Positions 1 through 64,000 of a stretch of DNA of 64,000 nt are shown one piece after another. This DNA is from a virus (lineage: Duplodnaviria; Caudoviricetes). Made by a program: the position numbers and the translations under genes. The stretch spans positions 2,430 through 66,429 of IMG/VR virus record IMGVR_UViG_3300005683_000047; one strand, written 5' to 3'. The notes below the pieces were generated by a model. The model was not told where the DNA came from and did no database searches. It saw nothing but the letters and a program-made list of their open reading frames with translations. How positions within the stretch are numbered: the stretch's first letter is position 1; the number at the start of each line of letters is the position of its first letter.

Positions 1-1398
1 AGAGTCAACTTCAACTCTCACGTAATTTGATTTGTTAACATAGTTTCCATCAACAACAATTTTTTGTGCAGTTTCAACTCTGTCAAAATCATAGTAAACA
101 TTCAAGTCACCAATCGCTTTAGCGATGTATCTGTCAGAAGATGGATTCAGTGACAATCCTCGATATGATTCTAATGCTCTAACTTGACCATCGTTATCAG
201 ACCAGTCTCTGACCAACACGTCAAACGTGCCATAAGGATCTTGTGAGTCGCTTGAAAACGCAATATTTTCAATCGAAATTTTGATCTTATTTGAAACACC
301 AGAACCAGCGTCCAAAGAATGAAACTTGAAAAGATTTGATGCTTTACCACCAAATTTTTGTGAAACAATCCAAGGACTGGACGCATATGAAAAACGATTT
401 TCAAAGTTTTCAAAATTTGGTGTATATGCATCGCCGACATTTCGTGCCAACGTTCCAGTCGTAATGAAAGCAGACGGTTCAACACCACCTTTTGCTCCAG
501 CTCCAGTGCCAGACAAAATGAGACCAGAACCTGTCACCACAGCTAGAATTGGGCTGACATCCCAGTACGAATACAAACAATGACCAGCTTCTGCAATTTT
601 GTATGGATCTTGGTTAAGAACGTTTGCAAAATAGTTTGGTGACGTGGGATCAAATGATGCCGTAAACACATTAGGATATTTTGCGTCAGTACCTTTATGC
701 CCATTCAAAAACATCGTAAACTCTTGTTTTGCTTGTGAACCTGCATAAAGAGTCACAGATCCAAGAACTGAACCGTAAGAGTTTGCGTCTGTTGCAATTA
801 GGTTTGCTGTTGGTGCCGCGTTAGTTCCAGTGTAAGACGAAGACAATCTTAGTAAGACACCAGAAGCTGTCATCAAAATACCGCGAACAAGAGGAACAGC
901 AGGAGAACCTGCAGATTGCAATCCAGCGTCGCTAAGATATGTTGAACCTGCAGACTCAGACATAAAACAACCTAAAAAGTATGTTCTGCCTGGGATGCCA
1001 CCAGCGTTTGCATATGGGTTTTGTGATAAAAATCCTGTGTTTGCATCAGGCAAATTTTCGCCAACAACAAATCCAGATGAATCAACCTTTCCAGCAGTGT
1101 TACCACTTGTTGATCGTTTTAGACCAGTACCAACGCCAAGAACACGTAAGTATGTCACTGATTGAGCGTTTCGCAACCACTCAGTCACAGCTAACGGACC
1201 GTATTTCTCACCATCAGTCTTACCGAACTTAGCATAAAAATCATCAACAGTGCCAACTGTAACTGGCACAAATGCAGGCCCTTTTAGTGCAGTTCCAACA
1301 ATACCAGCAGGAACACCGATTGGCTCTGCTGAAACTGGTCCCGAAAGATCAATTTCTTGTGAACTAACGCCTGCGCTTCCAAATTTATTTTGCGCCAT
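1..1398 (-). CDS. gp18: Tail sheath protein, paralog 2 (3' end runs off the window; missing from ORF track)
   Basis: Hand translation from ATG at 1398: MAQNKFGSAGVSSQEIDLSGPVSAEPIGVPAGIVGTALKGPAFVPVTVGTVDDFYAKFGKTDGEKYGPLAVTEWLRNAQSVTYLRVLG. This aligns with the N-terminus of the 997-aa sheath. The same frame at the window edge reads IVVDGNYVNKSNYVRVEVDS, matching GRYANKSKFVRIVMND of the first sheath. Confidence 0.88.
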   Translation of the reverse strand, partial: MAQNKFGSAGVSSQEIDLSGPVSAEPIGVPAGIVGTALKGPAFVPVTVGTVDDFYAKFGKTDGEKYGPLAVTEWLRNAQSVTYLRVLGVGTGLKRSTSGNTAGKVDSSGFVVGENLPDANTGFLSQNPYANAGGIPGRTYFLGCFMSESAGSTYLSDAGLQSAGSPAVPLVRGILMTASGVLLRLSSSYTGTNAAPTANLIATDANSYGSVLGSVTLYAGSQAKQEFTMFLNGHKGTDAKYPNVFTASFDPTSPNYFANVLNQDPYKIAEAGHCLYSYWDVSPILAVVTGSGLILSGTGAGAKGGVEPSAFITTGTLARNVGDAYTPNFENFENRFSYASSPWIVSQKFGGKASNLFKFHSLDAGSGVSNKIKISIENIAFSSDSQDPYGTFDVLVRDWSDNDGQVRALESYRGLSLNPSSDRYIAKAIGDLNVYYDFDRVETAQKIVVDGNYVNKSNYVRVEVDS

Positions 1399-1434
1399 TT
1401 AATACTCCCGAATACTTGTTATTCATTGTGTTTT

Positions 1435-1441
1435 TAAATAT
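1435..1441 (-). promoter_or_regulatory. ATAnTTA motif (ATATTTA), putative late promoter of sheath 2
   Basis: Lies in the intergenic gap 36 nt upstream of the ATG; member of a recurrent motif set. Confidence 0.4.
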
Positions 1442-1451
1442 CTTTTTAGTG

Positions 1452-4445
1452 TCAGACAAAGCTCACACCACTTGAAGTTATGACAAAGTCCAGAGCAATG
1501 CTCTCAATTGTTCTTGTTGGAACGATCACGATTCTACCGTTCACTTTATTAGCATCCGCGTCGTCGGCCGTGTTATTAGTTGAGTTCATAATAACTCTGA
1601 AAGATTCAAGTCCTGCAGCGGCTTGAATGAGTCCCATCGCTGTCGTCGTCTCTTTGACAAATGATGCACGAGTTTCTGCTGTGTTTTGTTCAAACACAAT
1701 TTTCTGTGCTGCGTCATTGACAATTCGCTTTACTTCTAGTAACAATCGTCTAACGTTGACTCTGTCAAGTGCAGACTTTGCTTGTTGAAGTGTTTTTTGT
1801 CCAAAAATAACAAAACCTTGTCTTGGGAAAGAAGCAATTGGGTTTATTCTAACGTCACTTAATGTATCGCGATCAGACGAGTTCAATCTAACGTTTACGT
1901 TTGTCACGAAATCAAGAGCTGCTCTATTGAAACCTGCTGGTGCATACCATGGATATGCAATCTTGTCATTCATACCATATGCTGTCACAGCAGCAACAGA
2001 CGCAGGAACTTTAACTCTTCTCTTGTTTTTTGCGTCATCGATGAACACGTCTGGAAAATATGCCGCTGCAAAGCTAGTGTCAAGTGCTCTAGAATCGAAC
2101 GATGTTGCAGTCACACCGACGTCTGGTTTCAAAACAGAATCATCATATAGTCTCGCACCAGATTCATCATAGTTTGCAATGTCAGTAACGTAAATTGCCA
2201 TGCCGTAATCACGAACTTTTTTCATTGCATAATCCGTGATGTATGGCTCACGAATGCCTGGAATTGCAAGAATGTTAATGTTTACAACAGTCGGATTTGT
2301 CATCACGTTTATTGCTGTTTTGTATGATGAAACAGTACTATTCTGTGTTGCAACGCCAGCTTGATTTTGTGCTAAACCTGGAGAGACATACGTTGCCTCC
2401 GCCGCCCCGCCGACGTCGAATGAAACAGAACGATCGTTTAGTTTGTTTGCATTCTTGTCAAGAATATTGACTCCGTCAAATCCACCAGCTAAAAATGTTG
2501 TGAATTTTGCAAATGATGAAAAACGATTAAATTGAACAGCACTCTGAGCTGCAATTGTTCCAAACGTAATTCTTCCAGTCAAAACTCCATCATTGATGAC
2601 ATATGTCGTCGGATCTGGTTTACCATTTCTGATATACGCAGCTTCTTTCATATGTGTTTCAACTGACGAAGTCAAATCATTTACAGATGTGTTACTTAGC
2701 GCAACCTGAGCAAGCGTAAACTTGTTGTTATTGAACGAGTCTGCACCAGAACCTGTCACAACAGTATCGAGTTTTTTGATGCCTAAAAACTTTGTATACG
2801 AATTCAACAACTCGTTCTTTTCGGCAACCACGTTGCTATTCAACGGTAAAGTGTTGCGTTCAAACTTCACACCCCAGTAATAATTTCCATTTGTTATCTC
2901 GGTCGGACCGGGATTACCTACGAATCCAGAAGTCGCAACTTCACCCTTTGTAACCTTGAATCTGAATGGAATGGGCGGAACGATTGCATTTGCTAACGTA
3001 CCGACACCCACACCAGCCAATCGTCTTGAAGTTGGAGTTGTATCTGTTAGGTTGTCATTTGTTTTAAGAATTTCCACGCCTCTAAATCCAAATGGAAGAG
3101 TAGAAGGTGGAACAAGCTTTCTTGATACCTGATCGTTCATAACAATTCTAACGAACTTAGATTTGTTAGCATATCGTCCTTCAGAGATCAATCTTCTTTC
3201 GGATTCATTTTCAGCATCAAAGTCAAATCTTACTCGACGATCACCGATCAATCTTGCAACATAATTTGATGCATTTGGGTCTAACGAACAGTTTGAATAT
3301 TGTTCAAGAACAATCTGATTAGTATCTGTATCATCCCAAGATCTAACAAGAATTGTAAAAGTACCGTATGGGTTTGTCTGATCTGAAGAAATCTTCAAAT
3401 TTGAAATTGAGATCTTGTAAAGTTCGTTCGCAAATGAACCATCATCTAATGCTTCAAAATGAAACAGATCATATTCTGTCTTGCCGAAAGGTTGCGAAAT
3501 GAACGATGGTGTCTTTGGTGTAGTGTATCGTGCATCAAAATGACCGAATGCATTTCTATACACCATGCTTTTGTCACCAGACACAAGCGAAGTATTTGCA
3601 GAACCAGAAAGAACAGACGCAGTAATAACTGTTGCAATTTCATCGTCAACAGCAAAATCTGCATACACAACGTGTTGCATCTCTGCAAACTTGTCAGGAT
3701 CTCTATTTAAAAGCTTAGCAAAATAATCATTGTCAGTTGGATTCAATGATGCCGTAAAGATTCTAATGCCCTTATTGCCATCAGCAACGCCAAAGCTTGA
3801 ACCATTAGAAGAAGATAAGACAAGCTTGAATTTTCCAGCGACGACGTTTGCGCTATCGTCTGGTGTTGTTGCGCTAAAAGCAGATAGCGCTGACTCATCA
3901 CCATTCAATACCATCAATCTTGTGCCAGAAGCAAGTAAAACCATTCCTCTGACAAGATTGACAGTTGAACCAACAACGCTATTGTTTTCTGAAAACATTG
4001 GAGCGCCAAACGCTTCTTCTGTTTTTAGAGTGTGTAATCCAGCAATAAATTGAACAGCACCCATATGTCTTCCAGAGGTATCATTGGCTGCATTAGTACC
4101 AGTTACAACAAATCCTGCGTTTTTGACCTGACCAGTCAATCCTGCTTTTGCAATGTCCTCTACTGTTTCAGTTGTTCCGGCGCCGAGAACTCTCATAAAT
4201 GTCAATGATTGCTTGTGTTTTAAAAACTCTGCAGCGGCATAAGGACCATATTGTTTAGGATTTAAACCGCCAAACGTTTGTTCGAAGTTTGCAAAGTCTG
4301 CAACTGTCACCGGAACGAATGCTGGTCCTTTGTCTGATGTACCAATAATGCCTGCTGGAACTCCAACGGGACCTGTGTCTTGTCTGACTGATTGATCAAT
4401 TTCTCGTTCAAAGAGACCAGGTGATCGAAACGTTTGCTCGGCCAT
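1452..4445 (-). CDS. gp18: Contractile tail sheath protein (997 aa)
   Basis: N-terminal FRSPGLFEREID and GPAFVPVTV; C-terminal sheath motifs PWYAPAGFNRA, INPIASFPRQGFVIFGQKT, LDRVNVRRLLL, IVPTRTIESIALDF. Confidence 0.95.
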   Translation of the reverse strand: MAEQTFRSPGLFEREIDQSVRQDTGPVGVPAGIIGTSDKGPAFVPVTVADFANFEQTFGGLNPKQYGPYAAAEFLKHKQSLTFMRVLGAGTTETVEDIAKAGLTGQVKNAGFVVTGTNAANDTSGRHMGAVQFIAGLHTLKTEEAFGAPMFSENNSVVGSTVNLVRGMVLLASGTRLMVLNGDESALSAFSATTPDDSANVVAGKFKLVLSSSNGSSFGVADGNKGIRIFTASLNPTDNDYFAKLLNRDPDKFAEMQHVVYADFAVDDEIATVITASVLSGSANTSLVSGDKSMVYRNAFGHFDARYTTPKTPSFISQPFGKTEYDLFHFEALDDGSFANELYKISISNLKISSDQTNPYGTFTILVRSWDDTDTNQIVLEQYSNCSLDPNASNYVARLIGDRRVRFDFDAENESERRLISEGRYANKSKFVRIVMNDQVSRKLVPPSTLPFGFRGVEILKTNDNLTDTTPTSRRLAGVGVGTLANAIVPPIPFRFKVTKGEVATSGFVGNPGPTEITNGNYYWGVKFERNTLPLNSNVVAEKNELLNSYTKFLGIKKLDTVVTGSGADSFNNNKFTLAQVALSNTSVNDLTSSVETHMKEAAYIRNGKPDPTTYVINDGVLTGRITFGTIAAQSAVQFNRFSSFAKFTTFLAGGFDGVNILDKNANKLNDRSVSFDVGGAAEATYVSPGLAQNQAGVATQNSTVSSYKTAINVMTNPTVVNINILAIPGIREPYITDYAMKKVRDYGMAIYVTDIANYDESGARLYDDSVLKPDVGVTATSFDSRALDTSFAAAYFPDVFIDDAKNKRRVKVPASVAAVTAYGMNDKIAYPWYAPAGFNRAALDFVTNVNVRLNSSDRDTLSDVRINPIASFPRQGFVIFGQKTLQQAKSALDRVNVRRLLLEVKRIVNDAAQKIVFEQNTAETRASFVKETTTAMGLIQAAAGLESFRVIMNSTNNTADDADANKVNGRIVIVPTRTIESIALDFVITSSGVSFV

Positions 4446-4475
4446 ACGCTATAACTCCTCGGAACACGAAGTTCC

Positions 4476-4488
4476 TAAGTATAAATAT
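4476..4488 (-). promoter_or_regulatory. Overlapping double ATAnTTA motif (ATATTTATACTTA), putative late promoter of sheath 1
   Basis: About 30 nt upstream of the ATG at 4445, which is preceded by GAGGAG. A further ATAGTTA lies at 4539-4545. Confidence 0.45.
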
Positions 4489-4546
4489 AGGAAAATTTCT
4501 AATTGTAGTTAAACAACAAAAATGAATGAATTATAGCATAACTATG

Positions 4547-5707
4547 TCACACGATCTTTAATGCGAATCCATCGATTTCCTTTAACACTTCTTCGCCATT
4601 TTTATTTCTTGTGATAACTCTAACGTATTCAGTTCTTTCTTTACCAGTGAAAGGACTTTTAGTAATTCGAACAGTGTTTATTGATTTTTGAGTGGTAGCA
4701 TTCTGTCTAGAATTCACAGAACCATCAAGAGAGAATCCAACTGTTGGATCGTCAGCGTTTTTATAAGGATCGTTCTTTCTGACTGGAAAACCATTAACTA
4801 ACTCTTCGTTTTCATTTCCACCAAGCGTAAATGACACTAGAGGTGCAGAAATAAACTTTCTAACTGGTAATGGTGTTCCTGGAATTTGTGGAGCCACGAT
4901 ATATGCTGGAACTTTTATAGTGAACTTATATCGTAACAATCTTTCCTCAGACGACATATCGTCAGCATTATCTTCTGGCGTAAAACCATTTTCTACGTTT
5001 GCAACAAACCAATAACCTTTTGGCGTGTTAAGCAATAATGCTTGACCTTGTGGCAAATATGATGCTAACAATTTTTCTAACAATTGATTCATATGAACGG
5101 CATATTGAGTCCACAGAGTCACTTCATACACTGCTGTAAAAAATTGTGGTGATGGAATAGTAATTACTTCCCAAACATTATCAGAATATTTGGGTGCCAT
5201 CAGACCGCCATCTAGAACATCAATATCATACTGATTTTCTTTTGTTGGGCGAGTCGTTAGCAACGTTGAATCATTGTCAATTCCAAGTTTATTAACAAGA
5301 TTTTGATAGGCTCTGTCTTTCTTACTAAGACGACGATTGATTACAATTTCACCAGTTTGTTGATTAATTCCTCTACCGTTTACATCTAAACTAATATCTT
5401 GTTCGACACTCGTACGACGGATTGTGATAAGTGGTAAAATCAAAGTTCCATTTGTATCACGAATTGCTTTTCCACGTTTAATCATCGCCCAACGTTCGCC
5501 GGCGGCAAAAATGACTGGCACTTTTTTTGATTCTTTTGATTGACCACTTGAAACAACAAAGTTTATTTCTTTGTCAAATGTTTGAAATAACGATGAATCA
5601 ACGTCTTCTAATCCACAAGACGGAACGACAAGATCATCAGGAATATTTGCACCAGCGTATCCAGAAGGAACGCCATTTGGGTCACCTGAATTAAATCGTA
5701 TTGTCAT
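4547..5707 (-). CDS. Tail terminator / sheath completion protein (T4 gp15-like)
   Basis: KVPVIFAAGERW and LPLITIRRTS resemble gp15-family motifs; positioned between the neck genes and the sheath. Confidence 0.6.
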   Translation of the reverse strand: MTIRFNSGDPNGVPSGYAGANIPDDLVVPSCGLEDVDSSLFQTFDKEINFVVSSGQSKESKKVPVIFAAGERWAMIKRGKAIRDTNGTLILPLITIRRTSVEQDISLDVNGRGINQQTGEIVINRRLSKKDRAYQNLVNKLGIDNDSTLLTTRPTKENQYDIDVLDGGLMAPKYSDNVWEVITIPSPQFFTAVYEVTLWTQYAVHMNQLLEKLLASYLPQGQALLLNTPKGYWFVANVENGFTPEDNADDMSSEERLLRYKFTIKVPAYIVAPQIPGTPLPVRKFISAPLVSFTLGGNENEELVNGFPVRKNDPYKNADDPTVGFSLDGSVNSRQNATTQKSINTVRITKSPFTGKERTEYVRVITRNKNGEEVLKEIDGFALKIV

Positions 5708-5716
5708 ATGTCACCA

Positions 5717-6376
5717 TCATTCATCATAAAAGCTAGAACCTGATTTTTTTGCTTCAACGTTATTTACTTTTTTTACACCTGTTAATGGCGCATCTAAGAC
5801 ACCATTCTGTTGTAATTCACGTTTATCACCAGTAGGTTTATCATCAACAATGTCTTGACCTCGTTGCTGAACAAACTCTGTTTGGACTGCATCTTGATCT
5901 GTAAATTCAATACTTGATGGACCGACTTTTTTTGGATTGAACTGACCCAATCTTGATTGAACACATTCTAGTTTGATTCCATCAAGTTGTTCGACCATTC
6001 CGTAAATTGGGTTTAGTTGAATTACTTGTGTTATTTCAAACGTATATTTTCCATATTGGATGAAGTCGCCAATCGTTATGTTGATAGAACGATCGACTAA
6101 ATCTCTAAACTGAATAAAGACGTTTAATTTATTAATACGTTCTGGACCGAAAATGTGTGTTTTTACTTGATTTTCAGGACTCTCAACTAGAGCCTCAATT
6201 TCAATCGGATTATCAAATATTTTTTCAGGACTTTCGTTATATAATGGATTAGTCCTGGTATTGATTTCTGATATCGGATAGTAATAGATTTTTTGTCCTA
6301 TTACGTCTTTGGATAATTCTTTGTTTATGTCAGAGATGAAATTCAGTTCTCTAGCTGTTATGAATAATCTTGACAT
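5717..6376 (-). CDS. Neck / head-closure protein (T4 gp14-like)
   Basis: GQKIYYYP...NPLYNES motif; synteny gp13-gp14-gp15-sheath. Confidence 0.55.
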   Translation of the reverse strand: MSRLFITARELNFISDINKELSKDVIGQKIYYYPISEINTRTNPLYNESPEKIFDNPIEIEALVESPENQVKTHIFGPERINKLNVFIQFRDLVDRSINITIGDFIQYGKYTFEITQVIQLNPIYGMVEQLDGIKLECVQSRLGQFNPKKVGPSSIEFTDQDAVQTEFVQQRGQDIVDDKPTGDKRELQQNGVLDAPLTGVKKVNNVEAKKSGSSFYDE

Positions 6377-7600
6377 TTAACCCATCACAATGCATTTCCC
6401 AAGCGGCATTGGGATGTATTTGAGTTGTTTATTAATGTTTTCAGCTTTTGTTGCTTCAATTTCTATGAGTTTATCGTATGTCATAGAATCAAGTAATTCT
6501 CTGATTTCTGTCCTTAGTTTTTCTTTTTCTTCTCTTCCCTCTTGAACCAACTCAGAACCATCAAGCTCTAAATCAGAATTGGGAATTGGTATTCTCTTTA
6601 ATTTACGACGTACTAACCCAAGAATTTCTTTTGACGTTGCAATTGTATATTGACGAATCCACTGCCTTCCTGTAGCATTTATCAATGAATATGAAACATT
6701 GTTAAATGGAACTTGTGACGGATTTGACACGCCAGTCAAAGTTGAATCATTATAGTCTGGTGCCAATGGATTTTGTGCAACGCCAACTCTAAACCAAATT
6801 CTATCAACCAAATATGGTCCAGAAGTCGGAATAGGAAATATCCTAACGTTTGGGCCTGTTATCTGATAACTGTAATGTGATCTTCTAACTCGAGACGCAA
6901 CATCCAACATACCTCGTCTAAGAATATCTTCAAAGACTGGTAATACATAAAATACTGTTGAATTGACGTATGATTCGTAATTAAAGTTGTTGGCGAGAAA
7001 ATTTGTGACGTTTGAAGCATTCAGAAGAAAGTGTTGGGCGGCCGCGGGATTGAAATGCATCACTTCCCAAATCTTTAATTTTGTCTGCGCGGATGGCGGA
7101 ACAGTTTCAAAAAACGGTTGTCCACTACCTGAACCAATGCCACGAATCAAATCTGTGTAAAGATTGTAATCTTGTTGTCCTTGAACCACATTTACATACG
7201 TAAAATATGATTCATAACTTCCACCTAAACCAGCATAAGATGAATACGGTTCAGCTTGTCTCATCAAAAATTCAAACGTTCTTCTAGGATATGAATTTGT
7301 GACATTCACAGAACTTGATAAAACACCACTAACTATTGAAGATGAATAAACTGTCGTTATTCCCAACATGTTAGCTAATTCAGACTTTAATTGATATTGA
7401 TTTATTATGTTTCCATATTCGAGAACGGCTTCTTCAAAACACGTCCAAATTTGACGTTTCGTTAATTCAACAGATAAAACATCATCACCAAGTTTTCGTT
7501 TAACAAATGTCACCATTGAATCAGCGTCAAGCTGAAACGTAGCGTCTGAATCAAAAAATCCAAACGATGTTGGGTTTAACGTTGATACAAAATTTGACAT
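6377..7600 (-). CDS. gp13: Neck protein / head-tail adaptor (T4 gp13-like)
   Basis: N-terminal FVKRKLGDDVLSVELT; C-terminal WIRQYTIATSKEILGLVRRK...IPNSDLELDGSELVQEGREEKEKL, typical of gp13. Confidence 0.75.
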   Translation of the reverse strand: MSNFVSTLNPTSFGFFDSDATFQLDADSMVTFVKRKLGDDVLSVELTKRQIWTCFEEAVLEYGNIINQYQLKSELANMLGITTVYSSSIVSGVLSSSVNVTNSYPRRTFEFLMRQAEPYSSYAGLGGSYESYFTYVNVVQGQQDYNLYTDLIRGIGSGSGQPFFETVPPSAQTKLKIWEVMHFNPAAAQHFLLNASNVTNFLANNFNYESYVNSTVFYVLPVFEDILRRGMLDVASRVRRSHYSYQITGPNVRIFPIPTSGPYLVDRIWFRVGVAQNPLAPDYNDSTLTGVSNPSQVPFNNVSYSLINATGRQWIRQYTIATSKEILGLVRRKLKRIPIPNSDLELDGSELVQEGREEKEKLRTEIRELLDSMTYDKLIEIEATKAENINKQLKYIPMPLGKCIVMG

Positions 7601-7630
7601 ATCAATTTACCTAACGATAAATAGAATTTA

Positions 7631-8128
7631 TCATTTTACTTTTTTCATGAGTTTTCGTGTCAACTCAACATATTCTTGTTCAGTCAGACCTTTTTTAGAT
7701 TCGAATTTTTCTTGTAATGTCTTTCTTGGTTGTGTAGTTGTCTGAACTGGCATTGACTTTATTTGAGCAGTGACATTGATGTCTTGTTGTTTTGCAGCTT
7801 TGGGTTGAATGACTCTAAAACCTTCAGACATGACTTTGACAGTTTGTTTAAATTTAACGTCAAATTCAACAGGTGAAAAAAAACGATTTTCTACAAGAAC
7901 TTCAATTCTTGAATGATATGTTACGTCTTCTTTTAAATTGTTCTTCATCGATGGTACAATAAACTTTACTTCACCATCATCTAAAGACTCTCCATCAAAC
8001 ATGTAAGATACACCGTTTGATTCACAAACCATTCTAACGATTGGTTGTACCGTTGTTCCCTGAACGTTTATTTTGAATAATAACTCGTTTGACTCATCAA
8101 GCTTCAACTCTACAAGTTCGTCTGTCAT
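7631..8128 (-). CDS. Hypothetical protein (165 aa)
   Basis: Intact ORF within the structural operon; beta-rich N-terminal half. Confidence 0.6.
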   Translation of the reverse strand: MTDELVELKLDESNELLFKINVQGTTVQPIVRMVCESNGVSYMFDGESLDDGEVKFIVPSMKNNLKEDVTYHSRIEVLVENRFFSPVEFDVKFKQTVKVMSEGFRVIQPKAAKQQDINVTAQIKSMPVQTTTQPRKTLQEKFESKKGLTEQEYVELTRKLMKKVK

Positions 8129-8149
8129 AAGATCACCTTTACATAGGTA

Positions 8150-8509
8150 TCAACGTTTGATAATGCGTTTAGCAGTCACTACGATGTCACTACAATTATT
8201 TTTGACATTTATTATTGTAGACTGCACAACTTTAACAAAGATTTTTCTTGCAGTGTTGTAGGTTATCTTGATCCATCCTTTGACAGGTCTATCAAGTTCA
8301 TTGTCATTCACAGACAGTAATTTTGCATGTATCACGATATCTTCAAATTTATCAGTGAATTGTGAAACAGCTTTTTTCCCACCTTTTAAAAAGTGTTTGC
8401 TTGTTTCAACAATTTCTCTAATGATAACGTCAAAAATTCCATAACCATTTGTAACAATTGAATTTTTGCCAGAGACAGATAGTCCCTTGGTGATAATTCT
8501 ATTCAACAT
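8150..8509 (-). CDS. Hypothetical protein (119 aa)
   Basis: Tightly packed ORF in the operon. Confidence 0.55.
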   Translation of the reverse strand: MLNRIITKGLSVSGKNSIVTNGYGIFDVIIREIVETSKHFLKGGKKAVSQFTDKFEDIVIHAKLLSVNDNELDRPVKGWIKITYNTARKIFVKVVQSTIINVKNNCSDIVVTAKRIIKR

Positions 8510-8517
8510 TTACTAAT

Positions 8518-9015
8518 TCAAATTCTACGGCGATCAGCTGCACCATCATTTGTTGGATCACCATTTATATCAAACAAGTTAAATCTTGCAACTTCTGTGA
8601 TATTATCAGCTTTGTAAAATACCATTTGATTTCCTGCAGTTATTCTCCAACGGCCGCCTTCCATATCAACAAGAAATTGCAAATTTGTTGACGTAGTTGA
8701 CAACGTTCCAACTATTTGATTGAGAATCACATTATTTTCATTGACAACTGGATTGTTTTCTTCAACGTTGAATTGTTCAGAAGCATAAACAGGTGTACTC
8801 TCGCCAGAGTCCCATAATACTGTACCATGAAAATCATCAGGGAATGTTATCATTGCAGCGTAAATGCCACATCCTAATGACAATTCATATATTCCAGACG
8901 TTGTCCGTGGAGTAACAATCGTGCCAATTTGATCTAAAACGGTGTATCCAATTTGACCCGTCAAATACGCTTTTTGTTTTCCAAAATTGACGTTTTTAAT
9001 TAGTTGAATTGACAT
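8518..9015 (-). CDS. Putative virion protein (165 aa)
   Basis: Tightly packed ORF; beta-rich; C-terminal FYKADNITEVARFNLFD segment. Confidence 0.5.
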   Translation of the reverse strand: MSIQLIKNVNFGKQKAYLTGQIGYTVLDQIGTIVTPRTTSGIYELSLGCGIYAAMITFPDDFHGTVLWDSGESTPVYASEQFNVEENNPVVNENNVILNQIVGTLSTTSTNLQFLVDMEGGRWRITAGNQMVFYKADNITEVARFNLFDINGDPTNDGAADRRRI

Positions 9016-9018
9016 TAC

Positions 9019-10401
9019 TTACACGTAATATTCTATTTTTAGTCTCTTAAGATAAATTACACATCTTGCCGCCGTGGCAGCGGATGCGTTCCATGTTCTG
9101 TCAGAAACACCACCCAATCCAATTACAAAATCTCTTGGAACGTTATGAATATACCCAGAATATGGTGTATCAGCAGAATTATGATACATGTCTAACAAGT
9201 TAGGCCATGATCCACTTGACATTGTAAATGTTGATGATATTGAAAACGGTCCTGTAAAACCATTAAAAATCTCTATCATTGCAACTTGATACGGATCACT
9301 ATTTTCCCATGTTGTCGCAACACTAGAACCTCTATGGCCTTGTGCACCATAATCTGAATTTTGACCGATCAAAGAAAGACCATATTGTCTATCACTTGTC
9401 CAACCATCGTACGCAGGTTGAATCCCGATAAATGTATAGACTGAATCATCTGTATTGACAGGTCTATTGCTTGATGACGCATAAATCCACATTCTATAAT
9501 TTGCATTAGGGTTAAATCCTGGAACAATGTTTTCAAATGCTGTGAATATATGAGGATGTTGTTGATTATAAATTGAATACGAACCTGACGCAGGTACAGG
9601 TTGTGGATAAACAACTAATCCTGAACCGCTAACGATGCTCATTGCTGCGTATTCATTTTCAGATCTTGTTTTTGTCCACGTTAAGCCGGCAATTGTATAG
9701 TCACCATCAGTTGCCATTGTTTGTGACGGTAAATTTGTAAAATCAATATCAACTGCTGTTTGCCACCCGGACGTACCAGGACCTGAACCACCAGCTATTG
9801 TTACAACAGTTCTTGAACCATCATCACTCAACGAAACACCATCGCCTGTAAATTTCAAAATAGAACGTTCAGTTGAAATAACGTTACTTGTATTTGCAAT
9901 TTGTTGATAGTTTGCTTTATGGATATGATCTTGAGCGACAAATAACGTACCAGTACCAGCAAAATTTGTCGAGCCAACAGCCGATGGCGTTCCACGTAAA
10001 ATTTGATGGGCATGATCTGATCTAGCAAATGATGATGATAAACCTTCAAAATTAATTGAACCTACAGATGCTGAAACTGGTATGGATGTTAAAATAGAGT
10101 GTTTATGATCAGTTCTTGCAACAGTAGAACCAGAACCGATAGAACCAGTTGAAACGTCAAGTACTAACGGTATAGTTGTCGCTAATTCTAAACTTGTTGA
10201 TGAACCAACCGTGACCCAAGTTGGAGTTGTTTCAACAAGCATCCATATTGAATTATCGTCTAATTGACGAGCAAATTTACCTATGTCGTCGTTATTAAAT
10301 CCGGATGCTGACGTTCTGGTTGAAGAATTTGAATACACATACGATATTGGTGTATGAATACCATCTGACGTTGTTTGTTTGGAATGTAATGCTGATGACA
10401 T
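9019..10401 (-). CDS. Fibre-like virion protein with three DHxH repeats and a beta-rich distal domain (460 aa)
   Basis: ARTDHKH / ARSDHAH / AQDHIH at ~30-aa spacing; S/G/T-rich shaft; aromatic-rich C-terminal domain. Confidence 0.6.
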   Translation of the reverse strand: MSSALHSKQTTSDGIHTPISYVYSNSSTRTSASGFNNDDIGKFARQLDDNSIWMLVETTPTWVTVGSSTSLELATTIPLVLDVSTGSIGSGSTVARTDHKHSILTSIPVSASVGSINFEGLSSSFARSDHAHQILRGTPSAVGSTNFAGTGTLFVAQDHIHKANYQQIANTSNVISTERSILKFTGDGVSLSDDGSRTVVTIAGGSGPGTSGWQTAVDIDFTNLPSQTMATDGDYTIAGLTWTKTRSENEYAAMSIVSGSGLVVYPQPVPASGSYSIYNQQHPHIFTAFENIVPGFNPNANYRMWIYASSSNRPVNTDDSVYTFIGIQPAYDGWTSDRQYGLSLIGQNSDYGAQGHRGSSVATTWENSDPYQVAMIEIFNGFTGPFSISSTFTMSSGSWPNLLDMYHNSADTPYSGYIHNVPRDFVIGLGGVSDRTWNASAATAARCVIYLKRLKIEYYV

Positions 10402-10408
10402 GTTTTAA

Positions 10409-10711
10409 TTAGCTAACTATTAATGTTCCTGAATTATTCATAACCCAACCAGAAGTCAATGAAACAACTGGTTGTCTTGCTTCAAAATTTGTTCCATCAA
10501 CGCAAATAATAATTTGTCCAATTGACGTTATTGTTGGTTGCGAAAAAGAACCTGTAGATCTGGGATTGAAGACTCCATATTGATCACGTAATTTAAAACT
10601 TCCACTAACATACCTAATTCCACCCGGCGTCGGTGGATCTGTTAGAACGTTTTGATAAACAGTTCCTTCTTCAAGATTTTCGCCCGGTTGTCTATCTGGT
10701 GTTCTTCCCAT
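10409..10711 (-). CDS. Putative virion protein (100 aa)
   Basis: Packed ORF, beta/Gly-rich. Confidence 0.5.
   Translation of the reverse strand: MGRTPDRQPGENLEEGTVYQNVLTDPPTPGGIRYVSGSFKLRDQYGVFNPRSTGSFSQPTITSIGQIIICVDGTNFEARQPVVSLTSGWVMNNSGTLIVS
10414..10420 (-). promoter_or_regulatory. ATAnTTA motif (ATAGTTA)
   Basis: 12 nt upstream of the ATG at 10401, but inside the end of the upstream ORF, so weaker. Confidence 0.25.
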
Positions 10712-11153
10712 GACGATTGTTCCTAAGAGTTTTCACTGTTTGATCTTCTTGTTCTAGACGTTTTATTGATGAATTGTAATTGTCAAGTCTCAATTTTTCT
10801 TCATCATACAAAACTTTAACTCGATCTCTTGTAATTGTAAACGCTTCTTGTTTTCCACGTTTTTCCGTATGTGACAATGTCAAAGCTTGTGTATAACCAC
10901 GTAAAAATTCTACACATTTAGAAACGTATTTTCTAGCGATAACAGCATTTGAAGGCGTCAAATCACCGCTAGAAATTTCTTTTGGTATGACACTAAACAA
11001 CAATTCTTCAATTGCAACTGACGCATCGGCGATGGCACGTTTTGCGCCTTCATCTAAATGAATTTCTCGTTGTAAGATTTCAAGTTGATCTTCTAATTCC
11101 ACACCAAGATCATTCATGATAGAAATTTTAATCAAACTCTTTTCAGGATTCAT
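10692..11153 (-). CDS. Hypothetical helical / coiled-coil protein (153 aa)
   Basis: Charged heptad-like composition; overlaps the downstream ORF by 20 nt. Confidence 0.55.
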   Translation of the reverse strand: MNPEKSLIKISIMNDLGVELEDQLEILQREIHLDEGAKRAIADASVAIEELLFSVIPKEISSGDLTPSNAVIARKYVSKCVEFLRGYTQALTLSHTEKRGKQEAFTITRDRVKVLYDEEKLRLDNYNSSIKRLEQEDQTVKTLRNNRHGKNTR

Positions 11154-11178
11154 TAATAAACCTTACAACGATTTTTCA

Positions 11179-12744
11179 TCAAATGATCATTGTGATAACA
11201 TCACCAGCAAATAAATCAAATTCAAATTTCAAATCACCAGATGTTTGAACATCGCCAGGATAAACATCATTATTTGCAGTTGCGTCAGCACCGTTACGTT
11301 TTAAGTTACCGTTTACATATATCAAAACATCATTCACAAAGTTTTTTGAACTATAATCACCAAGCGTTGAATCTAAGTTTACTGCACCACGAACGTTTGT
11401 GTTAGCGGAAACATCTGTTGTGATAGATGCGTCATATCGTGTTGAAGGAGTGACAACACCAATTGATGATGAAATTTGTTGAAGAGTGTGCAATAACGAA
11501 GACTCACCAAACGAAGTTTTGTAACTCGTCCAATCAGCCGATGATGTTGCAAGTTTAAATGTTCCACCGTAAGTTGATGAAAGTTTATAACTGTCAACAA
11601 ACTCCACAGCAGTTCCACCAGACAAAATCAAATTTGCAGATGTTGATTTTACAGTTAGAGGTCCAGAAGAATCTATAACACCTGCAGACGTTCCAACATT
11701 GATTCTTGTGCCAGAAATAGCCACTGAAACGCCACTGACAAATTGAGCAATACCGCTACGAATGTCAAATCTATCCGCTGCAACTTGAATAATGTCTCCA
11801 CCCGACGAGGCAGCAACTTTAAACAGGTTAGCAGTACCAACACTATCATAAAAATTCCAACTAAACCCATCTGATACTCTAACGTCAATGTTTTGAGTTT
11901 GTGTCACAGCTCCGACTTGATTATCAACTGCCAAATCAAGAGTCACCACACCAGCACCAGAGCTGCTGACGTCAAATATCGCATCAACAAACACGCCGTC
12001 CAAAAATGCGTCTTCTGGAATTGAGTTAAATGACGTACGTCTAACATAAGAATAATTAATTGTCTTTCCTGCGATGTCTGGAGTGTTACATGCACTTAAT
12101 GCAGTTCGTGAACTGTTTGTCGTGACGAACGATAATTGAACTTGGCTTGTTGTGTCATTGAACGTTGTGCCGTCTACGACGCCAGACTCAGTTTGTAACA
12201 ATGCGTAAATATCGCGGCCATCGACATCTTGTAATGGATTACCATCCAGTGCCCTCACGACCACCGCCAGATTTTTTGGTAATATTGGTGAAGAACCAGA
12301 CACCAAATCCAAATGGTGAGCACCGACATCACCTGAGAGCACTGAAACCACTGATCCTGTGGCATATGTTGATACTGCAGCACCAAAGTTTGGCGCTTCA
12401 CCAGAGCCGACGTTAAGAACCACCCAATTTTGTCCTGATGGAACTGTGACTGGAACGACCGTTTGTGTTCTAAACACAAACAACTTACTTTCAACGTTTT
12501 TTAGATCACTTCCCAATTGCGCCAAACCACGTCTAGACGTTGAATTTGGTGATAGTGGCACGTCATCATACCAATTTCCACTTCCCGTGGAATGCATGAT
12601 TCTTTTTAGCTGAGATCGAATCGCATTAAGGTTGTTTTCAAGATCATACGAGTTTGATTGAAGCCCTGGACCGGCATTTAATGCATCAGAATAAGTATGC
12701 GTGCCGCTTATTTGTGTTGATTGTCTTAAAAACATTCTACTCAT
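11179..12744 (-). CDS. Putative virion structural / decoration protein (521 aa)
   Basis: S/T/V/G-rich; C-terminal module VLIYVNGNLKRNG...NDVY...LKFEFDLFAGDVITMII resembles the C-terminal module of the neighbouring 156-aa ORF. Confidence 0.55.
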   Translation of the reverse strand: MSRMFLRQSTQISGTHTYSDALNAGPGLQSNSYDLENNLNAIRSQLKRIMHSTGSGNWYDDVPLSPNSTSRRGLAQLGSDLKNVESKLFVFRTQTVVPVTVPSGQNWVVLNVGSGEAPNFGAAVSTYATGSVVSVLSGDVGAHHLDLVSGSSPILPKNLAVVVRALDGNPLQDVDGRDIYALLQTESGVVDGTTFNDTTSQVQLSFVTTNSSRTALSACNTPDIAGKTINYSYVRRTSFNSIPEDAFLDGVFVDAIFDVSSSGAGVVTLDLAVDNQVGAVTQTQNIDVRVSDGFSWNFYDSVGTANLFKVAASSGGDIIQVAADRFDIRSGIAQFVSGVSVAISGTRINVGTSAGVIDSSGPLTVKSTSANLILSGGTAVEFVDSYKLSSTYGGTFKLATSSADWTSYKTSFGESSLLHTLQQISSSIGVVTPSTRYDASITTDVSANTNVRGAVNLDSTLGDYSSKNFVNDVLIYVNGNLKRNGADATANNDVYPGDVQTSGDLKFEFDLFAGDVITMII

Positions 12745-12759
12745 TGAGAACCTCAGTCA

Positions 12760-12766
12760 TAAATAT
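12760..12766 (-). promoter_or_regulatory. ATAnTTA motif (ATATTTA)
   Basis: 15 nt upstream of the ATG at 12744. Confidence 0.4.
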
Positions 12767-13236
12767 CAGTATCGATATGTAGCTTTTAATCTATCGTTTT
12801 GCATTGGAACGTTATCATTTGAAAATGACACGACGTTTCCTGATAGGATGTAATTATAACCTTCACCCTCTTGCAACAAACCGTTTAAAAACAGGTGCAA
12901 AGAAGCGGTTGGATTTGGAGAGAATTGTAAAGAGAACGTTAAATTGATCCCATCGACGACACCAGAAGGTGTTTCATTATCAACAAAATTGATACCATTT
13001 GCTAATGACGTTACGTAATCTTCATCAAGCGAAAACGTTAAGTTTTGTCCAGGACCATTGTCTGTTACAATGATTCCATTTGACGCAACAATTTTTCTCG
13101 ATCCAGAAGAAAATCCAACAGTCCCAGAAACAATAACAAATTGTGTCGTCGCAACAAATTGTTCTAACTGTTCATGAGTTAGTTCTCCGATTCCACCTAA
13201 CTCATCATGTTCTGTGATAACGCGAGTTGCTGTCAT
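12766..13236 (-). CDS. Putative virion structural protein (156 aa)
   Basis: C-terminal ETPSGVVDGINLTFSL...LFLNGLLQEGEGYNYILSGNVVSF...NDRLKATY beta-sandwich module of a kind common in phage virion proteins. Confidence 0.55.
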   Translation of the reverse strand: MTATRVITEHDELGGIGELTHEQLEQFVATTQFVIVSGTVGFSSGSRKIVASNGIIVTDNGPGQNLTFSLDEDYVTSLANGINFVDNETPSGVVDGINLTFSLQFSPNPTASLHLFLNGLLQEGEGYNYILSGNVVSFSNDNVPMQNDRLKATYRY

Positions 13237-13273
13237 TAAATAGTCTCATTGCATAATACATCAAGCAACCATT

Positions 13274-13280
13274 TAAATAT
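13274..13280 (-). promoter_or_regulatory. ATAnTTA motif (ATATTTA)
   Basis: In the gap 37 nt upstream of the ATG at 13236. Confidence 0.4.
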
Positions 13281-13294
13281 CATCATACGCAACT

Positions 13295-14743
13295 TCAAAC
13301 ACAAGGCTTCCATACATAGATTTTATTGCCAGCGCCCCAAACAGCTTTAACATTAGCCGCTTCAGCAACTTCCTTTTCTGTTTTCCCAGGTTGCGCTCGA
13401 TAAGCAAATCGATCAAATCGTGAAACACCATCAGTGTACCAATAATTTGATGTTGATTCGCCAACTAAAGAAAATCCACACTTTTCATAGACACCTCCTT
13501 CGCCATATCGTAATTCAGCATATGAAAGAACACCTTCATAACCATTTTGCAACGACCAATCTTTGATATACGAAAGAAGTTTTCCTGCTCCACCACGTAT
13601 TGTCATTCCTTGACAGAATGCCATGCGAGCCAATTCACAAACCTTTCCCCATTTTTTCTGAATTGGTGTTCGAACGGTCGCAACACCAACGAGTCCAAGA
13701 GACTTATGATAAAGACCCAAATGCAGTTTTGCTCTAGTTGAACCATACAAATGATTTTCATTAAGAAATGTCTTTGTTTCTAAATGAGTGACAACTTTAA
13801 CGGAACAATCACGAGCATTCAACTTTGTTGGATTGACACCAAGTGCGTTTAGAATAATCGATTTACATATCTGCTGTTTATTATCCCATTCATCTGAAAA
13901 TATTTGTATGAGCCTCACGTGTGATTCTAGACAGGTCTTGTACTTCAGCCGGTGGCGACCTTTATCAAAGACACCATTTTTCCCGCCACTGTGCCAGAAT
14001 AGACCGTGATACTCAATCGCAAGATTCTTCGATGGAACGTATACGTCTAGCTCAAGTGGTGATATAACTTTTCTTGTTGAGATGTCAACTTCAAATCCTA
14101 AACTCTTAACATAATCAGCCACTTCAAGTTGACCCTTTGAAGCAAGTGGATAACACGTCTTGCATCGATAACAACGTTGAATGTTATATGATGACATCTC
14201 TGTGATCGTGTTACAATTTTTGCATTGTAATTTTAAAAGAGAATATTGATCAACATAATCTTCTGGTAATGACAATAGAATAGTATCTGGAGCGCTCTCG
14301 ATAATTCTTTCTTTGACGACCGAATAATCAAGTGTCTTTGATTCAGAGATTTTTCTGAGTGTCTCTGGTGTATGGCTCTTACCATAAAATGGATTGTTCT
14401 CACCACAAGATTTTGCAGCTTGTTCTGCAATTCGTGGATCAGTCTCTTTTGTTTTACCCTTGTTCCAAGGCGTTGCAAGATGACCACCAAGAGTGCCACC
14501 CAGACTCATTGCAATTTTTGCATGGTTTTTACAATATCGACGAAATTCCCCGATGGCAACAAATCGTGTCAATTCACCACACTCAGGACAAGTGGGTCGA
14601 ACACCATTATAAAAATGCTTGACAGTGTACTGTTCAGAGTTTAAACCATGTTGCTTTTTTATGTGTTCTGACAACCTTTTTGTATGATTGAATTTTTCAC
14701 CACAAGCAACACATTGGCAATCACAATATTTTCCGAAAGGCAT
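13295..14743 (-). CDS. Free-standing homing-endonuclease-like protein: Zn fingers + NUMOD3 + Vsr/PD-(D/E)xK nuclease + GNAT/Mom-like domain
   Basis: CVACGEKF...LSEHIKKQH; ENNPFYGKSHTPETLRKISESK (NUMOD3); ELDVYVPSKNLAIEYHGLFWH...RLIQIFSDEW (nuclease); CELARMAF...GGAGKLL...LSYAELRYGEGGVYEKCGF (GNAT-like). Confidence 0.7.
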   Translation of the reverse strand: MPFGKYCDCQCVACGEKFNHTKRLSEHIKKQHGLNSEQYTVKHFYNGVRPTCPECGELTRFVAIGEFRRYCKNHAKIAMSLGGTLGGHLATPWNKGKTKETDPRIAEQAAKSCGENNPFYGKSHTPETLRKISESKTLDYSVVKERIIESAPDTILLSLPEDYVDQYSLLKLQCKNCNTITEMSSYNIQRCYRCKTCYPLASKGQLEVADYVKSLGFEVDISTRKVISPLELDVYVPSKNLAIEYHGLFWHSGGKNGVFDKGRHRLKYKTCLESHVRLIQIFSDEWDNKQQICKSIILNALGVNPTKLNARDCSVKVVTHLETKTFLNENHLYGSTRAKLHLGLYHKSLGLVGVATVRTPIQKKWGKVCELARMAFCQGMTIRGGAGKLLSYIKDWSLQNGYEGVLSYAELRYGEGGVYEKCGFSLVGESTSNYWYTDGVSRFDRFAYRAQPGKTEKEVAEAANVKAVWGAGNKIYVWKPCV

Positions 14744-14824
14744 GAACTGACATTACAAAATAAATCTACGATTTATAAACAAAATCAGCGTTATGACGGC
14801 CTTGTACGGATTGTCATCATAGCC

Positions 14825-14877
14825 TTTCCTTTGTCATGACAGCCTTACAAAAACAGAAGCCGTCATGACAAAGGAAA
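14825..14877. repeat. 19-bp inverted repeat (1 mismatch) with a 15-nt spacer
   Basis: tttcctttgtcatgacagc (14825-14843) and gccgtcatgacaaaggaaa (14859-14877); the mismatch becomes a G-U pair on the minus-strand RNA. Confidence 0.85.
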
Positions 14878-14920
14878 CAAATCGTTCAATAATATTTCAT
14901 GAAGAATATGGTTTAAATAG

Positions 14921-14945
14921 AAAAGGCCCCGTTTAGAGGCCTTTT
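14921..14945 (-). terminator. Rho-independent terminator after the major capsid gene
   Basis: AAAAGGCCUC-UAAAC-GGGGCCUUUU followed by CUAUUU, 21 nt past the MCP stop. Confidence 0.8.
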
Positions 14946-14966
14946 CCGTAAGCTAAGTGACTAAAA

Positions 14967-16859
14967 TCAGATAATCGACATATCGGTACAAGTCACGGTA
15001 CCGAAGAAATCCGAACGAATCATCTTCTTACCGTAGCGGGTCATTACTCCGCGTCTCGGCGTGAAATCTTCGGCCGCAAAGATGGTCGGAGTGATTATGA
15101 GTGGAACGTACGGAGCATACACATACCCAGTCTCCAAGTAGTTTCCGCCCTTGTAACCGACGAGAATCTTGCTCGATGGGAAGTACGGGTCCTTGTAGAC
15201 GGTGAATCTGTTGCTTAGCGAACCGACTGCCTCACAACCGATGCTCATCACCGAGCTCACTTGCCCGTCGCCGTCAAGTTTCATCTTGGGACGATAAGCA
15301 ACAGATGCCTCGAGGATGGTTGCAACGTCTGGGCCACAGACGATGAAGTTTGCCGAACCACGAAGAGTCTTGCGGTGAATGGTGTTTGCAACGTCAATGA
15401 CGGTCTCAATCAGTGTCTCGTACCAATCTCTGACAGTTCCAGTGAAGTTAGGACCGATTGACAACGAGCTTGCCAAGGTAACCGGTGCGCCGGTGTTCTT
15501 GTTGACAAACTTGCCTGGTGCACGTGACCAGTAGTAGTTCGCGCCGTTTGCAGCAAGCAAAAGATCCATGAGAATCTCACGGTCAATTTCAAGTGCAATC
15601 TGCTCTGAAAGAATCTGAGTCAATTCAACTTCGGCGTCCAACGCATGATATGCATTGAGGTCTTGTGCGAGTTCTGGCGACCAACGAGCTCTGAGCTTGC
15701 GGGTTTGAGCAGTAACTGCAATTGACTCAATCTTGATATCAATCTCTGGAATCGAAGGTGAAGGAGTGACGCTGAAATCAGACTCAAAAACCGGAACAGT
15801 CAATGCTGAACCGTCAGTTGCGTCTGCGCTGAAGCTGTCACCAAGAACGACTGAAGCAGTCACTGCTGCGCCAGGAGTTGGGACCACACCACCGTTGGTA
15901 AGTGCCAACAGAACTTGAACGTGTGAACCATTCATCGAATCTGGAGTAAATACGCCAGCTGAGAAATTACCACGTTTGTTGTGTCTGCGAAGGTTCTTGA
16001 CGCCTTGACCACCTTGGAACTTCTCGCCCCATGAAGTCAAACCGGCTGTCGATGCAACACCGAAGACGCTGACTTGATCAACAGCTGCAAGATCAACCTT
16101 GGGAATTGCTGCAGTCAATTGCGAAACTGGGATATGCATGTAACAGAAGTCAAGTGCGCCTTGATACAAAGATGTCTCAATCTGGGGATCAAACGATGCA
16201 TAAACAGCGTTTGTGCCGCTGAAAGATGTGACGGTTTGAACAGCAGTTCCAGAAACCCAAGCGTCTGAAGCGCCGGTCCATGCACCGATAGAAGCGTCGG
16301 TCACGGTGATAGCATTTGCAACTTGATGAACTCTGGTGAAACCAGTGCCAACAAGATCATATGCGCCGCCAGCAGCGAGCGACCCGGAGCGAACACCTTT
16401 GCCAGCTGGGTTATTGTAAAGCGATTGACCCTTTGAGTAAGTTGACAAAGTTGCATTCTTGTCAAGATCTAGACCAGCGTTACCACCGACGTTGCTACCA
16501 TAAGTGTAGTCAATGTAGAAGATAAGACCAGAAGGGAGACTCATTGGTTGAATTGAAACGAGTTCATTTGCAACCAAACCACCGAACACTCTACGGACGA
16601 TTGGGAATGCAATGTTTGTGACGCCAGAAATTTGACCCGATGAAGTGCCAGCTCCGCCACCGTTACTGAGGCTGTTTGCTTCACGAAGAACTTGGGCAGC
16701 CTGGTTTTCCAGCAACTGTGCCATGTTCTCACGATAAACACCATCCAAATTGCGGAGAAGACCAGTCTTACTCCATTTTTCAATCAAACGATTACGCTCG
16801 ACACCAACGTGACGCTCGTGAATACCTTCACTGAGCATTTCTACAGAAAACTTTTTCAT
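14967..16859 (-). CDS. gp23: Major capsid protein (T4 gp23-like, 630 aa)
   Basis: IAFPIVRRVFGGLVANELVSIQPMSLPSGLIFY; IESIAVTAQTRKLRARWSPELAQDLNAYHALDAEVELTQILSEQIALEIDREI; GYVYAPYVPL; FTPRRGVMTRYG. Confidence 0.96.
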   Translation of the reverse strand: MKKFSVEMLSEGIHERHVGVERNRLIEKWSKTGLLRNLDGVYRENMAQLLENQAAQVLREANSLSNGGGAGTSSGQISGVTNIAFPIVRRVFGGLVANELVSIQPMSLPSGLIFYIDYTYGSNVGGNAGLDLDKNATLSTYSKGQSLYNNPAGKGVRSGSLAAGGAYDLVGTGFTRVHQVANAITVTDASIGAWTGASDAWVSGTAVQTVTSFSGTNAVYASFDPQIETSLYQGALDFCYMHIPVSQLTAAIPKVDLAAVDQVSVFGVASTAGLTSWGEKFQGGQGVKNLRRHNKRGNFSAGVFTPDSMNGSHVQVLLALTNGGVVPTPGAAVTASVVLGDSFSADATDGSALTVPVFESDFSVTPSPSIPEIDIKIESIAVTAQTRKLRARWSPELAQDLNAYHALDAEVELTQILSEQIALEIDREILMDLLLAANGANYYWSRAPGKFVNKNTGAPVTLASSLSIGPNFTGTVRDWYETLIETVIDVANTIHRKTLRGSANFIVCGPDVATILEASVAYRPKMKLDGDGQVSSVMSIGCEAVGSLSNRFTVYKDPYFPSSKILVGYKGGNYLETGYVYAPYVPLIITPTIFAAEDFTPRRGVMTRYGKKMIRSDFFGTVTCTDMSII

Positions 16860-16893
16860 ATGTTATCCTATAATTTCCTTGTTTGAATCAATC

Positions 16894-18618
16894 TCACTTG
16901 AGACCGGCTAGTTTGGCCCAACGTGAAGTTTCAACACTCTCATTAAGAGTTGAACTTGATGTTGGTTTGGTCACTCTTGAAGTTGCTCCTGCGAGAACTT
17001 TTCTTGATGACGCACTTTCGTTCACGGTCTTTTTCAAAACGCCGATTAAACCTTCATAAACAAGCTTCGCTTCTCTCAAACTCTTTGACTCATCGAGTTT
17101 ATCGATGATTTGAGATTTCTGTTCTGCAGAAATTGACTCATTTTGCAAGAGTTTATTAGCATAGATCAGTTTAGCGTTGAAGAGATTAGTCTCTGTCAAT
17201 TGGGCGCGGAGAGATTCTATCGCAGCCGTTTGCTCCGCAAGCTGTGATTTTGAGTCTCTAATCTTAAGAGACTCTTTTAGAGTTTTTTGTGCATTTGCAA
17301 ATTTTGTCTTTGCCTCAGCAAGACATGCCTTTGCAATTACGGTTTCTTTGATCGCTTTGACAGTTGCTTGTCTAGCGCGGTCCTCATGACGAGTACCTTT
17401 AACTTTACGATACGATGCTTTGTGGGCGGCAGCTCGCTTTTCAGCAATTTGCACTCTCGACATCGCTTCGGCCACGGTCTTACGGGCTTTAGCAGTTGCA
17501 GTCTTTGCTTCATCAACGGAACAATGACTTTCAGAGTCATCGTCATCATGCTCAGTGGGATCTGGTTCATCGGCTTCTGCGACAGTGCCTTGATTGACCA
17601 TATTGTCATCATCGGCAGTTGAAACTTCGCCGTCGAGCCATGGTTCACCCTCATCAGAACCATCACCAAAGCTTGAAAGAATATCTGATGTCATTTTATG
17701 ACCATCAATTTTTTGTTCAGCAATTCTTTTGTTTTGATTACGCATCTTACTAATTTCTCGACGAAGCATGCCTTCATCAATTTCAACAACATCTTCCTCG
17801 TCCAAATCATCAAGATTCGATAGCATTCCACCGTCTGATTCAGTTGCAACTGGAGCAGGTGGGGCTGGTGCAGCGGAAGGATCCGATGGCATACCTTGTG
17901 ATGGATCGCCAGACATATCAGCGTCCTCTTCGTCAGAAATCACATCAATGTTTAGATTTTCAATATTGATGTCATCAGGCAGACCAGTAACTTTCAAAGT
18001 TAAATCTTTGTCTTCCTTCATTAGATCTTTAATACGCATCGTTGACTCCTTGACGCCTTTCAAAATTTCATAACAAGATTCAAGTTTTTCTTCCAGCTTA
18101 TTTTTTCGTGACAAATTTGACTCTTGTAGATACGAATACATATCTTCAATTTCGCTAATTGTTTTATCAACTTGCGATTTGTAAGAAGAAGTTATCTTAT
18201 TTCTTTGAGAAGTTGTCACTAATTCATTAGTTGATTCAACGACACGATACACTTTATTTTCAAATTGTTCGTCAGTTGATTTCTTGATAATCGGCAATAA
18301 CGCAACAAGAGATTCATTAGTAATCTCATATTCGTCATCTTCACTTACGTCTTTGTCATCTTCTGATTCTTCAGTATTTGAAGAATTCGCATCTAATGCT
18401 GGGTGTGATGCGCCGAGAACAGCATCGTCAGTCAGAAGATTGTCATTTTCATCATCTTCGTCTTCATCATCAATGCTTTCATTAATTAGATGACTCTCTA
18501 TTAGAGCTTTAATTCTTGGAGCATATTCAGATTCAATCGCGCGTTTAGCGTTAGACTCAGCAATGGCCTTTATCTGTCTAACGTCAGCTAACGCTGCCTC
18601 ATAGAGTGTTTTTGACAT
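16894..18618 (-). CDS. Prohead scaffolding / core protein (gp22-like, 574 aa)
   Basis: Immediately upstream of the MCP; acidic low-complexity tracts and coiled coil; C-terminal LFNAKLIYANKLL...IIDKLDESKSLREAKLVYEGL...RWAKLAGLK; many (L/I)xE sites. Confidence 0.7.
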   Translation of the reverse strand: MSKTLYEAALADVRQIKAIAESNAKRAIESEYAPRIKALIESHLINESIDDEDEDDENDNLLTDDAVLGASHPALDANSSNTEESEDDKDVSEDDEYEITNESLVALLPIIKKSTDEQFENKVYRVVESTNELVTTSQRNKITSSYKSQVDKTISEIEDMYSYLQESNLSRKNKLEEKLESCYEILKGVKESTMRIKDLMKEDKDLTLKVTGLPDDINIENLNIDVISDEEDADMSGDPSQGMPSDPSAAPAPPAPVATESDGGMLSNLDDLDEEDVVEIDEGMLRREISKMRNQNKRIAEQKIDGHKMTSDILSSFGDGSDEGEPWLDGEVSTADDDNMVNQGTVAEADEPDPTEHDDDDSESHCSVDEAKTATAKARKTVAEAMSRVQIAEKRAAAHKASYRKVKGTRHEDRARQATVKAIKETVIAKACLAEAKTKFANAQKTLKESLKIRDSKSQLAEQTAAIESLRAQLTETNLFNAKLIYANKLLQNESISAEQKSQIIDKLDESKSLREAKLVYEGLIGVLKKTVNESASSRKVLAGATSRVTKPTSSSTLNESVETSRWAKLAGLK

Positions 18619-18644
18619 TTACTGTAACCTCAACTTATTAATGG

Positions 18645-18651
18645 TAAGTAT
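18645..18651 (-). promoter_or_regulatory. ATAnTTA motif (ATACTTA), putative late promoter of scaffold-MCP
   Basis: 26 nt upstream of the ATG at 18618, which is preceded by GAGG. Confidence 0.45.
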
Positions 18652-18678
18652 TATCATTTGTTAGTGTTATTGCAAATA

Positions 18679-19203
18679 TCAAATCTTTGGGCGTTGGCCT
18701 GGGATCAATGTCTTACCCAAAAGACTTCCTTCATACATCGTTGATGAAGTTGTTTTTGGATCAAGTGTTCCGTTGATGCCGACGACTGCACCTTTTTTCA
18801 CTTCATCAATTGTCAAAATTGTGGCTGGCACCGGGGCAGTGCTATTACCTCCAGTTTGATCTGGTGACGCAAGATTTGGTGTAAACGGTGTTGAAGGACC
18901 ACCAGCACCATCATCTGAAATGTTCATATTAATGATATCTGGCGCTGACATTCCATCTTCTGGATTTTGATAATCAAGATAGACACCGTTAGGAAAGTCT
19001 TGATTTCCAGTAGGACCGGCGCCTTGGACATGCGGAAATAAATAAGTGTTTCCAGACTTCACTATTGCCGCCTGGTTTGATATTTCAGCAGGCGTCGCAT
19101 ATAACTTTTTTAGCAACGTCACATCTGCTGCTCCCGCCTGGCCTTCTGGCGCTATCGTCGAAGGACGTGGCGAATAATTTGTGTATTTTCCTGTACCAGG
19201 CAT
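18679..19203 (-). CDS. Hypothetical Pro/Gly-rich protein (174 aa), possibly head-associated
   Basis: Intact ORF in the head module with GGAG RBS. Confidence 0.55.
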   Translation of the reverse strand: MPGTGKYTNYSPRPSTIAPEGQAGAADVTLLKKLYATPAEISNQAAIVKSGNTYLFPHVQGAGPTGNQDFPNGVYLDYQNPEDGMSAPDIINMNISDDGAGGPSTPFTPNLASPDQTGGNSTAPVPATILTIDEVKKGAVVGINGTLDPKTTSSTMYEGSLLGKTLIPGQRPKI

Positions 19204-19220
19204 TGTATTTCTCCAGAAGA

Positions 19221-19448
19221 TTATCTTTTGTTACGTTTTGCTTGTTCTTGCAAAGAACGAATTTGTTTCACAAGTTTATGCTCTTTAATTTTTAGAGCTT
19301 TTAGCATGTCAATTTTCTTCTCAAGAGTATCAGCAAGCTCATCAGCTTCAACTTCACGAGTCTCTTTCGCGGCTTGTTTAGTTGTTTTTAGATTTGAAAT
19401 TTCCTCTTGAACAAGTTGACGTAGCATTTTTTCTGATAGAATTGCCAT
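19221..19448 (-). CDS. Small helical protein (75 aa), candidate prohead core component
   Basis: ILSEKMLRQLVQEEI N-terminus; AAGGA RBS. Confidence 0.55.
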   Translation of the reverse strand: MAILSEKMLRQLVQEEISNLKTTKQAAKETREVEADELADTLEKKIDMLKALKIKEHKLVKQIRSLQEQAKRNKR

Positions 19449-19465
19449 TTTAAAGTTCCTTATGT

Positions 19466-19472
19466 TAATTAT
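19466..19472 (-). promoter_or_regulatory. ATAnTTA motif (ATAATTA)
   Basis: 17 nt upstream of the ATG at 19448. Confidence 0.4.
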
Positions 19473-19491
19473 CTGTATCGTTATCTAATAT

Positions 19492-19974
19492 TCAGTCAAT
19501 CTTTTTAATACCGTTATTCATAGAGAGCATTTCAGAAGCAAACTCTCTTGAAACTGACATTTGATTACGTCTTGACGGAGCAAATGCAGCTTCACTCCAG
19601 CGAGAAGCAACTTCATCACCAAACATTTCAGTTGGATCTGTTTGTGACATGACTCTTGCGGCCGCGTCACCACCCACACCTGCAGGCATCTTTCCTGGTT
19701 GACGATCCATTGCATTTTGTTCTTGCAACGTTGTCTGCATGGTGTCCTCAAAAATTGATGCCATGATTGGGTCTTTTGTCACCTGTTTAATTGTTTGTTT
19801 TATTGTGGTGTCCTTTACGGCACCATAAGAAACATTATTCAGTGACGGTCTAGGGTATCTAGTGACCTCAGTTTGAACAGTTTTCTTTGATTCAGCTGAA
19901 ATGTTTCCAATCCCTTCAGACAACAATTCGACTAAACACTCTTTCACTAATTCTTTAAGCTGCTTACGATTCAT
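19492..19974 (-). CDS. Hypothetical protein (160 aa), candidate prohead core component
   Basis: N-terminal LKELVKECLVELLSEG; start overlaps the def stop (ATGA). Confidence 0.6.
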   Translation of the reverse strand: MNRKQLKELVKECLVELLSEGIGNISAESKKTVQTEVTRYPRPSLNNVSYGAVKDTTIKQTIKQVTKDPIMASIFEDTMQTTLQEQNAMDRQPGKMPAGVGGDAAARVMSQTDPTEMFGDEVASRWSEAAFAPSRRNQMSVSREFASEMLSMNNGIKKID

Positions 19975-20453
19975 GCAAATTTTATGTCCTTCGTGTAATC
20001 TTCTAACTCTCCGTTGACTTTATCAATAAACAAGATTCCGTCTAAGTGATCGATTTCATGTTGTATCACAAACGCTTCAATACCAGAGCAAATTCTTTTT
20101 TGTTTATTTCCAGTCAAATCTTGAAAATCAACTTCAATACATGCATACCTGTCAACTGTTCCAAACATTCCAGGAACTGATAAACAACCCTCATCTGAAG
20201 GAACGGAGCTAAATGATGACACAATAACTGGGTTTATTAACGTTAATTGTTTTGATTTTTCCAAACCTTGCGTCGTATCAATCACAATAATCTTACGTGG
20301 AATTCCTATTTGTATTGCAGCTAAACCTATTCCACCATATTGATACATTAAACTAAACATGTGTTCTGACAACGTCTTTAACAACTCATCAAACACTGTG
20401 ACTGGTAATGATTTTTCTCTCAGTGTTTGATTTGGATAATGCAGAATTTCCAT
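19971..20453 (-). CDS. def: Peptide deformylase
   Basis: All three PDF motifs present: GIGLAAIQIG, EGCLS, QHEIDHLDG. Confidence 0.96.
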   Translation of the reverse strand: MEILHYPNQTLREKSLPVTVFDELLKTLSEHMFSLMYQYGGIGLAAIQIGIPRKIIVIDTTQGLEKSKQLTLINPVIVSSFSSVPSDEGCLSVPGMFGTVDRYACIEVDFQDLTGNKQKRICSGIEAFVIQHEIDHLDGILFIDKVNGELEDYTKDIKFA

Positions 20454-20460
20454 GATAGTT

Positions 20461-20467
20461 TAAATAT
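20461..20467 (-). promoter_or_regulatory. ATAnTTA motif (ATATTTA) upstream of def
   Basis: 7 nt upstream of the ATG, implying a near-leaderless transcript if functional. Confidence 0.35.
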
Positions 20468-20491
20468 CCACGTAGAAATTCTGCATGTTAT

Positions 20492-20869
20492 CTATATAGA
20501 CAATCCCATCGAGCCAGTCAAAGCTGGAAAGAATTCTTGTGGAACTAATGTCAAGCCAGCGAACAATTGATAGTTTGATGATGGTCCAGAAGTGCATGTA
20601 AACCAAAGTGATTTAACTCTTATTTCAGCAGTAAACGTTTCATTTTGTGTTAAAACAATGCTTTTTCCGGCGGCGTGACCTGTCGAAGAAAACGCAACTG
20701 CCAAAGGGTTAGTGCCCACGTTTTTCACTGACACAAATCTGGTCACGTAATTAAAAGATTCTTCCTTAGTGACGCCTGTCAAAACAACTGATGATGTCAC
20801 CCAAGGCAATGATGAAACTTGATACTCTGAAACAGATTGAGGGCCTGGTCTGGGATGATTCAATGACAT
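20492..20869 (-). CDS. Small beta-rich protein (125 aa), possible capsid decoration
   Basis: Alternating beta-strand pattern; located in the head module. Confidence 0.45.
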   Translation of the reverse strand: MSLNHPRPGPQSVSEYQVSSLPWVTSSVVLTGVTKEESFNYVTRFVSVKNVGTNPLAVAFSSTGHAAGKSIVLTQNETFTAEIRVKSLWFTCTSGPSSNYQLFAGLTLVPQEFFPALTGSMGLSI

Positions 20870-20876
20870 TGTTTTC

Positions 20877-21482
20877 TCACTTTTTTAATGACAAGATGTC
20901 ATTTGCTATTCTAAAAATACGATCTGACTTATTAAATATGCTGTGAAGGTTATTTTCTGAATTCAATCTGACACCTTCTGCTAACATAAATGCGCCAGGT
21001 GTCGATGGTTCAGACACAAAATCCCAACATATTAATTGAAAATCTTCTTGAACAATGACATAGTCGCCTTCACGACGAGTGCTGCCAACGCCTCGAGATG
21101 AAATTCCTAACTTCACTTTTGATTCAACTAGACTTTCAAGGATTTTGCCTGAAGGAGTTGATAAAATTTCAACTTCACCCTTTACAACATCACCATCAAA
21201 ATACGCTTTACGTACAATATGAGAAACGTTTTTTAAACTGATGATGCTATCTGCTGGATGATCGAGTTCGCCTGTTGAACGATTTTCAATTATGAATTTC
21301 TGATAATTTCTAACTTCTCTTTCAAGAATTTCTCGCGGGTATATTCTACCGTTTTGATTGACAGTGTCAGCTTTTTGCAGAATGCCTTTCAAAATCAGCT
21401 TTCCACCGTTTGAAGCTTTACTCTCTTGAATTGTTTCTTGAGAACACTCAAATGGTTCCCATGTTGTTAAAAGATTTGCCAT
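20877..21482 (-). CDS. gp21: Prohead maturation protease (T4 gp21-like)
   Basis: LKGILQKADTVNQNGRIYPREIL; GELDHP; TPSGKIL; LGISSRGVGS; WDFVSEPSTPGAF. Confidence 0.93.
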   Translation of the reverse strand: MANLLTTWEPFECSQETIQESKASNGGKLILKGILQKADTVNQNGRIYPREILEREVRNYQKFIIENRSTGELDHPADSIISLKNVSHIVRKAYFDGDVVKGEVEILSTPSGKILESLVESKVKLGISSRGVGSTRREGDYVIVQEDFQLICWDFVSEPSTPGAFMLAEGVRLNSENNLHSIFNKSDRIFRIANDILSLKK

Positions 21483-21508
21483 TTTGTCTCCGACGTGTCT
21501 CTAAGAAA

Positions 21509-22366
21509 TCACTCTTTTGAAGAAAATTCTGTTGAAAGTTTAGTGTATAACATGAATCTAGTGATGGTATCATCATCAATAACGTCAAGCGTTTCTGAGA
21601 TCACAGTTTTTTTAACATCAAGTAATTTTTCAATCATCAACTGATTATGAGTCTCTTTCAAGAGGTAATCATCAACATTTTTCAAGATGCTATTTTTAAT
21701 CTCTAACAATGACGTTTGCAACACTTGTTGACTTTTATCAGTGATAGTTGTAAACACGTATTCACGTAAAATTCTTTTTTGATCAGTGTTTAAAGATTCA
21801 CCATATTTTTCATTTAGTTTTTTCATCATATGTTTAAAAACTAATCGATTTTCACCAACAGTTCCAGCTAATTCTTCTTGAACTTCTGGTTTTGTTTTTG
21901 CCTCTGTCATCCACTGTATCAATCGATCTTCATAAATCGCCTGTCTATTTAGCGTCTCTTCAGAGGGAAATCTCCAATCATTGATCAAAGTCTGTAATGT
22001 TGCAAACATTTTGTATTCAGAAACTGGTTGATCCCAAAACGTCGTAGCGTCTAATTTACGATTGATGTCTCTGATAAGAGATGATTTTTCTTCATTCAAT
22101 TTTTTGATATCGTGTTGTCTAGACGCAATCTTTGCTTCACCGATAATTGATGCCGCTACATGTTGATTGCTGACAGAAATTTTCATCAGACTGTTAATCA
22201 ACCGAAACTCTTTATGCAACTCAGTTCCTGGTTTATAATACTTTTTCAATAACGTAAGAGCTGTTTTTGCTTCTGGCGATTCTTCAATCAAAGAAGATGA
22301 AATGAGCCTTATCAAAAACTCATACACAAGACAACCGTTACGTTTTTTATTGTGTTTGGCGCTCAT
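21509..22366 (-). CDS. Conserved-looking hypothetical helical protein (285 aa)
   Basis: KHNKKRN...VYEFLIR N-terminus; lies between portal and protease; stop overlaps the portal ORF end region (ATGA with 22363-22366). Confidence 0.6.
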   Translation of the reverse strand: MSAKHNKKRNGCLVYEFLIRLISSSLIEESPEAKTALTLLKKYYKPGTELHKEFRLINSLMKISVSNQHVAASIIGEAKIASRQHDIKKLNEEKSSLIRDINRKLDATTFWDQPVSEYKMFATLQTLINDWRFPSEETLNRQAIYEDRLIQWMTEAKTKPEVQEELAGTVGENRLVFKHMMKKLNEKYGESLNTDQKRILREYVFTTITDKSQQVLQTSLLEIKNSILKNVDDYLLKETHNQLMIEKLLDVKKTVISETLDVIDDDTITRFMLYTKLSTEFSSKE

Positions 22367-25300
22367 TCATCATCTCCATTGTCGATAAGTACCTTGACAT
22401 CGTCTATGTTATTTATTTCTTCAACTAACAACGGTGATCTAGGTGAGTGTTTTCTAATTTTTAGAGAAGCATTCATTTTTTGTAACATCTCATATAATTC
22501 TGCTGACATCGACGGTTGAAGCTGATGTTCCAACTCTTTTGATTCACCAAGAGGATTCGTTGATTGACTTCTCAAAAACGAAGAATCAAATGGATCATTC
22601 ATCTGACGATTCTTTTTTGGATTCAACATTTTCGTAAAATCGGGCATATGTGTTTTTGACGAGCCATGAGTGACATGTCTTGATCGATTATACAATGTCT
22701 TTTGTAATTGATTCTGAACTCTAATTGGTGCATTGTCATCTTTCAACGATAACCTGACAGGTTTATCGTCTAAAGGATCATCTCCAGCTGTCAAAATTTG
22801 TATTTCTGGATCTATTCCAGCGTTTTCAGGGGGTGGCGGTTCATCCCCCTCAGGTGGGCCTGAAATATCCGTAGCATCTTCAGGTGTATCACCACCATCA
22901 GGATTATCAAGACCACCAGTGCCACCTCCCATGCCTCCAGATGACCCTCCGCCGACGCCCCCGGCGCCAGCATTTTCACGTGCTGAAGCAGACGCAGCAT
23001 CATCAATTAACTCTCGTTCAATTTGAATGATCTCTTGTTCTGTTAGCCCAATGACATTCTTTCGAATCCAGTCTCTTGATAACAACCCTTCTGGTACAGA
23101 ACCAGCAATTTCAAACTTTGTCCTAAACAACTCTAGTTTCTGTTGCTGGGCGACTGTTGACGGATTGGACATTCTAAGTGTAAAATTCAACAAGTCATCA
23201 TCAGAAAATCCGTTTGCATACAAGTGGATTATTGCAATTTTGTTTAGTTCTGACAATACCGTTCGTTGAATCATATTAATCGTTCTAGAAAAACGAATGT
23301 CAATCATTGCAAGTGTTGCTTTTGAACTCAGTAACTCTTCGTATCCAAGATACGCTTTAGGTATTTTGAGTGCAGCGAACAACTTTCGTTGTATGTATTC
23401 AACGTCTTCAATCGCGGCTGTGTTTTGACCACCTGCAAGAGTGTCAATTTTCGTGCCACTTTCTGTACCACGAGTTGGAATGAAAAAATCTTCATCAACG
23501 CTGACGGGATTATATCGCAAGTCAACTCTGCCAGACTTGTTATCAATAACTTGGTTGCTTCTTAATGCGACTTTCGCTTGTTCAATGTAATTTGGGATCT
23601 CATCTGGTGGAGTGTTTCCAACGTCAATGTAAAATACACGACGTTCCGGAGATCGAACAATGCGATACACTAACATTGCATCTTCAATAAGAATCAGTTG
23701 TCTCCAAATTCGTCTTGCACCTTCTAATACGCTAGAACCGTATGGAAGATACATGTCATTTCCTAGCAATCTCATGTGAGTGATTTGCCAATTGTCAAGT
23801 ATTTTATTCCCTAACGAGATCCAACGAAAACGAACAGCCATAGGATCTTCCGGATCGTAACCCTCTTCACGTTCTATTTCATTAACTGGAATTGGCAACA
23901 CATTTATGACGCCATAATCAGGAGACACATCATTGAGGAACAACACGTCGCCGTATTTACAAAGATTACGTGTCCAAGGCCTCAGGTTAAACTCAACATT
24001 CAAAGTATTATAGAACAGGTCTTCAAGAACTGACTTTATCTTTGGGTTGTTTGAACTAACATGTAAAGTTCGACCCTTTTCATCTTGGGCACAATTATGA
24101 ACCATTACATATGATGTAAAACTTTCATCGCCAGTAATTGCAAAATTATGAAACGTTTCGACTTCAAGATCGTAAACATCTGTAAAACCATCAGATTGTA
24201 TTGACGTGATTCTTGATGAGCGATCTATGTTGATCGCTTTAACACTGTCACTTGTTTTTAAATTTTCAACTCTACAATATGAATTGTCGCTTAAAAGAAC
24301 TAGATGATTTTCAGTAAGTCTAACATAAGTTCCATCATCAAATGTAATCTTAAAAACTTCCCTATTTTCGCCTGTTTTTGTTACGCCCAAACATCGACCA
24401 GGAACAAATCTGTTAGATTTAACGTCAAAAGAATTGACGTAAAAATCATTTTTATTTTGTTCATACAGTGATTTAATTGTTTGTTTTGTTCCATCTAGCA
24501 ATGGAATAATAGTATCTCCAGATAGACATGTTTCATCTGCGTAAATGTCTAAAGCGCTATTGATCTCTGCTGTGTTATGAGAAATTACTGAATCTGTTGC
24601 AAAATTTTTGTAACCATCAACAGTCAAATCATAAAGTGGCATCTCGCCGACTTCTTCGATAGACACGACTTTACATGAACTGTGATTTTCTTGTGCATCA
24701 ACAATAGACTTTGAATTATATGCGCGAGCAAAACATTCAAACGAATTGAATCCATTTTGTCGTAATCGTGATAACACAACTTTATCTGAAATACGTAATG
24801 CTTTTTTAAGACATTTTAGATTAAATCCATGTGTATCACACCACTGTAACAAATTTGCAAATGTAATTTTATGAACTAGATCAATTTGATGTGATTCAGG
24901 TTTCAAATTACTTGTTTGTTTAGTCTCATCAAAACACATCATTGCGTCGCCTGGTTGCAATTCACCAATACGAGCATATGTTCCATCACGTTTCATAAGA
25001 CGATGTGTAATGTCGCCAGTTATTGTTTTTCCATTGTCAAATGTAACTTTGTACGCTTTTTGATACGATGTCTGTCGAGCTTGTTTTGCCCATGCAGGAA
25101 TGATCGCATTTTTTTCATGATCATACGCATACACTATGAATTGTTTGTCAATTCCATATTCTTCTACAAGCTCTAAAAGAGTTTTATAGCCTCCTGGAAC
25201 TGCAATTTTAGTATCTCCAGAAAGACAACTCTCCATTTCATTGAAATCTTGATATCTAGATAACCTCTCTTGAATGTTATACGCATTCGCTGTTATCTGA

Positions 25301-25464
25301 TTGTATGAAGAATTAACGGAACGTTGAAACATCATGACTGCAGAAGATTTTGCAGTCGCGACTGTCGTATCAATCGTCTTAATTTTACGTTTAATGACGG
25401 GACCGCTCTTGAAGAGTCGGGTAAGTCGTTGGAAAAGGTTATTCGAACTTTTCTTATTCATCAA
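22363..25464 (-). CDS. gp20: Portal protein (T4 gp20-like) precursor with two inteins; 670 aa after splicing
   Basis: EINSALDIYADE; RNLCKYGD; LPYGSSVLEGARRIWRQLILIEDAMLVYRIVRSPERRVFYIDVGN; EDFFIPTRG; DTLAGGQN; KLFAALKIPKAYLG. Confidence 0.94.
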   Translation of the reverse strand: MMNKKSSNNLFQRLTRLFKSGPVIKRKIKTIDTTVATAKSSAVMMFQRSVNSSYNQITANAYNIQERLSRYQDFNEMESCLSGDTKIAVPGGYKTLLELVEEYGIDKQFIVYAYDHEKNAIIPAWAKQARQTSYQKAYKVTFDNGKTITGDITHRLMKRDGTYARIGELQPGDAMMCFDETKQTSNLKPESHQIDLVHKITFANLLQWCDTHGFNLKCLKKALRISDKVVLSRLRQNGFNSFECFARAYNSKSIVDAQENHSSCKVVSIEEVGEMPLYDLTVDGYKNFATDSVISHNTAEINSALDIYADETCLSGDTIIPLLDGTKQTIKSLYEQNKNDFYVNSFDVKSNRFVPGRCLGVTKTGENREVFKITFDDGTYVRLTENHLVLLSDNSYCRVENLKTSDSVKAINIDRSSRITSIQSDGFTDVYDLEVETFHNFAITGDESFTSYVMVHNCAQDEKGRTLHVSSNNPKIKSVLEDLFYNTLNVEFNLRPWTRNLCKYGDVLFLNDVSPDYGVINVLPIPVNEIEREEGYDPEDPMAVRFRWISLGNKILDNWQITHMRLLGNDMYLPYGSSVLEGARRIWRQLILIEDAMLVYRIVRSPERRVFYIDVGNTPPDEIPNYIEQAKVALRSNQVIDNKSGRVDLRYNPVSVDEDFFIPTRGTESGTKIDTLAGGQNTAAIEDVEYIQRKLFAALKIPKAYLGYEELLSSKATLAMIDIRFSRTINMIQRTVLSELNKIAIIHLYANGFSDDDLLNFTLRMSNPSTVAQQQKLELFRTKFEIAGSVPEGLLSRDWIRKNVIGLTEQEIIQIERELIDDAASASARENAGAGGVGGGSSGGMGGGTGGLDNPDGGDTPEDATDISGPPEGDEPPPPENAGIDPEIQILTAGDDPLDDKPVRLSLKDDNAPIRVQNQLQKTLYNRSRHVTHGSSKTHMPDFTKMLNPKKNRQMNDPFDSSFLRSQSTNPLGESKELEHQLQPSMSAELYEMLQKMNASLKIRKHSPRSPLLVEEINNIDDVKVLIDNGDDE
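24094..24528 (-). mobile_element. Portal intein 2 (145-aa mini-intein)
   Basis: CLSGDTII; LTENHLVL; VYDLEVETFHNF; ends VHN with +1 Cys. Confidence 0.93.
24574..25227 (-). mobile_element. Portal intein 1 (218 aa, no LAGLIDADG; ~80-aa linker)
   Basis: Block A CLSGDTKI; block B ITHRLM; block F LYDLTVDGYKNF; ends SHN with +1 Thr. Confidence 0.92.
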
Positions 25465-25535
25465 ATCACTCCAAGTGTCACCAGAATATTACATTCAAAT
25501 GACAGTAGATTACCAGTTAAATTGTCAATGATTAT

Positions 25536-25898
25536 TTAGAGAGTGACGTCGTCCTCTGATTGGCCAACGTTATTATCTCTGTCATCAAGGTCATTCATTC
25601 TAGAATCTACAACAGACTTTGGATCACGATCAAGATAATTTGTCGGATTTCTCAACATGTCAGCATATATTGCGCGGAGTGCATCAATATGTGTCTGAAC
25701 AGCTGACGTAGCTTTTGCCGTCGGCATTTTTTTTGCCCTGACACTCTTCATCGCTTTCATTCCGTCACTACCCGCTTTGGTGATGTCAACGATAATAGCA
25801 TGAACAGCTTTTCGTTTTTGCATCTCCTCAGCCTCTTTAATGATCTCTTCGTTGACAATTGAGCGCAATTTCTTGGTGATGATGCTATTGTTTTTCAT
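25536..25898 (-). CDS. Hypothetical protein (120 aa; start moved to the ATG at 25898)
   Basis: The track start at 25922 is a TTG inside the terminase gene; ATG at 25898 follows AGGAAG. Contains LRSIVNEEIIKE. Confidence 0.55.
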   Translation of the reverse strand: MKNNSIITKKLRSIVNEEIIKEAEEMQKRKAVHAIIVDITKAGSDGMKAMKSVRAKKMPTAKATSAVQTHIDALRAIYADMLRNPTNYLDRDPKSVVDSRMNDLDDRDNNVGQSEDDVTL

Positions 25899-25906
25899 GT
25901 TTCTTC

Positions 25907-27520
25907 CTATCGAGTAAGCCAACTAAAATCTAAATCATTTCCTGATTTAACAGTTCCAGGTCGATTATTTTGTAACATTTGTTTCTTAAATATTGGTCGA
26001 ACCTCATAACCAGCGCCTGGAACGGAATCAATTTTTGTTGATGTTTTTGACATTGCTTTTAAAAACGCTTTTGCATCAGTTGAATCGCCCACTGTTTTAC
26101 CAAACATGAGATCAAATAGCCATGACGCAATTGCTGATGACATCACTAAATCGTCATGTTCATCTTTCATTGCAGACGCTCTAGCACCAACCCAAATGAA
26201 TGTTCTAAATTCATTTAGTAAACGTATAGAGTATGATCGAATCACCCTGTTACGAATGACTTCTTCAAGCTTTGTAAGCGCTAAATCTCTTGATTTTGTT
26301 TGAGTTGTAAATCCTGGTAATTCATCATTCGCTGGAACGTATGTTTCAATTGCTCCAGATTTAGCTTTTTCATAAAACATTTTTGGATATTTTAACTCTT
26401 TTAATTTTGCACACGTCATATATCCAAAAGAGTTATTTTCAGGACAAGCTATCGCATTATTGTATTTTCTACCATATTTGTCAATTAAAATCCCAAGTTT
26501 ATCTGGAGGGATTTTACCCATATATTCCGCAGCAATTTCACCATTCGTTGCGTCTAAAATATGAAACGTTGAATAGTCTTTGCCGTCACCACGAGCAACG
26601 TCAGCAGAAACAATGTATTTGTGACCATACATTGGAAGTGACCAAATCCAAACGTCGCGCTCCACACCTCTGTCTTCTGGTGCACACTGATCTGAACCTT
26701 TACACAATGGTTCTCTAACGAGAGATTGCATCCATTCAATATCATCAGGTTGTAGAAACGTATCACCCGATCCAACGAATTCACACAACAACTCTTGTGC
26801 AGCTTTACGTTTTGACAGGTTTTTGATTTCATTATTGTACCACGCCTGATCGTGTTCTGGATGGACATTCCATAACAGTTTAATTGGATTAAACATGTTA
26901 CGTTTACTCTCTGCATCAGAATAAAGCTTGTAATATTGTCCACCAACACCATTTGGCGTCGATAAAATTATCGCAGCGCCGCCAGTTGACAAACATGGAT
27001 AAATGCCAGTCCAAATGTCTTCAAAGTTTCTAATGAAAGCGGCCTCGTCAACAATTAATAATGACAACGCCTCAGATCGACCAGCGTCTTCAGACGTAGG
27101 TATTGCCTGAATCAACGATCCATTTTTAAACCTAATTTCTTGTGTCGTTGTTTCAAACGATGTTATTTGCATCCAGTCAGGCAGATTATTAAGAATAATC
27201 TTAACTTTCTTAATGAAGTTAATCGCAGTTTTTAACTTTGTTGCAATTACTAATATGTTTTTTTCTTTATGAAATAATGCTAGCCATGCAGCGTATGCAG
27301 CTGTGACTGTTGACAACCCGAGCTGTCTTGATTTTAAGACAATGTTAAATCGATGTTTTACGAACGCATCAATACAATCATTTTGAAAGTTGTATGTCTT
27401 GAATTGTATTAGGCCCTGTTGAGGGTGTTGTATTTTACAATACTCATTAATAAAATACGTGGGTGAGCGTCCACACTTTAAAATCTCACTAAGTTGTCGT
27501 TGCTTATTTACAGATGCCAT
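25907..27520 (-). CDS. gp17: Terminase large subunit (T4 gp17-like)
   Basis: Walker A KSRQLGLST; Walker B LLIVDEAAF; coupling motif STPNG; RNase H-like nuclease ADVARGDGKDYS and HDDLVMS. Confidence 0.95.
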   Translation of the reverse strand: MASVNKQRQLSEILKCGRSPTYFINEYCKIQHPQQGLIQFKTYNFQNDCIDAFVKHRFNIVLKSRQLGLSTVTAAYAAWLALFHKEKNILVIATKLKTAINFIKKVKIILNNLPDWMQITSFETTTQEIRFKNGSLIQAIPTSEDAGRSEALSLLIVDEAAFIRNFEDIWTGIYPCLSTGGAAIILSTPNGVGGQYYKLYSDAESKRNMFNPIKLLWNVHPEHDQAWYNNEIKNLSKRKAAQELLCEFVGSGDTFLQPDDIEWMQSLVREPLCKGSDQCAPEDRGVERDVWIWSLPMYGHKYIVSADVARGDGKDYSTFHILDATNGEIAAEYMGKIPPDKLGILIDKYGRKYNNAIACPENNSFGYMTCAKLKELKYPKMFYEKAKSGAIETYVPANDELPGFTTQTKSRDLALTKLEEVIRNRVIRSYSIRLLNEFRTFIWVGARASAMKDEHDDLVMSSAIASWLFDLMFGKTVGDSTDAKAFLKAMSKTSTKIDSVPGAGYEVRPIFKKQMLQNNRPGTVKSGNDLDFSWLTR

Positions 27521-27524
27521 CTAA

Positions 27525-27911
27525 TCACTCAATCGTACAAATCACATTACGTCTAAAATACGCAGTTCTTTTACGATTGAACATGTTTAAATTAATGAAC
27601 TCAACTGAGTGATTATCACTTTCAATCTTTACTTTCAAAGAAGAATCAGTTAATTCCTTGTATTCTTTTTTGATTCTATCAATTGACAACTTTATGACAT
27701 CATCTGCCATCGAACAATATTTTTGTGACATATCTCTAGCTAGATGATCTGTCGTCATATTCACCACAGCACAATAAACAATTTCTATGTATTTATCGCT
27801 TTTTAGTGAAATTTTGACAGTTTTATCACAGCCATTGATGGCAGATGATTTTCCCCACGAAGAATTGATAACGTTGCCAAGGGCATTAAAATCAACAGTT
27901 TTTTCAGACAT
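27525..27911 (-). CDS. Hypothetical protein (128 aa; ATG at 27911)
   Basis: Directly upstream of terL; the track start at 27920 is a TTG. Confidence 0.55.
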   Translation of the reverse strand: MSEKTVDFNALGNVINSSWGKSSAINGCDKTVKISLKSDKYIEIVYCAVVNMTTDHLARDMSQKYCSMADDVIKLSIDRIKKEYKELTDSSLKVKIESDNHSVEFINLNMFNRKRTAYFRRNVICTIE

Positions 27912-27920
27912 ATTATTCAA

Positions 27921-27927
27921 TAACTAT
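27921..27927 (-). promoter_or_regulatory. ATAnTTA motif (ATAGTTA) upstream of the terminase-portal operon
   Basis: 9 nt upstream of the ATG at 27911. Confidence 0.35.
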
Positions 27928-27945
27928 ATGTCTTCATGAAAGCTA

Positions 27946-28251
27946 TTAAAACTTAATGAATGATGGAATTTTCTGTCGTTTTTGCACCTCTTCTTTGATT
28001 TCTTGTTGCGTGGGTCGCCAACCAGAATACCATCTTTCTAAATTTTGATCTGCCCACTTTAGTGCACAAGACCGACAACAGTTTTTCGTCCTATGAAATT
28101 CAACATCATCATTATCTCGTAACAATAAATCACAAACATTACAATTCACCGGAACTGGATGGATTGATTTCTGAGGCAGAATTACGTAATATCCGTGTTT
28201 ACTAACACGTATCATTCTATCATTGAAATACTCTTGCCATTCTTCACTCAT
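27946..28251 (-). CDS. Small Zn-binding hypothetical protein (101 aa)
   Basis: CNVC...CCRSC; WRP motif. Confidence 0.55.
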   Translation of the reverse strand: MSEEWQEYFNDRMIRVSKHGYYVILPQKSIHPVPVNCNVCDLLLRDNDDVEFHRTKNCCRSCALKWADQNLERWYSGWRPTQQEIKEEVQKRQKIPSFIKF

Positions 28252-31200
28252 ATGTCACCTTTGAATCATGTTCTGTTCTTGTTATTTCTATCAAATTATC
28301 TATCGTTTCCTTCACTGCTTCAATGTGAGTGATGATCAACAGGTTTTTGAAATACTTCTTTAATGAACAAATCAAACGATTACATGCTTCAATTCCAGAT
28401 TCGTCTAAGTCAGTAAATCCCTCGTCAATAATAAACAAATCTGTCTTCGGTAATGACGAAACATTTAACAACGCAACTCGTATTGCAAGAGAAGCAATCA
28501 TTTTTTCCATGCCAGAACCCAACTCAATAATTCGTTTTGAATCTCCGTAATTTATGAAAACATCAAGTGAGTTTGATTCCAGATCTGTTTCAAGTTCAAC
28601 AGTGAAATTTACAATTCCATTCAATATTTTTGCAATTTCACTATTAATGATTGGTAACTGATTTTTGATGACATGATTTGGAATCCCTCTTTTAGAGAAT
28701 GCATTAGCAATCAACTCATGAATCTTGAATTTTTGTGTAAGATCATCATAAGTGTTTTTATCTTGATTCAATCTCTCAATTTCAGTTTGCAAACGGCCAT
28801 TTTGTTGGACTAGATTTATCTTTTTTGACTCGAGCCCTCTAATTGACACCAGATTTTTTTTGATTTCTGACTCTAGATTACTCACAATTTCAATGAAAGA
28901 ATTTTCTAGGGCCATTTCTAGGCCTTTAATTTTTTCAGCAACCCCTTCAAAGGTGGTCATTGTGTCAGACAATGAACTTTCTAACAACGAATGTTCTTTT
29001 TGCTTCATAACAAGCGTCGCTTGCAATGTTTGATATGCTTTTTCAAGTTGATCAACTTTTTTGATCTTTTCGTCAAGTTCGTTTGATGAATTTGCGTTAA
29101 AAACATCATTTAACTTGCTCAAAGAAGTTGAAATATCTGACACGAGTTGTTGTTGAGCGTCTAGCAAAGATTTGTCAACGTGTGAGTCTTTGATGTATTT
29201 GCAAGTTGGAAATGAATCTCCACACGGCACGTCAAGTAATTTGAGAACCGATCGTTTTTGTGTTTGCAAAATTGATGATTCTTTTTCAAGACGATGTGTG
29301 ATTTCAAGAATTGATTGTTTTGATTCACGATTAATCTGTTGTTGACGACGACATTCTTCAATATCAATGTTATTTTTTACGTTTTCAATTTTGTCAATTT
29401 TCTTTTGACATTCATCAATATCATTTGCTAAATCATGAATTTTCTTACGTAAGGTAGAAATCTTGTTTTCAAGATTGTTAGCAATTGACTTTTGTGTCTT
29501 TAGATCGTCAATAGAGACTGGTGTCTTATTACGAATCTTTGACAATTCCAATTGATCATTTGATACGTTGTTTCGTATTGTGTCTATTTGATCTGAAATT
29601 TGAGAAATTTGCTCAACAATTGATTCGTTTTCTAACGTCTTTTGTAAAATCAGATTAGAGAAATCATGTTGTTGCAAGTTTTTAATGTTTGACTTTAAAA
29701 TTGAAACATCGTTTTTTGCAACATCATACATTCTGTCAAAGAAATCAAGATCAAGAAATCTAGACACTATTGCTTTTCGAGGTGTTGCATTCTCTTTGAT
29801 AAATCTTTTTAGATCATCTTGTGAAGCAAGACTTGTCAACATAAAATCATCAGCATTTCCTATTAGCTTACGTATGATTTTCTCTGTGTCAGTTCTTTGT
29901 TCACCATTTAAATCAACGTTTACGCCATCTTTTACTTGAAAAGCATTCAAAGACGTAATTCCAAATTGACCTTTTTTATTTTCTGACCTAGTCGTTTGTC
30001 TTTCAATCAAATAATCAAGACCGTTTATTGAAATGTGCGTCTTAACTAAACAGTGATTTTTACGTGTATTAATGACATGAACGTTTTTCAACGATCCTCT
30101 ATCTGAAGAATTGAATAACGCATACATAATTGTACCGATAATAGAAGATTTTCCAGTTCTATTGGGACCAAAAATTCCAGTGATTCCAGACAGTTTACTG
30201 AAATCAATTACATTGTTTTCACCATAAGAAAACGTGTTATCAAATTCAATACGTTTTATTGACCAGTTTGTGTTTCTTATGATTTCATCAGTTGATATCA
30301 CTGCATGCATATAACTTTTGACTAGTTCGGTGATCTTGTCCCAATCTGCGATTTCTTCTGTTTCGTAATGTTCTTTCATCATACCAATCAAAACATCACA
30401 ATTTCGTAAATCATTTCTTGCAACTGCAACATTCTTTGCAATGATCACGTCTTTGTCAATTGATTCATCAATTTTGTACGTGATTTCAGATGCTTGATAT
30501 TTTTCTTTTAAGGTATTAGTAAGAACTTGAACATCATTTTGAGTGATGATGTTGTTGCTTCTAATTCTAATTCTTGACCCGTTTGGATATGCTTCAACGT
30601 TTTTGATAGTTTTGCGTATTGAACCCATCCAGTCAACTGTCACAAATGGATTGGGATTTGGCAAATTCATAAATGAAACATCATGTGTTGCGTCATCATA
30701 AATTTGCCAATACAACCAACCATGAACTAAATCTTCTGCAAAGTTTTGTTGAACGAGAGAACCACAATACCCTATCCAAGGTCTTGTTATTTTTTTGTCA
30801 TCTCTCACATATTGTCTGTTGTCAAGAAACTGGAATTTGTGAATGTCACCGAGCAGACACAAGTCATAATCTTTAAAAAAATCAACAGACATGCCGTCAG
30901 TCAACATCCAGTCAGCTTCCGTTTTTGCCCCTCTTACACATCCATGAAAACACGCAATATTATATTTGTCAGGTTGAGGTTTGACATTGTCCCATCCTTC
31001 TTCATCAAAGAGACTAAAAACACACCAAGTGTATCCTGGCAAAAACTCATAAACTCCACTTTTCTTATAAAGAAAAATTCGTGGATTATTCAACAATGAC
31101 ACGATTGGTGTTATCGCGTCTTGTCTGTTTGCATTAGATATCAAACCATCATGATTTCCAAGTATCATATGAACAGGAGCGATTGCAGACATTTTTGTCA

Positions 31201-31396
31201 GCAACTCTCCAAATAAATCGACGAACTCAGGTGAAATTCCTTGTGTTTTTGTGTGCCAAAGATCTCCACCAATATAGAACACATCAACATTTTGTTTTTT
31301 TGCGTCTTCTATTAACGCATCAAACACTGTTTTATATTCAACATGGCGTTGCAGAGAACGAAAATGAACGTCGGCAATATGACAAATTTTAATCAT
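28244..31396 (-). CDS. sbcCD: Fused SbcD(Mre11/gp47)-SbcC(Rad50/gp46) nuclease-ATPase (1050 aa)
   Basis: Metallophosphoesterase motifs HIADVH, GGDLWH, LGNHD, LGDIH; Walker A GPNRTGKSS; long coiled coil; signature LGSGMEK; Walker B FIIDEGF; H-loop IITH; single reading frame. Confidence 0.92.
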   Translation of the reverse strand: MIKICHIADVHFRSLQRHVEYKTVFDALIEDAKKQNVDVFYIGGDLWHTKTQGISPEFVDLFGELLTKMSAIAPVHMILGNHDGLISNANRQDAITPIVSLLNNPRIFLYKKSGVYEFLPGYTWCVFSLFDEEGWDNVKPQPDKYNIACFHGCVRGAKTEADWMLTDGMSVDFFKDYDLCLLGDIHKFQFLDNRQYVRDDKKITRPWIGYCGSLVQQNFAEDLVHGWLYWQIYDDATHDVSFMNLPNPNPFVTVDWMGSIRKTIKNVEAYPNGSRIRIRSNNIITQNDVQVLTNTLKEKYQASEITYKIDESIDKDVIIAKNVAVARNDLRNCDVLIGMMKEHYETEEIADWDKITELVKSYMHAVISTDEIIRNTNWSIKRIEFDNTFSYGENNVIDFSKLSGITGIFGPNRTGKSSIIGTIMYALFNSSDRGSLKNVHVINTRKNHCLVKTHISINGLDYLIERQTTRSENKKGQFGITSLNAFQVKDGVNVDLNGEQRTDTEKIIRKLIGNADDFMLTSLASQDDLKRFIKENATPRKAIVSRFLDLDFFDRMYDVAKNDVSILKSNIKNLQQHDFSNLILQKTLENESIVEQISQISDQIDTIRNNVSNDQLELSKIRNKTPVSIDDLKTQKSIANNLENKISTLRKKIHDLANDIDECQKKIDKIENVKNNIDIEECRRQQQINRESKQSILEITHRLEKESSILQTQKRSVLKLLDVPCGDSFPTCKYIKDSHVDKSLLDAQQQLVSDISTSLSKLNDVFNANSSNELDEKIKKVDQLEKAYQTLQATLVMKQKEHSLLESSLSDTMTTFEGVAEKIKGLEMALENSFIEIVSNLESEIKKNLVSIRGLESKKINLVQQNGRLQTEIERLNQDKNTYDDLTQKFKIHELIANAFSKRGIPNHVIKNQLPIINSEIAKILNGIVNFTVELETDLESNSLDVFINYGDSKRIIELGSGMEKMIASLAIRVALLNVSSLPKTDLFIIDEGFTDLDESGIEACNRLICSLKKYFKNLLIITHIEAVKETIDNLIEITRTEHDSKVTYE

Positions 31397-31400
31397 GTGT

Positions 31401-32357
31401 TTATAATTTCATGTGACAATTGTTTACTGCATAAATCTTTTGTCGCAAATATGATTGCCATTCCCATTGTTTGCAATTGGCAATTACATCTGAAACTTCA
31501 TTTGTAGTCATCTCACCAGGATCTTTTCTTTTACCAAGATCAGCAACATATGTTTCAATATCATATTCATGTAACTTTTTAGCAATCACTTGAACTTTTG
31601 ATTTCATGTCACTATCAAGAAGCAACACGACTGGAGTATTATGTTCAAGGATTTTATTGAACAACAATGATCTTTCTGAAATACTTGACCCCAACAAACA
31701 CGTTGCATTGCCTTTACACTTCATCAAATCAAACGTTCCCTCGACCAACGTTAGACGCTGTGACCAATTTATGTTAATCTCATTAAAAATGATGTCGTTT
31801 TTATTGACATCACAATTAACGTATTTCATAAAATTAGAATCACTAGTGTCTCTTGCAACGTAATAATTCAGATCTCCGTTACAATCAAATGATGGAACAA
31901 TGACTCTACGAAATAGTTTTTGTTCATTTGAAACACCCAACTTCCAAAACCACAAATCTTTTCTTGTAAGATTGCGTTTTGTCACATATCGAATGTAATG
32001 ATTTTTTTCATCTTCCTCAAGTGCAAGCAACTTAAAATCAGATGGCAATTGCAACTTCTGAGTTTCTTGTTCGTCTTCAAGAGTTGTTTTAATACGATTG
32101 AATTTTGGATTCTCTGGAAGAAACACAGTCGTATATTCAAACACTTGTTCTTTGCTACCAAACTTTTTTAAAATCGGTAGCAAAGTTGCACCAGAGAGAC
32201 CACAAACCCAACAATGATTTACGTCATCTTCAAGTCTAATTGACAGTTTACTTTTTCCACACTTTGGACATTTTACATTTATGTTTTTTTTACACAAAAG
32301 AGCTGCTCTGCCAAAGACAGATTCAATAAACCGTATTTTCATCGAAACTGTGATCAC
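31401..32357 (-). CDS. DNA primase (DnaG/gp61-type, Zn finger + TOPRIM)
   Basis: CPKC...HCWVC Zn finger; LVEGTFD, LLDSD, KDPGEM TOPRIM motifs. Start is GTG 32357 or ATG 32342. Confidence 0.85.
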   Translation of the reverse strand: MITVSMKIRFIESVFGRAALLCKKNINVKCPKCGKSKLSIRLEDDVNHCWVCGLSGATLLPILKKFGSKEQVFEYTTVFLPENPKFNRIKTTLEDEQETQKLQLPSDFKLLALEEDEKNHYIRYVTKRNLTRKDLWFWKLGVSNEQKLFRRVIVPSFDCNGDLNYYVARDTSDSNFMKYVNCDVNKNDIIFNEININWSQRLTLVEGTFDLMKCKGNATCLLGSSISERSLLFNKILEHNTPVVLLLDSDMKSKVQVIAKKLHEYDIETYVADLGKRKDPGEMTTNEVSDVIANCKQWEWQSYLRQKIYAVNNCHMKL

Positions 32358-32363
32358 GATTTC

Positions 32364-32392
32364 AATGTATAAAAATTGAAAGTTATGTTCAA
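32364..32392 (-). promoter_or_regulatory. Possible sigma70-type promoter TTGAAC-N17-TACATT upstream of primase/SbcCD
   Basis: 4/6 and 4/6 matches to consensus with 17-nt spacing, in the only gap before these replication genes. Confidence 0.3.
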
Positions 32393-32929
32393 CTATTTCT
32401 TATGAGCTTGAAAGACACCTGCTCTAGCAAGAACATATGAATCAACAATGTCGTACACAAATGGTTTCCATTTGCCAGTCTTTGTTTTTGGAAAGTCGAC
32501 AGCAGCTAACGGCCCACTCATACACCATTCAAACGCTTGCTCTTTATGAGATGTTCCGCCTGATTTTGCTTTTGATAACATTTTCATGCCAGCTAGTTTA
32601 CGTGATTCTCCAGCAGAAATGTATGTCGGTTGTACGTTGATCAATTTATAGACCATGTATGACACGATGCCGTTCCATCTCAATAACAATGAAATCGTGT
32701 TTGCGCTTGAAAAACCTGTCCTAAATTTTTTGACTGCCTCTTCAATTACAACAACTTCAGGATTGTAAAGTTCAAACACTTTCTTTAATTCGTCTTCAAT
32801 GACATCACACTTTTCCCAAAATGTTGAACACTTCGTTAGATCAACGTGAGTCATTAACAAAACGTTTAGATCGTCAAGAATTGTAATTCCAACGACTGAT
32901 GTGCTAGCGTCCAAGCCACAAACTTTCAT
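32393..32929 (-). CDS. ruvC: RuvC-like Holliday junction resolvase
   Basis: CGLDASTSVVG; VVIEE; DIVDSYVLA acidic catalytic pattern. Confidence 0.78.
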   Translation of the reverse strand: MKVCGLDASTSVVGITILDDLNVLLMTHVDLTKCSTFWEKCDVIEDELKKVFELYNPEVVVIEEAVKKFRTGFSSANTISLLLRWNGIVSYMVYKLINVQPTYISAGESRKLAGMKMLSKAKSGGTSHKEQAFEWCMSGPLAAVDFPKTKTGKWKPFVYDIVDSYVLARAGVFQAHKK

Positions 32930-33333
32930 TTCAACCCAAGCTTTCTAAGTTCAATTTCTGTGATTATCATGAACTCGATGTTATTGATAATACAAAAGTT
33001 TCTAGCTGCGGCGAACTTTTTAATGTTCGTTCGATGCATCAACTTTGAACTGGGTTTTATCTCCACTAAAATTTTTTTAGTTTCATACTCAATCAACAAG
33101 TCTGGGATATAGTTTCTTACCCTACCTGACCTCACGTTGGCCACGTAGGGTATCCTGAGTGACTCAGAATAATACTTCAACACTTCAACGTTAGAATCTA
33201 AATATTGAAAATAAAACAATTCCCATGATGACCTGTAGGTCATCTCTACATTCATTTTTGTGGAAAAATACTTTCCTCGTAATCGTCCTCTACGGCGACG
33301 TTTTTTCTTTACAATTGTTTTGACTTTAGCCAA
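32926..33333 (-). CDS. Head-completion nuclease (T4 gp4 / TnsA N-terminal-like PD-(D/E)xK)
   Basis: YRSSWE...YSESLRIPY...RNYIPDLLIE...LVEIKP. Confidence 0.78.
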   Translation of the reverse strand: MAKVKTIVKKKRRRRGRLRGKYFSTKMNVEMTYRSSWELFYFQYLDSNVEVLKYYSESLRIPYVANVRSGRVRNYIPDLLIEYETKKILVEIKPSSKLMHRTNIKKFAAARNFCIINNIEFMIITEIELRKLGLK

Positions 33334-33335
33334 AA

Positions 33336-35684
33336 TTAAAAATCCATTCGTGTTTTTATTAAAAACTTTTCAGTGGTTCTTTTTACCAACGGTTGAACAA
33401 GTTGAGTTTTCATGACAACGTTTAGGTTCTCATCATGTATATTGACATTTGTCACATAACAAAACTTTTGATCTGGATAATCACTATTAAATGATGCTGA
33501 CACGGGAATATATGTTGGATTGCTTGATGAATTCAATGTGTTTGAATTTACAAGAATGTTAAATTTCAACGTATGAATATTTTGTTCACCCTTGAATTCA
33601 AGTTCAAATGAATCTTTTCCAAAGAACGGAATTTCAGGTGTTTTAATTAACACCATCCCTTCATTGTAAAAAACATTGCCAACAGAGTTCCAATGTGATT
33701 GTGACGTATGACAATCGGCTCTGTACAGGTTTCCGTATCCGTCATCACGTAACGTTATCTTGATTTTTCCATCAGAACCTGATACAGAAAGATCTGAGAT
33801 TGAAAACGAACCCGGCTTAATTCTATTCCCGTAAAACAAGTTTGAAATATCGAAAAGAACAACTTCGTTTGATGAAGGATCACGAGTTCTTTGGTAAATT
33901 GTTAAAGTCTCACCAGGATCAACACCATAATTTTCAGGTGTTGGACCTGTGATATACTGAAAAAACGATCCAGTTTCAGTAGCAACGGTTTTAACAACTA
34001 CGTTTTCTGGAATTAAATTGTCTAAATTAATCAGACTGCTGTCAGGTGCTCCTATTCCATCAACATATTTTTCAAATTTGCCTGTATCAATCAGATCAAA
34101 ATTTGGATAGAAGTTTCCATCATCACATGGTAAAACAGTTAGATTACGTTTTCTAACAGCAGGATTCATATAAAAGTGATCGTTTGCTAACGTTGCTGAC
34201 GTTGTTGTGTTTATCTCACTAGCTGTCAAATGTAACCATCGACCGAAGTTCTTTGTTGCAAGATCCATCCCAAAATTTTCAAGATTCATATAGTGTGCAT
34301 CAACACCAAATGATAACGCAACGTTAAACGGATCTTTAGTTGTTCCATTTACCGCAAAAAATGGCGTCTGTAACACGCCACCAAAATCTTTGACAAAGCT
34401 TCTTGTTGGTGACTGTTGGGTGAAAAATGGTGGCAAATAAAACAACGTGTCATTTAAGTCTTTATAGCTATTTCCAGAACTTGACACGATAAAATCTTCT
34501 GTCGCAAAAAACTCGTTAATCGCAAGGTTATGAACTTCAGCATTCAAAGGATGTCGAAAGAAGAAATCATCTGGCTCGTTAAAGTATTCCAACGTTGTTA
34601 ATAACGGAAGACCTTCACGTGTGGCAGGATCAGCAGCAAAAAATATTGCTTGAGCATCAAACTCTTTGTTCTGACCCTCGTAATAATTTCCAACACATAA
34701 TACGTCTGGGTTGCCATTTATAGGGAATTGTTTTGGTGCTATTGTAGATGATGGAATGTTAAACGTACCTTTAACGTTGCCATCAATATAAAAGCTTCCC
34801 GTACCATCATTTATCTTGTTTGTTCCCCAGGTGACAATAACATGATGCCAATGATTCCTACGTAAAGAGTTGTCATCAGACATAAACACTAAATCTTTAG
34901 GATACACACCATGTGTTGCAAGATGTGGTGGAATATCTGCGCTATGAGACAACTGTAACATCATCCTAAACCCATCAACGTACCCATTCAAATCTTTCAA
35001 AGATCCAGTGATAAGAGACACAGCATATGTTGATGAAAGATGAAAAATAGTGCCAGCTTTAAAATCTGAACCAGGACTATCGTTTTTGTATCTTGGATTT
35101 ATGTAAAAATCAAAAGAAAAAGCACCAGTTGTCATATATGATCCACTGGCTCTTCCAGAACCAGGAATTTCAGACGTCGATGCATATAACAAGACGCTTG
35201 AAGACGGAACGTTAGATGACGTAAAAAAGTTTAAGCTATGATAGTTTGTGTAAGCGTAATTATATGAAGGACAAGTCGCACGATAATACGGCATCAACTG
35301 ATCTTTTATGATGATTTTTCTAACTGTATCTTTTGAATAATTTACAGTCGGAGTGCAACGATTGACTTCAACAAATTTCTGTTTTCTTGCTGCTAGACCT
35401 TGTTCTGATACGCCGCTCATATACTTTTCTAAAGAATCATGAACGTTGCAACCTGGTGTTGTTTTTGAAACAATGTCATGTAACATCGTGTCAAGATTTG
35501 CATCGTTTTTAGTGTACTCAACAAAACTAGGTTGAGGTTGAGTTTCTTTTTCAGAATTTGATCTACGAGCAAAAACGTAAACAGAACCCGTCAAACCACT
35601 ACTTGATGACGCAAAATATCTTCGAGGATGTGTAACCATCGTAAATGTTTCAATGTCATCAGAAGATATTTTTTGAATTGTCAT
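33336..35684 (-). CDS. Putative baseplate/tail protein with LamG-like domain (782 aa; start moved to the ATG at 35684)
   Basis: FSFDFYINP...WHHVIVTWG...SFYIDG (LamG-like). N-terminal KISSDDIET and C-terminal SSNPTY...YVTNVNIHDENLNVVMKTQLVQPLVK are shared with the adjacent 412-aa ORF. Confidence 0.55.
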   Translation of the reverse strand: MTIQKISSDDIETFTMVTHPRRYFASSSSGLTGSVYVFARRSNSEKETQPQPSFVEYTKNDANLDTMLHDIVSKTTPGCNVHDSLEKYMSGVSEQGLAARKQKFVEVNRCTPTVNYSKDTVRKIIIKDQLMPYYRATCPSYNYAYTNYHSLNFFTSSNVPSSSVLLYASTSEIPGSGRASGSYMTTGAFSFDFYINPRYKNDSPGSDFKAGTIFHLSSTYAVSLITGSLKDLNGYVDGFRMMLQLSHSADIPPHLATHGVYPKDLVFMSDDNSLRRNHWHHVIVTWGTNKINDGTGSFYIDGNVKGTFNIPSSTIAPKQFPINGNPDVLCVGNYYEGQNKEFDAQAIFFAADPATREGLPLLTTLEYFNEPDDFFFRHPLNAEVHNLAINEFFATEDFIVSSSGNSYKDLNDTLFYLPPFFTQQSPTRSFVKDFGGVLQTPFFAVNGTTKDPFNVALSFGVDAHYMNLENFGMDLATKNFGRWLHLTASEINTTTSATLANDHFYMNPAVRKRNLTVLPCDDGNFYPNFDLIDTGKFEKYVDGIGAPDSSLINLDNLIPENVVVKTVATETGSFFQYITGPTPENYGVDPGETLTIYQRTRDPSSNEVVLFDISNLFYGNRIKPGSFSISDLSVSGSDGKIKITLRDDGYGNLYRADCHTSQSHWNSVGNVFYNEGMVLIKTPEIPFFGKDSFELEFKGEQNIHTLKFNILVNSNTLNSSSNPTYIPVSASFNSDYPDQKFCYVTNVNIHDENLNVVMKTQLVQPLVKRTTEKFLIKTRMDF

Positions 35685-35865
35685 TTGTCCTACAACATAA
35701 ATAACATCAGTACAACATAGCATGAAAATAAGGTGGAATTATGACAAATTGTATAATTCACACTAAGTGTGATTAGAGTGACTTTGATTAGTGTTGGATG
35801 GATTCAGTGTCAAAGACATGAAAACGGTCCATATCACACTTTAGGTAATAACTTACGTTTAAACA

Positions 35866-35902
35866 AACTCTGTTCCACACTTGACGGCAATGGAACAGAG
35901 TT
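35866..35902 (-). terminator. Perfect 12-bp hairpin with 13-nt loop, possible terminator
   Basis: aactctgttcca (35866-35877) and tggaacagagtt (35891-35902); followed by UGUUU on the minus strand, 17 nt past the stop at 35920. Confidence 0.45.
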
Positions 35903-35919
35903 ATCATTTCTAGCTTGTA

Positions 35920-37158
35920 TCAATAGTCCATGCGGAGGCGTAGCGTCAGATCGCGGGAAAAATCCTTTTCTAGGGGCCTGCTAACCTTCGCGATAGCTAG
36001 TAAGTTGTCATTTGCATCGTATAAGCCAACAGAAGTGATAAACGTAAAACTACTTTGAGTGTCCTCTTGACCGGGATCAATAACAACGATACGATTATCA
36101 CTTGTCGTATATGTTGGATTTGACGAATAATTGAATTCGTCGGCGGCGGCACGACAGAACACTAATGTGCTATTGATGTTTGTGATATTTTGAAATGTGA
36201 TTGCTGTGTTTGATTCTTTACCGAATCTAACATTACAAATGTGATCGATAATATTGTCAATTGAACCAGAAACCATAAAATCAGGAATAAACTTTGCGTT
36301 TGGGTTTTCAGAAACTGCACTTCCAATGGGAGTTTGACCCGGTGAAAATCCGAACCCACCGATAGCGTTCATTGCATGAACTGTGCCTGACACTAACTGA
36401 TCTCCTTGGAAAATCTTATTCATGTCAAGAACGGCAATTCCTCTATCGTAGAAGAATAATCCAACGACTGAATTTGTGTTCACTGCGTCAACGATGTTTC
36501 CAACTTCACCACCGAACGTAACGTTCTTATTATTGCTACTTCCTATGTCAGTCCAAATTTTTGCGTACGTGTTAATTTGTGAACTTGAAACGGGAACATC
36601 AAGATGCGCGCCGAGGTGCTGAACACCTGCTGAATACGCACCAGAAGAAAACGTTCTCATTGCAAACGTCTCTCGTTTCACTCGATCTCTCGAGAATAAT
36701 CTTTTGAAACAGATGAATAAACCAACGTCAATTTGGTCTGTAATATTCGTTGAGTCAACAGGGGCAACGAATTGGCCATTTGCATCACCTAATAGGTTTT
36801 GTGCAAATTGCTTGTAAATGTCAGTCTTTTCACGCATCATCAATGTAGAGCTGGGAAACAACAATTTTCCAGCGGCATCTTGACCGACCTTCGAATTATT
36901 CACAACAGATCCTGTGTGGAACAACCCCATAGTGATATCAAAGATTGCGTTTGCTGTTTGAAGCGAAAAATCCTGATCGTAAACTGTCTGAAATAATGAT
37001 GATGTCACGCCTGGGCCAACACCACCCGTTACGAAAGATTGATATTTGCGACGGGTGCTTGACCCTGAAATATCCATTTGAAGCACATCAATCAACGAAT
37101 TCAAAAATGATCGTTGTGTCTTTATGTCGTTTGAAGAAATTTCTTTGAAAATTGCCAT
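35920..37158 (-). CDS. Putative baseplate / fibre-attachment protein (412 aa)
   Basis: C-terminal FITSVGLYDANDNLLAIAKVSRPLEKDF; paralog of the 782-aa ORF. Confidence 0.55.
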   Translation of the reverse strand: MAIFKEISSNDIKTQRSFLNSLIDVLQMDISGSSTRRKYQSFVTGGVGPGVTSSLFQTVYDQDFSLQTANAIFDITMGLFHTGSVVNNSKVGQDAAGKLLFPSSTLMMREKTDIYKQFAQNLLGDANGQFVAPVDSTNITDQIDVGLFICFKRLFSRDRVKRETFAMRTFSSGAYSAGVQHLGAHLDVPVSSSQINTYAKIWTDIGSSNNKNVTFGGEVGNIVDAVNTNSVVGLFFYDRGIAVLDMNKIFQGDQLVSGTVHAMNAIGGFGFSPGQTPIGSAVSENPNAKFIPDFMVSGSIDNIIDHICNVRFGKESNTAITFQNITNINSTLVFCRAAADEFNYSSNPTYTTSDNRIVVIDPGQEDTQSSFTFITSVGLYDANDNLLAIAKVSRPLEKDFSRDLTLRLRMDY

Positions 37159-37185
37159 GTTAATATTCCGTGTTAAAGTAAACTA

Positions 37186-37902
37186 TCAAAGATTTCTGTT
37201 GACGTTAACGCGGAACTCTTTGACAGCACCGCTCTGAGCGCCTGTTACTTTGACATAAGTCGTAATAACACTCTTGTTTGATGTTGAACCAAACACTGAA
37301 AATTGTGAATCTGTCAATGACTTGACAGAGATAACAAATTGTAACGTAGAACCGTGAAGGTTGTTTTCATGAGGCGAACGAGTCAAAATATACGTTGCGC
37401 GTTGATTACCATCAATATTGTCTGGACTTGATCTTAACACTTGCAAAAACAAATTGTTCATTTCAACAATAAACGTTTGGTCTCGTAACTCAACGTCTAT
37501 CACAGACTCCGAAGAAATAGTTTGCTCAAGCGTGATAGACGCAGTTTTTTGAATGTTTCTACCTAATGTCACAACGCTGTTGGTTGAATCAACGTTAGAG
37601 TCACCTGACAATGAAAGGCTTGGTAAACGTAGCAAGTTTGGATTGCTTATCGAAACAAGACGATATTTTTGAGCAAAATTTTGATTTGTCAATGCCTCAA
37701 ATATTGGCGTGTTTTTTTCAATCTTTTCTTTACCAACTGTACGACCGTATTTTTGGATGATCGTGTAATTTACCTCATCGTCACCAAGTGCAAATTTTGC
37801 AATTGAAAATGACCCATCATTACGAGCTAAAAATTGTCTACCTGTGTCAGTCAAGACAGTGTCAAGAATGATGTTATTACTAGTTCCGTCAAGCATTCCC
37901 AT
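37186..37902 (-). CDS. Putative baseplate protein (238 aa)
   Basis: ILDTVLTDTGRQFLAR...IAKFALGDDEVNY, reminiscent of tail-collar/fibre N-terminal domains; paralog of 46094..47056. Confidence 0.5.
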   Translation of the reverse strand: MGMLDGTSNNIILDTVLTDTGRQFLARNDGSFSIAKFALGDDEVNYTIIQKYGRTVGKEKIEKNTPIFEALTNQNFAQKYRLVSISNPNLLRLPSLSLSGDSNVDSTNSVVTLGRNIQKTASITLEQTISSESVIDVELRDQTFIVEMNNLFLQVLRSSPDNIDGNQRATYILTRSPHENNLHGSTLQFVISVKSLTDSQFSVFGSTSNKSVITTYVKVTGAQSGAVKEFRVNVNRNL

Positions 37903-37944
37903 GTTTAAATCCTTTGATATGTATCATACATATTCTTGTGTGTG

Positions 37945-38070
37945 TTACTCAACGTATTTCATGCATTTTGAACACAATTGATGTCTGGCAACGTTTTCAA
38001 TATCATATACTTTCAACCACGTATGACCAAAAATAAAGCAAAAAACTCTTGCAATTACAAAAATCAGCAT
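37945..38070 (-). CDS. Small DUF1660-like Zn-binding protein (41 aa; below the ORF-track cutoff)
   Basis: Hand translation MLIFVIARVFCFIFGHTWLKVYDIENVARHQLCSKCMKYVE has the C..FGH.W...C..C pattern. Confidence 0.55.
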   Translation of the reverse strand: MLIFVIARVFCFIFGHTWLKVYDIENVARHQLCSKCMKYVE

Positions 38071-38075
38071 AACAG

Positions 38076-39938
38076 CTACCTAGATGATTTTAACATATCG
38101 GGAGTCCGTAAATCATCTATTGTCAATTCTAACATTTGTTCCTTTTGTAAATCAAGATTGATAAACTGAAATTTGTATTTTCCAACATTTTTTGTCACTG
38201 CAAGCAAACCTAAATCACGATTTTTTGAATCTGTGACAGATAAGTGTTCAGGAGTGAATGCAATTTTCACTGATTTGTGATTTTTGTCAAGTACTAAATC
38301 AACAAACGTTTCCGTCAACAAACGTAAATTAGGATAGGCTTTCGGAGAGCCACCGTTAGAAATACGTTTCTTGTTGAGTTTGTTTTTAAACCTATCAAAT
38401 GTTACCTCAACCTGTTCTGAATAATTTGATGTCAAACAGTGAGCATCTACAGAACATAACGCATAAATGTATTTTGAATCTTTTGTAAAATCATCATCTA
38501 AAAAAATAAGACGTGGTTCTATGATTTCTCTTTTTTCATCATCAACGTATCTTACTACAACAGACGGACTTGGCATTTCGTTGTTTATTGCTCGAACTGT
38601 AGAATCATCAAAATCAAATTCTCTAATCAATTGAAACGGCTCCGTTATTGACGATCGACGAAAAACTTGAAATTTCTTAATGTCACGTTGTGAATTAGGA
38701 GGAAACGACCAAGTCAAAACAAGTTTTTTAGAAACAAAATCCCAGTGTTGATTGAAATCTGTTGGCCAAGGTGGAGGTACATTCTCATGACAATTGACTC
38801 TAATCGGATTGGATGGTCTTGAACTTACAAGCATTTTTGCCACGACAAGTTCATTCGTTTCATCAACTATCGCTGGAACTGTAAATTCTGCTACAGACCT
38901 GACAGAATATTGATACGTCGCATAGTATTTTACTTTGTAATCTATTGACGTACTAACATATGGATTTTCAATAACAATTGGTTCTAATTCGTTGTAACTA
39001 CCATTTTGTAAAATTTCAACTCTGTCGATGATATATCCAACTATTCTAGCATTTGATGTCACAGTTGACGTGCTACTCTTTAAAACGTCAAGACTAACAT
39101 AATCAATTTTTGTCTTATAGTCATCATTGATCATGTCTGTTTGAGTTCTAGCTATTGCATTCTGTTGTATTGTCTTTGACACTTGATGTAATGACACGTA
39201 ATCACTACTATACGTAGAAAATGGATTCACAATTGCATTGTTAACCATTTTGTTGATGAACTTATTGTTTATCTGAACGTTGATGTAAACATTTTTGAGT
39301 TTATTGACTGATTCATTACGAATACGATTTGTTTCATTTTCATAAAAAAACACATTATCTTCAGAAGGTTGAACTAAAAACTTTGACAAAAAGTCATATT
39401 GAACCTCTTGCGAAGTAATTGCATTTGTTTCTCTAGCTAGTTTTTTATTTGTTTGTGCTTCGTATTTTGGCTTATTTTCATTTAAAAAAACTGCAGTACC
39501 AGAAATCATATTAAACAATTTGCTATCAATGCTTTGATCATTTAGGTTTACGCTAGTAAATCCTCCTGCTGAAAACGCATCTTCATTCAATACTTTTGAA
39601 AGATTGTTCTTGATGTAATTGACAGGTAAGTCATTGCCTCTTGAACACATGTCTCTCTTTAGTTGCTCTGTTGTCAATTCTGTGTTTTGTGAAAACAGTA
39701 TCGCTGGTGTCCAAGACAATCTAACGAAACGTGGAACTCTAGAGTTTAGATAGTCGATGTATTTTGCATCAAATTGATCTGTTGGTTTTTTTACAACAAA
39801 CCTATAAGCAGAATTATCGTATTTATCAATACCTTCTTCTGGAACGTGAAAATTGTATTGAAACTTAGCGTGAAAATTTCTAATCTCAGGAACGTCAATA
39901 ATGATTACTTCTTTTGAAGGTAATGATACACTCATCAA
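38076..39938 (-). CDS. Putative baseplate protein with FN3-like repeats (620 aa)
   Basis: VRLSWTP; DYKVKYYATYQYSVRS; PPPWPTDF...LVLTWSFP...KKFQVFRR...FLDDDFTKDSKYIYALCSVD...SNYSE. Confidence 0.45.
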   Translation of the reverse strand: MMSVSLPSKEVIIIDVPEIRNFHAKFQYNFHVPEEGIDKYDNSAYRFVVKKPTDQFDAKYIDYLNSRVPRFVRLSWTPAILFSQNTELTTEQLKRDMCSRGNDLPVNYIKNNLSKVLNEDAFSAGGFTSVNLNDQSIDSKLFNMISGTAVFLNENKPKYEAQTNKKLARETNAITSQEVQYDFLSKFLVQPSEDNVFFYENETNRIRNESVNKLKNVYINVQINNKFINKMVNNAIVNPFSTYSSDYVSLHQVSKTIQQNAIARTQTDMINDDYKTKIDYVSLDVLKSSTSTVTSNARIVGYIIDRVEILQNGSYNELEPIVIENPYVSTSIDYKVKYYATYQYSVRSVAEFTVPAIVDETNELVVAKMLVSSRPSNPIRVNCHENVPPPWPTDFNQHWDFVSKKLVLTWSFPPNSQRDIKKFQVFRRSSITEPFQLIREFDFDDSTVRAINNEMPSPSVVVRYVDDEKREIIEPRLIFLDDDFTKDSKYIYALCSVDAHCLTSNYSEQVEVTFDRFKNKLNKKRISNGGSPKAYPNLRLLTETFVDLVLDKNHKSVKIAFTPEHLSVTDSKNRDLGLLAVTKNVGKYKFQFINLDLQKEQMLELTIDDLRTPDMLKSSR

Positions 39939-42900
39939 ATCACCGTATCTAAAACAGTTTGTAATGTAACGAAATACTTCTCAAAGAGTAAATCATTTTC
40001 ATCAACGTTTCTGTTTCGCAATTTGTATTTAACATCTTGATATGAATTGTTCAAATAAACAGACGTTTGATTGTTGATTGGTACAATCGTGCCTTCATTA
40101 AGTAATTGATTAAACGATTCTTTTCCTGCTGGACTTTTTAGAGTTTCTGTTACGTCAATTTCAAAATCATCTGGGTCAACTGCAATATTGAAAATTCTGT
40201 CAAACATTTTTGGTGAAAGCAATTTTTTAGACTCAGCAATTTCACTTACAAAACTCGTAGAAGATCTTGAGAAATCGTTTATTAAGTGAATTCCAAATAA
40301 CGTTTGTAACTGTTTTGACATTGATAACGTGTCAAAAGATTCGAGTGTTACGCTATTACCATATGAAGCCCAAATAGGTTTCGATGAAAACCATTTTGAA
40401 ATATCTTCTTGTGTTGCATTTGTAACAGTTTCATTGAAAATCTTTGAGAACCTTTGATCAATTAATTCCTTAGAAATAAATGGATCAATTGTTTTTTGAA
40501 ACGTAGGTTCTTCAACGTAGAAATCATTTTCAGACACAGAAATGCCTGTCAACAACTTGATATACAACTCAAACATATGACTTGCGATATGATTGTATAT
40601 CAGTGTTTTCTTTTCGCTTGTTGACAAGAATGAATATTCTTCACTTGTGTAAATCTTTGCTTGGTTACCTGCGACTTCGTCAGAAACCATTTTATCTGAA
40701 TTGATTGAGTAATCTCGTGTAGGTATTGAATTTATCACTTGGTCTAACGTTGCATTCACTGTCAACGTTTTTATCATTTCGTGATTTCGTAAAACAAACC
40801 TACTCAATTCAAAAAGAAACGATTGAGGTCTAAAGACAATATCTTGGTGTTCTGCATCTACTTTCCAAACATTGATCTTGATGATATCTTTTTGCTTATT
40901 TGACATCATCAATGATGATTTCATGTTTTTATCAACTGTTATTTTTTCTTTTAGATTTTTGCTAAATCCTGATGGAATACCAATAGACAAAAGTCTAATA
41001 TTGTTTCCTCTGATTTTTGAAAATGAATCATGTCCAAAAAAAGAAAATAACGCTTTACGTGATTCTTTAGTTATCAAAGAATCGTCTAATAATGACAGAT
41101 CGTCTCTTACACCGTCATTGAACTCGTTCAATTCTGCATGTTCTAACAACGAACTTTCATTTGCTGATGACAATTTTTTGCTAATATCATCAATTGCAGA
41201 TTTTGCAATGTAGATTTGTTGTTCATTTATCAAAAGTGATAATAACGTCTTATCACCTAAAACAGTTAAGATTTCATTCAAAGTTGCAATGCTTTGTTTT
41301 GATTGCAACAAATTTATCGTATTTTCAGAAGCATCTCTTACTTGTTTAAGAGAATGCAAAATCACAAATAACAGTTGAATTAAAGAATCTTGTTCATATT
41401 GCAACTTAGAACTAATGGTTGCAATTGAATTTCTATTCACGACATTCGTAGACTTTATTGAATAGAAATCCATACCAACACTTGCTGTTGATTTGTTTGA
41501 CAGTTTTCCAACAAATGTTTTTGGCACAAATCGATTAACACATGACAAAACGCACTCAAAAATAGTTGCTAACAATACAGTGTCTTGTATGTGAGAAAAT
41601 TGAGTGTAACTCACATCTGAATTTTGACTTGTCATTGCTGACATAGTGTATTGTTCATATATGTTATTGATGACAGCAAAAAACGATTTCAAAAACGTAT
41701 CAATTTGCTTAAAACTATAAACAAGAGATATTTTTGAAACAGTGTTGTCAAATTGTTGATTTGAATTTTGTGTCGTTGATGTGATTTGTGAAATTGATCT
41801 CAAATCATTTCCCAACGTAGAATCAATTCTGTCAACGATTGTTTTTATCAACTTGTCTATCGTGGCTGCTGCATGAGGATTTTTTGAAGAATACGTTCTA
41901 GTCACGACATACAAGAATAGTAATGATTTCAAAGCTGAATCATTGTTTGCTTTGTTCAACACAGCTGGCATGATTGACGTCATTGTTGTTTCTTCAATAG
42001 AATTTTTATTCTTGTTGATTAAAAACAACTTGATTTTATTAAACAGTTTGTTACCATCAAGCATATCAGCATCAATTGTGGAATTTTGCGTTGATTCTTT
42101 CCCAATCAAACGTAAAGACATGATGTTGTTTATCAAACGTAAAATTTGATTTCCACAATCATTTAAAAACGTTGACAAATTAGAGACGTTGTAACCGTTT
42201 TCTGTAACGTCTAAAATTTTTTCAACATAAAACTCAGAGCCAGGTGTGTACGTTGAATTGTTGTAGTCAATGTAGTCATTTTCAAACGACAAAACAAGTG
42301 AATTATCAACATTCTTTCTTGCAATTGAAGTTAATGAATTCACAGATGATTCTGCAGGACGATCTATGATATCGTTTCCAACGTTTCCAATTATGACATC
42401 AATTAGACTATGATTGCTTGCTCGATCCTCAATTTGATAATTGTACGTTGATTGTAACGATGATTGATAAGATTGCGATTTTATTGCTGATGACAACTTG
42501 TATTCATGTGACAAATGATGAATCAACAAAGATATTTTTGAATCGTCACTTTGAAGTTTAGTCAAGTTTTGCAAATCATCAAACAACGTTCTAATCATTG
42601 ATTGAGCTTCTAACACAGAATCTGGTTTCAATCGTTTCAAATCATTCAAGCTAACAGTCAACATCGTTGACATTCGTTGACTTATTCCTGGAGTCGTTCT
42701 ATGACGATTCAAGCTAGTCTGACTAAAATCATTACGTTGCTTTAACAAATCCAGTTCAAGTAAGTTGTTGGAATAGTCAACTAAAATTGTTTTTAGCTCA
42801 TATAGAGATTGTAAAAACACTTTTGTATCTGAAAACGCTGTCACATTTTCAGATGAATACCCATATCTTTGTAAGACTTGATAAAACGACAAGTCTCCAT

Positions 42901-43651
42901 ATCTCGTGTTGATATCAGATTTAATTGTTACAGGTGCGTCTTTGAAAAAATCAAACATCACTCTAGATGGAGTGACTAAAAATTTGTCATTTTTAAATTG
43001 AAACACATCTCGTAAATTATCGATCTTTGACAAAACATCATACAGATAATCAACTTGACTTTGAACAGTAGCAATATGTGAACTAAATTGTTGCTGTTTT
43101 TCTACAAGACGTTCAGCAATTTCTTGATCGTCCTGTAAATCCTTGATTAGTTTAGTAAATGCTTCGGCTCTTAGATTCATCAATTGAATTTGAGCATTAA
43201 TGAACTCACCAGTTGAATTTAACCCGGACGCTTGAACTTGTGCAAATCTTTGGGCTGACGAAACGTTTTTATCAAACGTAAAGTCATACATCGGTTTAAA
43301 CGTTGTTACCAATAACGTTTCAGGTCGAACCTTTGATATTCCTGATAATTGTTCATACGTAGTATACCGATTGTTTGATGGAACGATTTTTCTTATTGAT
43401 CTAGTGTCAATAAATTTTGATGCTTCAACCTTTTTTAAAAAGGATGGCATTAGCAAATTTGCTTGATGAGACAAATTATAGACGTAATCTAAAAATGACA
43501 AATCCGTAATTTTTTGAACAGGCAATGTGCTAAGAACTGGTTTGAAATTAGCAGATTTTTGATCTGAAATTGCAACTTCAACCTGTTGCGTCATCGGTTT
43601 TGGTTGCTGAACTATTTTACCAAATTCAAGATCAGAGATTTTATAGCTCAT
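39935..43651 (-). CDS. Large hypothetical, mostly helical protein (1238 aa), putative virion component
   Basis: Intact very AT-rich ORF, translationally coupled within the baseplate-like block. Confidence 0.5.
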   Translation of the reverse strand: MSYKISDLEFGKIVQQPKPMTQQVEVAISDQKSANFKPVLSTLPVQKITDLSFLDYVYNLSHQANLLMPSFLKKVEASKFIDTRSIRKIVPSNNRYTTYEQLSGISKVRPETLLVTTFKPMYDFTFDKNVSSAQRFAQVQASGLNSTGEFINAQIQLMNLRAEAFTKLIKDLQDDQEIAERLVEKQQQFSSHIATVQSQVDYLYDVLSKIDNLRDVFQFKNDKFLVTPSRVMFDFFKDAPVTIKSDINTRYGDLSFYQVLQRYGYSSENVTAFSDTKVFLQSLYELKTILVDYSNNLLELDLLKQRNDFSQTSLNRHRTTPGISQRMSTMLTVSLNDLKRLKPDSVLEAQSMIRTLFDDLQNLTKLQSDDSKISLLIHHLSHEYKLSSAIKSQSYQSSLQSTYNYQIEDRASNHSLIDVIIGNVGNDIIDRPAESSVNSLTSIARKNVDNSLVLSFENDYIDYNNSTYTPGSEFYVEKILDVTENGYNVSNLSTFLNDCGNQILRLINNIMSLRLIGKESTQNSTIDADMLDGNKLFNKIKLFLINKNKNSIEETTMTSIMPAVLNKANNDSALKSLLFLYVVTRTYSSKNPHAAATIDKLIKTIVDRIDSTLGNDLRSISQITSTTQNSNQQFDNTVSKISLVYSFKQIDTFLKSFFAVINNIYEQYTMSAMTSQNSDVSYTQFSHIQDTVLLATIFECVLSCVNRFVPKTFVGKLSNKSTASVGMDFYSIKSTNVVNRNSIATISSKLQYEQDSLIQLLFVILHSLKQVRDASENTINLLQSKQSIATLNEILTVLGDKTLLSLLINEQQIYIAKSAIDDISKKLSSANESSLLEHAELNEFNDGVRDDLSLLDDSLITKESRKALFSFFGHDSFSKIRGNNIRLLSIGIPSGFSKNLKEKITVDKNMKSSLMMSNKQKDIIKINVWKVDAEHQDIVFRPQSFLFELSRFVLRNHEMIKTLTVNATLDQVINSIPTRDYSINSDKMVSDEVAGNQAKIYTSEEYSFLSTSEKKTLIYNHIASHMFELYIKLLTGISVSENDFYVEEPTFQKTIDPFISKELIDQRFSKIFNETVTNATQEDISKWFSSKPIWASYGNSVTLESFDTLSMSKQLQTLFGIHLINDFSRSSTSFVSEIAESKKLLSPKMFDRIFNIAVDPDDFEIDVTETLKSPAGKESFNQLLNEGTIVPINNQTSVYLNNSYQDVKYKLRNRNVDENDLLFEKYFVTLQTVLDTVI

Positions 43652-46090
43652 TTAATCACCCAAAACAACAGAGTTTGTTCTAACTTCAAGACCAACGTTG
43701 TAATCAACAAAAACAGGCGTTATCACATAAAAAACTTCACCAATATCATGATGAGAAATTTTATGTATAAAATGAAAGTTTTTACGATCAAAAAATGCAT
43801 GAGACTTGCCAACAATTTTTCTTTGTCCTGCAAATTCAATTGCAATCACAAAATGATCAATTTTATATGATGATCCATTAATCTTCCATTTGATTACGTT
43901 TACATTCTTTGTAAACTCTTCAACAGAAGCATCAATCATGTATGTATTGTCAATTGAAAATTCTACATCTGTCGATATGGTATTTCCAACATTTCCAAAA
44001 CTCATCTGTTGCTTTGGATAGTGAGAACTTAACGTTTGAGGCGTCGTTAAGTTTCCTCTTGTTAGAGTTATCGGATGTAAGAACTTAAATGGACTGTAAG
44101 TGTACGGCTTTTTTGTCGTTGGATCGATTGCATTTTTAACAAACGTTTCAATCATCGTTTCCGCAGATCGAATTAATGACGTCACTTCGTATCTATATTT
44201 GTGATCAATACGTAATTCTGAAACATTATTCAAATTTCTATATCTCAAATCTGAAAATTCGCCACCGGTCAAAATACCAAAATCTTCAGTTTGACCAGTA
44301 GTAAGATTTGTCCTAGATACTTGGTATGCCAACAACTTCTGTAATTTCTCTCTGTCGTTTAACATTTCATCAGAAAACAAATCTATCAAATTTTGTTTTT
44401 CAAGTAACGTTTTCACAACATCTAGATCTGATTCATTGATTGTTGATGAAACACTAAATCTTACGTCAATAACGTTTGCATCATATATGATTTGTAGATT
44501 TTCAATTTTTGTTTCAATTGCATTCGACTGTATTGGCACATACTCAATTATTGAATTTCCAGATCGAGCGCATAAACCATTTTTGTAAATCAACTTACAC
44601 ACATACTCGTAACAATGCTCTTTTTTAACATTTGAATCGACAACAACGTATGTTGCATTTGAATCATTTGAATTAATTTGTATTGTATCACCTACAATGG
44701 AATACTCTCTATCAAACAATGTACGATTGCGTCTTAATACACTAATTGAAACAATGTTGACAGGAACATCTCTCATCTCAACAGAGATACCATTATCAAC
44801 AATTTTTGTCGTCAATGAAACAAACGATATTCTATTTTGAACAAGTCTCGGTGGAATCACCACGTTTGTATATTCAGAGCTAATCACAGCATCAGGGCCG
44901 ACTGACACAACACGATAAATCGTTGAATTTTTACTTGAAATGTCAACTGGAATTGTCAGTATTCCCGCATGTTTTTCAAGACTATAGTCACCAACAAACA
45001 CATAATCATCATTATCGTTAGTTACATACGAAAAGTTTTTACGATATATTTTTATCGATTTTGCTGCATGATCATTTTGTTTTATTTGCAAGTTTGCTTT
45101 AGTTGATGATTCATACTTTGCAAAATTAACGCTCGGTGGTATTATTGGTGTGTTGTATACGTCTATGAATTTTGTTAGTTCAATTTCTTTTTGAATTGTT
45201 TGAACAATGATGCCAACGTTGTTCAATAGTTCAAACTTAATAAACAATTGTTTGAATTGTCCTGAACTGTCTTTTAGTAATGACGACAGCAATTTAAGAC
45301 TTGTCGTTATTGATATTTGATCATTTACAACACTAGAATACGTTAGAATATTCTTGTTGTCAATCATATTTTGTGTTGACGTTGTGTCAAATATCGTAGA
45401 AGGAATAGTCACCTTACTAAAGTAAGAACTTGCGTTAAGATCAGTAATATCGTCAAAGCGTTTTCCAGCAACAAATCTTTGAGTTCCGTTCGTTGATTCA
45501 TATGTTGTCAACGTCTGATCACGAGTTTCATAAACATGTGAAGGATCTATTCCTCGTAAAATAGCACTTTGAACTAAATGTTTTATTGGCGTTTGCGAAT
45601 CAACGACGTCTTTTAAATTAACTTGCAAAACAGGTTGTGGATCATTTTCATTTTTTAGCTCATCAGTTGATTTGATGACTAACTTACGTTTTACTAACGA
45701 TGAAATTTCTCTTAATGGCTTTTTTCTTAAAACGTCTCCAACAATTTCATTGTTAATTTTCTTTGTGTTATCACTAATCGTCGATGCAATGACTGACAAT
45801 TCATTGTTTTTAATGGCAGCTCTGGCATTTGCCGCCATGTTTAAAATGTTTTTTACGATATTTGACGGTGATTGAGATGATAGTTTACCATAAAGAATGT
45901 TTTGAGTTTGAATCACCTTTGTGACAGCTGAAACTCTGACTGTCAAGGCATTTTTTTGTATAACATCAGATTGATTGATCTTATAATCAACTTCAATCGT
46001 AATATCATCATTGTCGTTGATGTTGACAATAGAAAAAAAGTTGTCTGGGATTGACACGTAATTGTTATACTGCGGTAAATTTACAAACAT
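43652..46090 (-). CDS. Putative baseplate protein with FN3/Ig-like repeats (812 aa)
   Basis: IKIYRK...IYRVVSVG; VLRRNR...VVDSNVKKEHCYEYVC; YQVSRTNL...FSDLRY...HKYRYEV. Confidence 0.45.
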   Translation of the reverse strand: MFVNLPQYNNYVSIPDNFFSIVNINDNDDITIEVDYKINQSDVIQKNALTVRVSAVTKVIQTQNILYGKLSSQSPSNIVKNILNMAANARAAIKNNELSVIASTISDNTKKINNEIVGDVLRKKPLREISSLVKRKLVIKSTDELKNENDPQPVLQVNLKDVVDSQTPIKHLVQSAILRGIDPSHVYETRDQTLTTYESTNGTQRFVAGKRFDDITDLNASSYFSKVTIPSTIFDTTSTQNMIDNKNILTYSSVVNDQISITTSLKLLSSLLKDSSGQFKQLFIKFELLNNVGIIVQTIQKEIELTKFIDVYNTPIIPPSVNFAKYESSTKANLQIKQNDHAAKSIKIYRKNFSYVTNDNDDYVFVGDYSLEKHAGILTIPVDISSKNSTIYRVVSVGPDAVISSEYTNVVIPPRLVQNRISFVSLTTKIVDNGISVEMRDVPVNIVSISVLRRNRTLFDREYSIVGDTIQINSNDSNATYVVVDSNVKKEHCYEYVCKLIYKNGLCARSGNSIIEYVPIQSNAIETKIENLQIIYDANVIDVRFSVSSTINESDLDVVKTLLEKQNLIDLFSDEMLNDREKLQKLLAYQVSRTNLTTGQTEDFGILTGGEFSDLRYRNLNNVSELRIDHKYRYEVTSLIRSAETMIETFVKNAIDPTTKKPYTYSPFKFLHPITLTRGNLTTPQTLSSHYPKQQMSFGNVGNTISTDVEFSIDNTYMIDASVEEFTKNVNVIKWKINGSSYKIDHFVIAIEFAGQRKIVGKSHAFFDRKNFHFIHKISHHDIGEVFYVITPVFVDYNVGLEVRTNSVVLGD

Positions 46091-46093
46091 GTT

Positions 46094-47056
46094 TCACTCA
46101 AAAATTATCGTAAAAATCTTTACAAATGTATGAGAACCAAAATCATCAACAAAAACTTTACCTGCAAACAAAACATGTTTATCTGAGTTTCTAGGATCGT
46201 CAGATTTGAATTTGCCAAAATCAATTACATCAAGTTTTGATATTTGATTGTTCGATAATTCAAAAATTTGACACGCTATATTATTCTCTATGCTTGTAGG
46301 ATCAAACGTTATTTGTGATAAGTTTCCCTTGTTTTGTGAAATCAAAACTTGCTTTTCAATCTCATCATATTGAAGTTGTTTGTCAGAACCCAATCTAGAA
46401 TAACTTCCAAGTCGATAATTTTCTATAGCATCAACGTTAGTTATTTCAACGTTTTTAGGCAACAAATTGATTGGTGGGAGATACTGAAAATTTGGCAACC
46501 TTGATAAACAAGGATCGTTAAAAAAACTATCTAGTTCATTAATGTTTGCATTTTGCAAACTTACATCTTTGATGGGATTGTCATTTGTTATTTTGAAATT
46601 GACGTTCAAATCACTTAACAAAAACTGTTCGTCCTCAAAAATTGAATCAACAGTTCCAATCGTTTGAAGATTTCTGAAGCTTGATAACGTTGAACCCAAT
46701 AAAAAATCTGCTGTGCTAGCAAATTCTTCACCAATGAGTGTTTGCGCGTTTGTGTCTGAACCACTAAAGATCAAACCATTGTAAACTGTAATTCCCTCTT
46801 GATTTTTAAACGGTTGCAATTTGCCTGCATCATCAGTTTCAAACGTTATTTGATCTTGAGGTAAATTGCAACATTCAAAAAACAATCGATTTGACGCGTC
46901 ACTTGATCCACTAACAACATCTGCTTCATAGAACGTTGCGCAATCAGAAAATGTCACGTATTTTGCAACGAATTTACCTGTTGACATCTGACGGCGACCT
47001 TCATAGGTCACAATTGAGTCAAGAATTCTTTGTCGATTATTGAGTATTCCACTCAT
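46094..47056 (-). CDS. Putative baseplate protein (320 aa), paralog of 37186..37902
   Basis: MSGILNNRQRILDSIVTYEGRRQM...YVTFSD versus MGMLDGTSNNIILDTVLTDTGRQFL...KFALGD. Confidence 0.45.
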   Translation of the reverse strand: MSGILNNRQRILDSIVTYEGRRQMSTGKFVAKYVTFSDCATFYEADVVSGSSDASNRLFFECCNLPQDQITFETDDAGKLQPFKNQEGITVYNGLIFSGSDTNAQTLIGEEFASTADFLLGSTLSSFRNLQTIGTVDSIFEDEQFLLSDLNVNFKITNDNPIKDVSLQNANINELDSFFNDPCLSRLPNFQYLPPINLLPKNVEITNVDAIENYRLGSYSRLGSDKQLQYDEIEKQVLISQNKGNLSQITFDPTSIENNIACQIFELSNNQISKLDVIDFGKFKSDDPRNSDKHVLFAGKVFVDDFGSHTFVKIFTIIFE

Positions 47057-47062
47057 AATTGT

Positions 47063-47069
47063 TAACTAT
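47063..47069 (-). promoter_or_regulatory. ATAnTTA motif (ATAGTTA) at the head of the baseplate-like block
   Basis: 6 nt upstream of the ATG at 47056. Confidence 0.35.
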
Positions 47070-47084
47070 GCCATTCTACATGTT

Positions 47085-47351
47085 TCAAACCTTTTTGGGT
47101 TTTTGCAACATATGTGTATAAATTTTGCGATACCTGTTTGGGTCTAAATTATATTCAATCCCAGGAGGTGATGGAATGAATTCTGGAACTGGCAAATCAA
47201 AAAACTTTGTGACATCAGCAAAACCTGCCATTGAAAATCCAAAATCATCATCAACCATGACGCTAATTTCACATCCCCTAAAGTCAGGAGAGTTTCTAGA
47301 AATTGATCCAGTAACTTGATATGGACTAAATATTAATGCACTAAAACCCAT
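47085..47351 (-). CDS. Small array-associated protein s2 (88 aa; start moved to the ATG at 47351)
   Basis: C-terminal PSPPGIEYNLDPNRYRKIYT, similar to s1. Confidence 0.5.
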   Translation of the reverse strand: MGFSALIFSPYQVTGSISRNSPDFRGCEISVMVDDDFGFSMAGFADVTKFFDLPVPEFIPSPPGIEYNLDPNRYRKIYTHMLQKPKKV

Positions 47352-48678
47352 ATTTGATAAACCTGTGACCATCTCGTGACAGTGATTTTCCCATGCCTTT
47401 ATACGATGGTGACCATGGCACAGCTAATTTTATAGCATTCCGTTGTGTCGGACCTAACACACAAAAAGTTCCACTGTTAATTGTTGCATTAGTTGCAATA
47501 CCTGATACAAACTTGACAAATGTTATCTCTCCTGCTAAATGCCATCGTTTATACAATGAAATATCATTGCCACCCGAGGTACCGCTGGCTTCAAGCAACA
47601 TCACAGGAATATTAAACATTGCATATTCACCTGAAGTCGAAGGTTGATGTCTGTTTATGAGATCTGGAATACTGGACGTGTTCATCATGTATGACATCGT
47701 GTCAACTGCAACACCAACAACTTTTTTTGATTGTGGATCAACGATCCCGCCATTTGACCAGACTTTAGGAGAACTACTTTGACCATCGTATTGTAAATTT
47801 GCTAAATTGATTGAACCAAATGGAAAATTTGGTTTGGCGTAGTATCCTATGGAATTTCCATCAACACAATTATCTTCACACACACTTTGTGCAAAGCAAA
47901 CATATGGCGCACGATAAACATCATTTTTCAGTTTATGCGAATATTTGCCAAAGTACACAAAATTAAATGCACCGATGTTGCCTACATCAACTGCAGCAAA
48001 AAAATTCTCATAATCAAACACAAAGTGTGCTCTGCTGTTTTTTGTGTATGTTGTATTCACGTATCCAGATGAAACACCAAATTTTGGATTTGACGTCAAA
48101 GCATCAGCTGACACAAGTTGAATCATCGCATTTCCGTCAGCACTATGAACGCCAAATTCTGAGTTTGTCCTTGGAAAAATCGTAGATTCATCTATATACC
48201 ACATCGTTCCTGACAAACCTTTATCATCTCTACCTTGATTTAAGGTTGTTCCCGTCCATGGACAGTGTTTATCAAATCTCAGAGCAAATGATAATCCAAG
48301 ACCGTTTTCAATTTGATTACTCATCGTAGCATAATAACTGCCACTACCGAATCTATGATGACCAGACGCTTGCATATGCACATAAAATGGAACAGACGCA
48401 CTTTTAAACATAAAAGTTGCCCAGGCATTTTCGCCAGATGGTGTTGAAGAGTCCCAGTAATCCATTCCAATACATTTACTTGTTAAATTCGATCCAGTGT
48501 TGTACGATATTCGTTCAATTCCAAATAATTTTGCATCATCACTATTCAGCACATTAAAAAGTGAAATAAAAACTTCATTTGCTGCGTAAAATTTGTATCG
48601 TGAAGAATCAACGTTATATCCTCCACCGTCAATATGACAATCAATTGCACCAAAATATCGTGGTTTTAACGTTTCCAT
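47341..48678 (-). CDS. Array paralog P1 (445 aa; start moved to the ATG at 48678)
   Basis: GENAWATFMFKSASVPFY; PWTGTT; FPRTN; YFGKY; AVPWS. Confidence 0.75.
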   Translation of the reverse strand: METLKPRYFGAIDCHIDGGGYNVDSSRYKFYAANEVFISLFNVLNSDDAKLFGIERISYNTGSNLTSKCIGMDYWDSSTPSGENAWATFMFKSASVPFYVHMQASGHHRFGSGSYYATMSNQIENGLGLSFALRFDKHCPWTGTTLNQGRDDKGLSGTMWYIDESTIFPRTNSEFGVHSADGNAMIQLVSADALTSNPKFGVSSGYVNTTYTKNSRAHFVFDYENFFAAVDVGNIGAFNFVYFGKYSHKLKNDVYRAPYVCFAQSVCEDNCVDGNSIGYYAKPNFPFGSINLANLQYDGQSSSPKVWSNGGIVDPQSKKVVGVAVDTMSYMMNTSSIPDLINRHQPSTSGEYAMFNIPVMLLEASGTSGGNDISLYKRWHLAGEITFVKFVSGIATNATINSGTFCVLGPTQRNAIKLAVPWSPSYKGMGKSLSRDGHRFIKYGF

Positions 48679-49895
48679 TGTCGGCCTTCCCGATGAAAAC
48701 ACTCACCAACTTGTGTCATAGAATCCCAAGGAATCACCCATTGCATAAAGTTTTCATACATATAACCAGAATATGTTTGTGATATTGAATCATTAGAACC
48801 ACCAAGTGCAAGCCAACACTTATCATCGCTTAAAGAATTTGTTCCTAACCCTTGCGAAATTCCAAAAAAATCAATTTTCCCTAAAAATCCTCGTAACGTT
48901 CCATCGTTTACTAAAACATTTATCGATCTAACGTCAAATTGTGGTTCTTCACTTATGAATGCATTAGGTTGCAATTGACTAATAAATGTCGATGCATAAA
49001 CATCAAGATTGTATGAAAAAACACCAGAACCTGCTACGTCTCCCTTAAATGACACTCCACCGTCGTATCCAGTAGTGTTGCCACCGGTGTCGAACTTTTG
49101 ATTTCCATTAGGTGAGCCAAACAAACTAGCTAGATTGAACACAGATTTTATGTCAGGATTTGATACAGAACACATCATCAAATAAGGATGATTATTTCTA
49201 GGGCCATTAGAGGGCACTGAATATTTACCAAAAAAACAAGGCAAATAAAAATCTTGTGTGCCTGGCGATGACATCATCAAAAAATTTTCCTTATCAGCCA
49301 CAAGATGAAATCTTGCTCCCTGATTGTATAAATTTGACACATTTTCTATGTTTGATTGCATGGCAAACATTGGTGTCATATTTTCACGTAACGTAGAATG
49401 CAACCCTCCTGTGGCATTTGATCTAGGAAATACAAATAACGTTGATGAACCTGATGTCCAAACTGGTGATCTTTTTACGTCCGATCCAATGGTTGATCCG
49501 CTTGAACCATTCCAAGGATTACCGCCGTTATCTAAAAATGCCACTTGCCAACCCAAAACACCACGAGGCGCATTAGAATTTGCTGCAATCAGGGCTGGTG
49601 TTCCTGGAGTCACACCAAACTGTCCAGGTTTTTCTGAATATTGAAAATGCATATAAAATGGAACAGTTGCTGAAGAAAAACAAAAAACGCTCCAAGCATT
49701 ATTTCCAAAACGTTTTGATTCATCCCAATAACCACTACCAGTTCCAGGTGACGATCCAGAACTATATGCAATTAACTTAATGCCAATTGTTCTTGCATTT
49801 GAACTTGACAAAAAATTAAAAATTCCAACATAACATTCATTCATCACATTTTGTGTCGGATAAATGTAATGATCAACTGATCCAATCAAAGTCAT
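48666..49895 (-). CDS. Array paralog P2 (409 aa)
   Basis: GNNAWSVFCFSSATVPFY; PWNGSS; FPRSN; FFGKY; VIPWD. Confidence 0.75.
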   Translation of the reverse strand: MTLIGSVDHYIYPTQNVMNECYVGIFNFLSSSNARTIGIKLIAYSSGSSPGTGSGYWDESKRFGNNAWSVFCFSSATVPFYMHFQYSEKPGQFGVTPGTPALIAANSNAPRGVLGWQVAFLDNGGNPWNGSSGSTIGSDVKRSPVWTSGSSTLFVFPRSNATGGLHSTLRENMTPMFAMQSNIENVSNLYNQGARFHLVADKENFLMMSSPGTQDFYLPCFFGKYSVPSNGPRNNHPYLMMCSVSNPDIKSVFNLASLFGSPNGNQKFDTGGNTTGYDGGVSFKGDVAGSGVFSYNLDVYASTFISQLQPNAFISEEPQFDVRSINVLVNDGTLRGFLGKIDFFGISQGLGTNSLSDDKCWLALGGSNDSISQTYSGYMYENFMQWVIPWDSMTQVGECFHREGRQWKR

Positions 49896-51091
49896 TGAAT
49901 TTTCCTGCCAGTTCTAGTTAAACCAGATCTAGGAAGTGAACCAGACCAAGGTATCACTGTTTTAATTGAACCCGATATTCCATTCCCACTCAAAACAAGT
50001 AATCCATCAGACAACGTGTTTTGAGGAACGTTATAACATAACTGATATGTTTTAAAAAATCCCAAACTTCCATAAAATCGAGGTGATTCAAATGCTACAA
50101 CGTGAGGATACAAAAGATCAAACGTAGAAGTGACATAACAAGTGTTGGGATGGAATCTAGCATCTGACATCATCAATTGCGGCACATCTAAAACAAATCC
50201 TCTAACGCCACCGTTCTTGAATGGTGACATCACTCCACCTTCTGAATCTGACGAACCACTGATGCTACCCCAAACAAATTTTGGAACGTCAACTATTTGT
50301 GGAAGAGGAAATATATCTTCTGCATTATTGTTTTGTGCTTGTTTAGGTTTATTGATACACCCATAAATTGTCACTTTCTTATTGACAGAAGATTCATGTC
50401 GTTCAATTGGACCGAACGTAAACCCATACCATGAGAACGCATCATTACCATAAAATGAAATTTCGTCCCTAGAACCAAAAATAGAAAAATAATTGTCTGA
50501 CACAAGACTTAACTTGTTTTGAGACACTAATTGCATTAAATTTTCACGACGTTGTTGATGCATTCCATTCCAACTGTTGCTTCTGGGCCAAACATATAGT
50601 TGTGAAGAATCACCCTTCCAAACCTCTGACACGTTTATGTCATTTTTTGCAAATTTAATATCATATCCATCGTTGTTTGTTGTCCCTGCCCAAGGTGATT
50701 CTTTGTCAAGACGCAAAGCAATAGCAATCCCAAGACCTCCACTTAGTGCATGATAATTGTTAACACCAGAAACTGCGTTATTCCCCCATAACATAGCAGG
50801 AAAACCCGGACCGTCTCCAATAGGAAAATCTGAACCAGTTGCGGCTTGAATCAGCACAGAAAACGGCAACTTTGCATCTTCAAAATTAAAGACTGCCCAA
50901 CAATTGTTTCCAACAGAATTAGAAGAACCACGATAGTTCATTCCAGAACCACTTGTTCCATAATTGCATGAAATTCGTTTTGTTCCGAGTGACGCTGAAT
51001 TATAATAGAAAAAATCATGAACTGTCACAAATGCGTCGAGTGACGCAGTAATATTTGATTTAATCAAAAAATCCAGCGTTGAAACCGTCAT
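49892..51091 (-). CDS. Array paralog P3 (399 aa)
   Basis: GNNCWAVFNFEDAKLPFS; PWAGTT; WPRSN; VIPWS. Confidence 0.75.
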   Translation of the reverse strand: MTVSTLDFLIKSNITASLDAFVTVHDFFYYNSASLGTKRISCNYGTSGSGMNYRGSSNSVGNNCWAVFNFEDAKLPFSVLIQAATGSDFPIGDGPGFPAMLWGNNAVSGVNNYHALSGGLGIAIALRLDKESPWAGTTNNDGYDIKFAKNDINVSEVWKGDSSQLYVWPRSNSWNGMHQQRRENLMQLVSQNKLSLVSDNYFSIFGSRDEISFYGNDAFSWYGFTFGPIERHESSVNKKVTIYGCINKPKQAQNNNAEDIFPLPQIVDVPKFVWGSISGSSDSEGGVMSPFKNGGVRGFVLDVPQLMMSDARFHPNTCYVTSTFDLLYPHVVAFESPRFYGSLGFFKTYQLCYNVPQNTLSDGLLVLSGNGISGSIKTVIPWSGSLPRSGLTRTGRKIQ

Positions 51092-51438
51092 TTTTTTTGT
51101 CTGCTTCTTTGTCTAAAAAACGTGTATGTTTTTCTAAAACGTGTAGGTTCTAACACATACGTTTCTTCTGGTTGTGGTAACCATATTAATTCATACGTCA
51201 CAGGTGATTCGTTAATTTGAAACTGCGTTAGATTTTGAAAATGTTCAAATTCTGTAGACACATCATTGAACGTAAACCCATTTTCAACTCTATTGATTGG
51301 ACCATGTGAAACAAACGATCCAGAACAACTGGGATCTAATTCATAATCAACGACATCATATGTTGGTGTTTCTGGGTGAAAACTTCCAGTTGAATTAATG
51401 GCAACAACACCAACATCGAATGCTAAAAACGTTGCCAT
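51088..51438 (-). CDS. Small array-associated protein s1 (116 aa)
   Basis: C-terminal LPQPEETYVLEPTRFRKTYT, similar to s2. Confidence 0.55.
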   Translation of the reverse strand: MATFLAFDVGVVAINSTGSFHPETPTYDVVDYELDPSCSGSFVSHGPINRVENGFTFNDVSTEFEHFQNLTQFQINESPVTYELIWLPQPEETYVLEPTRFRKTYTFFRQRSRQKK

Positions 51439-51442
51439 TCAA

Positions 51443-52627
51443 TTAAAATTGTCTTCCGTATCGATCTGCACTCTGACCAGGCGATGACGTGCCATCCCAA
51501 GGAACAACCATTTTAATTGTTGCATGAGTTGCATTTCCAAACACAGCACGTAAACGATTTACGTCCGTTGCATGTGATGGAAGACCAAAACACATATGAA
51601 AAAAACTCATTCTTCCTAAAAATCCAAATGTCGGTGCTTCGTTTAATCCAACCATCATAGGATATGTGTCGTATTTTGCTTCGTAAAAACCAGAGTTAGG
51701 ATGAAAACGTTGATCACCCAAAAAGTTTGGCATCAAATCAAGACTACAACCTCTAACACCATATGGAACACCTGGTGCCCCTGGAAGGGGGTAGATAATT
51801 CCTCCTTCTTGAGTTGGGTTACTACCTGATGTTGACCCATAAATAATCGAGACACCATACTGAGGTAATGGTGTGTTCACTTGATCAGCAGTTGAAATAC
51901 AAACATGTGGTGGTAAACTTGAAGTTATGTCAGGTCTACGATCATATTTACCGTAATAAAACATCGTATACGAACCATCGTAGTTTATGTCACCTAGAGC
52001 CAAAAAATTGTTTTCATCAAGTAGATAGTGAACTCTGGCACCAGAATACTTTATAGAAGTCGTGTCACCAGTCTTGTTGTATAAAAATCCAATGCAATTC
52101 TCTTTGTTTGTGAAATGATTGCCTCCAGCATTGTTACTTCTTGGAAATACAAACAATCTGGATCCACCATCGACCCATACAGGCGTTCCCTTTGTATCTC
52201 TGCCGTTATTGTTTGTGGTGCCATTCCATGGATTGCCGCCGTCTTCACGAACTGCAACGCTGAATCCTATTCCACCACCATTTGGATCTTGCCAGTTTGT
52301 GTTAGAACCCATTAAAACACCTGGTGCGCCAGAACCAGTACCAAACGTTCCATTACTCCACTGAGTCATCATATAAAATGGAACTGACGCTGAAGCAAAT
52401 CTATAAACTGCCCATGCATTATTTCCAACAGGATTTGGCATGTCCCACCAGTTAAGACCAGTTCCAGTTGAACCTGTGTGATACGCAATTCTTTCGACAC
52501 CAGAATCAATCGCATAAGTACTGGTTAGAAAATTACATAACGCTGAAAACGCTTCGCTGATAGGAATTTGAGTGTTTACGTTGCCACCACCCAAAATTCT
52601 ATGATCGATTGAACCATGTATAGTCAT
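51443..52627 (-). CDS. Array paralog P4 (394 aa)
   Basis: GNNAWAVYRFASASVPFY; PWNGTT; FPRSN; YYGKY; VVPWD. Confidence 0.75.
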   Translation of the reverse strand: MTIHGSIDHRILGGGNVNTQIPISEAFSALCNFLTSTYAIDSGVERIAYHTGSTGTGLNWWDMPNPVGNNAWAVYRFASASVPFYMMTQWSNGTFGTGSGAPGVLMGSNTNWQDPNGGGIGFSVAVREDGGNPWNGTTNNNGRDTKGTPVWVDGGSRLFVFPRSNNAGGNHFTNKENCIGFLYNKTGDTTSIKYSGARVHYLLDENNFLALGDINYDGSYTMFYYGKYDRRPDITSSLPPHVCISTADQVNTPLPQYGVSIIYGSTSGSNPTQEGGIIYPLPGAPGVPYGVRGCSLDLMPNFLGDQRFHPNSGFYEAKYDTYPMMVGLNEAPTFGFLGRMSFFHMCFGLPSHATDVNRLRAVFGNATHATIKMVVPWDGTSSPGQSADRYGRQF

Positions 52628-52636
52628 GTAAGTTTC

Positions 52637-53965
52637 CTACAAATTCTGTGTCTCTAACATTTTAACACCTTCGCGAGTGTTTGTGTAATACGGACCTTTA
52701 TAACTAGGTGACCATGGAATCGCATATTTATATGAAGGTCCGAATGCTGGACCTATCACTAACCATTTTCCTTTTGCTAATTTAGCGTTTGTCGGTACAG
52801 AACTAACACCTCTAATAAAAGATAGTTTTCCTAACGTAATAGGTGGAATTGGGTAAAATTCTGAAGACGAATTTGTAAACTTTTCCTGCCATCCTATAGG
52901 AATTTTCATCATCTCAATACACCCGTTATTAATTGAAGTGTTATGATACATTCGTGAATTACCTTCCCCAATTGATGTTGGAAACGACGTTGCAACTTGC
53001 GTTCCGGAAGCATATCCGATGTATCCTGTCATCAATGAACCGACTGAATTTCTATTTGAATTTACAACACCGCCGTTTACAGACGCATTACCAGATTTAC
53101 CTGTGCGTGGATCTAATTGCACTATTGAATTAATAAGTTGTTTTGATCCAAATGGTGCTGATTGGCCTAAGCTTGAATAGTTCAACTTACAATCGTTTAT
53201 GCATAACATGCAATACGGTTCTGTGTTACCTGTTATATCTGACAACTTGTCATATTTTCCAAAGTAAACAACACTCATAATACCCATACCACCGATATCA
53301 AAAACACCTATAAATTGATCATTTGAAACAACATAATGAAAGATTCCACGCTTCGAATAAAAATATTCGTTATTTCCATTACTGTAACTCGCTTCAAATC
53401 CAGTAACAGTTGCAAGACTCACCATTCCAGACTTAGTTGAATCATCTTCACCACCGTAACTGTTAACTCTGGGAAAACACATTAAATTTGAGCTATCACC
53501 TTCCCACACTGGTGTTGATTTAACGTCTAACCCATTATTAAATGTTGTGCCGCGCCAAGGAGACGATAAATCATTTGTAAATGCAAATGAAAAAGCTAAC
53601 CCAACTCTAGAAGAGTCTGAAATCGATCCAGGATTTCCAGGAGAACTACCAAATTGTAATCGACCAGAATATTGAACTAACATGCAAAAAGGAACAGACG
53701 CACTTGCAAATTTAAAACATGCCCAAGCATTCTCTCCAGCTGGTGTGGAAGAGTCCCAATATCCCATTCCAGAACCATTAAATCCAAAATTAGACGCAAT
53801 TCTAGTTATTCCTAAAGAAGCACATTCTGAACCTGTCAAAAAATTATGTAACGAAATAAACGATTCATTTAATTCTTGATAACCATTGAATCCCGTATAA
53901 TTTTCGCTTGCATTTCCATCGATATAAACATCTGCTAAAATTGCATACGTTGTTTGTATTGGCAT
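52637..53965 (-). CDS. Array paralog P5 (442 aa)
   Basis: GENAWACFKFASASVPFC; PWRGTT; FPRVN; YFGKY; AIPWS. Confidence 0.75.
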   Translation of the reverse strand: MPIQTTYAILADVYIDGNASENYTGFNGYQELNESFISLHNFLTGSECASLGITRIASNFGFNGSGMGYWDSSTPAGENAWACFKFASASVPFCMLVQYSGRLQFGSSPGNPGSISDSSRVGLAFSFAFTNDLSSPWRGTTFNNGLDVKSTPVWEGDSSNLMCFPRVNSYGGEDDSTKSGMVSLATVTGFEASYSNGNNEYFYSKRGIFHYVVSNDQFIGVFDIGGMGIMSVVYFGKYDKLSDITGNTEPYCMLCINDCKLNYSSLGQSAPFGSKQLINSIVQLDPRTGKSGNASVNGGVVNSNRNSVGSLMTGYIGYASGTQVATSFPTSIGEGNSRMYHNTSINNGCIEMMKIPIGWQEKFTNSSSEFYPIPPITLGKLSFIRGVSSVPTNAKLAKGKWLVIGPAFGPSYKYAIPWSPSYKGPYYTNTREGVKMLETQNL

Positions 53966-55218
53966 TATTCACTCCTGATGAATTGAACGCCTTCTTTGCC
54001 AAAATACGTTCCTGGAGATTTTGCACTTGAATCCCAGGGTATCACTATTCCTGGGTGTGATTCAGGAGTTGACATATCAATGACACTGCCTCCTGGAAGG
54101 AATGCCCATTTGCCATTGTTAAACGTTGATTGTGAAGGGACTTCACTGACAAATTTAAAGAAATCAACAAATCCAGCGACGCCATAATATGGCGATTCAG
54201 CCACTAACAAAAATACATTTGCAGGATTAAACGTTGACATTGGTTTATTTGCAACTAAATTTGGGTGTGCGTTCCAATTTTTTGCCATCATGTACCAATC
54301 AACGTTCATCGTTTTTACTAATCCTGTACTTCCACTCTTGAACGCAATTCCGCCGTCGCCACCCCAAGTTGAAAACCCTAAACCATTAATTCCACCATAT
54401 AAACCATTTGATACAGCATTACCACCGCCGTAATCATAAATTTCAGACATTGCTGCAAGTGAATTGCAGAATGACGTTGACACGTTACTAATTGATGCTA
54501 ACGTAAGTGGACTATTATTTGACGCAATTGCAATATATTTACCAATCCAATGGAAATAATGCATTCTAATTCCAGAACCTAGTTCATGAAAAATTGCAAA
54601 ATTGTTTTGATCAGCAATAAAATGCACACCAACATCATGAATTCCATACCAATACATTGGTTGAGTGTTTGCAATTGCATTTACCTTCACAGACATCATT
54701 GCTTGTTTTGTTGAATTACTTGCACCGCCAAGATTATTTTGTCGTGGAAAGCAATATGATGAAGTGTTCCATACAGGATTACCTTTTACGTCATTGCCAT
54801 TTGCAAAAGAAGTTCCATTCCATGCATTACCACCGTCTTCCAGAGCAGCTCCGGCGAATGCAAACATACCATTTGATGATGCGATTGGTGTTGTTGCTGG
54901 ATTTCCTGGAGTTGAACCAAATGTAACAGACGGTTCTGAACTTTGAATTAGCACATAAAATGGATTCGTGGCAGATGAAAATCTAAAGCATGCCCAAGCA
55001 TTTGAACCAACTGAACTCTGTAAAACAGACCCAGAATAATAATTGGGATAGTTTATCGCACCACTTACGATAGAACCAGTGTTATACGCAACTAAATTAA
55101 TGCCCAATTCTTTACAATTTGAGCCTGACAAAAATTTATATGCAGCAACGAACATTGACGTTGCTTGAAAGTCATCAGGATAAAATCTATGATTTACAGA
55201 ACCAGCAAATTTTCGCAT
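53965..55218 (-). CDS. Array paralog P6 (417 aa)
   Basis: GSNAWACFRFSSATNPFY; AWNGTS; FPRQN; WIGKY; VIPWD. Confidence 0.75.
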   Translation of the reverse strand: MRKFAGSVNHRFYPDDFQATSMFVAAYKFLSGSNCKELGINLVAYNTGSIVSGAINYPNYYSGSVLQSSVGSNAWACFRFSSATNPFYVLIQSSEPSVTFGSTPGNPATTPIASSNGMFAFAGAALEDGGNAWNGTSFANGNDVKGNPVWNTSSYCFPRQNNLGGASNSTKQAMMSVKVNAIANTQPMYWYGIHDVGVHFIADQNNFAIFHELGSGIRMHYFHWIGKYIAIASNNSPLTLASISNVSTSFCNSLAAMSEIYDYGGGNAVSNGLYGGINGLGFSTWGGDGGIAFKSGSTGLVKTMNVDWYMMAKNWNAHPNLVANKPMSTFNPANVFLLVAESPYYGVAGFVDFFKFVSEVPSQSTFNNGKWAFLPGGSVIDMSTPESHPGIVIPWDSSAKSPGTYFGKEGVQFIRSE

Positions 55219-55219
55219 T

Positions 55220-56704
55220 TCACAATTTTACTCCCTGCAATGTTCCTGTTGACGGTGAAACAGTTGACCATGGAAGAATTGCTTTTATAGTGTATTTTAC
55301 TGAATTGCCAAAAGCAGCTCTGCTAAAGTCTGGCGTCGAATCAAGCGTATTAACTTGCATGGCGGCACCCCACCAATTAACGTATCCAATCGTGCCAAAA
55401 CATTTTGGATATTCCCACGCAATAACGCTAGGAGACCACACGTCAATTCTTGGTGTGCCCGAAGAACCAAACATTGAATTTGGCCAATATGGCGTATTAA
55501 AATCTTCATAATATGCTCTATAAAAAAGACCAGCAGGTAAGTCAAAAACAAAACCTTTAACGCCAGATTTTTCTCGAGTTGTGTTAGACCTCAAAGAACC
55601 AGAAAAAACGGCAAGACCACCTTCAAGTATTGTTGAACCACTGATGCTTCCATAAACGGGAGGATTTAACGTACTATATAGACCTACGCCAAATCCTAAA
55701 TCAAGATGTTCAAAAATCCAACCAGCAGAAAATTTATTTGCGCACAAATACGTGTAATCACCATGTGAATATTGAACACCAGAACCAGTGTAAATCATAG
55801 ATTTTCCAAAATAGAAGAAATCATATGAATTATCACTGCCAACGTCATTTAAAATTGCTAAATTATTCTCGTCAAACAAACAATGCCCAGAAACACCAAA
55901 ATTTCTAACATCAGATCTTAACAACAAAGGCATCAAATTGTTACGATTTGTTTGATGTAATCCTCCAGGATTGTTACTACGAGGCCACAAGTAGACACTA
56001 CTTGTTACGTCCCAATATGAAGATGATGATAGGCCAGTCCAAGGATTTCCTCCGTTAGACATTTGTCCCACAGCGATTCCTAACCCACCTTCAGTGGGAT
56101 TGTTTTGACCCCATAACGTTAGATTTGAACCAGAATACGCATTTGCTGGTGATCCAAAATGAAACAACCCGACGTAAAATGGAATTGATGCTGATGCAAA
56201 TTTCCATACTGAGAATGCATTTGTATTTACTGAATACCAAACAGTCCATTCAGTGCCTGCAATAAACTGTTGATCAGGAAATTTACCAAATATTCCATCG
56301 CCAAATGACGTTCCCGAAATTAACGGTATGAGATTTGTAAGTGGGTATGTTACTCCATTGTCATACGATAATGAAAATCTAGCAACTGAAAATCCAACGC
56401 CAGAATGATCTGAAGGAAATCCAGTCGTAGTTATTCTTATTTTGTAAAATCGATATGCATCAATAGTTTGTGTACCTGAAATAACAAAATTTGTTGGCGT
56501 GTTTATAGAAAACAACCAATTTGAAAAACTTTCAGTAGACAACACACTACCAGTGACAAATTGGACGCCTGCAGAAGAACCACTTGTCAATGCATCAGTT
56601 ATATGTTTGTAAACAAGGTACGACCCACTACTCGGCCCACGAGCAACATTAAAATTGTCTCGTGGGTCTGGTAGAATCTTGTAATTTACTTTTCCTTTAA
56701 GCAC
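55220..56704 (-). CDS. Array paralog P7 (494 aa, GTG start, extra N-terminal insert)
   Basis: TNAFSVWKFASASIPFY; PWTGLS; WPRSN; YFGKS; ILPWS. Confidence 0.72.
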   Translation of the reverse strand: MLKGKVNYKILPDPRDNFNVARGPSSGSYLVYKHITDALTSGSSAGVQFVTGSVLSTESFSNWLFSINTPTNFVISGTQTIDAYRFYKIRITTTGFPSDHSGVGFSVARFSLSYDNGVTYPLTNLIPLISGTSFGDGIFGKFPDQQFIAGTEWTVWYSVNTNAFSVWKFASASIPFYVGLFHFGSPANAYSGSNLTLWGQNNPTEGGLGIAVGQMSNGGNPWTGLSSSSYWDVTSSVYLWPRSNNPGGLHQTNRNNLMPLLLRSDVRNFGVSGHCLFDENNLAILNDVGSDNSYDFFYFGKSMIYTGSGVQYSHGDYTYLCANKFSAGWIFEHLDLGFGVGLYSTLNPPVYGSISGSTILEGGLAVFSGSLRSNTTREKSGVKGFVFDLPAGLFYRAYYEDFNTPYWPNSMFGSSGTPRIDVWSPSVIAWEYPKCFGTIGYVNWWGAAMQVNTLDSTPDFSRAAFGNSVKYTIKAILPWSTVSPSTGTLQGVKL

Positions 56705-56713
56705 TACAATTTC

Positions 56714-58507
56714 TCATAGAATTTGGCTTGCTAAAGTCGCAAGTTGTGAGCGCTCCCCTTTCACTAACGTGACGTGCCCTGCTATGGCATAATCCTTGAA
56801 TTTTTCTACAGCATACGTCAAACCATTTGTGAAAACATCAACATGTGTGTTATCAATTTGCTCGATATCTCCAGTCAAAATGATCTTTGTATTGTCACCG
56901 ACTCTAGTAATAATCGTCTTCAATTCGTGTATTGACAAGTTTTGTGCTTCATCAATGATGATAAAAGAATTTGGAATTGAACGACCACGCATATAGGTGA
57001 CAGCTTCAATTTCAATAATACCCTTTTCAAACAACATGTCAATGTAAGGATCACTTTTGAAAGTCTTTGTACCTTCATTATCCTTCGACACTTTTTGAAA
57101 CTTCTTGCCTGCACTCTTGAACAAGTAACCAAGATTATCTCGTATCGGAGCAATCCATGGTTCCATTTTCTCTTCTTTTGTTCCAGGCAAAAATCCGATG
57201 TCCTTACCGACAGCTTGAACAGGTCGAGTTATGACAAGTCGATCATATTTCTTCTTTTCAAGAACAAGTTCTAGGCCAGCTGCCACAGATAAAAGCGTCT
57301 TGCCACAATTATGACTTACAACACCATTTGTATAATAAGAGTGATCATCATGTCCTATTGATAGATCATATACACGTTGATTTCCTATGTTTTCAATGTT
57401 CAAGATTTTGCTATCACCAGAATCTGTTTGAAATTCAGTAGAATCTAACAATTGCATATCATTGACAATTTGATCAATTCTGATCCAATCACCATTAAAC
57501 AATCTAATCATGTGATCATTTGAACAACGAAGCTTTTTACCGTTTTCAAATGTCACATCATAGCACTTTTTAATTCCCTGATCAAGAAAATTTGTAATTT
57601 GTTGATAACCAACTGGTGAATTTGCGTATACAACATTATCTTTCAACAATTTGTCAATTTCAATAATTTTGACATTCATAGAAGGATTGTCATTAACCTT
57701 AATTGAAACAATCGTATCTTCTGTCACACAACCAGCTTTGCCTGTAAAAGTTACTAATTTGATGGAATCATCAAAAATCAAGTCCAGCGCAAATTGCTGT
57801 TCTTTGTTTCTTGGCGTCAATCCAAAGACAGATGTTTTGTTTTCGATCTTACGAATCGGCACACCAACATCAATATATCGTGCAAGTGCAGACTTGCTTT
57901 CTGGTTTGTCTTTTATCACCAAAATTTCATTTGGGTGTAACTCTGGATGATCAGAAAGTAGAGGTGAAAGCGTTACAGGTTTTCCTTCGTAAAAGTTATC
58001 AATTTCTTCCGTTGATAACGTGATTCTTGAAACACCACTGTAAAGTTGTTCTTTTTCAGAACAAACACGTAGCTTTTTATAATCTTCACTTTCAACACCC
58101 AATGCATCGCATTTCAAACGAACGTTGATATCATTCGAAACAACAACACAAGGAAGATGACATGTGGTTCTGTAGTACGCATACGCAATGATAACATTGT
58201 CAATTTTGTACTTTGTTCTTAGCTCAACTGGAAGCTTGGCAAATACGTCTTCTGCTGTCGGAACGATTTTTAGAGTCCCGCCTCCAGGAGTAGCTATTCC
58301 CTCATTGAGACTTCCTTGACTACGCATTTGATCTAGTTGTCTACTTACGGTTCTTGCGTTTTGTCCGACCTCATCTTGACGACTTTTGATGTTATCAAGT
58401 TCTTCTAAAACAACCATCGGAATTATCAAGTCGTTATCATCAAACGCATGTAATGCATTAGTATCGCTAAGAAGCACGTTAGTATCTAAAACGAATGTTT
58501 TTTTCAT
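56714..58507 (-). CDS. phoH: PIN-PhoH family ATPase (PhoH2/YlaK-type) precursor with an intein; 456 aa spliced
   Basis: PIN motifs FVLDTNVLL, VVLEELD, DNVII, SNDINVR; PRNKEQ; spliced Walker A GKAGCGKT; GFLPGTKEEKMEPW; YMRGRSI; IIIDEAQN; GDIEQID. Confidence 0.93.
   Translation of the reverse strand: MKKTFVLDTNVLLSDTNALHAFDDNDLIIPMVVLEELDNIKSRQDEVGQNARTVSRQLDQMRSQGSLNEGIATPGGGTLKIVPTAEDVFAKLPVELRTKYKIDNVIIAYAYYRTTCHLPCVVVSNDINVRLKCDALGVESEDYKKLRVCSEKEQLYSGVSRITLSTEEIDNFYEGKPVTLSPLLSDHPELHPNEILVIKDKPESKSALARYIDVGVPIRKIENKTSVFGLTPRNKEQQFALDLIFDDSIKLVTFTGKAGCVTEDTIVSIKVNDNPSMNVKIIEIDKLLKDNVVYANSPVGYQQITNFLDQGIKKCYDVTFENGKKLRCSNDHMIRLFNGDWIRIDQIVNDMQLLDSTEFQTDSGDSKILNIENIGNQRVYDLSIGHDDHSYYTNGVVSHNCGKTLLSVAAGLELVLEKKKYDRLVITRPVQAVGKDIGFLPGTKEEKMEPWIAPIRDNLGYLFKSAGKKFQKVSKDNEGTKTFKSDPYIDMLFEKGIIEIEAVTYMRGRSIPNSFIIIDEAQNLSIHELKTIITRVGDNTKIILTGDIEQIDNTHVDVFTNGLTYAVEKFKDYAIAGHVTLVKGERSQLATLASQIL
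57308..57730 (-). mobile_element. PhoH mini-intein (141 aa) inserted in the P-loop
   Basis: CVTEDTIV; CSNDHMI; VYDLSIG...YYTNGVVSHN with +1 Cys. Confidence 0.92.
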
Positions 58508-58658
58508 TTGTTCCTATAGCTTTCACTCTTGGTGAACCACGTCATAACACTTACAATTTGACAGTACGATAAAATCAAACATTGTTCTCTTTGTTGAATG
58601 AAAGATTTTATTTCTGAGTTTTCTATACACGTACTAATTTTTCAATATTTTCTATTAC

Positions 58659-58925
58659 ATGAGCAATTCTTCTGATAACAAAGTACATCTTTCAGTAATC
58701 GATGGCGTAACGTGCTTTGGCATGCAAGAAAAATATAACATTGCATGCCAAAGAGAAAAATGTCAAAATTGGATTTTAAAAACATCAGAAAATAATTGCG
58801 CAATTATCTCTGCTAAAAACGGACCCGCAACATTACATGATATCGGTAGTTTGTTTAATTTGACTAGAATGAGAATTTGTCAATTAGAAAAAAAGATCTT
58901 CAAAAAGATAATTAATATTGATTAG
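58659..58925 (+). CDS. Stand-alone sigma-70 region-4-like HTH protein with Cys-rich N-terminus (88 aa)
   Basis: TLHDIGSLFNLTRMRICQLEKKIFKKI matches the sigma region 4.2 pattern TLxEIG..(L/F).(V/L)TRERIRQIE.KAL.KL. Confidence 0.7.
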   Translation: MSNSSDNKVHLSVIDGVTCFGMQEKYNIACQREKCQNWILKTSENNCAIISAKNGPATLHDIGSLFNLTRMRICQLEKKIFKKIINID

Positions 58926-58927
58926 TT

Positions 58928-59251
58928 TTACTTTTTAGCTTGTGGTTTTACCACTTGCTTTTTAACTTCTTTTGAGGCTTCGGGTGTTTCAACGACAGGT
59001 GTTGAGACTTTCGGAGCTTCAACTGTTTCTGTTGATTCAACGATTTGACTTACAACCTTCTCTTCAACTTTGACTTGTTCAGGTTTGACTTCCAGAACCT
59101 TTTCTTCGATGAATTTTTTATCTTCAACTTGAACAACTGATTCTTGTTTTTGATTTTTAAGACGACCTGATGCAGAAACTTGTCTATGATTTTCGTGTGG
59201 ATTTAGACCGAATTCTGTGATATCAGCTAAGACGCTTCGATTTGATGGCAT
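58928..59251 (-). CDS. Hypothetical E/K/V/P-rich protein (107 aa; start moved to the ATG at 59251)
   Basis: AGGAGA RBS before ATG 59251; the track start at 59287 is a TTG. Confidence 0.55.
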   Translation of the reverse strand: MPSNRSVLADITEFGLNPHENHRQVSASGRLKNQKQESVVQVEDKKFIEEKVLEVKPEQVKVEEKVVSQIVESTETVEAPKVSTPVVETPEASKEVKKQVVKPQAKK

Positions 59252-59266
59252 GAAATCTCCTAGTGT

Positions 59267-59273
59267 TAAGTAT
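59267..59273 (-). promoter_or_regulatory. ATAnTTA motif (ATACTTA)
   Basis: Immediately downstream of a terminator and 15 nt upstream of ATG 59251. Confidence 0.45.
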
Positions 59274-59287
59274 TGTTTAAACGTCAA

Positions 59288-59310
59288 ACCCTAACATTTT
59301 CAGTTAGGGT
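59288..59310 (-). terminator. Hairpin terminator after the Hc1-like gene
   Basis: ACCCUAAC-UGAAAAU-GUUAGGGU followed by UUGACGUUU (imperfect U tract). Confidence 0.5.
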
Positions 59311-59322
59311 CGACAAGAACTA

Positions 59323-59571
59323 TTATTCTTCTGTTTTCTTTTCTAGCGCACGTTTCTCTTTCATCTTCTCTTTACGAGATTTCCTGATTGATCGATCGCG
59401 TTCAAGAGAGTATCTCATCAAGTATGTGATCTTTTTTCTGATCACTCTCATCGTCCTTCTTACTCTGACGCCTGCTGCTATGTTATCATTTGCGTTCTTA
59501 TGTACATCAAGGTCAATTAATTCAACCAACTTCTTGATCTCAACCCACGTAACCAATAAATCACTTTGCAT
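59323..59571 (-). CDS. Histone H1-like (Hc1 family) small basic DNA-binding protein
   Basis: KNANDNIAAGVRVRRTMRVIRK resembles the Hc1-family GNKAAGTRARK motif; basic C-terminal tail. Confidence 0.65.
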   Translation of the reverse strand: MQSDLLVTWVEIKKLVELIDLDVHKNANDNIAAGVRVRRTMRVIRKKITYLMRYSLERDRSIRKSRKEKMKEKRALEKKTEE

Positions 59572-59607
59572 AAAAGGTATTAAAACACAAGTATGTTATC
59601 TGTAAAA

Positions 59608-60204
59608 TCATTGACCAACAATTTTGTCAACAATTCCAAATTTGACACACTCACGTGCATTATAAAATGTGTCAAGTTTTGTTGACATTATTTTTGTCAA
59701 TGATTGTTTTGACATCTTTGTTTCAACTGCCAACGAATTAACAATTGACTCTTGCAATTGTTGCATCTCATCTGACTTATTTTTAACCTCAAAAACGTTA
59801 CCATGCATTCCACCAGACATAGAATGAATCATCACTCTGGCGTTTGCTCCAATGAGACGATGACCTTTTTCACCTGCGGCAAGCAATAAAACACCGGCTG
59901 ACATAATTTTGCCAAGACCAACAGTATGAATGGGACATGGCACATATTTCATGACATCATACAAACTAAACATCTCATCAACAGAACCACCGTATGTACT
60001 AACAATCAAAGTGATTGGTAATTTGTCGTTATCATTTGCAAGAGTTAAAATGCCACCAATCACCTGTGTGATTGACACTTCATTCATCTCACCTGAGAGA
60101 TAAACCATACGATCACGAAAGTGTAGTTGTTGTTCTGGCTGAGGTTCAGCAAGATCATGATCATTGCTAACGTTTGGCTGAGAAACCTTTGTAGAGCGAC
60201 CCAT
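59608..60204 (-). CDS. clpP: ClpP-type serine protease proteolytic subunit
   Basis: STYGGSV; GKIMSAGVLLLAAG (catalytic Ser); ARVMIHS (His); LDTFYNARECVKFGIVDKI (Asp). Confidence 0.9.
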   Translation of the reverse strand: MGRSTKVSQPNVSNDHDLAEPQPEQQLHFRDRMVYLSGEMNEVSITQVIGGILTLANDNDKLPITLIVSTYGGSVDEMFSLYDVMKYVPCPIHTVGLGKIMSAGVLLLAAGEKGHRLIGANARVMIHSMSGGMHGNVFEVKNKSDEMQQLQESIVNSLAVETKMSKQSLTKIMSTKLDTFYNARECVKFGIVDKIVGQ

Positions 60205-60434
60205 CAGACTTCCTCCTTGATTAATAAAGCATTTTTATCTTTAAGAAACTCTTTGGTCATGCTTACTATTTCAACCATTTGTTCGTGATCATGCAATTCA
60301 CAACCCAAAAATTGAATGATCAGAAGTATCTGTTCTTGTGTAACTCCATAATTCATTATTGATTTTACAATTTCACGACACGTAATGATCTTTTTAAGAT
60401 TTTTGTCAGTTTCAAGCTCACCAAATTGTTCCAT
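60204..60434 (-). CDS. Hypothetical protein (76 aa)
   Basis: Stop overlaps the clpP start. Confidence 0.5.
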   Translation of the reverse strand: MEQFGELETDKNLKKIITCREIVKSIMNYGVTQEQILLIIQFLGCELHDHEQMVEIVSMTKEFLKDKNALLIKEEV

Positions 60435-60472
60435 GACTTGAACTTACAAACACTGTCAGGCGATTTATAACA

Positions 60473-60955
60473 TCACTTTCCTGACACTCTAATCACTTCC
60501 TCAAACGTAAAAGTGTCAACCTTATAAAGAGACTCAGAGATTATTCTGACCATCTTTCCTTGCCTCAAACCATCAATCACGTCACTCGTCAACACCACAA
60601 AACTACCCCAAAGTTGATTTTCAATGATCCATGAAACGTTCTCATACGTTGCTAGATCACAATTATGAGCTTCAAGGATAGATTGTAATCGTTCAGGAAT
60701 TGATTGTTTAACGTCGTCTATCGTCACTAACGAAGACAAGTTTTCTTTTCCTTGCATGATTTCAGAGTGACATATGTCAACTACTTTATGAATGATTCCA
60801 CAATTGTTGCATTGAACAAATTTCTGTTTTACAATATCAGTTTCTTCATCAATGATTGAAAACACTAAAAATTGGTGAACGGGTGGATCTGAGCTTTTTA
60901 AAAATTGAGGCAAAATACATCGACATTTTACGAGATGTTTAAAACCCTTTTCCAT
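60473..60955 (-). CDS. Hypothetical Zn-binding protein (160 aa)
   Basis: CRC...QCNNCGIIH...CHS. Confidence 0.55.
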   Translation of the reverse strand: MEKGFKHLVKCRCILPQFLKSSDPPVHQFLVFSIIDEETDIVKQKFVQCNNCGIIHKVVDICHSEIMQGKENLSSLVTIDDVKQSIPERLQSILEAHNCDLATYENVSWIIENQLWGSFVVLTSDVIDGLRQGKMVRIISESLYKVDTFTFEEVIRVSGK

Positions 60956-60985
60956 TGAATTGATTCCTTTACGTTAAAATACAAC

Positions 60986-60993
60986 ATAATTAT
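60986..60993. promoter_or_regulatory. Palindromic ATAATTAT, giving ATAnTTA on both strands of a divergent gap
   Basis: Between divergent ORFs starting at 60955 (-) and 61018 (+). Confidence 0.35.
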
Positions 60994-61017
60994 GAAAGAA
61001 TAACATTCACGGAGTTC

Positions 61018-61818
61018 ATGATGTCATCACTAAAAAATCAATACAAAAATAAATTGTTAGCTGAAACAAAAAGAGTGAATCTTGTGCTTGAAGCTCTTGA
61101 CGCAAAACAAGTTCAAAACGTGGCAAACGCAGTTGCCGCTCTTGAGAAATTAATTCCAAGAGAAAAGATGCCAATGATTTATACTGCAGTATCTTCAGCT
61201 AAAAACGAACTAGGAAAATCGTTAAGTGGTGGACTCACTACCGCTGTTATACAAAAATTTACACAACCACTTGGAAAGTCAATTGCACTTGCTGATGGAC
61301 TGAAAGCTGCGTTCAAAATGTTGCCACAACTGATCAAGTCGTTCGTCCCTCAGAACCAACAAAATGTGACAACAAAACCAATACAAGACGTCATAGACCA
61401 ATCAAAATCAAAACAATTTGCTGAAGCATTTCTTAACGCAGTAAGACCAACTGGTGTTGTTGCAACACTTGGAAAATTGTTTGGAAATGGAGGCATTCCA
61501 TTTTTGGATAAACCGTTGGATGCTGTTTACGAGATGATGGAAAACATGACAATCGCAGAATTGCAGGCTTTGGCAACGTCTGCAAGCTCAGTACAAACAA
61601 CGATCAGCCAAGATGTTGCCAAAGAAGTTGAAAACGCTGCTCAACAGCCACAACAAACCCAATCAACTCAGCAACCTCAGCAACAACAAACGCCTCAAAA
61701 TGTTTCTTCTGAATACGAAAAATTCAAAGGCATCATTCCAAATCTAACACCTGAACAAAAATCAGAACTCACAAAATTACTTACAAACGCTCAACCATTC
61801 CAACCAGCAAAAAACTAA
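61018..61818 (+). CDS. Hypothetical helical protein with Gln-rich tail (266 aa)
   Basis: GGAG RBS; LLAE / LVLEA motifs; QQPQQTQSTQQPQQQQ tract. Confidence 0.65.
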   Translation: MMSSLKNQYKNKLLAETKRVNLVLEALDAKQVQNVANAVAALEKLIPREKMPMIYTAVSSAKNELGKSLSGGLTTAVIQKFTQPLGKSIALADGLKAAFKMLPQLIKSFVPQNQQNVTTKPIQDVIDQSKSKQFAEAFLNAVRPTGVVATLGKLFGNGGIPFLDKPLDAVYEMMENMTIAELQALATSASSVQTTISQDVAKEVENAAQQPQQTQSTQQPQQQQTPQNVSSEYEKFKGIIPNLTPEQKSELTKLLTNAQPFQPAKN

Positions 61819-63077
61819 ACATTCATCACAAACACAGTTGAATCAGTCAACATTTTGCAACAGCAATTTGCAAATTTCACAGATGATAACACTGATTCAA
61901 CTGTCGTAATCTTAGAAAAATTCTTGTTTAAGAATTGTGTGTCATCAACATTGATGCACCCAAACCTAATAATTGATTTTAAGATTCTTAAGCAAGTGTC
62001 AAACTTTTCTGAAAACATGACATAGTTTTCATCTTTTGGAATTTTGACTCGAACACAATTTGGCGTCAACGATTTAATTCTTTCATCAATTGATGACGCA
62101 AGTTGATCAACTGAAGCTTCGTATCTTTTTTCAACCAACGATTTTACTTGAATTTCTGCTGATTTAATCGCTGAATTATTCACAATCGTCAAAATTTTTC
62201 CTTGACACTCAACATAAGGAACAATTTTTATTTCATCATACTTGATTGCTGAAATTAGTTGACCTTTCATTGAAGAAATGACGTCAGAACATGACGTAAT
62301 TGCAATATCATTGATTTCATTGATTCCATCAAAATCATATTTCACAACAACTGGAATCACAGACAACGTTTGTCGATGAAAATTGACTTTTAGTGTGTTT
62401 ACAACGTCTGGATGAAATCCTCTTGCAACAATCACCAAAGTGTCTTTCATTTCCATTGAACGTTGCAAGACATTGTGAATTTCGCCAACTGACTCAATGT
62501 TTCCATCGATGATTAAAACTCTTACGTCTTTTTTTTGCAATGAAACTTGAAACGGAAATTCTACTCGAAAATTAAATCCGTTAGTTAGTTCAACGACAGT
62601 GTTATCATTTGGCGATGATTCAAAGACGACTTTACCTTCAATTCCAGAAATTTGTAGAACATCCTTGAACAGAGATAACATAAAATCGTTATTGACAAAT
62701 TCTTTTAGTATGTTCAATGTTTGTTCAAATGTCGGTCGATACGACTTTGACCATGCATCATCTAACGATTTTTCATCAATAAACTTATTGTTTTCAAGCG
62801 ATTCTAAGATTAAACGGACAGTGGGAACGAACGACCCTGGCCCTGCACGCTCTGCCTTTTGACAGTGATCAATGATGATATCATAAATCAAACGTTCAGT
62901 TTTGTCTTTCCAGGGAATGTTCGATAGTGATAAAATTTTTGTGATGAAATTCAATTTGTCATCTTTTAACAAAAGACTAGATTCACAAACATTACGATCA
63001 ACATTTCGTAACATATTTGTGACATTTTTAACTTTTTCATTGATTTCATCACAAAAAATCACATCTTGATAGACCAT
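61815..63077 (-). CDS. Degenerate, truncated GroEL/Cpn60-like chaperonin (420 aa)
   Basis: GIEGKVVFESSPNDNTVVELTNGFNF ~ GKEGVITVEE...ELEVVEGMQF; VLIIDGNIESVGEIHNVL...LVIVARGF...VVNTLKVN ~ apical domain; NDIAI; DERIKSL. GDGTT site reads GPGSF. Confidence 0.7.
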   Translation of the reverse strand: MVYQDVIFCDEINEKVKNVTNMLRNVDRNVCESSLLLKDDKLNFITKILSLSNIPWKDKTERLIYDIIIDHCQKAERAGPGSFVPTVRLILESLENNKFIDEKSLDDAWSKSYRPTFEQTLNILKEFVNNDFMLSLFKDVLQISGIEGKVVFESSPNDNTVVELTNGFNFRVEFPFQVSLQKKDVRVLIIDGNIESVGEIHNVLQRSMEMKDTLVIVARGFHPDVVNTLKVNFHRQTLSVIPVVVKYDFDGINEINDIAITSCSDVISSMKGQLISAIKYDEIKIVPYVECQGKILTIVNNSAIKSAEIQVKSLVEKRYEASVDQLASSIDERIKSLTPNCVRVKIPKDENYVMFSEKFDTCLRILKSIIRFGCINVDDTQFLNKNFSKITTVESVLSSVKFANCCCKMLTDSTVFVMNV

Positions 63078-63109
63078 ATGTGTAACATATTAATCACATG
63101 CAACAATGT

Positions 63110-63649
63110 TCATTTTATGACAATGTGTTGAATGATAAACTCAAACATTTGTTTCAATAACAACAACCCAATCGCAGGCAGAATCCATACAAAAAACTTT
63201 TGAATGTTCCCTTTCCAATCTTTGATTTTTGTTACTTCTAAAAGGTTTTCATCATATTTTTTGACTTTTTCATCAACTGATTTTTTCCATTCAGTCAATG
63301 ACTTAACAACAATCACATTTTGATTATTTTCTTTTGATTTTTCATCAACTGATTTTTTCCACAGTGTTAGTTCAGAAACATCTTGATTCACAGTTTTAAT
63401 TCTAGAATATAACCCTTCATCAGGATCGAAAATTGTTTTATTCAAATCGCTGACTTGTTCAAGTGTTTGTTGTTGAACTTTTTCAATGCCTTCTAGTTTT
63501 AGAGTCAAAGTCTCAAATCCTCCATTGAAAACAGGATTATTTAACTTTTCCTGAACATTCATCAACGTTGCAACGACTTCACTCTGAACCGTAGAGGATG
63601 ATTTGTCATTGCTTGCTGAATACGTGGGTTTTTTATTGTACACTTTCAT
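63110..63649 (-). CDS. Coiled-coil protein with a C-terminal hydrophobic segment (179 aa; ATG at 63649), possibly holin/XhlA-like membrane protein
   Basis: GAGG RBS; heptad pattern; FFVWILPAIGLLLL near the C-terminus. Confidence 0.5.
   Translation of the reverse strand: MKVYNKKPTYSASNDKSSSTVQSEVVATLMNVQEKLNNPVFNGGFETLTLKLEGIEKVQQQTLEQVSDLNKTIFDPDEGLYSRIKTVNQDVSELTLWKKSVDEKSKENNQNVIVVKSLTEWKKSVDEKVKKYDENLLEVTKIKDWKGNIQKFFVWILPAIGLLLLKQMFEFIIQHIVIK
63266..63361. repeat. Exact 24-nt direct repeat, 72-nt period, in frame (WKKSVDEK twice)
   Basis: tttttcatcaactgattttttcca at 63266-63289 and 63338-63361. Confidence 0.9.
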
Positions 63650-64000
63650 CCTCGACCTCGACCTGATAATCTTACGTATGGATAACACAGTGTAATACAT
63701 TATCGTTGTTGATTTTTGTTAACAAAAGTTCAAAATCAAATGAATTCGAACTTTCACTTCAAGTGACACAAGAAAAATCTTGCACTCAGATGAGTGAAAC
63801 TACATCAAACACCCAAAGATTTTTCTTGCAGCGACTGGAAGTACCTAGAACAATGACTTGATGTGGTCCTCTGGCGATGCTTGACAAACAGTTATGGCCA
63901 TAATTCATTATGAATTTATTATTTGCAACCTATGCACTTTTAATTTTACGGTTGCACATTGAGATCTTAGATTAAGATCAGAGATCTAGATCAGATACTA

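Follow-up and report, generated by a model that had tools for sequence, protein, structure and literature searches.

Seven divergent paralogs of one protein family form a tandem array on the minus strand of the window (the whole stretch of 64,000 nucleotides analysed), and their predicted fold matches that of gp47 and gp48, the tail-fibre-forming proteins of Pseudomonas phage JBD30. We consider it reasonably probable that a gp47/gp48-like fibre subunit has expanded into this array in the lineage of the window phage, and that the products build a tail or baseplate appendage that is hetero-oligomeric and fixed in its composition. The seven genes, each encoding 394–494 aa, run head to tail from 47341 to 56704. 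They are listed below in the direction of transcription, together with two small ORFs and the neighbours on either side.

56714–58507, minus strand: PIN-PhoH gene (Pfam PhoH, E 6e-45; PIN_4, E 4e-28), the conserved upstream boundary
55220–56704, minus strand: p1, 494 aa, which opens the array; N-terminal region divergent, with an insertion of about 100 aa; family profile match E 3e-122
53965–55218, minus strand: p2, 417 aa; nearest in-window relative p6 (tree support 93/93)
52637–53965, minus strand: p3, 442 aa; nearest in-window relative p7 (tree support 99/97)
51443–52627, minus strand: p4, 394 aa; of the seven, it lies nearest both the family consensus and the relatives present in single copy; this copy was modelled
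51088–51438, minus strand: s1, small ORF of 116 aa between p4 and p5
49892–51091, minus strand: p5, 399 aa; highest pairwise identity 35%, with p1 and also with p4
48666–49895, minus strand: p6, 409 aa
47341–48702, minus strand: p7, 453 aa from a GTG codon; an in-frame ATG at 48678, giving 445 aa, may be the start
47085–47372, minus strand: s2, small ORF of 95 aa, which closes the array after p7
46094–47056, minus strand: conserved 320-aa protein, which comes after the array in all three multi-copy loci

All seven reading frames are intact. Adjacent genes overlap by up to 37 nt or are separated by up to 9 nt, the other junctions being a 1-nt gap, a 1-nt overlap and 4-nt overlaps. A reading made earlier from the sequence only had described head-to-tail ORFs overlapping or lying 1–9 nt apart. 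Its limits and strand are correct, but the genes are not contiguous, since the 116-aa ORF splits p4 from p5 and its 95-aa paralog follows p7, giving a 4+1+3+1 arrangement (p1 p2 p3 p4 s1)(p5 p6 p7 s2). The same reading placed the start of the array 9 nt after phoH with no ATAnTTA motif, and both points were confirmed: p1 starts 9 nt past the PhoH stop codon, and the motif does not occur on the coding strand from 47334 to 59266. The tight junctions and the lack of this motif are compatible with a single transcription unit, which PhoH and the array probably share. The small proteins s1 and s2 are paralogs (E 1e-5 between them), and a motif scan detected R[FY][RHQ]K.Y[TS] at the C-terminus of both.

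The array adjoins PhoH and the prohead protease, being located downstream of both, and not recognised tail genes. On its other side, a baseplate-like block had been proposed; this was not borne out, as no sequence method matched the large downstream genes (320, 812, 1238 and 620 aa) to baseplate or fibre proteins, and searches of the block against PHROGs, Pfam and PDB profiles, as well as Baseplate_J and gp25 searches of the record, returned nothing. The 320-aa protein has at least 496 metagenome homologs, with no known family found.

The seven proteins share 27–37% identity pairwise over about 400 residues in global alignments, and the paralog lineages match each other with BLASTP E values of 1e-26 to 1e-47. 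A family profile searched against the whole record matched exactly these seven genes (E 1e-122 to 1e-163). Judged by these alignments, the shared ancestry of the paralogs is far beyond chance, in agreement with the sequence-only reading, which had taken them for divergent members of one family. The ordered motif series listed in that reading was likewise found complete in the seven-paralog alignment: G[SA][IV][DN]H at the N-terminus, G.NAW..F.F.SA..PFY, PW.G[TS], [FW]PR.N, H[FY]..D..NF, [YF]GKY, and [IV]PW at the C-terminus. The described richness in G, S, N and T and in aromatic residues also holds (G+S+N+T 34–39%; F+W+Y 13–16%), as does the picture of a conserved scaffold with variable loops: in an alignment of 121 sequences, predicted coil has about 3 times the indel frequency of strands and helices. 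The N-terminal half is better conserved and the C-terminal half more variable; conservation peaks at residues 41–180 and again at the C-terminal [IV]PW, and is thus not limited to an N-terminal anchor. The family has no sequence match in Pfam, PHROG or PDB. Its profile matches 487 metagenomic cluster representatives (clusters at 50% identity). Copy number is 1, 7 or 9, depending on the lineage.

The AF2 model of p4, built on the 121-sequence alignment, predicts one compact, globular, beta-rich domain (pLDDT 94.1, pTM 0.94). In an exhaustive VIA-align search of 48,161 PDB representatives, the top match was chain 8rk3_c (gp47) of the JBD30 baseplate (Z 18.8, rmsd 4.0 Å), aligned over 264 of 317 residues and spanning residues 4–378 of the model, with the runner-up at Z 3.9; a repeat run agreed. 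Foldseek matched the same entry (8rk3_K, gp47, E 2.7e-6; 8rk3_G, gp48, E 2.7e-4) and had no other match below 0.1. The 8rk3 chains were assigned by length to gp47 (318 aa) and gp48 (307 aa), the products of the adjacent genes JBD30_047 and JBD30_048. On the model, then, the paralogs match the fold of these fibre-forming subunits, which suggests that the array probably encodes a tail appendage composed of several different subunits. JBD30 has three tail fibres, each consisting of three gp47-gp48 heterodimers; the two proteins have similar folds, and the type IV pilus is the structure to which the fibres bind (PMC11445458). By stacking, the heterodimers of these "tail-fibre-forming proteins" form the lateral arms of the baseplate (PDB 8rk3; Valentova et al. 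2024, PMC11445458).

The predicted p4 model and gp47/gp48 share the globular beta-rich fold over the whole chain, and both systems consist of adjacent genes for diverged paralogs. Those of JBD30 co-assemble as heterodimers into host-contacting baseplate arms. The two systems differ in that sequence similarity is undetectable (hhalign probability 1.3% for the family against gp47/gp48; nothing at E≤10 for the family profile against the JBD30 record), the window proteins are longer (394–494 aa with extra loops, compared with 307–318 aa), and the window clade has seven to nine paralogs instead of two. In addition, JBD30 is a 37-kb Mu-like siphophage and the window phage a T4-like myophage of about 300 kb; the JBD30 genes are situated between the tape measure and distal tail protein genes, whereas the window array is situated between PhoH and unassigned genes and, unlike gp47/gp48, is punctuated by small accessory ORFs.

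Further Foldseek matches were found in BFVD, with E values of 1e-7 to 1e-3, and included entries annotated "virion structural protein" of Xanthomonas phage FoX4 and Burkholderia phage KL1, gp371 of phage G, two Atu_ph07 proteins, and A7KUT2-4 of Bacillus phage 0305phi8-36. The last three, equated with gp158-160 by length and accession order, are the products of tandem genes that belong to the baseplate and fibre module of this jumbo myophage, and mass spectrometry has verified them as virion proteins. They represent three tandem paralogs of this fold (E 5e-4 to 2e-3, target TM 0.49–0.57), although they are shorter (267–293 aa), number only three and have no sequence similarity to the window family, whose profile matched nothing in the 0305phi8-36 record. 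The family is not connected at the level of sequence with either gp47/gp48 or gp158-160, so homology is based on a single predicted model and a single solved entry. The description of the array as an undescribed system was too strong, since Foldseek for the most part ties the family to characterised proteins with multi-copy arrays (two adjacent genes in JBD30, three in 0305phi8-36). The window array is a variant of a kind that was described only recently. In the branched tailspike clusters of large myophages such as CBA120 and the Rak2-like phages, several tail appendage genes likewise lie side by side and jointly widen or define host recognition. They encode trimeric tailspikes or fibres, in which short N-terminal adaptor modules are combined with enzymatic beta-helix domains. 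The window copies, by contrast, are all full-length homologs of a single globular fold, and neither Foldseek nor VIA-align matched the p4 model to a trimeric fibre or tailspike fold.

Two sister contigs, L014 and L015, are syntenic with the window and contain nine copies each, located between PhoH orthologs directly upstream and orthologs of the 320-aa protein directly downstream (34–47% identity); in both, the array ends with an s2 homolog of 181–184 aa. Each of the nine copies in one contig pairs 1:1 with an ortholog in the other; gene order is identical and support is 99–100%, although the proteins are only 35–61% identical. Each window paralog also has its own orthologs among the cluster representatives, with 35–64% identity as against 27–37% among the paralogs (p2 with P0006, 59%; p3 with P0005, 58%; p5 with P0008, 41%; p6 with P0175, 64%; p7 with P0007, 50%). 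The tree places some duplications within single lineages, namely p3/p7 in the window and p5/p6 in L014/L015. Compared with a contig of 92–99% nucleotide identity in these genes, six paralogs could be measured and gave pN/pS values of 0.03–0.14; these paralogs are under purifying selection, and none of them is decaying. Synonymous divergence from this near-identical contig varies along the array, with pS between 0.05 and 0.28.

Six other phage contigs carry the family gene once, beside fibre or baseplate-like genes, and p4 shares 38% identity with the single-copy L016/L048 protein. In L048, L049, L051, L053 and L054, the gene abuts another with a common repeat domain that matches phrog_972 (tail fibre proximal subunit), phrog_8510 (virion structural protein) or phrog_347, and in L051 a baseplate wedge gene (phrog_6, E 4e-21) is located 5.6 kb upstream on the same strand. 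In the T4-like jumbo lineage of the window, on our reading, tandem and segmental duplication has expanded the gene, with seven copies here and nine in a sister lineage. From the close packing, probable co-transcription, separate ortholog lineages and purifying selection, we infer that the paralogs are non-redundant subunits which are made together and co-assemble into an appendage of fixed composition. The N-terminal half would then serve as the assembly scaffold, with the C-terminal half and the loops facing the host surface, and s1 and s2, with their common basic C-terminal motif, would probably act as assembly factors, or else form the ends of two sub-blocks or adaptors for them.

Seven useful proteins that are independent and do not interact could also be expected to show conserved order and purifying selection. 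It is conceivable, if rather unlikely, that the array is a repertoire of receptor-binding or host-interacting modules, in which each paralog forms its own homo-oligomer and recognises a different surface structure, widening the host range. The conserved scaffold, variable loops and more variable C-terminal half do have the look of binding proteins, copy number varies by lineage, some of the duplications are lineage-specific, the uneven pS could reflect cassette recombination, and gp47/gp48 themselves bind a host structure, the pilus (PMC11445458). However, the nine-for-nine orthology in unchanged order at 35–61% identity and the separate lineage of each window paralog argue against turnover or interchangeability, the low pN/pS shows no diversifying selection at this crude level, and in the sole relative with a solved structure, one fibre contains both paralogs as obligate partners (PMC11445458). 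Of the two possibilities raised from the sequence, the interchangeable repertoire is thus disfavoured by fixed order and per-paralog orthologs, and the hetero-oligomeric appendage with fixed subunits is favoured by these and by the fold match, its virion location and assembly being putative.

We regard it as improbable that the proteins are not tail parts at all, being instead capsid-associated (decoration or internal) proteins or non-virion products, for example enzymes with the host envelope as their target, and that an old beta-rich fold is what they have in common with gp47/gp48. The position of the array downstream of the prohead protease and PhoH, away from recognised tail genes, would suit such a role, as would the kinship to hydrolases of the nitrilase/CN-hydrolase superfamily proposed for gp47 by the JBD30 authors (PMC11445458). 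The most conserved stretch of the family, residues 128–170 of p4, forms a coil in which W, N, G, D, K and R abound and K146, R163 and N165 are almost invariant, and it could be an active or ligand-binding site. Against this, neither gp47 nor gp48 nor any of the 121 family members has a Pfam family, hydrolase or other, and no enzyme fold scored above Z 4 with the p4 model. All fold relatives whose location has been determined experimentally are virion proteins in a tail or baseplate setting, others are annotated as virion structural proteins, and the single-copy relatives are surrounded by fibre and baseplate-like genes. The nitrilase/CN-hydrolase fold did not appear among the VIA-align or Foldseek matches of the model, although a relationship may still exist. 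Jumbo phage genomes often contain tandem duplicates, and the copies might be largely redundant, with no organised function and some of them being lost; this is very improbable and close to refuted by the ortholog lineages and the pN/pS values, the paralogs being old, with all seven frames intact.

A more specific form of the hetero-oligomeric appendage can be put forward only tentatively. In it, a clade of uncultured T4-like jumbo phages builds a heteropolymer of seven to nine different globular gp47/gp48-like subunits, each in a fixed position possibly colinear with gene order, with the small motif-bearing proteins delimiting or capping sub-assemblies; starting from an ancestor with a single subunit, repeated gene duplication would have given rise to the whole. 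If true, this would be a fibre of "beads in fixed order", in contrast to the trimeric fibres and tailspikes on which most present knowledge is based.

To our knowledge, the first fibres found to consist of stacked globular heterodimers date from 2024 and come from one small siphophage. The locus described here suggests that this building principle is widespread, in a family of 487 cluster representatives that is absent from Pfam and PHROGs, and that it can go far past two subunits in giant phages. If assembly is confirmed, arrays of 1, 2, 3, 7 and 9 paralogs would offer a natural series for studying how duplication turns a homo-oligomer into an ordered hetero-oligomer, and a previously unannotatable gene block in many huge-phage genomes would receive a functional label. 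The scaffold with its variable loops would then also be a candidate host-recognition surface for phages without identified hosts.

The IMG/VR record holding the window is 66.4 kb long, with a completeness of 18% (CheckV), and the genes of the array region are 92–99% identical at the nucleotide level to those of L041, a near-identical 297-kb contig. The source phage is a distant T4-like jumbo myophage; its gp17-type terminase shares ~40% identity with those of Microcystis phage Mel-JY01 and Flavobacterium phage immuto, and a T4-type major head protein, portal, sheath and prohead protease are all present. Seven minus-strand ORFs of 394–494 aa (p1 to p7 in order of transcription) start directly after a PIN-PhoH gene, with junctions from a 37-nt overlap at one extreme to a 9-nt gap at the other. 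The sequence-only reading had described a head-to-tail array of ORFs overlapping or 1–9 nt apart; the tight packing and the number of seven stand, but the array is not contiguous, since a 116-aa ORF (s1) follows the fourth copy and a 95-aa ORF (s2) the seventh. The reported lack of an ATAnTTA motif was confirmed, with none on the coding strand between 47334 and 59266. Over the whole window this motif is not enriched (31 observed, 45.6 expected from shuffles); 24 of the 31 copies lie on the coding (minus) strand, one of the copies in the window being 7 nt upstream of the start of the gene for a 320-aa protein that follows the array. A scan for sigma-70 promoters and terminators gave matches at chance level only.

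Common ancestry of the seven proteins was upheld by global pairwise identities of 27–37% and BLASTP E values of 1e-26 to 1e-47 between paralog lineages, and a family profile recovered just these seven genes from the whole record. Every motif of the ordered series described earlier was found in the alignment, and a composition count agreed with the richness in G/S/N/T and aromatic residues. The N-terminal half (p4 residues 41–180) is the most conserved part across the family, and in a conserved coil segment within it (p4 128–170) W134 is invariant and G130, G136, G142, K146, W151, P162, R163, N165 and G169 are nearly so. As expected of the proposed conserved scaffold with variable loops, variation is greatest in the C-terminal half and the loops, and indels are three times more frequent in coil. 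In the tree, p2 groups with p6 (support 93/93) and p3 with p7 (99/97); p1 shares its highest pairwise identity with p5 (35%), and the two small ORFs, s1 and s2, are homologous. Given these pairings, the simplest reading is that the layout [p1 p2 p3 p4 s1][p5 p6 p7 s2] may have arisen by an old segmental duplication, under which p4 would be an additional copy in the first block or one that the second has lost.

The seven proteins gave no meaningful match in Pfam, PHROGs or a PDB sequence-profile search, and tblastn of the family against 50,697 phage records found no relative. Matches to DotH and RNase T1 were dismissed as chance level. A profile search covering 1.84 billion cluster representatives yielded 487 proteins at E≤1e-3 (247 at E≤1e-30). 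Nearly all of the cluster-representative matches are 370–450 aa long and aligned end to end; where a source is listed it is metagenomic, and the protein is unnamed or called 'hypothetical protein'. No family member was found in the GTDB prokaryote genome contigs scanned. In the contig scans, sub-alignments of the family gave loci and a single-protein query gave none.

Two IMG/VR contigs, L014 and L015, share the layout of the window (prohead protease, PhoH, array, a small protein homologous to s2, and an ortholog of the 320-aa protein) and carry nine family copies each. All nine pair 1:1 between the two contigs in the same order with 99–100% tree support, at identities of only 35–61% (51–61% for the first, second and fourth copies, 35–41% for the others), compared with 58% for PhoH and 66% for the protease. 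The tree also shows independent duplications in the two branches, p3/p7 in the window and p5/p6 in L014/L015. Six more contigs, including one of 241 kb, have a single copy each (L048 and L016 are the same contig); in this sample of contigs one copy is thus more usual than several, and the big arrays occur in the PhoH-linked lineage. At five of the six single-copy loci the family gene abuts a gene with a repeat domain matching phrog_972 (tail fibre proximal subunit), phrog_8510 (virion structural protein) or phrog_347, and in the single-copy contig L051 the row of genes that holds the family member also includes, 5.6 kb upstream of it, a baseplate wedge gene (phrog_6, E 4e-21). Neighbour proteins of the single-copy loci had no phmmer match in the window.

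The C-termini of s1 and s2 are basic and carry the same motif, R[FY][RHQ]K.Y[TS] (e.g. NRFRKTYTH), which also ends the small ORFs after copy 2 and copy 9 in L014 and L015 alike. The ORFs with this motif are:

51088-51438, minus strand: s1, after p4
47085-47372, minus strand: s2, after p7
about 8100-8290 and 18145-18699 in L014: two small ORFs
8040-8300 and 18683-19228 in L015: two small ORFs

The motif occurs in no other ORF of the ten loci examined, single-copy loci included. This C-terminal motif is all that the punctuating small proteins of the multi-copy arrays share.

An AF2 model of p4 built from a 121-sequence alignment (pLDDT 94.1, pTM 0.94) superseded a poor one from the seven sequences only (pLDDT 54), and predicts a compact domain, largely of beta structure, that includes one long helix near the N-terminus (residues 21–34). 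When 48,161 PDB representatives were searched exhaustively by structure, there was a sole outlier, the baseplate of phage JBD30 (8rk3; Z 18.8, next Z 3.9); the alignment covers 264 of 317 residues (model residues 4–378) at an rmsd of 4.0 Å, and a second run agreed. Foldseek, the check suggested alongside AlphaFold from the sequence, likewise ranked chains 8rk3_K (E 2.7e-6) and 8rk3_G (E 2.7e-4) highest, and no other match fell below E 0.1; these were also the two best matches of the poor model. Judged by their lengths, the two chains are gp47 (318 aa) and gp48 (307 aa); in JBD30 their genes are adjacent, flanked by those for the tape measure and distal tail protein. The two proteins of JBD30 have similar folds and pair as gp47-gp48 heterodimers, three of which make up each of the three lateral 'bent arm' fibres; these arms clasp the type IV pilus (PMC11445458). 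The same authors suggested that gp47 is a nitrilase-superfamily hydrolase (PMC11445458); Pfam was empty for gp47, and no such fold was among the structural matches of the p4 model. No sequence link to gp47 was found by hhalign, and the family profile had no match in the JBD30 and 0305phi8-36 records, so that the proposed link to the gp47/gp48 fold joins one predicted model to one PDB entry.

A BFVD search gave 22 matches at E≤1e-3, including proteins of Xanthomonas phage FoX4 and Burkholderia phage KL1 that carry the annotation 'virion structural protein', phage G gp371, two proteins of the 490-kb Agrobacterium phage Atu_ph07, one of Acidovorax phage ACP17 and several of one uncultured myovirus. 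Also matched were three consecutive UniProt entries of Bacillus phage 0305phi8-36 (293, 270 and 267 aa), which by length and accession order are gp158, gp159 and gp160; their genes lie in tandem within the baseplate and fibre module, and mass spectrometry has identified all three products in the virion. With the JBD30 pair and this trio, tail modules that carry a small tandem set of the fold were thus already known, with a structure only for JBD30.

Each paralog has its own closest database representatives, at 35% identity for p1, 59% for p2, 58% for p3, 54–82% for p4, 41% for p5, 64% for p6 and 50% for p7, values well above the inter-paralog range for all but p1. Against L041, pN/pS is 0.03–0.14 for the six paralogs without indels and 0.02–0.03 for neighbouring genes. 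Both observations show that every copy is functional and maintained on its own. The pS against L041 is uneven along the array (p2 0.28, 92.4% nucleotide identity; p5 0.05, 98.5%; s2 0.02, 99.7%), which hints at recombination between related phages within it.

The PhoH gene preceding the array (56714-58507, minus strand) encodes a fused N-terminal PIN domain (PF13638, E 4e-28, residues 5–144). It contains a 420-nt in-frame insertion (140 aa) at about 57307-57726 that is missing in L041, with flanks 96% and 88% identical to that contig. The protein has 597 aa, compared with 450–466 aa in the L014/L015 orthologs. Residues 277–347 give a sub-threshold Pfam match to Intein_splicing (27.9 bits, cut-off 35.8), and the insertion looks like a mini-intein that one of two near-identical phages has and the other lacks.

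A baseplate-like block downstream of the array, as read from the sequence, was not confirmed: the neighbours had no match in PHROGs, Pfam, phmmer or profile searches against the PDB, PHROGs searches with their homolog sets gave none, and searches of the whole record for Baseplate_J and gp25 found nothing. The 320-aa protein (46094-47056, minus strand) is a well-conserved core gene product of a large uncultured phage clade, with at least 496 homologs (the 120 listed mostly 42–57% identical) on contigs of up to 357 kb and no match in Pfam, PHROG, PDB, the ESM Atlas or, by tblastn, cultured phages. About 20 metagenomic proteins of equal length are homologous to the 812-aa protein (43652-46090, minus strand), for which the ESM Atlas gives weak fibronectin-III/Ig-like leads only (feature score 0.90, structural TM ≤0.30). 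Further along, a 795-aa protein (33336-35723, minus strand) has a Laminin_G_3 (concanavalin-like lectin) domain that only just passes the Pfam cut-off (28.9 bits against 27.6), which would suit a surface or fibre protein. A single 1050-aa ORF (28244-31396, minus strand) matches SbcD-like nuclease phrog_100 over residues 1–365 and SbcC-like ATPase phrog_77 over residues 295–1049, and appears to encode a fused gp47/gp46-type nuclease.

From the match in fold, the way the only solved relatives behave, the tail-module setting of the single-copy relatives and of 0305phi8-36, the tight packing and the strict ordered retention of every paralog, we consider it reasonably probable that a single-subunit ancestor gene was duplicated into the seven- and nine-copy arrays, the non-redundant products of which would co-assemble as a hetero-oligomeric tail or baseplate appendage. 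The variable loops and lineage-specific copy numbers would also fit a set of independent binding modules, the main rival, which agrees less well with the nine-for-nine conserved order and the low pN/pS and seems to us rather unlikely. A non-tail or enzymatic role, for which the position beside PhoH and the prohead protease and the absence of tail-gene matches among the array's neighbours in the window would speak, we regard as improbable.

The array had been put forward as an undescribed system. Its kind is not new, globular fibre subunits of the gp47/gp48 type from adjacent paralogs having been described in 2024. What is new is a large unannotated sequence family, with its predicted link to the gp47/gp48 fold, and its seven- and nine-gene arrays, of fixed order, punctuated by small ORFs and restricted to a clade of uncultured jumbo phages.
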